Source: Kudoa neothunni
Lineage: Eukaryota > Animalia > Cnidaria
DNA length: 64,000 bases
NCBI GenBank assembly: GCA_964304625.1
Contig: OZ199840.1
Span: forward strand, 10,301,220-10,365,219
Direction: 5' to 3'
Below are positions 1 to 64,000 of this stretch, in pieces. The notes beneath the pieces were generated by a model that was given only the letters and a program-made list of their open reading frames with translations, searched no databases and had not been told where the DNA came from. The translations under genes were made by a program, and so were the position numbers. Numbering within the stretch: the first letter of the stretch is position 1; each line of letters starts with the position of its first letter.

Positions 1-340
1 GGTGGCTAGGGCGTGTTCGATTTTGACATGGTCGTTGATTCAGACATTCGATTTGAATTTCCTCGCTTATTTCGTCTGAAATCTTTTTAGGTGACGCACA
101 TGGCGGAGTTTCACCCAGTCCTGTGTCATTTAAAGCCCTTTTAGCGCCATAATCAGCATTCTCTAGCTCAGTGTTAGTAGAATCCAAGTTGTAGGATGGA
201 AATAGTTCAACATCTTCCATTGATACTGATGGAATAATGGCGCAGCTATACTTTCGAATAAGTTGATTTTGATGCAGTTTAGCATAACCATGATCCGTTT
301 TAATTAAATAGATCATGTTGCCTAATTGTTTGACAACTTT

Positions 341-3300
341 TCAAGGCTTCCATAATTTATTAGGTCCAAATCTAAAATATATATTATCATTTTGATTAAA
401 CTTACTTGATTGAGTAGGATGTTTTCGTAAGGATGATGGAAAATTAGGCGTTCTAGTACCATGTAATTTTTCCGCAGGTGTATGCCCATCCATTGCTGGA
501 GTAAACCGATAGGTTCTAAGGAAGGTTGATAGAGCTTCCTGTAAGCTTTTACCATCAGCCATTAATTTCATCATAGTTTTCTTAAAACTTCTAACGAACC
601 GTTCAGCTTGGCCGTTGGAGGCTGGGTGATAAGGAGGTGAGGTTATATGATTAACACCGCTGGAATTCAGATATCGTTCCACTTTATTTGATAATAATTG
701 TGGACCATTGTCTGATACTAAGGTTTGTGGAAACCCTTCGATTGTAAATACTTGATGCAATATTTTGCAAGTTGTTTCAGCTGTCATATCATCACAACAG
801 CACACGTATGGATACTTAGAATAAGCATCTACGATGAAAAACCAGTAATGGCCTTTGAATGGTCCAGCATAATCAATATGGACTCTCTCCCATGGTGACG
901 CATCATCATGACTTTTGCAAATGTCACATTTTTTAACATACTCTTCTATGCCGTGTGTCATTTTTGGCCAGTAACAAGTACGTCGGGCGAGACTCTTCAT
1001 TTTTTCTATTCCCCAATGACCCTTGTGAAGTTGAGACAGATAATTCTGTCGTAATTGTTTGGGAATAACTGGTCTCATCGTAGGTGTGTCAATCAATAAG
1101 ATCCCATCCTTACATGGTAACGCATTCCGTACGTTGTAATAATTTCTCATTTCTTGATTCTTTTTTAAAGATTTAGGCCATCCGTCTACAATATATTTTC
1201 TCAATTGTTCGAACTCGGGGTCTTGTAGCCCCTTTTCTTGAATAAGTTCAAAGTTTATTGGAAACGTTGAGATCATGTTCACAAAACATATTGCTTGTTT
1301 GTCTTCCTCTTCTTCTTCCCGGTCGAATTTTTCATCGCCGCCGATTGGAAGTCGCGATAGAGCATCGGCATTCCCATGTCGTTTTGTACTACGGTACTCC
1401 AATGTATATTTGTAGTTCGATAGTAGGAGTGACCATCGTTGCAGACGTTGTGTCGTTGTAACACTTATCTTCCTTGAAGGACAGAATAAGGAAATGAGAG
1501 GTTGATGATCTGTTATTATAATGAACTTCTTGGCGTATAAGTATTGGTGGAATTTCTTTACTCCATAAATTATTGACGGCGCTTCTTTTTCAATTTGTGA
1601 ATATCTGCGTTGTGTAGCGTTCAGAGTCTTGGAAGCAGGTGCTATCGGAAATTCACTTCCATCATCCATTCTGTGAAGAATGACCGCTCCGACTCCAACA
1701 TTTGAAGCATCTGTTGCCAAGATAAGTACTTTATTTGGATCAAAATGTGTTAATGAAGTAGCATTCACAATGGCATTTTTGATTTTGTTGAAGGCATCAG
1801 CTTCTTTTCTTTCCCATTTGAAGACCTTACTTGCTCTACGAAGGCTGTTCAATGGTTCAGCAATGTTTGCCAAATTTGGGACAAATTTCCTATAGAACTC
1901 AGCCTTTCCGAGAAATGACATCAATTGTGATACATTGGTAGGCGCAGGTAGCAATTCTATTGCTTTTGTGTTTTCCCTCGAAGGACGGATTCCTTTTGAG
2001 TCGATTATATGACCCAAGTAAGTTACTTGTTTTTGGAATAATTGACATTTTTCTTGTCTACATGTAAAACCTTCTTGTGACAGCTTATGAAGTACACAGT
2101 TTAAGTTATTTGTGTGCTCTTCAAGATTCTTGCCGGTGACGATAATGTTATCCAGATAAGCTGCCGTTCCGGGCAAATCAGAAACCAGTTGTTCTATAAT
2201 TCTTTGGAATATAGCGGGAGCACTTGATATTCCGAATGGGGGCCGTTTGTACTGATATAACCCTTGAACCGTTGTGATGGTAGTGAGCTTTTGACTATCC
2301 TCATCTAACTCCAATTGAAAATATGCATCGGATAGATCAACTTTTGAAAACAGTTGGCCACCCTGTAATTTTAAATAGAGTTCCTCTGGTTTGGGAATTG
2401 GGTATTGCTCAGTTTTCAACACTTTGTTGATTGTTGCTTTAAAATCACCACATATTCTTATTCGTTTTGAATCTTTCCTAACAATTACAATTGGAGCGGT
2501 CCAGTCACTATGATGAACTTTTTTAATAACATCCAAAGATTCAAGACGGCTTAGTTCTTCTTTCACTGCATTAAAAAGTGCAAATGGAACTGGTCTCGTT
2601 TGCAGCCGTATTGGATGAGCACCTTGTTCAGCATGCAATTTCACCAAACTATAATGATAACATCCTAATTTTGGTGTAAACAAGTTTGGATGTTGTAGAA
2701 AAACTGAATTCTCTTCATTTGAGCTAATTTTGGATATGGGATGGGAGTGACCATTGATTTCCAAAGATATACCAAATTTTGAGAGCCAATCCATTCCAAG
2801 TAGATTTCCAGATGTCTCGCGATGAACCACAAAGACAGTTAGTTGGATTGCCTTATTGTTCATATCGACTAGAACTGAGCATTCTCCGTGAATTGATAAT
2901 CGTGTGCCTCCATAAGTTTTAAGTTGAACGTTGGTAGTTAAAATCGGGGGGTGCCCAATTTTCGCATAAGTTTGTTGATCAATTATTGTTTTGTCCGCAC
3001 CAGTATCCAATTGGAAAGTAACATCTCTCTTGTTAATTTGCAATTTAACAAACATACCATTGATTTTTGGAGTCACGATAACATTTTGAACATCAACCAT
3101 ATTGTTAACTTTATCGTCATTATATTTCGATTGTTGGTTCGATCTTGCTTTATTCTGGTTCTCAATCTTGAGACAAACATTTTCCGTGTGCCCCATACGA
3201 GTACAGTATGTGCAGTTATGCTTCCGGAATCTACAGTTTTCTCTGTTATGATTCACAAAACAATATTTGCATGAGCGAAGATTTTGACGCTTAGAAAATC

Positions 3301-3940
3301 TTCTCCCTTTGTTGTGTGAATAGTTGGGTTTTAGTTTATGTACATTGTTCACAACTTGATTGCCAATTGGAATCTCTTGTTTAATGGATGCGACTGCTTG
3401 TTTCGTGATCAGGTTGCGATCACCTATATTTATCACATCTTGAAGTGTGGGTTTCTTTTGGTCGATGCAGCTACCTTGTACTCTTGGGTGAGGTGTGTTT
3501 AGGATAATTAGATCCCGAATTATTCGAGAGCTGTAGGATTTCCTGCAGCTTTCGCAAGAGTAATTACATTTTCTAGCTAACGATTCTAATTCCGCGGCCC
3601 ATTGAGCATACGATTGGTTTGGCTTTATCTGGCAATTGGAAAATTTTACCAGAGCTGAGACTTCGTGGTCCTGAGCTGCTAAATAGTCTTGCAGCTTATC
3701 GATAATATCGTCGAAGGAGCAGGTAGATCTTTCGTCTTCTGCGAATAATTTCTCGTACAATTGGTACGACTCTGTTCCTATCCATGATGAAAGCAGAGGT
3801 TTGTATATGGACTCATTTTCGTGATTGTATGGCTGGAATGATGGAACGGTTGTTGGCGGTTGCCTGTCCGCAATTCCAGTGAGGTAGCTTAGAATTTGTT
3901 GCTGTTGCCCCAAGAGTTGCAATAACTGTTTGTTTTCCAT
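341..3940 (-). pseudogene. Ty3/Gypsy (Mag-like) gag-pol polyprotein, decayed
   Basis: Single ORF with two CCHC knuckles (CKYC..H..C, CTYC..H..C), protease LDTGA, RT (KVDLSDAY, YLDN instead of YLDD), RNase H (TDAS, DH, DALSR) and integrase (HHCC, IDYAG, SDNG, QAER). Real ATG is at 3938-3940; the track's TTG start overlaps the PBS. The frame continues past the TGA at 341-343 to the window edge. Confidence 0.93.
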
Positions 3941-3948
3941 GTCGTTTG

Positions 3949-3966
3949 ATCCTGCCCAGCACGCCA
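3949..3966 (-). promoter_or_regulatory. Primer-binding site (tRNA-Ser type) of the Gypsy element
   Basis: Minus strand reads ..TACAACA-ATT-TGGCGTGCTGGGCAGGAT: LTR end, 3-nt spacer, then an 18-nt TGG-initiated sequence resembling the complement of a tRNA-Ser 3' end (..AUCCUGCCnnnnACG-CCA). Confidence 0.8.
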
Positions 3967-3969
3967 AAT

Positions 3970-5528
3970 TGTTGTATTTTTTAAATTACGCTTGAATAAG
4001 ACACACACTTAAACGACACAACACCTCGTGATTATTGTTTTTATAAACAATTCATGTTATTTTCAATAAAGGATTACAAAAATCATTAATGAAAATCGAT
4101 CATTCACTTAGAAGTATAAATATAGTCAACTAGCGGGAATTTCCTAACGTTGCTTGGGGAAGATTTCGCCTAGATGCGTTTTTTAATAGCATTCGAAAAA
4201 AAATATTTAAATTTCGAATTAACCCCTATAAATAATATAATTAATAAGTTTTAAGCAATATACTTTAACGATTTGGATTATGAAATTTAAATTATGATCA
4301 TTTCTTTGAAGGAGTGTTTCAATCCCGGCGTTCATTTAAAAATTTCATGATTTGGCACCAACGCTAAATACGTTAAGGTTATCGTTGAATTTTTTTCATT
4401 CTCGAAATATTTAAATCCCGTTAAAGTGTCATCTAGATCGTTATTTTTTGGCCCGGAGAATTTTTAAAGTCGAATTCTGCCCGGCTCAGGAACTATATGC
4501 ACCACTAACTTTTTAAGAGAAAAAAAATAGAAAAAGTAACAGAGATCGAAGAAACCGTATGAAAATTAATTGATAGTGCTAAAATTAGCATCGCTTGGCC
4601 CGGCAAGAACTTAACGCATTTTTTCCCATAAACAATTTAAATAACTGGGTGAAATAAAAATACAACCATCTGCATTGAATTTAATCACGGAAAGTTAAAA
4701 TTAGCGGACGATTTCAATGAAATCTACGGATGCATTATTTCCATTATAATGCTTCAATCAATATGATTTTAACGTTCTCCGCCAAATAGTTATTTATTAA
4801 ACATATACAGATTTTTTATCATATCAAAAACGATTAATAGAACCTTCAAAATGTGTTTATCAATTCAAATACGTTAAAACTCCACAAATTGGAAGTGAAT
4901 GTGCACAAACACCAAAATATACACGCCAATATTATATAAAAGTCTGATAACATCAGTTAATCAATATTTGATAGAACATATAATGGGAAAAATTAACTTC
5001 AACCAACCGTCAGCAGGTCATAAGCTGGTGTTAATCCTATTTTTGAACGCAAATAATCTGACAAACAAACTTTGAATCGACAAAATCACCATTTTCTAAA
5101 CACTTTGGAGGACGTTTGGAAGTATGAAAATGATTGAAAGATTTTTTGGGACATCATGATAGTAGATAGATATGATATGAATAATTTCGCTTACCTAAGG
5201 ACCTCAATGTTTATCCTGGAGAAGTTAATGTTCTCCTTGGCGCCAAATAATGTAATTCTCCTGATAATCCACTAATAAATCCCTTTAATCCAATTCGCCG
5301 CCCGCATAAAACCATAAAATGGGCTATATCTCAGTTAATAATAATGCAGATGTGTATTAAGTTGATTAAATTCCCAGAAAACAGCGGTTAGATCCTGTTT
5401 GGTTGGTCAAAAGTTTCAGCATATATTTCTGTAAGGAAATAGATTTTTCCGCTCATGCGTACTTCCCGTGTTACACACACGGACACAACAACTTTATATA
5501 TATATATATAGATAGATATATGATAACA
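3970..5528 (-). repeat. Putative 5' LTR (~175 bp: 3970-4129 + 5513-5528), split by a Helitron insertion
   Basis: TGTTGTA at 3970 abuts the PBS. A matching ..AACA end appears 16 bp beyond the Helitron. The partner LTR is off-window, so the outer boundary is unverified. Confidence 0.45.
4130..5512 (-). mobile_element. Non-autonomous Helitron
   Basis: Minus strand: A|TCTATATATATA.. 5' end at 5512; decayed hairpin CCCCAAGCAACGTTAGG then CTAG|T 3' end at 4130. Inserted between A and T with no TSD. Confidence 0.6.
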
Positions 5529-8362
5529 CAGTCCGAAGTAAGGAATTTTCTGGTTGTCTTCACAAATAGCAGATTAAAAAACACCTGCATAATATTGATA
5601 TTTGTTTACTTCTGATTGATAGCCAAATAAAATGAACTTTTACTCACTATATAGAAAAAGAGTCTCTTAATTATGGTATAGAATGTTCTAAAAATTTTAC
5701 ATATGCCTGTTCGGAGTACTTTTGAGATAAATAAAACTATTAAAGTCACGTTACAAGAGTTTTCGCATTTCCATTAAAATTTAAAGCATAAACAAGTTAT
5801 TTGGTATGTATTTTCTCTTTTCAAACGTTATGGATATAGTTAAGAAAAATAGGTCATGATTGTTTTAAATAAATCACATAATTTGAGTCTCTCTGTGTAT
5901 CTTAATTATTCCTTACCCCAGATCTTGAGGTTAATATTCAAATCAATATACTGTTTTCTCTAGGCTCGCATTAATTCATTATGATATAAAAGCTGCAGAA
6001 AAATAAAGTCCCTTCTCAATGCGTACCATGTAAGTTAATAAGAAATTATTGGTCTATTCGATCTAACCGATATTTTCACAAAGTTTTCGTTAATCTAAGA
6101 ATAGTTCAGTACGAATAAATTTTTTTAGAGCAGTCAAACAGTACCTAAATTTTTAAAAGGGTACATTCCTTCAAGAAAATCAGTTGATATTTAAATATTT
6201 TAGCATTACTGTAATTTTTCAAACCAAAAACACCTTTACATTTTTGATTTAATCTTGTTTTGTTAATTAAATGTGTATATTTTTGAACCAGTAAGTATTC
6301 TTAATAAAAAGCAAAGTTGGATTTATTTATAAATAAGGAAATTTTGTTACAATAATGAATACGTAAGTTACGACTCACAACTTTTCAAAACATCATTGGC
6401 ATCATTATAAAATTTCGATAAAAGGAGTAACAATTACTATTTATATTTTGTAAGCATCTTAAGTTGATTTTATTTTTTCTATCGTTTGTAGATTAATAAT
6501 AAATTTTATAATTAGAAGGATTAATTTTTATCGCAAAATTTTGAAAAGAATTGAAAGTCCTATTTAAGTTATTTAATGATTTTGTTTCATAAGTAACTGA
6601 ACTTAAATCGCTATTTACATTTCTCTTAAAATTAAGGTCATCGTAGTTTTGGCCAATAATTTATAAAATAAACTTAAAATTACTCATTAATTTCCCTCAA
6701 TACCTCTATTTATATATGAATGGAAAGTGTGCACACAATTTCGTTTATCTAAATCATCACATTGCAAGAATAATGACAAACTTTAAAATGCATAAATTAA
6801 AATAGAAAAATAAAATTTATAGGGTTTAAAGTGCTGATTAGATTAACTCTTCCGTAAAATTTCTCCATTCAAAAATAAAATTAAAAGTTAAAATGTTCCA
6901 TCACACTGTACCAGGCAAAACTGGGCATTAGTGCTATTTACTTAAATATCAAAAAGAATTTAATCTGCTCCAGGTGTTAACCTACTTGGCTGGGCAAGGA
7001 AGCCTTCGCGAAGCGGGGCTTTTGCGCTATTAAATAAATAAAAACTTAATTGATTAATGAACTCTCCCATAATTTAGTTTAACAACATGAAAAAATATAT
7101 TTATAAAATGAACTTTCATTAGAAAATATAGATTATAAAAGTGTTCAATTAAAAGTTACATGAATAATGGAATATATGAGATTTTTTAATTCAATTAAAA
7201 TTTCTTTTACGAATCTTCCGTTATGTTTCGGGGTTTTTATTTATTGTATACTTTGAATAATCAATAGAGATTAAGAAAACATAACGTAAAGAATAAACAT
7301 CACGAACAAATATTTTATTGTTGTATACTATAATATCTATTTAAATAGATAAATAAATGATAATTATAAAGTATGTGACACCTGAAAAACATCCCGTTGG
7401 GCATAGGCCTTTAAAAAATCGAGGATAAATTTCGAAGCTCGAGGGTGATTATGTGTTGAAGTGAAGATTATTAAGGATTGGGATTTCATGATTCCAACGT
7501 TTTGTGGTTGTTAGTAGTTTTTACAAAAATTTTGTTAGATAATTCATCTCAGTAAGTTAATTATATTAGTTTAAGACGCTTGAAACATTCAACCACACGA
7601 AAATATTGAAGTGAATTATAAAATATGACGTAATATTTCACTTTATATTCGAAAACTAAATAATAAATGTTTATTTTTAGGTTTTACACCATTTTTATAT
7701 TGTTAAGATAAATAATAAAAAAATTCTTTTAACGTATTAACTTTTACAACTAATTTAACTTAAAATGCTTAAAAATTGTATATTCGGATTTTTCACGATT
7801 TTCCTACTTTACAGTTAATTTTAATTAAAAATTATTATTGAATATTTTCGTTTTTAAATATTTAATGTATATAAATAAAAAAATAACTTAATGAAATACA
7901 TTAAAAATTTCCATGTTTGAATTTTCGAACACATATTGTTATAAAATTTGTTTAATCATTAATAAACTACCCTAGAAAATTTAATAACTAAAACCCACAT
8001 TGAGGAATACCATCGTTTAATTGAAACAACTTCGTTCCAATTTTGAATAGAATAAATCTGAAAGTTCCATTTTTAAAATACGAAGTCAATATTGAACATT
8101 TACATACCTATTACTAACAGATACAAATAAAAAAATCTGTGAACAATTAGCGATTTCGCATTTGTTAAAATTATAGAGAAATAATAATTTTTTCGATGTA
8201 TTTATCAACAACATTGAGATTCCACGTGAATCCGAATGTGCTCGACTTAAGATTTATTTCCTGTTTGTAGGTTAATTATTTTTGATCTGAATTTAACAAA
8301 ATAATATAAATTTTTGAAATAAGCACAAAAATGAAAAAACTTTTGAGAAAGAAGTGAACTAA

Positions 8363-10752
8363 CCCTTTCGTGCCCAAATTCTTATTTAGAGCTCAAACAA
8401 TTACGTTTAATAAGATTGACTCTTTTATCTTACCTGTGAAAATTTTCTACATTTTCCATCATGGGTTCTAGAGTACCCGCTGGGGCGCGTGCGCAAACAA
8501 AATTTAAACCAGCGGTTCCCAACTGGTGGTGCCCGCACCTTAGGGGGTGCGAACTTTGGTTTCAGGTGGTGCGAGATCTGATCAAAATTGAAAATAATTT
8601 TTGATAAACTTTAAGTCAGTTACACCTTGTCGTATGCAAAGGAGTGCGAATTTCGGTTTGTCAAAAAATGGGGGTGCGAGTCCAGTTTTAGTTGGGAAGC
8701 GCTGATTTAAACGATAATCGTAACCCAAAATAGATTGTTACGGAGTTATATAGTTTTATTTATTATGAAAAGAATAGGAACAATTCCTTTCTTTTACAAT
8801 TTCGACATCTGCTTTGTTGTCTATCATTTCGGGGTTATGATCGACATTGTCAGATGTGATCGATTCAGATAAGGTGTTAATTCTATTCTGAGTAGAATAA
8901 CTAACGAACTCTGTGTTCGTTGATATGTCATGGGAAGGTCGTCCACGCTTTGTTGCTACATTTGATTTTTTATGGTGAATTAAATGTTCATGGATTGACT
9001 GTGTAAAAGACAACAGATCCATTAATTCATCATAGGGAATTTTCCTGATTTTGGAATTGCGGCGATACAACAACCAAAAGAATATTTTCATATAAAATTT
9101 ACGACACTTGACGTGTGGTTTAGTTTATATAACGCCATCAACGTGTCTGATAGCGTTATATTCCACCCATATTTGTGTTGTACTTCGACACAACATTAGA
9201 GCATTCAATGGTGATCATTCTTTTTGTACGCCGATCAAATCCCTTTATTGTTCCATCCGGTTCTGAAGAGGAATGTGTGGAAGAAAATGTAACTACAGAG
9301 TCATCACATCATTGGGTTACCACTATTCCGTTTGTTTTATCCTGGAAACTTCCGTGTGAGCTACGACTTTTTTGGCTGATTTGATTTGAAGGTGTTAATG
9401 GACAATTTTTAATTCGATTTCTTCTTATGGTCACGACAGAGTTGATACTGCGCTTTTTTTAAATTTTTTGCAAGGGAATTGAAGTGAAAAAATTAACGAA
9501 GTACACGAAGAATGTTTTATGGCTTGGAAGAGTCCCGCATAATTTGACCACAAAATCACCAGAAACTTGACCACATGAATTATCAACTTCTGGGGCTTTT
9601 CCATCATACACCATACCACAATTTCCTCCGCATCGTACAAATACTTTAAACTCCCATTTAGTTGGTTTCTTGGGAAGGTATTGTTCAGCTTTACATTTAC
9701 ATTTGAAAAGTATCATTTGCTCATCAACTGAATGATAACCTTCAGGTTTAACTTTCAAAAACGCAGACCGTAGATATTCCAAGGTGGGTCGGATTTTAGC
9801 GAATCGATCATAATTGGGTGATGCTTGATCATTTGTTACTCTCTCATTATTGTTAAAATGAAGTGATCTTGAGATTTTATAAAAACAATTTCTTGAAAAG
9901 ACGTTCGAAACATGCGGGTAATCAAATGATCTACTCCAATAGCAGCGGTAAAGCGGTATTCTTACAATTCCCATCAAGATGATTATGCCAAGAAACTTTT
10001 GAATTTCATCCATACCTGTTAGAAAATTTATACCGCATCTAACTACATATACATTAGTTTCTTTTGCAATCATTTCGATCAATGCTTCGCTTAAAGAGAA
10101 TTTGAAATAATCGATTGGAGAGAACAACTTCTCCACATCTTCAAATTCATCAACCGTAATGACATCACATGGAACAGAGGGTCAGGGAACCTCACGTGTC
10201 CATTTAATGATTGAGTTATCAGCATCACACTCAAAATCATGTGATGATGAAACACAGAAATCACCATCGTTTAAGTTTGTTGAACACCCAACCTCATCAT
10301 CAGAAACCGTATCAGAATCTGGTAAATCAGCAACTGGAAGAACGATCATTTCGGTTTAAAAAAATCAGCCTACGTGACCAAAGGTCATCATGGGGAACAC
10401 GTATATTTTTTTATATTTTTATTCGATGCGTTATGAAATTATAATGTAATGGTTGAAAAATAAAGATTTACGTTGTTATATAAATTTAATTTTTGCTATA
10501 TTTCGATATGTCTAATAATGATAGTGTGTAATAAGTCAACAAATAATATGACTTTGCCAATCATTATTTTAGAAAAGTAAGCTGTAATATAAATATAATG
10601 CTTTTCCATGAAATTATGTTTTATCTTTTTTAAGGTAGAAGAAATCCCAAAATTTTAGGAATCATAATAAACCGTTGTAAACTCTCTATAATTAAGAAGC
10701 CATGAACAAAATAATCAACTGTTCCCTAGGATGACCCTTGGGCACGAAAGGG
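8363..10752 (-). mobile_element. piggyBac transposon, full-length, defective transposase (~8756-10440)
   Basis: Perfect 15-bp TIRs CCCTTTCGTGCCCAA (8363-8377 / 10738-10752) flanked by CTAA/TTAA. Frameshifted transposase with SVDEQM, KKPTKW, and YFVNFF in place of DNFF. Confidence 0.92.
8510..8704. mobile_element. hAT MITE (195 bp) nested in the piggyBac
   Basis: TIRs CAGCGGTTCCCAACT / AGTTGGGAAGCGCTG (14/15) and a perfect 8-bp TSD ATTTAAAC (8502-8509, 8705-8712). Confidence 0.92.
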
Positions 10753-10989
10753 TTAATAGAACGAATTGTGGGAAGCGACTTTATTTCCGATTTCGTATGC
10801 AACACCACCCCAAGTCCGTACACAGATACTGTAGTACTGTAGTTTAGCTGAATTTTTTTTTAAAGAAATAAAATAGTTTATTCCAAAAAATAATGCACCG
10901 TTGAATTTTGATAAGAAAATTTCTTCCGTCATTGATTACAAAAATCCACTATGAACGAATCACACAATCTTGTTAATACATTGATTTAA

Positions 10990-11542
10990 CCCTTTCGAAC
11001 CAGAAGATAATCTCTATACCTTCGATTTTTTGAAGGCCTACTGACTATTGGCACGAATGTTTTTAATCCAATATGGTAACTACGCACATACAATGCTCAT
11101 TTTGAATCACAATTACTCCAAATTGTAATTGATCTATAAGTTTATTTTTTAGAATTTGTTGTATTGAATTATTTTTCGCCTTAGGAGCGGCATCAATGGG
11201 CAAAAATAATAAAATACAGTCAAAACTATACTTACCTGAATATTATGATCGTGTCAATGCTACTTTCTTGTTTACATTTATCAATAAATCACCTTGAATA
11301 TAAAAAAAATTATTTATTTATACCAACTTGTGGCATTTGAATCTTACAGCGATTTGAAACAGTTTCACTAAAGTGGTGCAAAATTAACACATGTTTTCTC
11401 GTCATAGATTAGCACCCTCACAAAAATTACTTATGGACACTAAACTGACCAGCATATTTTATAGTTGAATGAGTATACTGAAGAACCTGATTAAAACATT
11501 CTTGATGTATACAGGTGAAATCTTCAATAACTCAATAACGGG
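10990..11542. mobile_element. Possible degenerate piggyBac-type MITE
   Basis: TTAA-CCC ... GGG-TTAA ends. The left 70 bp resembles the reverse complement of 7385-7445. TIR match is weak. Confidence 0.3.
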
Positions 11543-11717
11543 TTAAGAGTGACAATAAATCTAACCATAAAAAGATGTTTCCGACATTTAAACTAACAAT
11601 CGACGTAGCCAAGTCGAAATAATAATAAAAATTTATTCTAATCATGTTTTTGCCAATTAAAAGAATAACCAAATACACCCACACAAATAAACAAACACTA
11701 TCAGAAAATAAATTAAA

Positions 11718-12746
<1,029 letters not shown>

Positions 12747-13877
12747 GATGTGTGGGAAAAATCTTTTGTTTTTAACGGAAGTGTACGTGCTTGTTCGATC
12801 ACCAGATTACGCACTCATCTCGCAAATAGCACATCCCATGATTTTTATTGTATTTTAAATGTTAAAGTTAGAACGGCGAAATAAACAATATTGGATAAAA
12901 TTTAATCTACCATAAACTAGTTATTCGTTATTATTCTTTCGAACGATTAACAATATTTTATCTCTATTAGGGATAACACACATGTGGCAAACATTTTTCA
13001 GTCTAACAAAGGTCGGAAATTTTCAATTTTTTTTTCAAATAATGTATAATTATTTTTCAACAAAAGTAGAGAAAAGTTATAAATATGGTGTATTATTGGG
13101 GTATAAATGAATTAATAGTCATAAAATGTTGATGAATTAGTTAAAGTATTAAAATAAATTAAAAATCCTAATATTTACCTATTTATTTACCTATAATTCA
13201 CATATTTCAAAATTTTGATATTTACTTTTTACACAACTAGCTCAACCAAACCTATTTAGATTAACCTGCTAATATAATATACTAATATTTACAGGTTGAG
13301 ATAAATAGTTGTAATTTTTCAATAAAAATATGTATGTAAGGTTGGTTATTATAATAAAAAGTTGTAATTCTAAATTTTGTATAAGTCGGTTTGACTTTAC
13401 AGGTTAGCCTTAAACATTATAATTGTTAAGTTTCATATAATCAACGCTGCTATCACCTAAAAAATATTTAATAAACGGATTAATTATTATTTTACAACAG
13501 GCTAGAGGTCGAATTACTTGGTTTTTTATTTTACTTTAAATGAAATCCAATTTAAACATTATTTTGGGTGGGAGTTTTTTAAACTGAATTTTGAATGAGG
13601 ATTTAAATAAAATTTGACCGAAAATATTTCAGTTACCTGCAGAAATATCTATTATTTGTTGAAATTACCTAAAAGTGATAGTTTAATGGATATAATCATA
13701 AATTTTTACGTCTAAGAATAAAAAATCATTACTTATTGAATTGGTGCGAAGATATAAAATCATTATATAATATTGACTCAAAGTGAATATTTCTAGATGA
13801 TATGAGTGTATCAATCTTTTAGAAATATTTTAATATAGAAGAAATTTAAGTTTATAATTTCCACATACATAATTTAA

Positions 13878-14713
13878 CCTTCTTATGAATTTGAGGTCTT
13901 TTGGACCCCAGGCTTTTATTTTACAATAGTTAATAAAAAAATATTTCAAAATGCCACACAAATATTAAGAAATTTCTACCGACTGAATTTTGAGAAAAAG
14001 ATGATTCATTTGGAAAGTTAATCCCCCTGAAGTCAATACGGCAGGCTAATATACACACTTCGTACAAGCTCGTTGAACGAAAAAATCAAGCGTGATAGAT
14101 GTTGCATGTGTAGAATGCAAATTCTTAGGCCTTTAGTCAGTTTTGGATGTTTAAAATTAAACAGAATAATATTTATTATGTTTCCACTAACTATTACTTG
14201 TTAACAATCAAAGGATCAGGATGTAACTAAAACACCCGATTCATATTATACCTAAGAAATCGAAATAATGGAGTCAACCTTTAAGAAAGCACTCTGAAAA
14301 TGTTTACTTACCAAAATGATAATTAATAAACATTTGATTCATTAGTTGTGAGGATATTTGGGCGATTTCATTATTCGAGTAAGTATAACCAATGTTCAAA
14401 ATACAAATCTATTCGCTTCGATATTTAAAAATTTGTTTTTTTTTGTATTTATTTCTCTTTCTATTGTATGAAAGATCGTTGATTTATTTAAACGAAAATT
14501 TACGAAACGTTATATAAGCCTACCGAATAAGATTTTGCAGGATTAACTGACTCAATGGATCACATTTTTCTCAAAATTCTGTGAATGGAAATTTCTTAAA
14601 GTTCGTATGGAATTTTGAAATATTTTTTTATTAACTATCGTAAAATTAAAACCTGGAGTCCAAAAAACCCCAAGTTCGTTGGAGTGTAATCGTTTTTGTG
14701 TATATTTAGAGAG
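13878..14713. mobile_element. piggyBac-type MITE with ~140-bp subterminal inverted repeats
   Basis: TTAA on both sides (13874-13877, 14714-14717). 13885-14025 is an imperfect inverted repeat of 14541-14680, with a longer spacer at the right end. Confidence 0.8.
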
Positions 14714-15265
14714 TTAAAATTGCTATATAAACAAGAACTTGTACATGCGCTCAAAAATCGAAGACTTACTTTTTAGGTCAAATTTACACATGCCAAATGA
14801 ATATTTTATGAATATTATGATTCTTGGATAAATTTCAAAAACTTAACTATGCAAAAAATCAATGAATTAATAAATTAATTCTATTATTTTCAATTTAAAT
14901 TAATAAATAATCATTATCAAATATATAAAAACAAATGAAATATTATCTATGAAGTTTTTTAATCATTAAAAAATAAAGATAAACAAAAATTCAATGTACT
15001 ATTTGATTTAGTAAAAATATGAATTAAAAACTATGCCATTTTTGCGATCCAACCCTAATTTAATTTAGTTACAAGGATAATAATGAAATCCTAAATATAT
15101 TTTCAAGAATATTATACGAAGTACTTTTAAAATGTAGATGCCAAATAATTATTGGTTTCTTATTTAATTAGAGGTAACCAATTGAACTATTTTTTTAATT
15201 TTCAGATTTAAATTATTTTATATTCAGATTAATTTATTGTTAATTAGAATTTTTAATTTGTATAA

Positions 15266-16159
15266 ATCTCCAATGGATACGGGATAAAATCTACCCCAAT
15301 GAGCCTTTGTTTGCTGTATAATTTGTAAATTTTAATTTCAAGCTTGCTGAGATTACTTGGATTCCTTCAAATAATTTTATTTACACATTAAAATAAAATG
15401 ACAACTTTATCTAGTGTATTGGCGGAAATATACATTTTCCACCCTCCGAATAAAAATGGTATAGAAAACTACTACAAAATTTTTATGCTAAAATTCAAGA
15501 AGAAATATATTAAACGTAAATTGTGAGTTTAGGCTTTTCCGTAATCTAGATTTTACGATATAACACTTACAAACCGCAAATAGATCACGAGATTCTACAT
15601 AAACACGTTGTTTGGTGATGATATTTTTCGGAGGGAGTTCCTGAAATGATGGCGAAATTATTATATGGCTTAAAAATAGAGAGAATCATAGCAATCGAAA
15701 GTCTTAAACCGCCTTTAAACTTTATTCCAAGAAAATGGGTTAAAAAATCAATGTTGTGTGCGCAATTTGCAATAAATTTTAATGTTAGAATCACCTATTA
15801 AATGTTTGCGAGCCTTGTTTGCATTAAATTCGGTTTATTTATGACACAAAAAATACGCTAACGGATTATATAGATTAATATTTTAATTTTAAAAACTTTA
15901 ATTAGAATAACACAGCCAATCGAAAGCAGAATTAAAAACTATTACGACGGTTGTTGATGAAAATTATATTCGCAGGATTGTCGGAATTATTAACGAATTT
16001 ATTTTCGCTATAACTCCTTATTCTTTTTTTTCATCTACCGAAACCTTCAATATTTTTCTTACGAACTTTTTTGTGTGACAAACGATAAAATAAAAATCTA
16101 GGGTAGAAAACTACCCCAGAGTTCTTAGGGGCGCAGTAGACTTTCGGTCCATTAGAGAG
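15266..16159. mobile_element. piggyBac-type MITE
   Basis: Ends ATAA-ATCTCCAATGGA / TCCATTAGAGAG-TTAA, with GGG(G/A)TA..CTACCCCA palindromes near both ends. Confidence 0.65.
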
Positions 16160-17050
16160 TTAAGTATAATAAATGGAAAATTTACTTAAAAGTTAATTTT
16201 TTTAATTCATTAAATATTTTAATTTTGATCCAATATTTAAAGATTAAATTTTTGTTGTCTCCAAACTGTCAAATTATTGATGTTCATTAAAAAAAACACT
16301 ATCAAAACATCAATTTCATATAATATTTATAATTTATCACACGAAAATAATTTTGTAAATATATTTATTTATTCGACTTTAAATTTTACCTTCGAAGTGA
16401 AATGGGGTAGATTTCTATCTCATTTTTATTTGGAGGGTGTAAATTCTTCAGCTACTTAGAAGATTACATAATCCAAGATTTGGATATAATTTTAAGTTAT
16501 ATTAATAAATACATATATTTGCTGGGAATAAACATTACGTATTTTTTTTAAATATTCGTCAATTTTAATTCTAATTAATGACAATATGAATATTTTTGAA
16601 AATATAAAAAATTAATATGTTGTTGTACAATGAATTTTAGAAGGTAAAAGTATATTATTGAGGAGTTAACTTACCTTGAGTGTTAAATAATCTTATAAAA
16701 AGATCATTTAACCAATGTATTTGAAATTAGAGAAATACGATAATTTTCTATTCAAAATACATATATAATATTTAAGTACAAATAGTATGAAATAACTAGT
16801 CATATTGTTTGAATGAAATATTATTATATATCCCACAAATATCTGCAAAAATTGCATGTCATTTTGGTGACTAATTTTATTTATTTAATATTTAATTAAT
16901 GTCACGGTAAGTATTCATGTAAACAAATTACGCATCTCGTCCATAGCAACTTCTTTAAATCAGACAAATGACGAATAGAAAGTAATGACCAAAATTAACT
17001 TATAAACATAGAAAACGGATAAAAGCAAAGTGGGGTTACAATAAAAGAGC

Positions 17051-17235
17051 GGCCTGGATAGTCGCCAGTGGTTGAAGGGAAAGGTTTCCGCCGATGTCTT
17101 TCAGGCTCGAATCCGCTTTGTACCACGGAGGCATGTGAAGTTTGAAGTTTAATGAAGGGTTGTTCTGTTACATTGGTCTTTCAGTTAAATACGACCCATA
17201 TGATATGTAGATTTACGTACATATGTACATACATA
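17051..17235 (+). mobile_element. Putative tRNA-derived SINE
   Basis: GC-richer head with A-box-like TAGTCGCCAGTGG and B-box-like GGCTCGAATCC, and a (TACA)n-like tail. No proper cloverleaf. Confidence 0.4.
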
Positions 17236-18375
17236 TTAGTGTTATGTACTCACCCAAAAATAAAAAATAAGGCATACTACACATCAAAAGTAGTATGACC
17301 TCATCCGTACATCCATACAATGAAAGATAGATTCTGATGAGAGCAGCAGAGTTTGTTTGAGGAAGGATAATACAAATAAAACACGCGTTCACTCACAGAT
17401 TTCACTGTCCAGAAATTACAGAATAAAGTTGGGCTGTGACTTTACTAACTACCGTCACTATTACTTACTACTACTATTGCTACACTTTCAGCTAGCCCCT
17501 AATAAATAAGACCTTATGCATGAACAACATGAAGAGTGTTTAAGCATCAACTGCGGAAACCTCAGAAATGCCCCTCGACCAGTGACCCAGTAAGCTGCTA
17601 ATAAAAGTGGTTTTCGGACCATTTTGTTAATGTATAAAACCCTTAACAAAGATATGCATAAAAAACATTACTTATAAAGATGAAGATAAAAATAAATATT
17701 TGAGTTTTTATAAACTTGAACTGCATTGTTTAATTTATATATGTTATTTAATTTATTTACAATGACTAATTCATGATTTTAATTGCATTTCCCAAACGTT
17801 AAAAAGACCTATGTATCATTATAATGAGGCAATATTTTTAAATCATTTTTGTAAAAATCTATAATATTATGATTATTTGAATTTATTAATTAAAAAAATT
17901 GGGACTTTAATGAGTTAGGTAATTTATTCCTATTAAATATATCCCCCAAAATTCTTTGTTTTAGATAAATATGCCAAAAAATTGATTTTTTGGTCGAATT
18001 TCTACAACATTTTAAATTTATTTAATATAATATATATTAAAATTTATTATTTGAATTTTAAAATAATATAACAATAATTTGTTCTATTAAAAAAAAATAT
18101 TTACTCTAATTTTATGATACTATAATTATATAATATTATTTTTTGATTACTGTAATTACAAAAGGAGTACTGAGATGAAAAAGTATATAGTAGATTAGCG
18201 AATCAACTAGTAAGGTAACAAGGTTATGAATAAAAGCGTTTATTAAGTTGATTCACTAGGCCAACACTATTCAGAAAAGTTATTCACCATAGATACTGGT
18301 TGATAGATTTATATTGTTGGTATAATTGAAACTTTATCTTGAAATTTACGACCACAAAAACGCATTTAAAAATTG

Positions 18376-19694
18376 ATGGTAAGATTAAGAGTTGCGAGTG
18401 GTTGGCGGTTCGTTTTGGCTGTGCTTGCACTGATTTTATGGTCGGTAAGTTGCAGTTTATATAAACAAAAGAGAGAAGTTGCCTTATCGAGCTCGAATAC
18501 ATTTCTAAACAATGATGAAACTTATTTCGAAAGTAACCTATTAAATTTATAATATCTAATATTTATACAATTAATTATCAGAAAAACTTGTATTATACTA
18601 CAATTTCGATAACTCGGATGATATCATTCAAAATAAAGCCTTTGATAGTTCAAAGTATGAGAATCACGGGATATTTCGAAGCGGGGCACTCACAATTAAT
18701 GTAAATGTTGCCCCTTTTTCTAATTGAAATCCTCATGTTTTATATAGATACCAAAAAGCACATGCAAGAACGCAGCCTACCTATTTTGCTCCGATATACG
18801 ATTAGAAGGTAACACATTTCAAGCCAAACCAATTTACGGCCTAACCATTACTGCCTGGATAATTCTGTTGGATAAACGAGGACCGAGGTCGATATTTGAG
18901 ATATTAGGCGAAAAAACTACTCACCCGTCGTACCATCTCGAGGTATTTTACAATTAGCCATTTTCAAAACATACACAACTAATATTTGTCCTATTCACAC
19001 CGACATTGGATAGATTAACTCAAACCTGCTGTATTGGTATCACAGGAACCCGGAAACCAGTAAACAAGTTTTCAGTGTAGTAGCTGAAGGAATAGTCACA
19101 AGTATTATTTTGAGGTCTGAATTAATATTTGATTTTGTCTAAGAGACGTGGATCCATATAGCTGCCACATACAACCAAACCACTGGGATTGGTCAATTGT
19201 TTATTAACGGAGTGGTGACTAATCGAACAATTGGCCGTGGTGTTCTATCGAGAGATTGGAGTAGTTTGGTTCATGTAGGTAGTTCCAATTGTCGTGAACA
19301 ATTTGGTGGTTTTCTGGACGATTTTCGTATATACAATTATGCGTTACGTTCCAACGAGATAATTGATGTGATGAGAAATTGCTCATTTGCGGAAAAAGGT
19401 CCTAACTTCGAGACCAACCCAGGTAATAAATACCATACATTTTTATATTGAATCTAATTTCTAATACTTTTACATTCCACTCAGTAGATGTTCTTCAAGT
19501 GCCGTCAATTGAAAAACGCACCAAAATCACAAACTCCCTTTCCACAAATAATCAAACTGATGTGAAAACTATCCTTCCAACTAACAACCAAACACCCATT
19601 CCAAACAATGGTGAGTATATTATTTTTGCTAATATTTTTATTGAAATATTCTGTGTTTATAGATAAAAACAACATCAATAACAGTCATCCCTAG
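18376..19694 (+). CDS. Secreted LamG/concanavalin A-like (pentraxin-like) domain protein, 331 aa, 7 exons: 18376-18532, 18582-18700, 18748-18942, 19014-19101, 19144-19422, 19485-19610, 19663-19694
   Basis: Signal peptide MVRLRVASGWRFVLAVLALILWSVSC followed by a KR site; LVLYYNFD..DSS..NHG, TITAWI, WIHIAATYN, LFING, GFLDDFRIYNYAL; N/T-rich tail. Phases consistent. Confidence 0.88.
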
Positions 19695-19915
19695 AGATTA
19701 CAGTTATTTTTTATGAAAATATTATTGTGATAATTTGTCTACCAATCGGAATTTTATTGCTATAGTGAATTCAATAATAAATCAACAAGTATATGTAAAA
19801 TTAATAACCAGAAAAATTTTCTCATGAAAAACATATTTTAAGAAATAATAACAACCATTTATGTGGGATCTCTCGTTGACTGTGTATTGTAGCTAATTAA
19901 TCCATTGTGCGATAT

Positions 19916-22900
19916 TTATGTTTTCTCATTCTTTTTTGTTCCCTTACTTTTTAATTTTAACCTATAAAAATAATATAATAAATTCTAATGATTAATTTAT
20001 TAAAATATCGCTTGAATGATCATAAAAATACTTATTAGGAGTTTTATAACAGGAAATTACATTGTGGCTATTCTCTTAAAGTATTGCCGATCAAACTTCT
20101 TGGCTTTAGTGTCTTGTTCCGATTCCATTTCGCTACTACTTTCACTGGAGAACTGTTCATTTTGATCCTCATGATCCCAATTGAATAAATGATAATTCAA
20201 TTTTTTGTTGTCTTCAAAACATTATATAAAAAGAAAATAATATAAATAGATACATATTTTATCTCGAAGACATTTCTTTAATCGATTACAATAAGACCCA
20301 ATTTGATGATACTGTTTTGATTTGAGTAATAATCGTACTATACTGAACATGTTTTTTGCCAGCATATTTACATCCCTTGGCAACCGACAATGATACCAAT
20401 TGTACGATAGTGTATAGAAAGATAATGCATTTTCGTATTGAGAAAAGGATTCGCTCAATCGTCCAAAATTATGGCACACAATAGGATAGAGTGCACCGGC
20501 CAAATTTTGAACGTTACTTCCCCCAGAGCCTGTCGTGTCAGCCACTTTTTCCAACAACTCATAGCTGTACTTGTAACACATCAATGTGGCTGTCTTCTCA
20601 TTTAAGTAGTAATAGATGTTACCGAGATTGATGTGGTTGACTACTTTCAACAGGGGGAGAATTGAGAGCGGTTTCTATGAGTGAATTATCAACATTATGA
20701 CTAAATCAACTAAAGCGAATCTAACATTGGATTATTCCTATAGAAATACGTCATTTTATTTGCAATAAAAATTCTTTTATTATTATTATTATTATTATTA
20801 AAGTATCAGAATATTACAATTTAAGCACACATTTTTCCTTCTTAATTCTACTTTACTTAAATATAAAAATTATGCTTATTTTAATTCATATATAATTTTC
20901 TGTATTATATAAAATAAATCGTAAAATTAACTTTGACAAAAAGGATAAATATCCGTTAGAGCTTATAGCTTAGTTATAAGTAAGTTATAGCTTAATGAGC
21001 AATTTAAACTGCAATTCACGTATGGGTATACAACCATTTTGCTCACCCAAGGTATATCTCATATTTAATTCAGCTGAATTTTATTTTATTTCCAAGTTAA
21101 AATGATTGAAATTCGAAAAACAAGTTATGATAAGAATAAAAAATTTAATAACGCCTAGGTAGAAAAATATTGTTTTATTCTAACAGAGAACGAATATTAT
21201 TTATTTGCTATATCATTCGTTATTCAATTTAAAACATTTAGTAAATTTATTATTTATGTATTCTTTTGAATATTGCGTTTCGAAATTAATGGATTTATCA
21301 AAAGTGTGAGCTGAAACTTTAGTTTTAAATTTTCTGTCCCTGGAAGTTTTCGAAGATTCAAATTTTTTCCCCAGGCTCCAAAAGTTGGTGCATCACTGAA
21401 CTAAAGACTTCCGGGGTCCAATGAACCTCACAACGCTTTTTGGTCAATATGTCTTAAAAATAAAAAAAATTAAATGCACAAATATTATTCATTGTAGTCG
21501 CATAAAAATCTGGAAATATGAAATTAATCGATTAATAATTATTTTTTGTAAGGATTTGATTATTCACAAATAATTAAAAATTAAAACAGATATGGTAAAC
21601 TTTCATTTAAACATAAAAAATAAATTTATCGAATCATAAAAAGTAAATAACATCTATTTGAATAAATTTAATAATTATATGCGGTCCTTTCAAAAATGAA
21701 ATCTTCCAAAAAATTGATCTATTTGATTAATCTTCACAAATTATGTTTGCGAAAAGAGGAAAATCAATCTAACATGTTTTTAACGTGCTGAGTACAGCAG
21801 AATGTAGGGCCAGGTGGTTTTTTTTCATGATACCTACTGCTCCGATTCTGGATATTATCGCTGTACTAAAACCTCACATAATACCACTTTTACTGATTAT
21901 TGGGTCTTCAATGTGTCCACATTCCACAGATTCAATGGATCGTTAAGATGATTCCATATAGTTTCCTTCAAATTCACTTCCTAACGATTGAAATTCATCA
22001 ATACATTCATTGGTTTCATTCTGTTTTTGTGTAGGCAAGCGGAGTTGTGTGGTATTATGTGAACAGAGTAACAATACTTTAGAATATTATATTTAATATT
22101 TTTACTAAAAAATATTAATCATTTAGTTGATTCACATGAATTTTTTATTTCTCAATAATTTAAGATAATTCAGCAAAGGTTTTATATAACAATTCCTCCC
22201 GATCGAAACATAGTACCGGCGAGATTGATTATAATGGATTAATTCCACAAAAGTTTGGTTGTTTTCTTCAAATTTAGTCGACAGAAATTTTTGTAACTGA
22301 ACCAGCCGATATATCAATATTTATTAAGTTAATTCATCAAATAAAAAACTACGGTCTTTTTACCCCGAAAGTCTGAAGGTTGGTCGTTTCGGCTGATTTT
22401 AGAGGGTTAAAAAATATCATTATTCGTCAATAATAATTCCTAGTTTAATAATTTCAATTATAACAAATGGATAAAAAAAAGTTATTTTATTTCTTACAAT
22501 GAAACTTTAAAATTTTATTTCACATGTTTTAATGAACTATCACCCTCAAATTTTTATCACAAACAAAACTTGGCTTTATTATATATCAATTTAAGAATAA
22601 ATTAACCCCTACCTGGTCCTTGTAGAGATATTCCATTTCATTTATAAAATATTCTTTGGCCTCCACATACAAGTTGAGTCGCACATGAATCAATGCCATG
22701 TAACTGTACATTTTTGCTAGTTTTAGGTTGTTTTTTCCTTCATCAGATTGAATTTTTTCAAGGAAGAATGCTTTCAATGAATAAATTGTCGTGGGCGACT
22801 GGATCTCATACCTATAAACAAATCCCCAAAGCTCATTTACCATTGTATATTCGACTCACAGTTACCCCATGATATTCTTATAGTTGTTCAAATCATAGGT

Positions 22901-22957
22901 CCAAAGATTGTTTTTAATTTTCTCAAAGAAATTAGTCTTATCCTCCTTAGCCGACAT
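19916..22957 (-). CDS. TPR-like helical repeat protein of unknown function, ~302 aa, exons 22866-22957, 22613-22811, 20254-20674, 20061-20211, 19916-19961
   Basis: GT-AG splicing gives a continuous frame with TPR-like units (AKMYSYMALIH..Y.EAKEYF; HINLGNIYYY; HNFGRL..YENALSFY) and an acidic then basic tail. The last exon is uncertain (alternative stop at 20057-20059). Confidence 0.7.
21400..22406. mobile_element. piggyBac-derived remnant inside the TPR-like gene intron
   Basis: Right end ..TTTTAGAGGG-TTAA with ACCCCGAAAGTCT mirrored by AGACTTCCGGGGT at ~21405. Confidence 0.5.
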
Positions 22958-23143
22958 TCGACCTAGCAACACACCGCCCAACCGTTGCGCCTCTGTAAAC
23001 AATTACGAATGCGCCTCCTTATCCACTGACATTATACACGCAACATAACAGCTTGCATTCAAGCATCCCAAAAAATACACAAGTTTAATCAACACAAATA
23101 TATTCTAATAGAAAATCCCAATTGAGAAATTCCCATGTCGAAT

Positions 23144-23864
23144 TCAACCAAAAATTGATAACCTCAGAAGCTACACACACATTTTAATTGAAAATCAAAT
23201 GAGAAAAATAATAACAATAATCGCCTTACTGATTGATGGGGCTGAATAAGTGGCTCAAATACGGACCAACTGTTCGCGTCCAATTGTATCAACCCAATCG
23301 ACATACATTTGTACAACACCAAACAAAATGTCAACACCTGTCCCAATATATACACCAACAAATGTAAAACTTTGTATGGACCATTCAACTTGGAGAATAC
23401 TATTATTATTTAATTAATTAATTAATAATAATAAAAATTTCGAATAATAACCCACCTTCATCTATACAATAAAGACATTTCAACGGTTTGAAAATATTCA
23501 TTAATATCATCATTATAGGGAATATAGAAATTGTATTGCCGGATAACCACAACATAATCCCTGTTCCAATCAACCCATTTAATGGTTCACATGCCAATGA
23601 CAATGATTTCTGAACAAAAAAAATAAATTCTTCTATCCACCTTCAAACATAATTTCATTTTACTTGATTAATCAATGCTTGATCGGAGGACGACTTTCTC
23701 TAAAAACCAACTTAACACAGCATATCCTCAACGACTTTACAGTCATTGTGGTGTTGATTAGATCACAATACACCTTTTCTGGATTATCATCTATAATTTA
23801 GGTTTTATTTGGTTTGCAACTAGCGCAAATTAATACTTTCAACGAGTTCGGTTGAACCGGTCAT
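23144..23864 (-). CDS. EMC4: ER membrane protein complex subunit 4 (TMEM85), 143 aa, exons 23837-23864, 23774-23790, 23664-23699, 23456-23609, 23230-23399, 23144-23170
   Basis: LACEPL..IMLWLSGNTISIFPIMM..KP and LVYILGQ..LYKCMSIGLI..W match EMC4 motifs (ALGPLK, MAGNTISIFP, YKCQSMGLLP..DW). Phases consistent. Confidence 0.9.
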
Positions 23865-23892
23865 GAGTATGTTAAAAAATTCTGATCCTCAC

Positions 23893-23904
23893 TGCGCTTG
23901 CGCA
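23893..23904. promoter_or_regulatory. NRF1-like GCGC palindrome upstream of EMC4
   Basis: TGCGCTTGCGCA lies ~30 bp upstream of the EMC4 ATG in very AT-rich DNA and is close to the YGCGCAYGCGCR consensus. Confidence 0.35.
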
Positions 23905-24424
23905 TTGAATTTTTTTTCATTATTGATAAAATAATGTGTTCCTTAGTGCACCTCATTATTGTCATGTTATTCTTGGTGGAATAAAAAAATTATTTAGGTT
24001 GTTAAAATATCTGTTTGTAATCATGGAAACGTCGGAGATTTTTATAGTTTCTGCTATCTTGCTTGCGCAACATTATTTTTAACAAAAAGTAACATTATCT
24101 TAGGTATCTGTTAAACCAGCTCAACGATAAAAAATATTCAGCAATAAATTTCCAGAAAAATACAGGATATTTTAACCTTATCTTATTATGTTTATTATTA
24201 GGAAACGGAATATTGTGCGTGAGGGTTTAAAAAATAGAGTATCGAGAATTAATCTAAATTATAATATCAAGAATTAAATATCCTACTGAGAATTGTATGC
24301 AGTAAGTCAAAGTGCCGAGATAACGCCTAGGATTTCAATAACTATACGCTTATTTTGTTAAACTCAATATTGTGATAAAATTATTTAAAATTAGAGGCTA
24401 CGTTTTGAAGTTATGGAAATTTAA

Positions 24425-26345
24425 CCCTCTAATCCAATGAATTTGGGGTAGATTTTTTCCCTCAACAAAAAATTGTTGGTTGTATACAGTAAGAAACCAA
24501 TTTCATGCATTTGCGTGCACAATTATTTCAGAAAAAATTGAGATTTAATAATAATTAAATTGCGTTAATAAAGATTAGTTAATTATATATTAATTTTAAA
24601 ACGATAATTAAAACTCGAGAACGTGTTAACAGCACAAAAATATTTTTCAACCATCTATGAAATACTCTTCTTGTTGCTATCGGTAGAATACGGCAGTTTC
24701 GTCTACATTGTAAATAAAATTTTCAGAGTATCTCTTAAAAATGGTCTGATTTGATTGGTCTATTATGAAGTAGTTTTAGGTGTAGCTTCAACAGATTAGC
24801 TAATAAAATTTTATTTTTTTAAAACAACGAAACCCTCAACAAATTGCACATGAAGGTAAAAATTTCGATTTGGCTAATTGATTTCTCTTGATGATTATTG
24901 TGACGACGCTTACTACAATCTTTCTGATTCGTGTCCACACATATACATCTTCATCAATAGAATTAAATTGTCCTTCATGCAAATAATTTCTATTTTTAGA
25001 TTCTACAAAAATTTATAGGTTTTGATTATTTTATTTTTCATCTCTAGGATGCCATTAGGAGTCGAAATACTAGATATTTAAAATGTGATATAGTGACAGT
25101 TTTTGGGTCATTACATTGAAGACTTTCATAATACAGTAGTGTATGGATCTAATGAAAAAATGCCTCGAGCGCAGTGCTTAATCTGAACTTGGCAAAAAAT
25201 AATGGATGGAGCGTCAATTTTAGAAAAACAAAATCATTTTACACTACAAAGAAACTCTAAATTATAAGTTTTTATGAGTTTATATCATATAATAAAAATG
25301 CTAAGTTCCAAGCGATTATTTTATTTGCCAATAAAATAGCACGATAATAACAAGGTCTAATGTCCAGTTCCATTTTTGTATCTTTTCCTGAAAAATAGAA
25401 TAGAAAACTCACTATTTCTAAGAAAGAAAATTTTATTAATTCTCTACTATTTATTAACCCTCCAAAAAATATTTGTCCAATGTAACACTGCTACTTTTCT
25501 TCAAACACAACCAGCGTGCTTCAGCCATCGGATCATGGAATTGTTAAAGTTTTAAAATGTTACACAAAATAAATCTAATTACGTCGTTTATACAGCAGAT
25601 CGAAATTAAAAATGGTGGCTATATTGTAACTAATGTATAAGATGTTATTCAGTTGACAATCAAATTATGAGAATATATTAAAACGGAAGCCACAGTTAAC
25701 TGCTATAGGAAATCAATTGTCCTCTCTGAAAATCCACAAAGTGATGAGTGATGATTCCTAAGATGTTCTTGATGATGATCAATTTAAACATGACACAATT
25801 AAGCTGACTGAAGAGGAGAAATCATTATAATTAATAAATATTATTGATGAAACTCTTGATAACAACACAGACGACACCTCTGAAATTTGGACAACACCAA
25901 ATTTTCCTGATTTTGACGTGGTAGATGACCACTTGGATTATATTTATAAAGTTATTATATCAAAACATGAGTAACTATATTAACGGACCAAAGTTGGAAA
26001 ACTCTTTCTAAATAAAATTTTGTCAATGCACGAAAAATATCAACCGAACTTAAAATGGCCGATTCAATATTTGAACAATTTTTTCAGAACAAAAAATATA
26101 GAACGTTATTTTAATAACAAAAGATATAAAAGTTAATCTTTTCTTCACATTAATTTATTATTGATTATATCACTGATTGAAAACTGTTATTTTTCCTCCA
26201 ACTCGTGCGCTACTCGAATGTGCCCAGCGCAAAAATGGATGCGACCCAGAAATTCGGAAGATGAAAACCTTTGCGTTGCATCCATACACTACTGTACATG
26301 ATTATGGAATCCAAGTTCTGTATAGGACCCAATGTCAATAGAGGG
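24425..26345 (-). mobile_element. Decayed piggyBac element interrupted by a TA-TIR element
   Basis: TTAA-CCCTCTAAT left end with a GGGGTAGA motif; minus-strand FNSIDE transposase motif near 24950; ..AATAGAGGG possible right end. Confidence 0.45.
25134..26294. mobile_element. Non-autonomous Tc1/mariner/pogo-superfamily element
   Basis: Perfect 15-bp TIRs CAGTAGTGTATGGAT flanked by TA on both sides. Confidence 0.85.
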
Positions 26346-26399
26346 GAAGTCCGCATCCTTCCTATACACTTTTTCTTTGACATCTCCAATATTTATATT

Positions 26400-27230
26400 G
26401 ATTGTTTTGATAATCTTTGTATAGGATTATATCATTATTTTTAAAGATTTCGAAATCGTTTTCAATACTCTCACTCCTCTACGGTTTTTATCTCGCGCGT
26501 GAGAAAATATTTCCGGCAAAATTTCGCCATATCGTACGTAAAAATGGGTTCAGTCAAAAAGCGTTGTACTTTTTCCTATCAATCAATCAGATCAAAAGTA
26601 GATGCTGAATCGTTTGTTTCATTTTTCAGAACACGTCTCAAAGTAGTGAATTTCCTTAATAGTCCCGAAAACATAAGATTTCTCAGTTTCCAATCAAGGC
26701 ATGTGCTGGGCTTTATCAATTGATATTTCATCTTTTCCCAAAATTTATTAACTGTCAAGTTGAAACGATGTGAAACACAACCGAACATTGCAAAATTCCT
26801 TCGATTTACATGAGCTTTATTTACTTCGGTATTATCGGCAAAAAGAGCTGTTACTTTTTTCGAGAGTTTTTCCATAAACATTCAAAACAAAATCTATTAA
26901 TTCATAACTTTTATTTTGATTAAATGATGTTTCAGTCAAAGGAAGAGATAATGTTAACTATGAACGTGGTTTAAATCCATCTACGTTATCCGAAACAATA
27001 ACACACAAAATGTGAAGTCGATTTTTCTCTAATAATTTCTTTGAACGTTCTCTTCCCCCAATTCCTTGTATTTTCACAAATCGGCTCAAAATTTGTAAAA
27101 AGAAGTGTATGCTCATTCTCTACTAGGTTGAATGACTTCAGATCACAACAGATCAAGTTAAGTCATCCATAAATATTGCTTTCTTCCTTTGTAATGTCTT
27201 TTTCCGGCTGAACTTTATATAAACTCCCTA
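26400..27230 (-). pseudogene. hAT-like transposase fragment
   Basis: ALFADNTEVNKA and FGCVSHRFNL match the hAT DN...CxxH motifs; frameshifted. Confidence 0.65.
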
Positions 27231-27309
27231 ATCTCAAATTAACATAGGATTAGCGAAATCAAAAAAAAACATGAAAAACACAACAAATACAAATCTAATT
27301 TACAGTTAA

Positions 27310-28238
27310 CTAAATTTTTTTTAACGATGATATAAAGCCATCCCATTAATCACGATTGTTTTTCCTTCTCTATTGAAATTCACCGAGAAATTCGTTGATA
27401 CCATCCATACTGACAGAACCATCTTTATTAACCGAAGATGTTCTGTTTCTTGGTGATATTTTATATTTGATAGCACCCCAAGTACTTTTAATTGTGTTTG
27501 TATGAGCTCCTGTAGTACTATTCGTATATTCTATACTGTGATTTACAGTGGAGATGAGTGTAGAAAGTATGTAGCGTTCCATAACTTTTGAAGCAATCAG
27601 TTATGATAATAGAGCCAGGATATACGTACGTTTTAATCTTTTTGGTAAGAGTCTCAGTGGTTCTGTCAGGAACCTCCACCAAAAACATCTTTCGATCTGA
27701 TGTCCTTTCTACACCTACACCTTCAAGAACCCATGCTCCATTAACACTACTATGACCTCTGCTATGCGCCACCTTTCAAAATTTAGACTCATCAATCTCT
27801 ACAATTATATTTTCTCCTCCAATAACTATATCCTCAAAGTAAAGACTATCTGCTACCAGCTGGCGAAGATAATGACAATAATTGGTAATTGTTTGAGAAA
27901 AGTGTCGGGTAATTGTGCCCAGGTTAACACTTTTTACACTCACCAACCAGTAATATGAGAACTCCAAAAAAATCGTGAAGTTTAAAATTAATATTACTGA
28001 AAAATGTCGACTCAAAAATTGATACTTCTTTTCTGCGCATTTTGGAGCAACATCGCCAGTTTTTTCGATGTATACAATGGCTAGTTCCATTACATTTTAT
28101 ACAATTAGTTGGTGCTCTGAAGATACCAATATTGATAAGATATTGTATAGAGTTATCCTCATTACAAAAAATATTATCAAAAGATCTTCTTGGAGAAATC
28201 ATTTGCGCAATTCTAGTGATAATCGGTAGATAACCCAT
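27310..28238 (-). pseudogene. Merlin (IS1595/ISXO2-like DDE) transposase, frameshifted
   Basis: CxxC..WRC..SI..TFF N-terminus; GGENIIVEIDESKF, VERT..FLVEVPDR, PGSIIITDC, VNHS, TGAHTNTI.STW spread over four ORF pieces. Confidence 0.9.
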
Positions 28239-28589
28239 AAATAGTATATTTTGTCGGCTAAATCTATCTAATGCTGCAATATTATAAGGGGCCGCACACC
28301 CACAAACTTATTAATTAATAATCAGTAAAAACGGAAATTTTTACGGAGGGTATAAATCAAATGTGATCCCTTTTGCCAATCCAAAATTATCAGTTATTTT
28401 TTGAACCTTTGTTTTCTGCGGATAGTCAAAGTGCTGACTTCTATTTTATTATTGTGGTTAGCCTTCCCCATATTTTTGTTGCGTTAACTCCCTTCGCTTA
28501 TTTACATTTCCAATTAGAATTTAATATATCGTTTTTATTGAAATATTCTAATGCAATTGACTTTATACCTTGAGGCCTTTCTGAAACAA

Positions 28590-29060
28590 AAATGTGGCGT
28601 GGTCAAATTTTTTGTGTATATGGTAAGGAGCTAAACACGTGAACATTGCCGTACAAAAGAAAATGCTTTCAAAGTTTCTTTTCGAAATTTCTCCAAAACA
28701 AAATATGTATTTTTTAATATGTTGTGGCGAGAAAACGCGCCTGATCAAGCAATATTTAAAGAAGTACCATATTTTTGAAGATATACTTTCAATACATGAT
28801 ATAGAGAAACCAACTACAAAATTAAGATTATTTGCCTTAGATAATGAATCTAATTGTTTTAAATTTTAGAGGAAGCTTTTTTAATTAAAATGTTGATTCC
28901 TAAATGGATAAAAATCGAAATTTATGTTACAGTTCCTCAACCCATATGCTAGGAATAATAAGTGTATTATTTTGTAACGTAATTAAATTTAAACAAAATG
29001 TCGAAATGTTAACTCCGAGTTTCGATCACAACCATAAGCCAGTTGTCGAACATTTGTGTT
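28590..29060 (+). mobile_element. Possible Penelope-like GIY-YIG 3' remnant
   Basis: Broken-frame TREH and ALDNESN..EAFLIK..P resemble the Penelope endonuclease C-terminus. Weak. Confidence 0.3.
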
Positions 29061-29649
29061 TCAGATAACAGTGGTCAAATTACAGCCAAGACGGCAGCCT
29101 CCTTATAGGATCACGTTTGTAATTTGTTGGGACCTGTCGCATATGGTATTTTAAATTATTATGGAGAATTTACGTACATAACAATCCGCCAATAAATTTA
29201 AGTTATAAACTCAAAGGTGTAATACATAAGCAGAAAGTGTTTCTAATCCTTAAGGAAAAAAACATTGCTTCAAATATATTTGTATGTGATTATATTTTAT
29301 TACAAAGGGTTTTACGTAGTAAACGATAACTCGTTAATATTTTTCAAACCATAACAATACCAAATATATTAAAACACAGAAATGCAAGAATGACTCATAA
29401 ATTTGAAAACCCTAGATTAAAGTTATATTTTATTAGGAATTTGTTTCTGTAAAGTCATAATTACAATTAATTTTTGGCCGCTTCCGTCTGACGATTCTAA
29501 CGCCTAATTTAACCTCCTTTGCTATATTGAACTATAACTATAACTGTAAGTGAAGTTACACTTGAAATGCAATCTCACTAAAACTATGGCTCTCAGACGG
29601 ATTAGACACACTAGTACGGAAATAGTAGATTATGTGCTAGCGTGGATTG

Positions 29650-32600
29650 AACCAATATTTTCGGATATTGGGTCCATCCAATAATTCAATATACCACTGG
29701 GTTATCTCTCCCCGATTGCTCATCTATAGATGATAAAGATTACCGCATCAATATAGGGAATAATAAAACGGCGGATAAATATCCAATATTGTCGAGGTTA
29801 ATGGCAGCCTATTTATAACTGTACTAATATTAATCTTTGTAGATATAACGTTTAGGAGAATTAGGATGAGTGTTTCTACGGTTGCATTTGATTCAACAAC
29901 ATCATAACAATAGAGTTATAAAAATAACTTCAAGTATACGTTAAAAAGGAACTCTTCTATGTTGTTAATATTGATATTGACAAACGCCATACAGGAGAAT
30001 ATAAAAGATTCAACTCATTTGTTTGTAGCGAAGTGACTATGATAGCGTCTCATTCATACCATGAAAATAGAAATATCGTGTTGAGATGTAGAGATGTAGA
30101 GATGATCTTTTTAAATATATCAATACAGCACATCGATTCCGTGATGCTTTGCAATACCCTCTGATCCACGTTTACTGAGAAAATGATTATCATTTTGAAA
30201 CACTTTAGGCTGAGATGGATAAAACGGTTACTTATATGGGGTTCTTTTCTTATTTTTTTATGGGGAGATAAAATGATTATAAAAAGTTGCGTCGGTTAAA
30301 TCATTGTTCCCACAATATCCTGTTGATATATATATATGCTAAAACATAATCGGAAAGACTTCGTTATGTTAGAACACACTAGTGAAAACTTCATATGGAC
30401 TCATACATTCATTTGAAGGAAGGCACCTCAATGATGGTCAAAATGGTAGACGTGACCAACATTGTATTGTACCTTCAGTTTGCTTTAAATGTTCTCCACG
30501 TTGTATGTACGAGAAAACACAAGGTGCAATGGCTTAAGTGAGATGCTATGGTCGCCTGACCTTTTCATTATCTTTACATGTAACCTTACTTGTCCATAAA
30601 TAATTCATTAATAGCCTTTTGGGCAGGCCTCAAAGGACCGACATGATAAAATGTCTCGTGTCTTTCAATTAAAGTAAAAAAAATTAATAAATTTGATTGC
30701 AAAGTTGAAAATCTTTGTTCAAGTCAATCACCGCACGTATACCGTTGAGTGGCAGAAGAGGGATAACCTTATTTTCGTAGTTTTATACTAATAAAGGAAA
30801 AGCTTCTATTAAACGATATCAAAATGTTTAAAATGGGAAAAGATACCAGATCCAACTTTATTCCGCATAATTAAAACCCAAAGGTTCCATGGTACCTTTG
30901 ATGTGGTAAATCCCGGCAGTCTCTGCATGAAAGACGGAAAAGGCACAATAAGTATCCAACAAATTTTCTCCACAGTGATATCTATCCACTTTACAGATGA
31001 AGAAATGGTTATGGTGGATTTGAATTTGATATGGGATAGAGTGAACATTGACAACAGATGGATTATTCCTTATTGTCTAGTTCTTCTAAAAATATTCAAT
31101 TTCCCTATTAATGTAGAATTTTGTAATTTAATTAAATCGATAAAGTATGTTTGAAAATACATAAAAAATCATGGGAGTGCTCTTATGTATTCATATAGTC
31201 AGGAATATAACAACAAGGAAGATACGACACATCGATGGGAGGATATATAAAAAGTAATGCAACCTTCTGGAGAATCTTTAGTTTCGATATCCCCCATCGG
31301 TGTTCCATTATCGAACCTTTAATAATACATCTAGAATATAACCAAATATTATATTATACAGATGAAACCCTGTTGTCCCAACTAGAAAATCCAAAATACA
31401 CCACATTAACGGCTTTCTAATGTCTGTAAAGTAGACGCCTTTGCTCAAACTCTTTTGTATAATCAAATATCGTACTATTACAGTTGGAAGAATAGCAAAT
31501 TGTTAAAAGAAAGATATTTGTTTCAGTGGATGGAAATCCGGGAATAAAATTTCATTTCACAACAGAAAAGTTTACATTGTTCATCCTAGTCAAAATGAAT
31601 GTTTCTATTTAAGAATGTCACTTCATGAAGTTAGGGGACCGACATGTTTCGGGGAGATTAGAAAAGTTGATGGATCGACATGTTTAACCCACAGAAAGGC
31701 ATGTGTGAAACGTCGATTTTCAAAAAATGATAATCAGTGGGAAAATACTGACTGAAACGACTATTCACTACGTTAATAAGAACGAGTGAGTTGAACTGCT
31801 CATATAATTATGGCAGGAATTTCGAAATAATTTGGAAGGTGGTTACCGACATTGATTACAAATAGCAAATCCTTATGTCTTAATTGAATTCAACGAATAA
31901 ATCTATAATATGTGTCTTATTGACATTGAAAACATACTCGTTGAAATGGGGGTGATTCTTAGCCGCATATGGATTTTCTCCTTCATATAGATTTTTCGGA
32001 AACCAGAATCTAACAGAAATCCAAAGAGAACTTGGTTACCATACAGGTTAATTTAAGAGAGTTTGTAACTCAGAACAAACCAAAATTATTACCAGAACAA
32101 GTCTAAGTTTTCATTTCGATAATACGAAGTGTTCACAACCATGCGAATAATCAAAACATCTTCCTTGCTGTACTCGATGGGACCGGGAAAACCTTTGTTA
32201 TCAATTTAATTCTTGATGATATACGAAATCAATCCGAAAGTGTTCCTTCTGTCACATCGTCAGGTATAGCTTTCCACCTTATTTCCAAGTGGATTGATAG
32301 CCTATAGTGTTGTGATTCCACTAAGCTTAAAGACTCAGAATTCTGCCCTCTAATGCAAGAAAGTCTACACTAAAGAAGTAGAAATAATTCATCCACATAG
32401 TCTACAACTGTTATCACACACATTATTATTTCTACCTACAATACGAACTATAATTACATATAGTAGTGTTATTCTATCACTTATTATAGCGTCGCATCTT
32501 TCCCGCAATCATAGCACAGCATTTTCAAGATAGCTTTGAAATAGCTAGATAATTAAATTGTGATATGTCGAATCAGTAAAGGCAATGGGTCTGCTGAATT

Positions 32601-33700
32601 ACTAAGGCATTGTTATGCTATCATCTGGGATAGATGTTCCATGGCTGATTGAATTATTCTAGATGCTCTTGATAATACTTCGAGAGTGTGAGACAAATCA
32701 ATGCATCATTCGGTGATGTTACAATGGTATTATGTGGGGACTGTGGTCAAATATTACCCGGAATTCCAAAGGGTGCTAATGGAGGCCAGATATTACTCTG
32801 CATAAAATCTAAAATCGTACCACTTATGGCGTTTACGGAAAAAGTTTTAACTTTTAAATGAATATGAGAGCATTTGTCCACAATAATAAAGAATCCGAAG
32901 ATTTTGATCGAATAATTTTAAAAAATGGTTACACCGAACTCCATTCTTTAACTCTGCATTCATTATCAAACCTGGTTCAATATTCTAACGATTTAACAGA
33001 AAAAGTTTGTCTGAATATTGTTTCAAACTTCTTTAATCCCCAATGGTTGTGCGAACGAGGAATTTTTGCTCCAACGAATAAAATTGTTAGCTAATTCGAC
33101 GAAAAAATGATCCGTCCCCCCTATTGGATGGAGAAAAGAATTTTAAATCATATGACTCTATGGTCTTATTTCTGAATCGGTCACAACCAATCGAATTTTT
33201 GAAAAACAAATCTATTTCTGATGTGCCGTCCGCTCAAATTGATTTTAAAAAGGGAGGTGGCTAGCACGGTAAATAATATTCAGCTGACACTAGTTTTTCC
33301 TATATTTAATTATTTCTGCCCCCTAAGAGCGTAGCGGTGGGCATAAAATAACTAAATACAGCAGATTCTAAAAAATTAAAAATGTAAACATCTTTTAAGA
33401 AAGAGTTCGTGACATTAAAAATTTTGAGTGATCAATTGTACATGCCATTTGGGATTAAATTTTACCGAGCCAGTAGTCTCTGCCATTTAAAAATAGGGAC
33501 CCCAATCATGCTGATTAAGAATCTGGATGCATCTCGCCTTTGCAACATCACCTTGTAGATTATTAAACCATGTATGTCGTATCTTATAAAGGCAAGTATA
33601 ATGACAGGTCGGACTGAGAATGAAGATGTGTATATTCCAAGAATACCAATTATTCCGTCTGACTGCCCAATTAATTTCCAGAGGCTGCAATTTATTGAAT
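29650..33700 (+). pseudogene. Helitron Rep/PIF1-helicase, heavily decayed, with two internal insertions (~32297-32510, ~33251-33485)
   Basis: Motifs in the expected order across frames: DALQYPL, YGRPDLFIIFTCN, TVEWQKRG, DNRWIIPY, NVEFC..SIKYV, GTGKTF, SSGIA, IIWD, GD.GQILP, APTN, LKIGTPIML, IPRIP. Confidence 0.9.
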
Positions 33701-33999
33701 AAAACCATCATGGCTTCCCAATATAATACCAATAATGAAACCATGAGAAATTAACCGCTCAATATTTGCGTCAAAATATAAACCCAAAAACTAAAGAATA
33801 ATCTGCAAACTACATCTACTTCTATTTCGGACAAAGGATAGGTTATTTCGATCGACCAGCAAGTGGTATCGTTGAATAAAAACTTGGGCGTAACTATGAA
33901 AGGTTCTGATAATTTTTTTAAAAATTAGCGTAAAACGGCTAGTTTTTCCCCACACCAGAAATATTTTTGGTTATAAAATGTTTAAAAATAAACTAATAC

Positions 34000-36700
34000 A
34001 TTGCATATTAGAATCCCTCGGGTATTCTAATACGACAAAGGGAAATGTTCTATTAAAGAGTTTAAACAAATATTATTGGCAATTAATTATCAACAATGAA
34101 TGCTATTAAGTACCCTGAGGTAGTAATGAATTACAATATTAATATATAAACGATTACTATCTGTGGGTTAACGATTGCATTATTGTCATAATGTCATGTC
34201 TATCCGCTCCAACAACCTTAACAAGGATGTTTTAGTTTTAAATCATAGATTGGTGGTTTATATGAATAAAAATGATACTAATGAAATTAATATGGGTAAA
34301 CCTGCGAATATAGTGACAACAAAAATATGAAATAACCAACTTATTCAACAATTATATAAAAGAATTAAGGTTTTAGAAACTGTGAGAAAGATATTGATGT
34401 GATTTGATTATATAATAATTGTCATAATAGAAAATCTGTTTTAAAAATAACTTTTACGCGTGATAAACATTCTTGTCTGTTATTATTGCACTATACGTTT
34501 GAAGAAAAAGCTGACAAACCATGGATTGGCATAGATTTTAGTCAAAAAATAATGAAAATACATAACTTAAATCTTATGGTTGTAATGAAATGTTCAATTC
34601 TATGGGAGTTGTTTTCGGGGAGACAAGAAGGGGTTAAAATCCTTGATGTATCTTACTTCCACTCGAGTTATGGATTGAAAAAGTGGAAACAAAATTCTAG
34701 ATCGTTGATAAATTATTGTATGATTCCTTAAAAAATTGAATGTAAATAGGGATGATAGAGAGAAATGTTTGGATTAAGAAATATAATGAATCATCGAAAT
34801 CGAAGCTAGTAAAGTGTGATGAAAATAAATAATATAATCAAACATCTAGTCAATGTTGGACAAAATATACCCATTAGTTATGACGGACGAATAATCACTC
34901 ATCAAGTGAAGAATATAATGAAAGAAATTATTAAAGAATTGTTAATATGTTAGAGCGTGGAATGATTGAAGATACATCTGCAGGGAGCTCGAATGTAATC
35001 ATGGTTCCAAAGAAAAATCATAAGTTTCAATTATGTATTGATATAGAACACTAAATAATAGAATTTTCAAAGATGTCTAACTTTTATCACGTATTGACGA
35101 TATACTTGATATGATTGGAGCTTTTAAGTATATAACGATAATTGATATGTAGGATGATTACAATCAGATTCAAATTGTGACTATGTTAAACATAATACAG
35201 CTTTCCATTACGTTAGCAGTATGTGTCAATACAAGATCATGACGTTTAGGCTTTGTAATGCATCTGATATTTTCCAACAATTACGAATCCAGTAGATTCA
35301 TGGGAATAAAACTTTTATTCCTTTAGAGATGATACAATAACCTTCAAAAGGACTTTAAAATCATGCGAACGACGCGTAAAAGACAGTATGGGTGTATTAA
35401 GTAGTGCATATCCGAAAATAAATGGTAGAAAACTTATATTTTCCATAACCCCTTGTAAAATATTAAAATATCCGGTTCAGAAATTTCAGATGACAAAATT
35501 ATCAGACGATATAGAAAAATGTAAGTTATTAAAAGTTGGGCATATATAGAAAATATATTTCCTGGATTAGTGAATTATAATAAAAGAATAACAAATGTAT
35601 TTGGAGAATAAAGAAAGAATTTCAATGGATATTATTAATCATTTACAAAAAATTATTAATGGAAATGGATTTATCTGTGGGCTTCAAGGATATTTTACCA
35701 AACAGGTAGAAGCATTTGCACATAAATCGATAAAAGCTTCCGTTAGTAAAAAACGTGTTACGAATGTATTTGTTAGGTATGTTTGACCGAAAATTATTCA
35801 TTTTGACCTTGAGACAAATTTAGATCGTAAATTGTTTCATGATATGTATCACAGTTGATGGATATAAAATAGTCTAGAAGGTGGCCATATAAACGAAATC
35901 AGATGGAAAGATTAAATAGGACAGTTCGATAAATTCTAAGTAAATTCGTGAAAAAACACGACGGCTTGGACGAAATAAATCTTGTCACAACGGTTTACCG
36001 AGCAACAGCCCTAAGGCTTCGAAATATACTCCCAATTTTCCAAGACCTGGTGAGGAGATGGGTATTTCAATAGATATGTTGCTTGACAATTCCAAAGTAC
36101 TCAGTAATTTTTATCATTATGTTGAACGTCTCAAAATGAATGACGAAACTTCCCATAACAATTTTGAGACGAAAAGTTAAACAAAAATTGTTTCGGTTTA
36201 GTTAAGGAAGCATATTACAAAAACATTTGAGCAACAGTATAATGCTGATGATAAAGATTGGGTTGTGATTAATGTATGGAATAACAAGATGGGTCCTTAT
36301 TACGTAAGAAAGACTTGTGATAAAAAGACGAATTCCGGATTCAGCATACCGGTTAGAGCAAAATGGATAAATAATAATAACTCACTCTGACGAAATAAAA
36401 TTATTAATGGGAAGAAATGTTAATAAAACGGTAAATGAAAAATGACTTGTGTAATTATAAAAAAGAGGGAGTAATACCATATATTTAGGAAGCTCTAATA
36501 AGATCTAACTGAACGACCATACAAAAATCTCCAGATGCCACTAATGATAGTTAGAGGTCATTAATCGATAATACTAAAACCTTCTAGAATATTTTAGAAC
36601 AAATAATTAATGTATAAAAAACATGACTCAATGTGTGGATTAGTTTGTTATGATATAGTCATGCAAACTAGTTAAACAACACTAACAACCATTTTTCTAC
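34000..36700 (+). mobile_element. Ancient Ty3/Gypsy remnant
   Basis: RT relics (VPKKN..LCID, RIDDILD, GLCNA-like) at 34950-35300, integrase relics near 35700-36000, and a polypurine tract AAAAGAGGGAG at 36461. Boundaries approximate. Confidence 0.65.
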
Positions 36701-37354
36701 CTATATACATAATAATGAGTTACTATGTGGACACACATAGATAAGTAATATGATAAAAGAGATGATTGTTAGCGGTAACAATATATTCTAGTGCTGTATT
36801 CATGATTTTTTCAAAAGAGGTTTACACGAAACAATAATTGCCAAACCTAGTGACTCAACTAATTTATATTTAAACGCGCAAACTAACGAATATATCTGAT
36901 TCTATACACTTCAATATACAATTTATCTTTTTTTATTATTACCTGTTAAATATAGAGATAATTCTTAACTAAAGAATCGTGTGCACATTGACTTATGTAT
37001 TTTGCGTATTCCAAAAAGAATCCAAAATTGCTTCGCGATATCCATATTTAGTGCAAGCGGTTTCTAGATAAAAAATGTTTTTATTCCGTTCTAAAAAAAG
37101 ACAGGCACTATTGACCCTAACTTTTTTAAATATGCATCTATCTTTCCACAATTAAAATTAAACTTTGAAATCCAATTACTGATGTATTTAACGTAGTCAA
37201 AAAAAGGGAGATTAAAATCGCTACACAATATTCTCAAGTCACTTTATTTTGTTTAGTTATTAGTATTTGTTAATTTATGAGCGTATCATAAGCAACATAA
37301 TTTTTTGGATTAATTCGAGAAATAAATTTTTAAATGTATTAATTTTTTTGTTTA

Positions 37355-37765
37355 CAAAGTAAAACCCCTGGCGAAACTTCTTAGGTTGTCGAATTCTGGT
37401 TGATCAGACCTCTTCCATTAACGCTTTAGGCACCACAGGACGTAACATGCAACCCCGTCGCTTATCTTTATGCGGTAATGTGGGACTTTAACCCACTAAA
37501 CATCCTCGTCTCAGGGCGACCACCACCCCAAACCCAATCCCTTTAAGGACGTTGGCTCTGCGGGAACTACAAATTACTTTGCTTTTCGACGGGTTCCGGA
37601 GATTCAAACTCCTATTCACGCAAATCTGGCTGCCAGTGCATCCCACTCCACAGCGAGCGTACACTTTAACCACAGCTCCCATATATGGGATAGACACCCA
37701 CAGGAGGATTCAAACCCATTACCTCAAGGTTCTTAGTCCGTGTCACACCGATGTGCTATCTGTCC
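37355..37765 (-). mobile_element. tRNA-derived SINE-like element with two tRNA-like modules
   Basis: Head GGACAGATAGCACATCGGTG..GGTTTGAATCC; second module GTGGTTAAAG..GAGTTTGAATCTC; GC-rich relative to its flanks. Confidence 0.55.
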
Positions 37766-38292
37766 ATGGCTTTAAAAAAAGAGAATCCTACAACGCTGTG
37801 TTCAGGGAATAGCAATTTCATTGAGATATAAATTATTCTTATCTGATTATAAACACCAAAAAATTTAACGAATATTTTCCATTAAATAGTTATTGTTAAA
37901 AAATCATAGCTTATTTTAATAATATGGGAAATATTATTAAAAATTTAATTTTTCCGTAGAATTTACACCATTTAAGTTGTATCTATCAAAACGAATATGT
38001 TAAATCCTAAAATTTCTAAATACATTATTATTCGAGTATTATTTAAGACAGTGACAAATTAAAAATTAACAAAAATGTTAAGCGATAAATTGAACATTCA
38101 CAAAATTTTAATAAAATCAATTTGAAAATAATTCACTTAAACTTGAAGATATATTCAATATTCTAAGGAAATAATGTAAACAACTTTATTAAAATAATAT
38201 TAAAATTTTGAATTTTTATTTTATTAATATAAAATACACAATTTAGTGCAAACAGAATCGAACAGTGGATAATAAAATTATTTGTTGATAAA

Positions 38293-40395
38293 TTAATGCC
38301 TATATTGATGAAGCGTAATGGATGCTAAGAAATTTCGCAGAATTCTTGATCTTGACATTTTAATGAAAAACCATTTACAAATGATTATTGTAGAAACAAA
38401 AATTATGCCAAAAGCTGCGCAAATTCCCATTGCCTTCAGATTTGGCTTGGATGTTGTGGCTGTTGTATGATGTGGAGTAATGCTATTAATGACCAATGTC
38501 GATGATGTCTCGGAATCAATTTGTCTTTTATTATTACATATATTCGATTATATTCATTATTTCAAAATATACGAATCGTCAGAGTAACCTTCTTCCCCAT
38601 CCCAAATAACTCCAAATCTTGGGTCTGCAAACATTAATTTTTTATTCATCGCGTGAGGATTAAGACTTAATAATTATTTTGAAACTAGAAAATATAAAGT
38701 ATATACCTGTGTTCAATTTTCACGTTCTTTCCGTTATAGCCTAATACCTGTTCTAAAACAACTCTCAAATAAACCGACTGAAAAACATGCGAGATCTTTT
38801 CCTTTGTTCTGTATAAAATAAATCTAATGTCAAAAAATCTTTATATAAAAAGGAAACTTCAGTTTTAGTTGGGTCTATATTGCATTCTCTTGATTTAATT
38901 TGTTCAAGGTTAAACAGAATGTCACTTTTCATATCCTCCTGCTTAATCACGTCAGTGAAAAGCTATATAGAATAGTGAAAACCGATTAATTGCTGAAGCA
39001 ACCCTAAAAAACAATGTACCATTAAATTATTATATGAAGGTAAAGAGAGTGGTAGATTAATTCCAGAAAAGTTCGCCATTTCTGAGGAATCTTGACTAGT
39101 CAATTTTTGCTTTATAATATCAATGATTAACTCTTGGCAAATTTGTTCGTTGAATAACCCCACAACTTCAACTGGATCGACCAATCCAAAGTCTTTCACA
39201 CACATACTATTAGTTTTATTGGGATCTAACAATTTTTTTTTATTTGTAGCCATACAAGGATTTATCATGTGATGCTTATCATTTGATTTCTAAGTTTTTA
39301 TTATATTTATATAAAACATTTTATAATATTGTAGGATACTTGTGATAGTTTTGCGTTGATGAGATAACTAGCTTCCGTTGGCGAGGCACAAAGGAAACTA
39401 TTAGAAACAATCGAATATTCGTTGGTTCTGTATTGAATGTTATGAGTGGGTAATTCTGGTGGTTGTTGTGGTCCCTCAGCAAAATATCCTATAAATAGCA
39501 CGTCTTTTCTAAATATTACGGATATCTCTTTAATTATTTCCTATAATCAGTTATATATGCATAACAAATAACAAACTTGTTTTTCAATGTTAAAGTTTGT
39601 GGCGCCAAAAGTAAACTGATCGCTTAGTGTATTGCTATAAAATTCTGTCGGTTTCACATTTTTAAGGGTCAAATATTTTCGGATTATTTCTGAATCCGTT
39701 TGCCTAATATTTTCATATTCCTCCTCATTCAATCTATTGGATCCATAATTATGAGCAATAAATTATGCAGTAGAATGAGTGATACTTTTCTTGTAACTCG
39801 ATTGAGTATAAAATTTTGAGGAGTATTCGTTTGTTAGGGATTCCAACAAAGTGTGACTTTCCCTGTATATCAGTCAGAGCTTTTTGGATATCCACATCTA
39901 AAATAAAATATTATAATTTCTTCCAATAATTCAGGAGGAAAAAATAACTGGTCAACAATATGATGAGATTTAAAATTTGTTATTATAATAATTTAATGGA
40001 TGAACAAAAACTTTAAATTTAAATAAAAATTATCATAAATAAAGTATATTTTAATAAAATGTCGGTGTAATCGTTATTGTTTGATTTGTCCAAAGATTAC
40101 ACACGTTGAAATTTGTGCCATTTATCATATATGATTCCATATAGTGAAACTGGTTTTTGCGATTTAGGCAGATATTTATAACTTGTCGTTAATAGCGAGT
40201 CAACATCCCTTAGTATGATTATTCCATACTAAAAGCAATTTAATAATACACAATGCATTATATTTACTTTAGCGATATCATCACAACATACTTTACTCAA
40301 GTGAACTACTATGATCGGCCACAATAAATTAACTAACACAAAAATTTTTCCTATTTAATAAGATAAAAAAGTTACTACAACGACTATACGTACAT
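38293..40395 (-). CDS. CD39/NTPDase-like inactive surface protein, paralog A (11 exons; two +1 homopolymer frameshifts, so pseudogene or assembly error). Exons 40394-40395, 40268-40350, 40105-40228, 39786-39897, 39577-39733, 39340-39540, 39020-39289, 38858-38962, 38707-38808, 38573-38665, 38293-38524
   Basis: YGIIILRDVD (ACR1 position), YSIVSNSFLC, NPC, SMCVKDF, GLFNEQIC, NFSGINLP, ADPRFG, S/T stalk and TM. Exon sizes match paralogs B/C except one extra base each in exons 2 and 9. Confidence 0.8.
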
Positions 40396-41269
40396 TGTGG
40401 ATGATTGTTTACTACAAGGTTATAACTTATAGGTTATAACCTATTGGATTAGCACCAAATTATATAAAATTTATCAAGGTTCATCCTTGAGACACAGATT
40501 TATATAACAAACGCTTGTTCATATTTATATCTAGTTTGTTGTTACCTGAAATAATTTATACAAATCCAAAAATTCCATATATCTTAATGTTGTTTAATTT
40601 ATTATGTCTTTGAAAAGTCCTATGATCTAAATTTGTCACTAGAGTGACATATAGCATAATAACGAATAATAAAATTAGATTTGATCCTGAAAACATAGTG
40701 AAAATATTGTTGAATTTAAATCAAGTCTTAATTTAAATATTTTGAGCATATATATCGTTAAACTTGCAATTGTCTGAAATCTAATCCTTTTCGTTGTGTT
40801 AGGTCTATTATACACCTTTTCTTTAATCCAAATTATATAAAAATTATAATAAATAATTTTATAATTTATGAAATATACCTATAAATAAAATATTGAGAGA
40901 TGGCACAAATATAACATTACTGGTTGTTTATCACTTGTTGTGGTAAAGGGGTTAATCTGATGTTAATTCATAAACAATTTAAAACCACAAATCGCATCAT
41001 TTCGTAGATTTTTGTTGTTTTTGAATTTCTGAAACATTGCTTACTCTAAGTGAGAAATAATTTAATTTATGTAACAGTAAACCGTTAAGTATTATGATGT
41101 ATTTCGTAGATTGATTCTTAATCTTTCTTCCTCGCAGAGTCCTAATGTTTTTATTGGACTCACCACCGATCCCGTCTTGTTTTAATGCATAATCCAACCA
41201 TACATATAGATATTTTACCTTTCCGTTCCCATTGCTCACTTTGCCCCTCTAAGCTACGTAACAATACCA

Positions 41270-43709
41270 CCCTCCAACCAATTTGAGGTAAAAGTCATCT
41301 CCGACTTTTTTTGCTTAAATTTACTTTAAAAATTATTTTAATTTGATTTGCAAATTTTTTAAACAATTCTATCGTAAGAATTTTTAGAAAAACCCAAAAT
41401 TGCTGCATTAAGTAATCACGCTCGATTAACTTCGGTTATGTATCGCACGGTTCCGGAATAAATTAAACTAAAACATTACTATCAAACAGCCATAAAACGA
41501 CATGTTTGAAACAAAATAAACTTTGATAAAATAGTAAAAAAATGATAATTTAACTTATGCACAATCTGTACATTTATTCGAAGAATGAAAATTGTAGTAG
41601 AATTCACTACAATTTCGAACATTTATCGGATGTTTTTTTGTCATTTTGGCGTGGGAAAAAACACGTAACGTCCTTGTTTTATTTTTGATGATACGTTACT
41701 TGAATTTTGTATGGATTATGAAGAAGATCTTTTGTTGACTTTATTTATTTTCATGTTTCTGTTCATCAGCCGGCTGGTACAGGGTCTTGGTCATTTCCTT
41801 CAAAAAGTGCGCCTTAATTTCGTTTTATCATCATATATGTTTCTGTATAACGCAAAACTATTTACTAATGATAAATCGACTATATTGAAAAATACAACCG
41901 TGGGTCATCTCTTGTTAAATCGTCTTACATAGACAGACCACAACATTCTGTCAACAGTGTCCACTCCCCTTTTGTTTTGTTGTACCACTATTTTTGGGGG
42001 CTTTTTCTTTCCAAATTCACTATAAATGTTCGCATTAATAGTCTCAGTCGACCAAAGAACCACACATTTCCTTTTCTTGTTAACATATTTTTTTGAAAAA
42101 CAAGAAGGTGATGCTATACAACTCTCAGTGTTTGGAAGGAAGGACACATGATGGTAATTCTCTTTTGTTATGTCAAATGGTCCCTAGCTGTTAGCTGTCT
42201 CTCTATTAACTTGGTCGCCAACTTTAAGGACGATAAGAAGCTGTCCGCCACAATCGTTCTTCCGTAATAAAACAATGGGACTGCCAGTGACAAGACAATA
42301 CTTTCTCCAACCTTATAGCTTCAGTCAGTTTCACCTCCATTTTTTCCAAGGTATGGAGAAATATTTACGATATAGTTATCCAAAGGATCGTCAAGAAGGA
42401 AAAACTTCAACCCCTATTTCGTTGGTTTCAGTGGCATATATTGCCTAAATGGACAGCTTCCTCTAAAAGACACTAACTGCTTATTAACATTAACATCTTC
42501 ATTGGATGAAAAACACATCGGTAATATTTGTATCCACATGTTCCATACATTGCAAATCGGACGAAATTTGTTGTTTTCTCTCCGTTGTTCTCTAGTGGCC
42601 ATGTAATCAAAATGAAAACATCTTAATATCTGCTGAAATTGGTGATAAGTGAAGAGTTGCCGATAGATAGGCTTCCCTTCAGTTAAACTGAAGAGTTCAG
42701 TCAGTGTCTCCTCTCTATCTTAAGAATGGCCATTAATATTAGGCTTCCCAAGAATCCTTTAAATTCTATTTTATCCAGATCAATCCATGAGTCATGAAAT
42801 CTGGCTTTCCAAAATATATTTGTAAATTTTGTTATCTCTTCCCAAATTTGAGTTGTGAAAAATATAACAGAGCAATCCAAAATATAGTGACACATTGTGT
42901 AGCATATGCGGTTCGGCCAGGATAGGAAATTCATAATATTCTCCATAGATGTTCTCGATGAAGTAGGTTTCTTTACTGTCCAGAGAATTCAATTTTTGCC
43001 TGTTGTAGCATTAGAAAAAGCTCACTCTCTGAAATTTCGTCAGAATAATTCGATGATTCTAACAAGCAGTCATCCAATTCACTCTCAGAAGAAAGATTTT
43101 CATCAAAAAACTCATCAAGGTAACTCATCGTAGTTCATCTCCAGGAACTAGTTTGTGTACTAAGTGTTATTCGAGTAAGCCCCTCTATTATTTTGAGGCA
43201 TATTTATAATCAGAGCTTAATTATCACATCAACGTGTAGTTAAAGTCAATAAAAAAATTAAACATAAATATTACTGACCTATAATTTTTTTTAATTAAGA
43301 AAACAAGGCTATTACTCCTGTGGAAATGCGAGTTATATCTACCATGGTTTTCGCTGGGAATGCACATCGTCTTCGAAATAAGTCGAAGTGGATCACCTGT
43401 TATAGTAATTTCGATTTTTCTCAAAATTCATGTGATAGAATTTTTCAATAATTTGTAAATCAAATTAAAATAATGTTTAAAGTAAATTTAAGCAACAAAA
43501 GTTTGGATTGATATTTACCCTATGTAGGTTAGAAGATGGATTTTTTAGGGGTGATCCAATTAGTTTTTTTCGTTAAACTTTAATAAATGCTAGAATTCAC
43601 AAACTTAGGAGAATAGCCTAAATTTTAAAAAATTTGAAGAAACGCGCTAAATTTTATGGTCAGAATAAAAGTGTTTTCGGGTGAAATACACCCCAAGTCA
43701 ATTAGAGGG
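41270..43709 (-). mobile_element. piggyBac (PGBD4-like) element, defective
   Basis: ~105-bp inverted repeats (41270-41373 vs 43434-43540), ..TAGAGGG right end, and transposase relics KFRPI, QLVSFRGSCPFRQYMP.KP, KRGVDTVD. Confidence 0.85.
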
Positions 43710-44949
43710 CTAATGAACAGATCAAACAGATTTAAATTATTATTGAATTCTATATTTAAACAGAAATAAAATTCAAATAGTTTATAATTTAGTATAAATT
43801 TAATTTAAAAAAATTCTTGATTAAAATGAAAAATTCGGGAACGAAAGGAAAAATAAAAACTCTTTATCTAATATCCTCAATTTTATTAAAATATTTTTTA
43901 CCTTAATTAATTATGTGGTGGTTTTGTTTTGAAGCATGCATTAAAAAATTTTTAATCATTAATACGTAAATTATTTTTGGTATTAATAAAAAAAATTAAA
44001 AACTACGATATCCTCCTTGTAATTTATTTAAAAATTATTAAAATTCTAACCAAATATAGACAATGATGCATAATATTATAAAATTCAAAGTTTAATGAAA
44101 TTTGTTGAATAATTATGTATGTATGGGTAAATGTTTAAAAGTAAAATCCATAAAAAATTACCTAATGAAGAATGCTCTTGTAATAATAATAATAATAATG
44201 GAAATATGTTCACTATATAAAATCTTTATTTTCGTTAATTATTGTGTTTATTACAGAAAAGAGTTAACAAAGATGGAATTGTTAAATAAAAGAATGCGAG
44301 GTTAGTGCAAAAATTTTAATATTTTATAAATTTTACAAATATTAAAAGAATATTTAATGAGATTTTTGTAGATTTTTAATCAATAATTTCACCGAATTTT
44401 GACAAGTATTTAAAAAGGGAAACACGCATATAAGTGATATCGTGACTTTTTTTATGGTAACTATAGTAATCCCTCAATCAACAGAGGCTGGGCTCCGCGC
44501 TAGCCCGCTACATTATTGGGCGGAAATCCCCTAGACAACAACAATCAGGGTGATCGCCATAGCTTCGTTTACTATAATAAAATACCTATATTATTCATTA
44601 ACACTGATTGTTTCTTCGCGCAAATACAACAGTAACCAGCATGGATATCTCGTTTCAAAATAATAGATAGTTGTAGAAGGATTAATCAATCTAATTGCAT
44701 ACTCTGCAACATTACGAAGTATATTTTGGAAATTTTTGTTTTTAACGAATATCTTTTGTTTTATAGATCTTTTTACAATATAAATTATAATACATGACAA
44801 TTTTGTAATAAATATAAAATGTTTACAAGAAACAATAACGCAAGCGTATACTTCTTTCAAATTATTAATAATTATGTTCACGTTTAAAAACACATAATTA
44901 TAATGAGTGTATGAAGATAAAATGTGATTCATATTTTATTTATTTCACC

Positions 44950-45016
44950 CGTGGGTCCCCTTGGATTCATTCTCTCGCCCCTTGTGGGTCCGTGGATTAC
45001 AGGTTAACAACCACTG
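44950..45016. mobile_element. Orphan hAT terminus
   Basis: ..GGGTCCGTGGATTACAGGTTAACAACCACTG resembles CAGTGGTT..AACC hAT ends; partner end not found. Confidence 0.4.
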
Positions 45017-47191
45017 ATTTAGCACATGCAAAGAATAACACTGTATTATAAATTACGAGAATGCGAGTTGTTCGCGGTTTTGTAACCGGTATAGATATTA
45101 TTCTCAATAGAAATGAATTTAGTTTATTCATGCTATAAGTCGAGATTGTCGTAATTGATTAAAATCAATTTTCGTCTAATTTCTAAGAAGGTTTCGACGT
45201 TTATTATCCGGAAATATTAAAAACCTTTCGAGAATGTTGAAACGAGTTATACCCGCAGAGAAAATGATAATTTTCTCGTCTAATGAATCGACAAGATAAG
45301 GTAGAAAATGAATTAACACCTAAATATTTGAGAGTGAAATTATCTTTACAGCAAAGTAGATTTTACAGGAAATAAACTACATTAAAACGGCATTTCAAGA
45401 CCCTTCTCGGTCAGCTATTATTTTGAGGCAGACAACATGGGCAAATTGAGAAAAGTTTTTGACCTGTATTATTCTTTGCGTTCTTCCACTATCGTTATTT
45501 GATAAGAAAAATTTTTGCGTGATTTTTTAAAAAATTATTTTAATTTCACCCTTTCGTTCCCAACTTTTTTTCGTTGAGAATTTTGTTTATTAAAGTAATA
45601 TTAGAATTATATACAATATGAAATATATCTTTTTTAAATAAATAATTTAACAACAATTTTAAACCTTGATCTATCCAGTGAGGTGGACAATGCACGTTTA
45701 TTTGCATTGGCAGATTCGCACATTGGTTACGCGTCCAAGAAAAGAATTTGAAATATGAGGCCGTGTGCGCCAATAATAAACTTCACTTTAATTTCCAAAT
45801 TTTTTCATCGATTTAAAACATATCTTTGCTTTTCCCACTTAATGTTTAAAATTTTTCATCATCTGAATCACCTGAATTTTTTATTTCAGCAATTCTGCCT
45901 CAATATTGTCAATGTTGGAACAATCTAACTCATCTACTATATTACATCCGGCTCGTTATTGTCCACTTGTCAAATGAAAAATAACTCTGTTATTGTTTAT
46001 TAGTTTTCTTTATATTCGAAAACATTGCCATGATGCATTAGAAATAACTACCAAAAGCCTCCCAAAAATTCCATCCTCTAACCTAACATAGGGGTTCCCA
46101 ACCGATATTGCATCATTTACCTCCTTAACCAATAACGGATATCTGTTCCATTATAGTACACCAAATAACATTAAATATCTTGTTAATAAGCAAATATTTT
46201 TATAAATATATCTTAATAATTACGATAACAATAAGGTTTTTAATTTTAAAGATAAAAAAATATTCATCCTAGCAATAATCTTTAAACTCTTTTGTTTTTA
46301 CGGCACCATAAGCGATTAAACCCAGTTGATTACCTTTCGAAATATACAATATCAAATTTTGTTTAAATTAATCAAAAAAATTATTTTTACTGATATTAAA
46401 AACTTAAATATATTCCAAATAAATGTTTTGTTGAAAAAAACTTCGTATTCATTTTAAAAGTATTTCTGGAACAAAAACTCAAATATTATGTAATAATATA
46501 TTGGACATAATATGTGGAAATAATGAAACACACAAAGTTTCATTTTGTTTTTAAGAATAATTTTTAAAACTTTTTAAATAATTAAATAAATAAGCGACAA
46601 AATTATTCGAGGGCATGAAAAATAAAAAAGATTACTAGATATATAAAGTTGAGATTTTCGATGCAAATTCACTGTTCCTTTATTGATAATTTATCAGCGA
46701 CCAAATTGCGAAATAGAAAATTACTATATAATTATTAAATTTCATTTGGTTTTATTCGTCTAATTCTTAGGTGAAATTATTTCTCTACCAACAAAAATCT
46801 CAAATATTAATGCCAATATAATTTTTTTAAATTTAAATATTTTTTGGGGGGGGGACAAAAATTGATTTCATATTTAAACTCAGCTTTATTCAAAAATTTG
46901 TATTTTCTAAGATACAACCCTGGAATGAGTTAAGTTCAATGTGTAGCCATCATAAAAATTAGAATATGTTAAGTGTAGCAATGCAATGAAGAGCTTAAGT
47001 ATCCATATGATAAAACACAAAAGAGACCATGAGAAAAGTAATTTTATATCATTTCCTCCCCAAATATTTCAATGTAATTGAAACATAAAAGTAGTAGGGA
47101 CTGTTTTTAATAACATATTCAAATACACTAAAAATACTTAGCATCCAATTTAAATAAAGAACAGTGAAATACATGTAGATCAAGACCATTT

Positions 47192-47555
47192 TTAATCAGA
47201 ACATTGTTCATCCATCGGCGCAATTAATTTGTCTATTCTCGGGCTTGTTGGTGACAATGCTACTATCATATCATTACTAGTGCTCAAGCGATTCCTAATC
47301 TTTTTTTCGATGTTACCAATGTTGAAAATCCTGATTCACAAAGGTAAATGGACACGAAGGGAACAAGCACTTGGAAGACACGTTGGATGAGACGAGGAAA
47401 TGAATCTGAAAGGTTAAGCCAAAAATTTACACCGATCTCCTCAAATTCATTTTTGAGCATAGAAGAAGATTGAAGATCAATCAGTTCGTCATTTACAGGA
47501 TTATTATCGTCAATTTCTGATAATGAAGTAGAAAAGGGACATAAACAGGGGTCAT
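47192..47555 (-). pseudogene. hAT (Buster/Charlie-type) transposase C-terminal dimerisation-domain fragment
   Basis: Minus strand: ELIDLQ..FW..FP.L..LVPFVSIYLCESGFSTL..RNRL..DMIVALS..PRIDKL, with one frameshift. Confidence 0.8.
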
Positions 47556-49154
47556 CAAAAATTAATTTGTAGCAATTAATTATAATTACGCGCTTTTTAT
47601 GTAGCTTTCTTGGAAATTATTTTGTCATTCAAACAGTCTTGGTTATAATTAAATTAATGTTTTTAACCTATTTTATTTTAATTATGCGCTAATTTGGGTT
47701 ATGTAGAAAAATGGGATTATTTGAGCAAGCTTGGGCTAGTTAATCGGATCATTTTGGTGGTTGAATTAAGATGAGTTCTTGCAGTGAATTTTTAGATGAT
47801 ATCCACTCCCTTAGTGATGAGTTGGATAATAACTTGTATTTACACTACCTAACGCAAGGCCTTATTATTCGTTGAAAATAATCCACGATGATTGTGCCGA
47901 ATCCTACCGAAGCAAATTAGGTTGGGATATAGATGTAAATATACTCCAAATTCTATCGATAGAATCTACTAAAAATATTCAAACGAAATAAAAATTATTT
48001 TTTGAGTAAATTTAAGAAAATAAAAGCTTGGAGTGTTTCTTACCCCAATCCCGTTAAAGGATGGAAATTTTCGCTAGCTTAGGGGGTTGAATTAAATTTA
48101 TACAATCGCTACAAGTAGTTAGCTAACGCTTGTAAAAAATATGGAAAATCTAGTCCACAGACGTGGAATCAATAATAGCCAACTGCTAAGGATCAAATAT
48201 GACAATTAATAAAAAATCGTAATTATCACACACAAATTTTAGGATAAATGAAGCATGCTTTTCTCGATCGAGTAAATGGTATGGCCTGTGGGAATAACTA
48301 CGAGAGGCTAGTAGTTATTTAAATCATAGATTACAGCAACTATTATTGATACAAATACTACAGTTCCGAATATAACCTACTGGTGATGAAACAATGATAA
48401 ATTCAGAAAATTAAAATAATTAACAGGTTCGATTTTTATTGTGGTCGTTAATTTGGATTAGGGTCACTATTCTACATTTTATCGGCAATTAATTTTTAAA
48501 ATAAATACCAGCAGTATTAATTATATTATTTATACATATATATATATATATTAATATACGTATCATATAAAGTTAATTTTTATACATCTCTATTAAACGT
48601 AGAATATTTTCGCAGGTAGAACAACTATTTTAATTGTTTAAGCCGCATTAATAGATTCTTTAATTAAACTCATAATTGTACTAAAATATTTTTGGTTTAT
48701 CAAATCATGTTGACCAAAACTTATATTATGTAAATTGGCGTATGAAAATAACTTTTTCTCAGCATTAAAAATGTTATTTTTCTCAAGAATTATTAATAAT
48801 TGAGGTGTTATAACATTATGTATTCAAAATTGTCTAGTTAATTAACAGATTAGGTGAAAGTTTTGTATAATTAGAGCCAAGTTAAAAACATCCCTTACTC
48901 TATAAACGTTGACTAAGAGCATAACGGATACACGAATCAAATAGTTTCTGTATACAAAAATAATTATTTATAATCAATTTGTGATAATTAAAAATCAGAA
49001 AACATCTCAAATATCAACCAATAATGACATTGGCTTAATCCAAAACAAATTAAACCTAATTCTATATAAATATATATAAATACTTTTTGCCTTAAGCCTC
49101 TTATGATAATAACAAATCAAAGCTAAATACATAATCAAAATACAAAAAGTTAGC

Positions 49155-51207
49155 ATGTAAAAAATAAAACAAATTATTATTTGAATTCAATAACTCTAAT
49201 TAGGTTGAAAGGGAGTCAGATTTACTCATTTATTTTCGTCATCTCCGTGATCCAAATTGGGTTATTTGGTGAAGATGAAACACTTGTACACTGATTGTAT
49301 AGAAAAACTTGATGTGATGTTTAATTTTAGTACGGCATGGTTTTATTCAGAGGTTTATCCACAATTAAAATATTCTGTTATACGTATGATTCGTTTGATC
49401 CGGAAACCGGAAAACTTTCAAAATTAATAATTTTGGATAAATTTGTTGGTGGTATATATATTATTAAAAATGATGGTTCATTCTAAAATATTGTCCAAGA
49501 ACTTTCTGTTAATTGTTATTAGACACAAAGGCTTAATTATAGCTTTGAGGAATATTAGAATTAATTTGTATAATCGAAACAAAATATTATTATTAATGAT
49601 TGTTATTTTTGAAAAATTTTGAAAATTATATAGTTGAGGGTATTTCGACATCTATTGATAAAATATGGAAAGGAACACCATTGGAATCTATTCCGAAAGA
49701 TAAAATATTTGCAAAAATATTTTATTCTAAACGTCTACAAAATAAGTAATTATTATATATTTAAAAAAAATATGAATACCCATTCAAATTATAGATCAGA
49801 TAAAGAGAAAATTGACAGTCTATTTAAACAAGACAAGGAACTATTGGATAACTATTTAAAAATTCCTAATGTCGAGTTAGTTGAACTCTATACTCCCAGA
49901 AGGAACGATATTCTTACGTTAAGCTCAACCAATATTAATAACGCTAAAAAAGTACATGTTTATGTGTGCTTTTTTAACCTTTTATAGGAGGTTATCGATG
50001 TTATCACTGTGATATTTAGAGGAAATATATTCTTCACAGGATTTTTCACTAAATCTCCTCAGAATTTACCATCAACTCTCGTACACCATGTTAAATACAG
50101 ATCTACGATCTATTCTAGTGTAGCTAACACATTTGTATGTGCATCTCCGATCGAATTAAATTTTGTGATCTACAGAAACCTTATTCAAGTACAAGAAAGG
50201 ACATTAAATATAACCATTGTTAATGGTATTGATTGTATGTCTAATCTAAATATAGAATTCGGCGTCTAAACAGGATATCCCTCATCCGTGTATACCTAAA
50301 AACAATTACGTGTTGTTCAAACCAACAAAAGATATAAGCGTGTGTGTGAAAAATTTCGGTGTGACAACTCAAGTTCAATTTAACGGTGAATTCGACGAAT
50401 CTGAATGTAAACGGTTAATGATAGAGGCAGTCACTCAAGATCTATCTTTGGAATCATTTCAGAATGTTAATTTCGCTGGTGTTCCGCTACCGTTGCCTAC
50501 GGATTCTAATATAAACCTAAAAGTACTCTACTTTTACATAGTTTCCGTAAAATAAAATCGTAAAAATTACACAGTTATTCATCTCCTGGATTAAACAAGA
50601 ACAATTGCGAGATAATATATATGATGCCATAAAAGAAGCTCAAAATAAAAATTGTGCTGAAGTTACTACTAGTAGCGAGGTTTCTTCTATAAATTTCAAA
50701 TTATTCAATTAATTATCTGGCAGATACCATCTATCGTTTCGGATTGTCTTCAAACATTGTATCTAAGTTACATTCTTGAGCATGTTTTAGCTTTCAACGG
50801 GAATAATGTTGCCATAATCAACGCGTATAATATAGTTTATCGATAAATTCGTTGTCGTAATAATATTTTTAGTATACTACCAGAAATGATGGATAAGAAA
50901 TTATCATTCGCTGATCCACGTATAGGATTTATGTTGGAGGATGAATACAGCTATTCGTCAACGGAGTAAAATAGCTCTATTCGCCATCATGTTAATACTT
51001 TCACAACATTATAGAAAAGTCCCTACTACAGAAACAGTAACTACCAGTTCGATCACTCCAATTGACGCAACCACTCCAGCACCTGGATTGTCAAGAGGAA
51101 AAAAAGCAGCCATTGGAGTATGTGTCACTCTTTTCATTGTGTTGGCTGCTGGCAGTGGTCTTATAGTGTATTTCATGAAGTTAAAATTATTTGGAAAGGA
51201 AGTTTAA
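49155..51207 (+). CDS. CD39/NTPDase-like inactive surface protein, paralog B, 477 aa. Exons 49155-49156, 49204-49285, 49331-49451, 49634-49745, 49795-49951, 49988-50188, 50256-50522, 50575-50679, 50724-50824, 50873-50965, 51015-51207
   Basis: Intact spliced ORF: signal peptide, YGMVLFRGLSTIKIFCY, YSSVANTFVC, HPC, SVCVKNF, GEFDESEC, NFAGVPLP, NCA, DCLQTLYLSYIL, ADPRIGFML, T-rich stalk, TM and short tail. Confidence 0.88.
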
Positions 51208-51501
51208 GATTGATTGCCTCAATCAACTATTATAATATTTTGAATATATCTCTTTCAACTAATAAAAAGTTTGTTATTATCTTTTCTTAGGTATTTTGTT
51301 TCATACTAAGCTATTGAACCGACTTTATTTGTGAGATTTTTATAAAATTTCAAGCAATTAATCATTATGTCTCCGTCGATTAAAATTTTAGTTAATTATT
51401 TACTTAAAAAAATTATATTAATAAAAATTAAATTTTTAATTAATTTCAGTAATAAATTAAGTTAATTTTGATTCATCTGAAATGCTCATTACTGCTAACA
51501 T

Positions 51502-51873
51502 TGTGACGAATATGACATTGAGGATAGAACGTTAGTAATGATATATTAGATCAGATATTTAGGTAGGTGCTCAAATGGCGTTTGTTACATGATTAAAAAT
51601 GTTCGAAGGTAATAACCGGTAAATAAATTAATATTAATTATATATAAGGTGAACTGAAGTTAAATAGGTATTACTGCAAGATTGATTCTAAATAAATTAT
51701 CTTAGTTACAATTTATAATTGATCATTGGCAATGATCTCTTGAAAATTGGATAAATAATTTTATTAACGCATCCATGCATAATTTTTTATGCAATCTTAA
51801 AATATTATATTACGTACAAATGGTTATTTAAAACGATGTTAAAAGTTAAAAAATTTTTCTTCAGTTCGTCACT
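51502..51873 (+). repeat. Possible solo LTR
   Basis: TGTGACGAA ... TTCGTCAC inverted ends with internal TATATAAG and AATAAA. No TSD seen. Confidence 0.25.
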
Positions 51874-53671
51874 AATTTACAAGGAAAATTGATAATTAAA
51901 TAATATTCCTATTCCTGTGTATCATAATCACCTAAAAATTCCACACTGTTTTTTAAATAAATTGAAATTTTATTTTTTATCTGATTTTTATACAATGGCT
52001 TAATGTAATCATTATAAAATGTTAATAAATTATTTGTTCATTCACGCCAAAAGAAACTGTCCACATATCATTTTCAAAACTATTCCATATCGAAAAGTAC
52101 TCTAAGCTGTAGCCTTTAAAAAGAGATACAAAAGATTGTTGTTCTATATATAAAAATATATAACGTTGGAGCTTTTATAATGAGGTACAGTGTAATAAAT
52201 TTTAGTGTATATATTCTTTTCTTTGGAACAGATATATTGTATAGTTATTAATAATGAAAATAATGATTTATTTAATAATAAAAAACAATAATCCTTGCAT
52301 AACATTATTAAGTAATTCCCCGAGTTTAAAAATTGTTAAGGCAAGAAATCATTGTTTCAATATACAGCAACCTAAAGCGGTTCATACAGTAGCCTAACTA
52401 TATATTATTCCACACAGGTACCTATTAAGGTAGTGTAGGATATTGTACCTTGGATTCCACATAACCATTTTCTATCCCCAACAAAAATATACATATAAAT
52501 ATTTATAGACCATAATATACTATATTTTAACAAAAACCTTTTATGGAATAGATTACGAATGTGCATAAAAGTTAATAAAATTGTTTAAATTAGTGTTATT
52601 TCTAAATTTATAATGCTTACTCTAGTTTTAATTCAAATATATTATTTTTCAACCGAAAAAATTTAATCAACATTTAAAGAATATTTTGGAGTAAATATAC
52701 AAAATGGAGCACCATAGCATTGCAACTTTTCTCTCGTTCATTTAAATTTCAAATTAACATTGGTCACGGAAAGGTTAACTTCACAAGACTGTCATCATTG
52801 GCTCAATTACCTTCTTCGAAAAAATTAACTATTTTCTCATATAATGCACTTGAACATTGAACTTATAATTATTAATGCAGATTTTAATTATACTATAAAA
52901 TAGAAATTTTTAATATATTCATATTTTTACAGTTTATGCGAATGGAGAAACTATTTATTTTTTCTTATTAATCAATTTCTGTATTTGTAATGATTTATAT
53001 GTTTATATGAGCACATATAGAAATGATTAAATTTATTTCTAATTATTTTCTACCAAAATTTAAAAGAATTCTTTAGTCAGTTAGTTTCATAATTTATAAT
53101 GAGACCAACATATTATTATATTAAATTATTTTAATTTTTAAATAATGTTAAAATATTACCTTATGATTAAAGACCGATAAAAATTCATATATACAAGAAT
53201 TTAATTTATTATTTATGATTCGCAAATTCGAACGTTTAAAATTTTGTTATTTATATTTTGGAATCGTTGATGCTCAGTTCAAGTATAAAAACGTGATTTT
53301 TAATATAGCGGGTTTCTGTGCTTAAAACACGCAAATGAAATTTTGACTTGATTTAGATTTCGTATTGATCATTTGAATGATTGGTTAATAACAAGAATTT
53401 CACTACTAATCTAAAAAATGTTTTTGCTAATATAAATCCCAACATTTTTTATATCCCCAAAGGTGATTTTTGTACGTATTTGAAATAAACGTATTCAAAA
53501 TATGTTAAATTCATAGATTATATAATATTTAAATAATATTAATATTGGATAAACATTTACAAAGTCAATCATGAAATTCAGTATGAAAAAAATAAGTATC
53601 TCAGCAACGCACTCTAATGATCCCTTAAGAACAAAAATTTTTGATATATGAACGATCTGTTAGAGTTTTTA

Positions 53672-54398
53672 CAGTCAGTGACTGATTTTACGTAATCCCC
53701 TCGGACTAGGAAAAAAAGTGTGTAAAATTGGTCCCTTCCGGTTTTACGCATTTATTCGCGCGCGCGTATAATAATATACGTAACTATTTAGTATAATTGA
53801 ATTCCATAAATTTAAGAAAAAAATAATTTTTATCATTTAGGAATAAAGTTATTAGTTGTTTTATTCACAAAAAATTCGTCCAAATATTTAAAAAATAGCT
53901 TTCACCATTGCGATCATGATCGATCGATCTTTTTTGTCAAACCTGAATAATTTTTTAAACTCATTTTATTAAATTCGCAAATGAAGACAATAATCAATTT
54001 GTGTTCAGTCATTTAAAAATTTTTATTTATGTTTTTTAAGGTGCCATAGGGGTTGGATATGGAGGATATATCTGGTGTTTTATAGTAACAAATTTGGCTG
54101 CTTTCGGGGAATATTGTGGACGTGTTTTATTATATCATGTTTAAATTTGATGTTCTTCCATTTAATTTAATTCTTTCGAACATTAAACTAAATTCATCTA
54201 ATTTTTCAAAAACGTTCCGATAAAAGTGAGTAAAACCGTGAAGTCACGTGCTTAACAATCTGGAAATTTCGCCACCTTATTATTTTATTTAGATCCAAAT
54301 TCTTTAAAACAACATTTAAAAACATTATATATAGATTGTAGATTTGAATATTCAAATTGTATTTCTTTTTAAAAGTGCGTAAAACCGGTCACCGACTG
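53672..54398. mobile_element. Tc1/pogo-type MITE
   Basis: 23-bp imperfect TIRs CAGTCAGTGACTGATTTTACGTA / TGCGTAAAACCGGTCACCGACTG, flanked by TA/CA. Confidence 0.75.
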
Positions 54399-55699
54399 CA
54401 CTATTATAGCAGGTTTTGGCGCGTACTTAGGAAATATTGCGGAGGTGAATTTTTATATTTTTTATCAATATTTTTTCTAATTTATTAGATTTTAATTAAT
54501 AAATTTTTCAGAAAAGAGATGTCAAAAAATGAGTAATGTTTTTTGATCACGTGATCATATTTTGATTGTTTTGCGAAAATTTTTAACCTAAATATATTAT
54601 TTATATCCAAATATTTTTATAAATTGTAAATACGGTAGCGCATGGTTATTGCGCAATTTTAGAAATTGCATCGAAAATTAAAAATATACGAATTAACTAT
54701 AGATATATATCGTGAGACAAGAGTAGAATATATCCATAAATATAATTATGGAATTAAGAAATAATTTTTTCGTTGGAAAAAATAGGAGTGCATTTTTATT
54801 ACGTACCTGAACTCTGTTGTTTGATTACGTCGACGTGTTTAGTACAAAGTAGGAAAATAAGAAAAATTATCGCCTACTTGAACAAAACGTGTAGATTATT
54901 AAATAATTGGAAAAATTAGGAACTAAGAGTGACTCTAAAGCGAACATCGTTAGGCACTCCAGCCTTAAACCAGTCACCATGTTGAATACAATTGTATCAA
55001 TAAAATTGAAAATATTTTCACACTTTATTTCAAGTGATTTAAGATTTTATCGCAAAACTCATAAAAAAATTCAAACTACTCGATATAAGAATGAATGGAT
55101 CGAACTTCCGAGAACGAGGAATATAAAGCTGTCCAGAGAGTACGACATAATAGGAAAATAAATTAGCCAATGGCATATTTAGTTTTATCATTTAATTCAA
55201 ATTTCATAACAACCGCCAATTAATTAATCTTATTTTAAACATCGCAGTTTAATACTGCCCAGAAAAACACAAAATAATAGCGAACAGTGCTTATTTCACA
55301 AAAGAGTTATCATATATGTTATTATACTAGGTTTAAAAAATAAAACTTGTCAAAATATTGAACAATTATATCATATGTTTATTTAATGCTCTCTACAATA
55401 CGAAACCAATAATATTGATTAACAATTTTCACATATGTTTTTGGATGTTCGCTAAAACATAAAAATTAGAAAACCAACGAAAAGTCATCGTATTTTGAAT
55501 AACTTGTATAAAAATAACGAGAGAATAGGGAGCTATCGTTGTATTCTCGAGAGAACGACAAGCTTATACCTGTGTTGCGCGTACGGACTAGCATCGCTCG
55601 TATAGTGTTTCCTTATTTATTCATTATTTACTCGATAGAATTTCTGTACATTTTTATCAATGACATATATTAATATTTTAAATAATTTTAAGTAAAAAA

Positions 55700-55932
55700 A
55701 ATATGAGGTAGATTTCTACCCAATTTTGTTTGAAGGGTGTTTTTACATTGACTTTTTTTAATATATCGCCAAAAAAAAATTCAGTTCAATTTCTGAAGGC
55801 GTTCATATAGATAAATAATTACAAAAACTGGAGAGGAGTTATGTTCCATTAATACGCTATAATATTGTTGACATAATTCACTTGGCGTAGAAATCCACCA
55901 CATTTTAATATTTTAATATTTTAATTGGAAGG
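55700..55932. mobile_element. piggyBac-type MITE terminus
   Basis: GGTAGATTTCTACCC palindrome and ..GGAAGG-TTAA end; related to 16387-16440. Confidence 0.4.
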
Positions 55933-56582
55933 TTAAACTACCTTATTTATTTTCAAAATACTCTGTGAACAACAAAAAATTATTACAACAAATTTTTCAC
56001 ATCTCTATGTTTTAATTAGTACAACGAGAGAGTAAATAAAAAAGGCACGAAAAAGTAAACTGGCGCACGCGCAATTGGTGGATATTAAATAGGGCGGGGT
56101 TATTTCGCACTCGAGTCTTTGTCCCAAAAAACTGCATAATATCCCTGCACAACTGTATTCAATTTTATCGTTTTTAATAAGTTTTTAAAGCCAAATTTTT
56201 AACTGTATTTAATTTATCTTGAATTATAATTATTAAAGTTTAACTACAAAAATATATATTATTTCATTTAATAAGCTATTGTAAATATATGCATATACAT
56301 TACACCCTTAGAGAATAAAAAACTTTACTAATATAAAGGAGTAAAAGTTGGATTATATGTTTAATATTTAAAAATAATTTAAATAATAAGAATAGAAATG
56401 AAATATTTCTTGTTATATAACTGTGAATAATTTTTCTAAAAATATAGGTATTTACTAACATAAATCTGTATTGCTGTCTCAGGCACGCAACAAAACATTC
56501 CTTGAAGAATAGTACCTACATGGTACAATAAATAAACGACGAAATAGATATAGTAAAATAAGTTGAAGTTTAATGATGCTTT

Positions 56583-58666
56583 TTATTGTCTTGTGGGTTT
56601 CCTTTTTGTTTTTAAGCAGACAAAAGTTACGATTCCGAACACAAATATAACACCAAGAGCGACCCCTATTCCAATTCCAGCTTTTTTGCCAGTGGACATC
56701 CCCTCTGTTGAAGGGGTGGTAGATGATACATCAGAACTAGTAGTGGACGCAGATTCACTGGTTGATGTTTCGTCAGTAGAACCGGTTTCCGTTGTAGTAG
56801 TTAAGGTTGATGTTGAAGGACTATTAGATCAAATGAGTATTTAATAGGACTTTTAAGGTAAATGAGAATACGTGGTTGTAGGAGTACTTGGCTGTTCCTC
56901 AAGGATTAAACCAATTCTTGGGTCATGATACATTAATTTATGGTCGGATTTGGCCGGTTCCTCTCTTAAAAACAATTTACATTATGGAGAGGGTTACTAC
57001 ACATTTACTTGTTTTCAATAATCACATCAACTCCACTGTACCCCAAAACATTATCCATCACATATCTCAAGTACACACTTTTGAGGCAGTTTACATTAAA
57101 TTGTTCGATCTAACAAGTCATCAATGTATTCTAGTCGAACAATCTGCTGAAATACTTTAATAGGTTGGTTAGCAGCAGAACACAATACATCCTGGCTAGT
57201 TTGCAAAGCCTTCTTCCAATCGCCTTTAATATCGTCTTGTTTCATCCAAGAAACGTATAACTAAAGTATAATGAGTTATGTTTAGAGGAACTTTTAAAAA
57301 CAACCACCTTTAGTTTCATTTTTGCATCAATTGGCAATGGAGTTTTTAAACCCGCGAAATTTCTTTTTTCCAACGGTTCTAAATCAAGGTCTGGCTGTGC
57401 GGTCACTTTTTCAAACAATTGTTTGCATTTGTCGTCATTAAAGTCACCCACAAATTTTACATTTTTCATCGTAAAGTCTGTTACACATTCGCTGTGAAAT
57501 ACAACCGTGTCAAGCATAACATATTGATTTTTTGGTATGCAAGGGTGAGGAATGTCGTTTTTGACAGTAGATTCCTGTTTAATTTATTTGATTCGATAAA
57601 AAATGTTCAAGAATTATATTATAAAATTCGATACTTGAATGAGTTGTTTGAAGATAAGATAGTTTACCTCTGTAGGAGAGGAACATATGAAACTGTTTGC
57701 TACGATAGTGTAATCTTTATTCTCATATTTAGCTTTGTACATGAGTGGCTCTACAAAGTCTTTGGGGTTTGCAGTGATAAATCCCATGAAAAAAGTCTCA
57801 GGACTGAATAGTAACGTCAGCTCTGGATTAATAACCTAAACAAACTTTATAATAGACACCAATAAAATATACTTTATTTGAGATATCGATGTTGGATAGA
57901 CTAAATGTTAGAATATCTTCAATCATGGAATTGTATGGTTCCACAGGATCTACCCCAGCAATGGCCAAATATTCCTTAATTAATTCACTATCTTGTATTA
58001 TCATGTTCTCAATATTTCCTTTATCTTTCCTGGATACAAATAAAATTTTTGAATATTTGCATAATTGTAAGTATTAATTTGGTTACGATTTTTGAAGCTC
58101 TTTGGTGTAGAATACTTTGAGAAATATTTCATTTGCGGGAACAGATTCAAAACTAGATGTCTTAATATCCTGAACACAATTTTTCACATCAGTGTCTAAT
58201 AAAATATTTTTAATTTTTTTAGCTATAAAAATATTTAAAACATATTACAAGTTAAATCTTAGTTTTCAATAATGGTAGCAAAAATATTAAAGTAATATAG
58301 TATTAAAATGTAAAAAAATATTTTCACATTACAATGGAAGTAAAAATTTTGATGCATATACCTTTGCAATTAAATTCTGAAATCTTTATATTAGTTGATT
58401 GTTGCCCTGAATCGTTCATAGTAGTGTCTACTATATAGCTTATTGCTTTGATTTTATCAACATTCTTCATTAGAACCGCGCCATACTATTTAGTTGAAAT
58501 TCCATTTATATTTTTGTATATTAGATATATTACTTTTTTTGTATTACTATTCGATGTGGCCATCCAGTTGGTTGCTGCCACCAGCCAAAAAAGAATAAAA
58601 TAACAATTTTTAAACCTTTGTTTCAAAATTAAGATATCATATCCCTATAATATAGTGTACTTACAT
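56583..58666 (-). CDS. CD39/NTPDase-like inactive surface protein, paralog C, 492 aa. Exons 58665-58666, 58534-58615, 58362-58485, 58087-58195, 57873-58029, 57635-57835, 57308-57574, 57156-57260, 57009-57109, 56872-56964, 56583-56820
   Basis: Intact spliced ORF: signal peptide, YGAVLMKNVD, YENKDYTIVANSFIC (cf. CD39 YGKDYNVYTHSFLC), HPC, SECVTDF, GDFNDDKC, NFAG, LC, NCLKSVYL, HDPRIG, ~45-aa S/T stalk and TM. Confidence 0.88.
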
Positions 58667-59660
58667 CGTATATGTTCACCCCCACTATATTAGAACTTTA
58701 AGATTAATTAGATTATATTTGTTTAATCTAAATAATAAGTAAATATATTAATATTAGCTATTTATTTTTGTCAGATTAAAATAATCCAAAACATATATAT
58801 TTACCAAAAATATTTTTAAATTACTATTAAACACGGTATTCGATAAAGTAATTTTTATATGTTAAATAAATTATTACTATATCTAAGAATTGTTATTTAG
58901 AAATTAAATTATTACTTTTATTGGGATTATGTTGGGTAATAATAACGTCAGTCACTACAGGTGGAATTGTGAGATTAATCATAATATTACTAAGCAAATT
59001 CAGCCGATTGGATATTGAGAGTAAAATCAATAACCAAACTAACAGGTTGTACACTTGTCGATAATTAATATGGTTATTGTTGTTGGCTAGCAGATATAAA
59101 ACTAATTCTATTTACTTCGCAATAAAGTTCATTTATTATGATAATTTTGTATTGAATAAACCACCTATATTTTATTTTGTTACGTGTAGCATGAACAGTA
59201 CCTATAATTATTTTACATTGAAAGTATATTTTTAAAGTCTTCCATTTATTATTGATTAAGCGATGTTGTTTTTTTGTATTAAAGTATTAAAAACAAAGAC
59301 ACAATGTGTTATTGCATTAATAGCGTTAATTTATAAACAATTCTTGCCAACATATCTATTCTCAAAATTTTTTCCTCAACTCATTATTGATGCTAAGGAA
59401 GATTTCATGAATATTTTTATCGTAGAATCCACCAGATATATTATTTACTCGACATAAAATAACAAATATGTTAAATTATTTGTAATAATATTGGATTATA
59501 TCGGCTAAAATTACCTAGAGCTACTTAACAGTTATTTTAAATAGGATTATATTCGTTTATTTTCAATATCGTTGTACATAATGTGTGCTTCTATCATTCT
59601 TCTCGTAATATTTCTTTTTAAGTCAACTATATTAACACCTACGTGTGTAATATTTATTAG

Positions 59661-61887
59661 CCTTCCGAGCGTCAGAAAATAAACTTTACACAATCCTTCT
59701 ATTGGGGTCCAATGGACCCCACATTTTTTTAACTTAAATGTTGATAAAAATTAAATATGTCATTTACTAGAGTATAAGAGACAAATATTTACAAAATATT
59801 GGAGAATTTTACAATTATAACACCGCCGGTTGTTAACGATGATCGCAGAAACATTTAAAACGTTAAATTAGACATCAAAGTAAACGAGTTTAGCTTCTCA
59901 TTTTTAATATAATGGGGTTTAATAAAAATATATATCATCCACATTAAATAAATCTTAAAAATTGATTCCTTTGTAATTAATTTCGTAATAATCATGCCCA
60001 ATAATACCCGCAATCCATACTGTTCCAAAATACATAAAATGCGAGATATTTATCCTATTTTGGTTGTTTATATTACAAAATACCACGAAAACAACTTTTG
60101 AACTGCTTTCAATACAGATGACTCTACAAACAAAACAAAAAATCCCGGCTTTTCTGTCTCGAGATCTCGAACAACAACAGCATCACTCGCGACACAGAAG
60201 TTTTATTATGCACTTATAACTTAAATCAGCGTGATTTTTGTTTCCCTAAACATATTTCTTTGTCAACCCGTCTTCAAACTCTTCTAGAAGCTTAACTCTT
60301 GAACAATTGAATTCATAGAAAACAGTCATAAAGAAAATATGAATTAACCAAGCTAATACCAACCATAATGAAGAATACTGCTATCTACCGTCGATTCGTT
60401 TACCCTATACACTCATTGTAGCAATAATAGGATCCACTGTTCCTATTCCTTCTTTTTTAACGATTATACTCAAGGTTAACAACAGGTTTTTTCAGTCTGT
60501 ATCTTCAACGTTTGCAATGAACCAGAGGTTGTTAGTATTAAAAATGCTTTACCTTTATAGGAACATAGGAGATTAGTATTAATTTTTGATTAAACAAAAG
60601 TGTAATGAAACTTGCCGTTTTGAATTCATTTTTAGACAATTTGTAATATCTCTTTTATTATTTCAGATTGTTCCAGTCATTCCACCTGTAAGAGATTTTT
60701 GGCAACGGAAACAGAAGTAAAGATATTTCCCCCACATTCCATTAATGATGACACAATATCTCCTCAACATTTTCTGACGTTTCATTATTATTTTTTTCCA
60801 AGTACCAGACACTAATAAGTTATGAGTGTACTTGGTCTTGGGATTTGTAAGGAGAAAATGCTTAATTCGATATATTGCCGAAGAAAAATTTCCCCAGAAT
60901 GCAAATAGCTGCTCGTCAATGGTCAAACTTTCCCGGAGGTAATAAAGTTGGGAACGACAATCTTTCCAACCCTTAAAAATATCACAAATGGTGAAGAATT
61001 TATCCATGATTCTTCATGCTTCTCTGGTTTTGAATTGTTCGTAATGAACGTTCCACGAAATTTGATTAAATCTATTTAATGACATAATCTTTCGAAAAAT
61101 ATCCATTCGATCCCCAACACTCTAGAGCAATTTGAGTCATTCTAATTTAGATTTGAACGTGGGAATACAGTTATGGATTCCTAGATTGACTAATGGATCT
61201 TTTTTTGAAAATTATTAAAATAATTTTGATAATTAAAGTTGAGAAACGTTAATGTTTGAAATAACAGTTGAGAAAATAGATTCACCATAAAATATGAGGG
61301 ATGATCAGCTAAGAAGGTGATTCTGTTTGAAACTTACAAAATTGAACCTGGATATTTTGAAAAATATTTCGTTTAAAGCTTTTAGTTATTTTAAGTTTTT
61401 CAGAAAACCAATTAACACCGCTCTTATCTTCAAAAACATTAGAATAACATAAATATCTAAATTATTAAAGATATAAAATTCATTGATACCGGATTCAAAC
61501 TCATCCAAAATATTATGCTTAGAACCACTTATGGCAATGTTTTACTCTTCAGTAATGATGGGTATTTAACGTATGTATGGTTTTTCCAATTTTTCTCTGT
61601 TTTCTCTTGATAAAATTTTATTTAATTCTCAAAATTGTTGTAAATTATTTTTCTTTGTTGCATGAAAGAATAAAACATGGAGTCCATTGGAACCCAAAAG
61701 AAGGAATGTGTATCTTGATTATTTCGTTACCTGGATGTACTAATTAAAATTTTCTGTTATATTTCAATAGAACTCATATTCTCAGAAGATTAGACGTGAT
61801 CTGAAATTAACTGATGGAACATAATATTCTCTAAAATTGATTCAAACATCCATTGAGGTCCAAGGGACCCCAAAGACGCTCGGATGG
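59661..61887 (-). mobile_element. piggyBac element, heavily decayed transposase
   Basis: TIRs CCTTCCGAGCGTC / GACGCTCGGATGG (12/13), TTAG/TTAA flanks, internal inverted repeats 59694-59721 vs 61678-61705, and an LTIDEQLFAF.G motif. Confidence 0.88.
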
Positions 61888-61892
61888 TTAAA

Positions 61893-62055
61893 CCCATTCA
61901 CGCCTGAAAGTCTTATTTATCATTGAAAAAACTATGTAAATTTAAATAAATAATTTTAACATAAACAAGATGTTTATTTTACTAAAATACCTTCAATATT
62001 TCATAAAAATGGACAATTAATGTTGTCCGTATATTGGACATCCGGCACGCAAGGG
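61893..62055. mobile_element. Small piggyBac-type MITE abutting the previous element
   Basis: CCCATTCACGCCTGA / TCCGGCACGCAAGGG-TTAA imperfect TIRs. Confidence 0.5.
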
Positions 62056-62285
62056 TTAAAATAACCCTCGAATACCTGGAGGTGGCCAATCAGCGATTAT
62101 TATATCAATAACTTTTCCGAAATATTTTGTTTGCTTTTTTCCCCTTGTTGTATTTTGTATTATAATGATGCTTTTAGAAATATTTAAATAATGGAGTTTC
62201 AAGATTAATATTTTGGCTTAAGATTTAATATAGAAAAAATGTTACACATGCCTATCATTTAAATTATAAATAATAAGGTTTTGAT

Positions 62286-62988
62286 CAGTGTTTCCTAACT
62301 TTTTTTCTATCACGCCCCACTTTTGCTTTTAACATGTTCCACGCCCCATACTTTTCAAAAATATTGATTATTCAATTGAAATAATTTATAATTTGGATTC
62401 CAATTTCATATCTCGGTCAAATTTGAAAATAACTAATATATACTTCTTTTCTCATTAAAATTAAAATGTATAAGATCAGATTTAAATTAATTTATCGATG
62501 AATATTAAAAATTAACATTTTTAGTTCTTCATTCTATCAAAAACAGCGTTAAGTGGAACTCATCGTAATCTTGCTCGCATTATGCGAGACTTCCATGTAT
62601 ACGTGCCCGATAAACCCAAAATAATCAATCTAGATATGAAATTAATCAATATTATCAATGGGACAAGATTGGGATTAATACCATTCCGATTCTATTTGGG
62701 TAAGGACTAAGTTAAATGTTATTATATATATATGAAATTGATCGTTGATTTTGAAATTGTTTTCTGATATTAGTAGTAACTCAAAAATAAATGAGATCAT
62801 GAATCAAGGTATTGATTTCGATGTGCCCCACATATCCAATTATCCCATCACTATCCACGCTATATAAATGCTTGGGACTTTACACATCCCACTAGAGGCA
62901 TTCACTAAACGTTTAAAAATTTCTATGCCCCACCAAAATTCTTCCAAGTCCCACCGGTGGGGCGTCGCCCTTGGGTTGAGAAACACTA
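62286..62988. mobile_element. hAT MITE
   Basis: TIRs CAGTGTTTCCTAAC / GTTGAGAAACACTA; decayed 8-bp TSD GTTTTGAT / GTTTAGAC. Confidence 0.75.
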
Positions 62989-63250
62989 GTTTAGACGATT
63001 AATATATATTTTAAAAAGCTTTTCTGCAATCAGATAAACATTATATATATATATGTTTTGGGGGAAATGAATTTTTTAAAATTCATTTTTTTTATAACAA
63101 CTTGATGCTGTTAAATAATTAAATCTGGAATGGGAATCGCGGATAACCTACATAATAAATCAAAAAGTTAAAAACCTACATATACCTCTCTGTTGCTGGT
63201 AGAATAATGAAAATTCGTCGATATTATGTATACAATCTGAGCTATAAATT

Positions 63251-63600
63251 TCACATATGTCTAAGTTGTAGAGTCCATCCTTCAACAATTGCAGAATCTA
63301 CATCTGCGGCCTCGCCATAGAAATTAATTTTTCTTAGACTAAATCGTTTTTTATAGCCCTTAAACCACCAAATAGTCACAATTTCTGGCTTCATATTTTC
63401 AACCGAAAGTTCAGTTCTTTTATTTATGATATTAGATGCGGTGATTTCGATTTTGTTGTCCCTCATTAAACAGATCCAATCATAAACGCGTTGATCATAA
63501 TCAATGTTTGATCCATTATGAATGTTTTTTCTTTTATGTGATTCCAATCCTCTTTCAACAATAGAAATTACTTTCTCTTTCTTTGGAAGAATCCCATTTA
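63251..63600 (-). pseudogene. pogo/Tigger transposase N-terminal (CENP-B HTH) fragment
   Basis: DQRVYDW..R...I..I...WF.GYKKR..L....GEAADVD..V..W is a typical Tigger HTH-to-linker signature. Confidence 0.75.
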
Positions 63601-64000
63601 AGGTGGCAATATTCGAAATTTGGAAATGTTTAATTATCGCTATCTAAGCGTGTTTGAAGAGTAAACTTTCGAAATATTTTATTATTTTGTATTTATCTTC
63701 CAAAGTTCTAACAATTTTATAATTAATTTTTGCCAACTCTATTATTTAATTGATAAAAAACAAAAAATAACCAAAAGACGGTCGAAAAAAATGTGCAAAA
63801 TCGATCAGTCACGTGACAGGCATATCCTCATTTTAACTACTTGAAATTATTTATTTTTAATAAAAATGCTATAAATCTCTACATTTATATTATTTAAATC
63901 TAAATATATACTAAAAATTTCAATATAATAATTTTTTCAAAGGTGTGCCAAATCGGTTGCCTATTGTATAATAATTTTGTTAAATTATAGATCAACAAAA

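Follow-up and report, generated by a model that had tools for sequence, protein, structure and literature searches.

The three genes and their predicted proteins

The window analyzed here is a 64,000-nucleotide stretch of the genome of Kudoa neothunni, a myxozoan parasite of tuna muscle with only ~5,300 genes. Positions 38293–58666 contain three paralogous genes, A, B, and C (Table 1), which, as originally predicted, have 11 exons each and lie exactly within this interval; all 30 of their introns (30/30) begin and end with GT-AG. Exon sizes run 2/82/121–124/109–112/157/201/267–270/105/101/93/193–238 nt, and the start codon of each gene is split by an intron into AT and G. The proteins are 34–38% identical over exons 3–9, a narrower range than the ~25–40% first estimated by eye. 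The genes had also been described as invisible in the list of open reading frames, which does in fact contain two exon-7 frames.

B and C have open frames in the assembly as it stands. Gene A as assembled contains two +1 breaks, both of which are missing from short-read contigs of the same sample; these frameshifts are assembly errors. Without them, gene A is open over its 492 codons, and the possibility that it is a pseudogene was rejected. The window was searched for a fourth family copy and none was found; a candidate at ~47 kb was rejected as transposon-like debris with no match to the family.

Judged by hydropathy and composition, all three proteins are predicted to have a type I layout: a signal-peptide-like N-terminal segment, a stalk with 34–58% Ser+Thr, a single 19-residue C-terminal helix (mean hydropathy 2.5–2.8), and a short tail. 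The surface-protein architecture that had been proposed is thus borne out at this level.

Table 1. Coordinates of genes, assembly errors, domain-bearing exons, and intact paralogs (window positions except for the last two rows)
Feature	Position	Strand	Description
Gene A	38293..40395	-	11 exons: 40395-40394, 40350-40268, 40228-40105, 39897-39786, 39733-39577, 39540-39340, 39289-39020, 38962-38858, 38808-38707, 38665-38573, 38524-38293; 492 aa; open once two extra bases are discounted
Gene B	49155..51207	+	11 exons: 49155-49156, 49204-49285, 49331-49451, 49634-49745, 49795-49951, 49988-50188, 50256-50522, 50575-50679, 50724-50824, 50873-50965, 51015-51207; 477 aa; open as assembled
Gene C	56583..58666	-	11 exons: 58666-58665, 58615-58534, 58485-58362, 58195-58087, 58029-57873, 57835-57635, 57574-57308, 57260-57156, 57109-57009, 56964-56872, 56820-56583; 492 aa; open as assembled
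Extra base, gene A exon 2	40329		No counterpart in short-read contigs X1, X2 (same sample); assembly error
Extra base, gene A exon 9 homopolymer	38781		No counterpart in short-read contigs X1, X2, X3; assembly error
Exon 2	B 49204-49285; A 40350-40268, C 58615-58534	B +; A, C -	Hydrophobic N-terminus, signal-peptide-like (hydropathy of B and C)
Exon 3	B 49331-49451; A 40228-40105, C 58485-58362	B +; A, C -	ACR1-equivalent, DxG replaced (exon alignment to intact paralog D)
Exon 4	B 49634-49745; A 39897-39786, C 58195-58087	B +; A, C -	ACR2-equivalent, TGGLR replaced (exon alignment to D)
Exon 5	B 49795-49951; A 39733-39577, C 58029-57873	B +; A, C -	ACR3-equivalent; catalytic-Glu position Asn in B, Ser in A, Glu in C (exon alignment to D)
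Exon 6	B 49988-50188; A 39540-39340, C 57835-57635	B +; A, C -	ACR4-equivalent, DxGGS replaced; FxC conserved
Exon 7	B 50256-50522; A 39289-39020, C 57574-57308	B +; A, C -	Cysteine-rich NTPDase1/2-type segment; best family marker
Exon 10	B 50873-50965; A 38665-38573, C 56964-56872	B +; A, C -	ACR5-equivalent, WTLG replaced by subfamily-conserved DPR(I/F/V/M)G
Exon 11	B 51015-51207; A 38524-38293, C 56820-56583	B +; A, C -	Ser/Thr-rich stalk, transmembrane helix, short basic tail (hydropathy, composition)
Intact apyrase D	G000:C1, ~885.7 kb		All five ACR motifs; matches PF01150
Intact apyrase D2	G000:C3, ~5.319 Mb		All five ACR motifs; matches PF01150

Replacement of the ACR motifs

CD39-like enzymes degrade ATP at the surface. 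Every ACR replacement quoted in the original prediction is present in the window genes and in register with the ACRs of intact paralog D. The alignment to D shows that A, B, and C have lost the ACR1 DxG and ACR4 DxGGS loops and the ACR2 (A/G)T(A/G)G(M/L)R motif, and that DPR(I/F)G stands in place of the ACR5 W(T/A)LG. The prediction overreached at ACR3, where gene C, alone of the three, keeps the Glu (IED opposite EEG/EAE). We take the DxG loops to bind phosphate and this Glu to be catalytic and, from the alignment, we infer that all three proteins are catalytically dead. The cysteine scaffold, which had been described as kept, is retained in part; one CD39-type pair is missing from all three proteins, and A and B lack a second, the losses going pairwise.

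Descent and genome-wide extent of the family

Intron positions, profile matches, and fold searches support the proposed NTPDase ancestry. Seven consecutive introns match those of D in position and phase (0,1,2,0,0,0,0), and the exon-wise similarity of A, B, and C to D reaches z values of 5.0–7.3 against shuffles. A family exon-7 profile, built with the intact enzymes left out, finds the intact paralog D2 (E 8.6e-6); its best PDB match is rat NTPDase1 (E 0.052), a match that is lost with broader exon-7 profiles, and exon-6 and exon-5+6 profiles gave no PDB sequence match. The anticipated match to PF01150 was found outside the window but not within it: a Pfam search with ten window exons returned nothing, whereas D and D2 match the profile, as do two other single family members, with E values (1.1e-4, 1.6e-3) that fall below or close to the cut-off.

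AlphaFold models of two fragments ranked NTPDases first, as had been expected, but with weak scores. For exon 7 of B, Foldseek ranks 1–16 are all NTPDase1/2 (E 0.1–0.2, fragment only), and a wide structural search of 48,161 chains found only two with a Z of at least 2, both of them NTPDases; a VIA Z of 3.1 is a weak score among the structural matches for the window exon. For exons 5+6 of a neighboring family member, structural ranks 1–8 are NTPDases, again with weak scores for a fragment, and a wide structural search with this model listed only background of Z under 4 and no NTPDases. No single database match for any window exon is significant alone. A three-sequence exon-7 profile run against 1.84 billion representatives returned one spurious repeat protein only, and matches from an ESM Atlas feature search, being unrelated phage hypotheticals, were rejected. 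Because a search of 5.8 billion proteins with the exon 9–10 region of a neighboring member was blank, albeit a weak blank, no relative was found in other species. A search with BiP indicated a fast-evolving animal and likewise gave no close relative by name. On these comparisons, A, B, and C are shown to share descent with the multi-exon ACR-intact apyrases of the genome, namely the two genes D and D2.

The locus had been presented as a cluster of three. Three genes do lie here, but the scale was underestimated: a genome-wide count of copies and intact paralogs gave ~47 family loci (roughly 45 copies), spread over all three chromosomes and amounting to ~1% of the gene complement, alongside three ACR-intact enzymes. 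None of the 34 loci inspected out of these ~47 (0/34) has a canonical ACR1/2/4. Many members have the stalk and helix, with stalk lengths from ~30 to over 400 residues, some stalks consisting of Thr-rich tandem repeats that extend over hundreds of residues. In copies whose far end was seen, the stalk is membrane-anchored and often mucin-like.

Family paralogs are old (33–54% identical). For the window genes, dN/dS is ~0.2 with dS near saturation, and most family pairs give ~0.1–0.3; one recent pair is near 1.0, and one of its members has frameshifts. These ratios show A, B, and C to be under purifying selection, and positive selection is not apparent in any of the three. Since the paralogs are old, dS is near saturation, and positive selection is not seen in the window genes, stable specialized roles would fit better than rapid antigenic variation.

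Possible roles and comparison with known systems

We consider it probable that A, B, and C belong to a lineage-specific, catalytically dead family of type I membrane proteins with the CD39/NTPDase fold, which serves as a non-catalytic adhesin or variant-coat set. The proteins are probably secreted, carry O-glycans along the stalk, and are exposed at the parasite surface. Their two-lobed domain would have lost nucleotide binding and hydrolysis and been reused outside the cell as a stable scaffold for binding. Having diversified, the paralogs could form an adhesin or variant-coat repertoire directed at host cells, matrix, or antibodies, in fish muscle or in the invertebrate host, with the intact copies retaining the ecto-ATPase job.

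Several other roles could, in principle, account for the same genes. Dead NTPDase-fold proteins could work within the parasite, structurally or in the secretory pathway (as part of the spore valve, the polar capsule, or a cell-cell junction), rather than facing the host. The age, stable conservation, and low dN/dS of the paralogs would suit such a role, and a signal peptide with one helix is equally suited to ER/Golgi or junction proteins. Nevertheless, the highly variable, sometimes repetitive stalks, the very short cytoplasmic tails, and the ~47 divergent copies seen here are features typical of protein families displayed at the surface, and they make an internal role unlikely. It seems quite unlikely that the proteins are nucleotide decoys or sensors, binding ATP/ADP without hydrolysis or hetero-oligomerizing with intact apyrases to tune purinergic signaling in ATP-rich muscle. 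The fold is apparently kept in the models, three intact enzymes coexist in the genome, and partial ACR2/ACR3 motifs survive in some distant members (GTDEFR; DQG or DQA, with Gln at the catalytic position). But in the window paralogs large side chains, differing from one gene to the next, take the place of both glycine-rich phosphate loops, which makes a common nucleotide site unlikely, and one ligand would not need 47 divergent copies. Of the adhesin, antigen, and decoy roles originally proposed, the decoy is the weakest because of these bulky replacements.

That the proteins are still enzymes with a rebuilt active site, acting on another substrate or as weak nucleotidases, is very unlikely. 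The Glu of gene C, together with an Asp one residue after the ACR3 position and the DPRxG motif, both conserved in the subfamily, could be read in this way, but the ACR3 position varies among the closest paralogs (Ser, Asn, Glu, Asp, Ala, or Arg), and only Cys, Gly, and Phe, and no polar residue, are invariant across the family in the aligned exons. It is highly improbable, finally, that these are decaying pseudogenes left by an apyrase expansion: although a search for RNA runs containing the stretch found none, the one run examined (X10) contained 0 parasite reads, and a few family loci outside the window have stops or frameshifts, in A, B, and C all 11 exons are open, the splice sites are canonical, and exon sizes are kept exactly at an identity of 34–38%, with dN/dS well below one (~0.2), and the breaks in gene A are artifacts of assembly.

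An adhesin or variant-coat set could be taken a step further. We suggest tentatively, and with somewhat less than even confidence, that the CD39/NTPDase fold provides the main surface adhesin or variant-coat family of Kudoa, in a gradation that begins with the intact enzyme and passes through partly eroded forms to domains that are wholly rebuilt and borne on stalks. All three stages (intact, half-eroded, and fully rebuilt) coexist in this one genome, and ~47 genes among ~5,300 would indicate strong selection. Kudoa is a genus that spoils fish flesh. Ancestral genes have mostly been lost in myxozoans, and the proteins with which these parasites engage their hosts are for the most part uncharacterized, since rapid evolution defeats annotation. 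The family supplies specific candidates to pursue in work on attachment, immune evasion, diagnostics, or vaccines and, if our reading is true, a direct way into the question of how Kudoa parasites attach to fish muscle or persist there. Literature searches returned no paper on NTPDases in Kudoa, on any inactive family of NTPDases, or on the Kudoa family itself; as far as they show, this would be the first large family of pseudo-NTPDases from any organism.

CD39 has two transmembrane helices. The Kudoa family differs in having a signal peptide, a mucin-like stalk, one C-terminal helix, and ~47 copies, and the window genes differ further in the replaced ACRs and lost cysteine pairs described above. 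They have in common with the E-NTPDase/CD39 enzymes (PF01150; rat NTPDase1, PDB 3ZX0/3ZX3; NTPDase2, 3CJ1) some of the scaffold cysteines, the order in which the ACR-bearing segments follow one another and, in the modeled segments, the predicted fold, and with the ACR-intact CD39-family members of their own genome their intron positions, as compared for D. Like A, B, and C, D and D2 have a hydrophobic N-terminus and a single C-terminal helix; unlike them, they lack the stalk exon. D is 21–23% identical to A, B, and C, and the intron that precedes ACR5 has phase 0 in D but phase 2 in the window genes.

In another myxozoan, Sphaerospora molnari, duplicated proteins with a signal peptide, an ectodomain, and a single helix have been proposed to act in immune evasion and attachment (bioRxiv 10.64898/2026.02.11.705288). 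Those families are different, being VSP-like (18 VSP genes), RIFIN/STEVOR-like, and ETRAMP-like, and the paper does not mention apyrase, CD39, or NTPDase. Two sets of parasite pseudoenzyme multigene families offer a parallel: the inactivated proteases of the scabies mite, SMIPP-S and SMIPP-C (PMC4031079, PMC5956821, PMC7815109), and the trans-sialidase superfamily of Trypanosoma cruzi (PMC3198458). Their folds are unrelated to that of the NTPDases and the parallel is one of analogy only, but in each an enzyme appears to have been multiply duplicated, to have lost its catalytic residues, and to have had its fold reused at the host interface; the Kudoa family would add the NTPDase fold to those that parasites have recycled as pseudoenzymes.

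Gene models and genomic setting

Reading the window in three frames and mapping splice sites recovered the three 11-exon paralogs of the original prediction, here called genes A, B, and C and listed below with the other elements of the region. Their exons are of nearly equal size (2, 82, 121-124, 109-112, 157, 201, 267-270, 105, 101, 93, and 193-238 nt), the introns all have GT-AG borders (30 of 30) and lengths of mostly 36-67 nt, and in each gene the first intron splits the start codon between AT and G. Over exons 3-9, pairwise identity is 36% (A-B), 34% (A-C), and 38% (B-C), inside the roughly 25-40% estimated earlier by eye. No fourth copy lies within the window.

Features of the window
Feature	Position	Strand	Remarks
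Gene A	40395-38293	-	11 exons
Gene B	49155-51207	+	11 exons, 477 aa, open as assembled
Gene C	58666-56583	-	11 exons, 492 aa, open as assembled
Gypsy-like retrotransposon gag-pol ORF	341-3967	-	1208 aa; protease, RT, integrase motifs by eye
Laminin_G_3/concanavalin-A-like exon	19143-19448	+	E 2.7e-13; in an unannotated host gene
TPR-like exons	20222-22855	-	by eye; no Pfam match for the 150-aa frame
Broken DNA transposons	27300-28310, 42000-42720	-	ISXO2/Merlin-like (E 7.7e-7), piggyBac-like DDE_Tnp_1_7 (E 1.9e-13)
Broken DNA transposons	9400-10180, 60660-61010	-	by eye
Helitron- and hAT-like debris	~30-35 kb and 26.5 kb		by eye
Inverted repeat	13887-14089/14479-14677		~200 bp, 77% identical; possibly a MITE

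As assembled, gene A carries a single surplus base in exon 2 and another in exon 9. Because same-sample short-read contigs lack both bases (40329 and 38781), these frame breaks are assembly errors, and without them gene A has an open 492-aa frame with the same exon sizes as B and C. Those contigs also lack the bases at 39006 (intronic) and 40568; four single-base insertion errors in 2.6 kb of assembly is a rate far exceeding the genome-wide QV of 48.5, and apparent frameshifts elsewhere in the family may likewise be errors. The assembly comprises 40.26 Mb in four contigs (17.2, 12.04, and 11.0 Mb and one small). The genome paper for Kudoa neothunni, based on yellowfin tuna data, reports matching figures: 40.2 Mb, an N50 of 12.0 Mb, three chromosomes, a median intron of 49 bp, 30.4% GC, 5,316 predicted proteins, and a near absence of parasite RNA reads; neither it nor its supplement mentions apyrases (PMC12239612).

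Very likely descent from NTPDases and the altered active site

Two genes with intact apyrase conserved regions (ACRs) match Pfam PF01150, one of them being the multi-exon apyrase D (C1, ~885.7 kb). Seven consecutive introns of D share position and phase (0,1,2,0,0,0,0) with those of A, B, and C, exon sizes are similar, and exon-wise alignment scores exceed those of shuffles by 5.0-7.3 SD, with 21-23% identity. The introns of vertebrate ENTPD1 probably follow this phase order as well. Database searches of the spliced models were run per exon, by fragment; joined coding sequences served for counting stops and checking frames. A profile of exon 7, built solely from ACR-less members, retrieved a third intact gene, D2 (C3, 5.318 Mb; E 8.6e-6), and its top match in the PDB was rat NTPDase1 (E 0.052, weak alone). 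Two family members matched PF01150 directly, at E 1.1e-4 and 1.6e-3, each weak alone.

AlphaFold models computed from alignments of family members only placed NTPDases first for both fragments modeled. For exon 7 of gene B (pLDDT 69), Foldseek ranks 1-16 were all NTPDase1/2, and in a wide structural search only two of 48,161 chains, NTPDase1 and ENTPD4, reached Z 2, the former at Z 3.1 over 84 residues with an rmsd of 4.0 (weak alone). The other model covered exons 5+6 of a neighboring member, which form a natural read-through (pLDDT 65); here NTPDases occupied ranks 1-8 and the majority of the top 50, but the wide search returned background only. Given the agreement among these individually weak scores and the intron pattern, common descent with NTPDases, as originally proposed, is very likely, and A, B, and C belong to the GDA1/CD39 superfamily by descent.

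The ACR3 glutamate is catalytic, and the two DxG loops of ACR1 and ACR4 are phosphate loops. Aligned exon by exon to D, genes A, B, and C have, respectively, LRDV, FRGL, and MKNV for DAGS (ACR1), YSIELQ, YSKRLQ, and YTKELQ for GTGGLR (ACR2), and IFRKD, IFRGN, and LFSPE for DIGGS (ACR4); WTLG of ACR5 is PRFG or PRIG. The predicted loss thus stands for these four regions but not wholly for ACR3, where the catalytic position is Ser in A, Asn in B, and Glu in C. Since close paralogs additionally have Asp, Ala, or Arg there, gene C's glutamate is probably free of catalytic constraint. The ACRs form the NTPDase active site (PMC8630654, PMC8004787); judged by them, A, B, and C do not qualify as enzymes, and classing them with the apyrases would be wrong. 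Cysteine losses come in pairs, the pattern expected if a disulfide-bonded fold is maintained. The subfamily that includes A, B, and C lacks the last pair of exon 7, which a nine-member sister group retains; of the window genes, only C has the exon-3/exon-4 pair.

A dispersed family

The exon-7 profile gave 50 rows at 48 places on all three chromosomes. As these include D2, two identical copies, and a few loci with stops, the ACR-less loci number ~45-47, near 1% of the gene count; beside them the genome holds three intact genes, including D and D2. One further member sits ~3 kb past the window end. Canonical ACR1, ACR2, or ACR4 occurred in any frame in none of 34 loci inspected, the ACR1 exon being unlocated in several. 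Some distant members keep partial ACR2 and ACR3 (GTDEFR; DQG or DQA), a graded erosion. Three loci, L056 (C3 10.85 Mb), L057 (C3 7.855 Mb), and L060 (C1 11.60 Mb), partly keep ACR2 (GTDEFR/TTDEYR), have Gln at the ACR3 catalytic position, and would be the likeliest in the family to have retained some nucleotide binding. The identical copies, L032 and L033 (C2 11.539 and 11.578 Mb), match across the compared exons, and one adjoins a run of N; either they arose by duplication very recently or the assembly contains one locus twice.

Because the closest relative of gene C (54% identity) sits on chromosome 1 and not beside it in the window, the cluster is old and its copies dispersed. The DNA between A, B, and C is rich in transposon remains. 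Two weak, fragment-based searches found no relatives outside this genome. The apyrases encoded by Logan contigs L052 and L053 (runs SRR31175926 and SRR33849685) share 52-53% identity with the intact, intron-poor gene of C2 and probably come from related parasites.

Exon 2 of A, B, and C resembles a signal peptide, and exon 11 encodes a stalk of 34-58% Ser/Thr, after which come a hydrophobic helix of 19 residues and a short tail. D and D2 have a hydrophobic N-terminal stretch and a single C-terminal helix, without the stalk. Across the family, stalk length ranges from ~30 to >400 residues. A close pair, L029:3407-5000 (C3 2.04 Mb) and L030 (C2 7.35 Mb), has a very long tandem Thr-rich stalk, exceeding 400 residues in L029; its dN/dS is ~1.0, and the reading frame of L030 is broken in exons 4-5.

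Possible functions and parallels

We consider it probable that these ACR-less, stalked copies of a surface apyrase now form a diversified adhesin or coat repertoire. A surface apyrase gene would have been duplicated, and the copies would have lost nucleotide binding and hydrolysis and acquired a stalk exon; a disulfide-stabilized domain would then be displayed on the parasite surface toward a presumed ligand, with the enzymatic role retained by the three intact genes. An active parasite NTPDase, TcNTPDase-1, provides a precedent for a non-enzymatic role in adhesion, as the recombinant protein and antibodies to it both disturb T. cruzi adhesion (PMC8630654).

Other readings carry less weight. 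An internal structural or secretory role would also accommodate the signal-like exon 2, and we regard it as unlikely. Somewhat less likely still is a nucleotide decoy or a regulator of the intact enzymes. A rebuilt enzyme is improbable. Least credible of all is that the copies are pseudogenes: A, B, and C are under purifying selection, with Nei-Gojobori dN/dS of 0.12-0.25 for window-type paralogs (rough values, because dS approaches saturation); three pairs of younger age have 0.3-0.4.

Our literature search turned up neither an NTPDase report on Kudoa or Myxozoa nor a family of inactive NTPDases. By analogy, the adhesin or coat repertoire favored here may resemble the proposed surface families of the myxozoan Sphaerospora molnari, to which it is unrelated, and it may work similarly to the scabies SMIPPs, an equally unrelated family of parasite pseudoenzymes.
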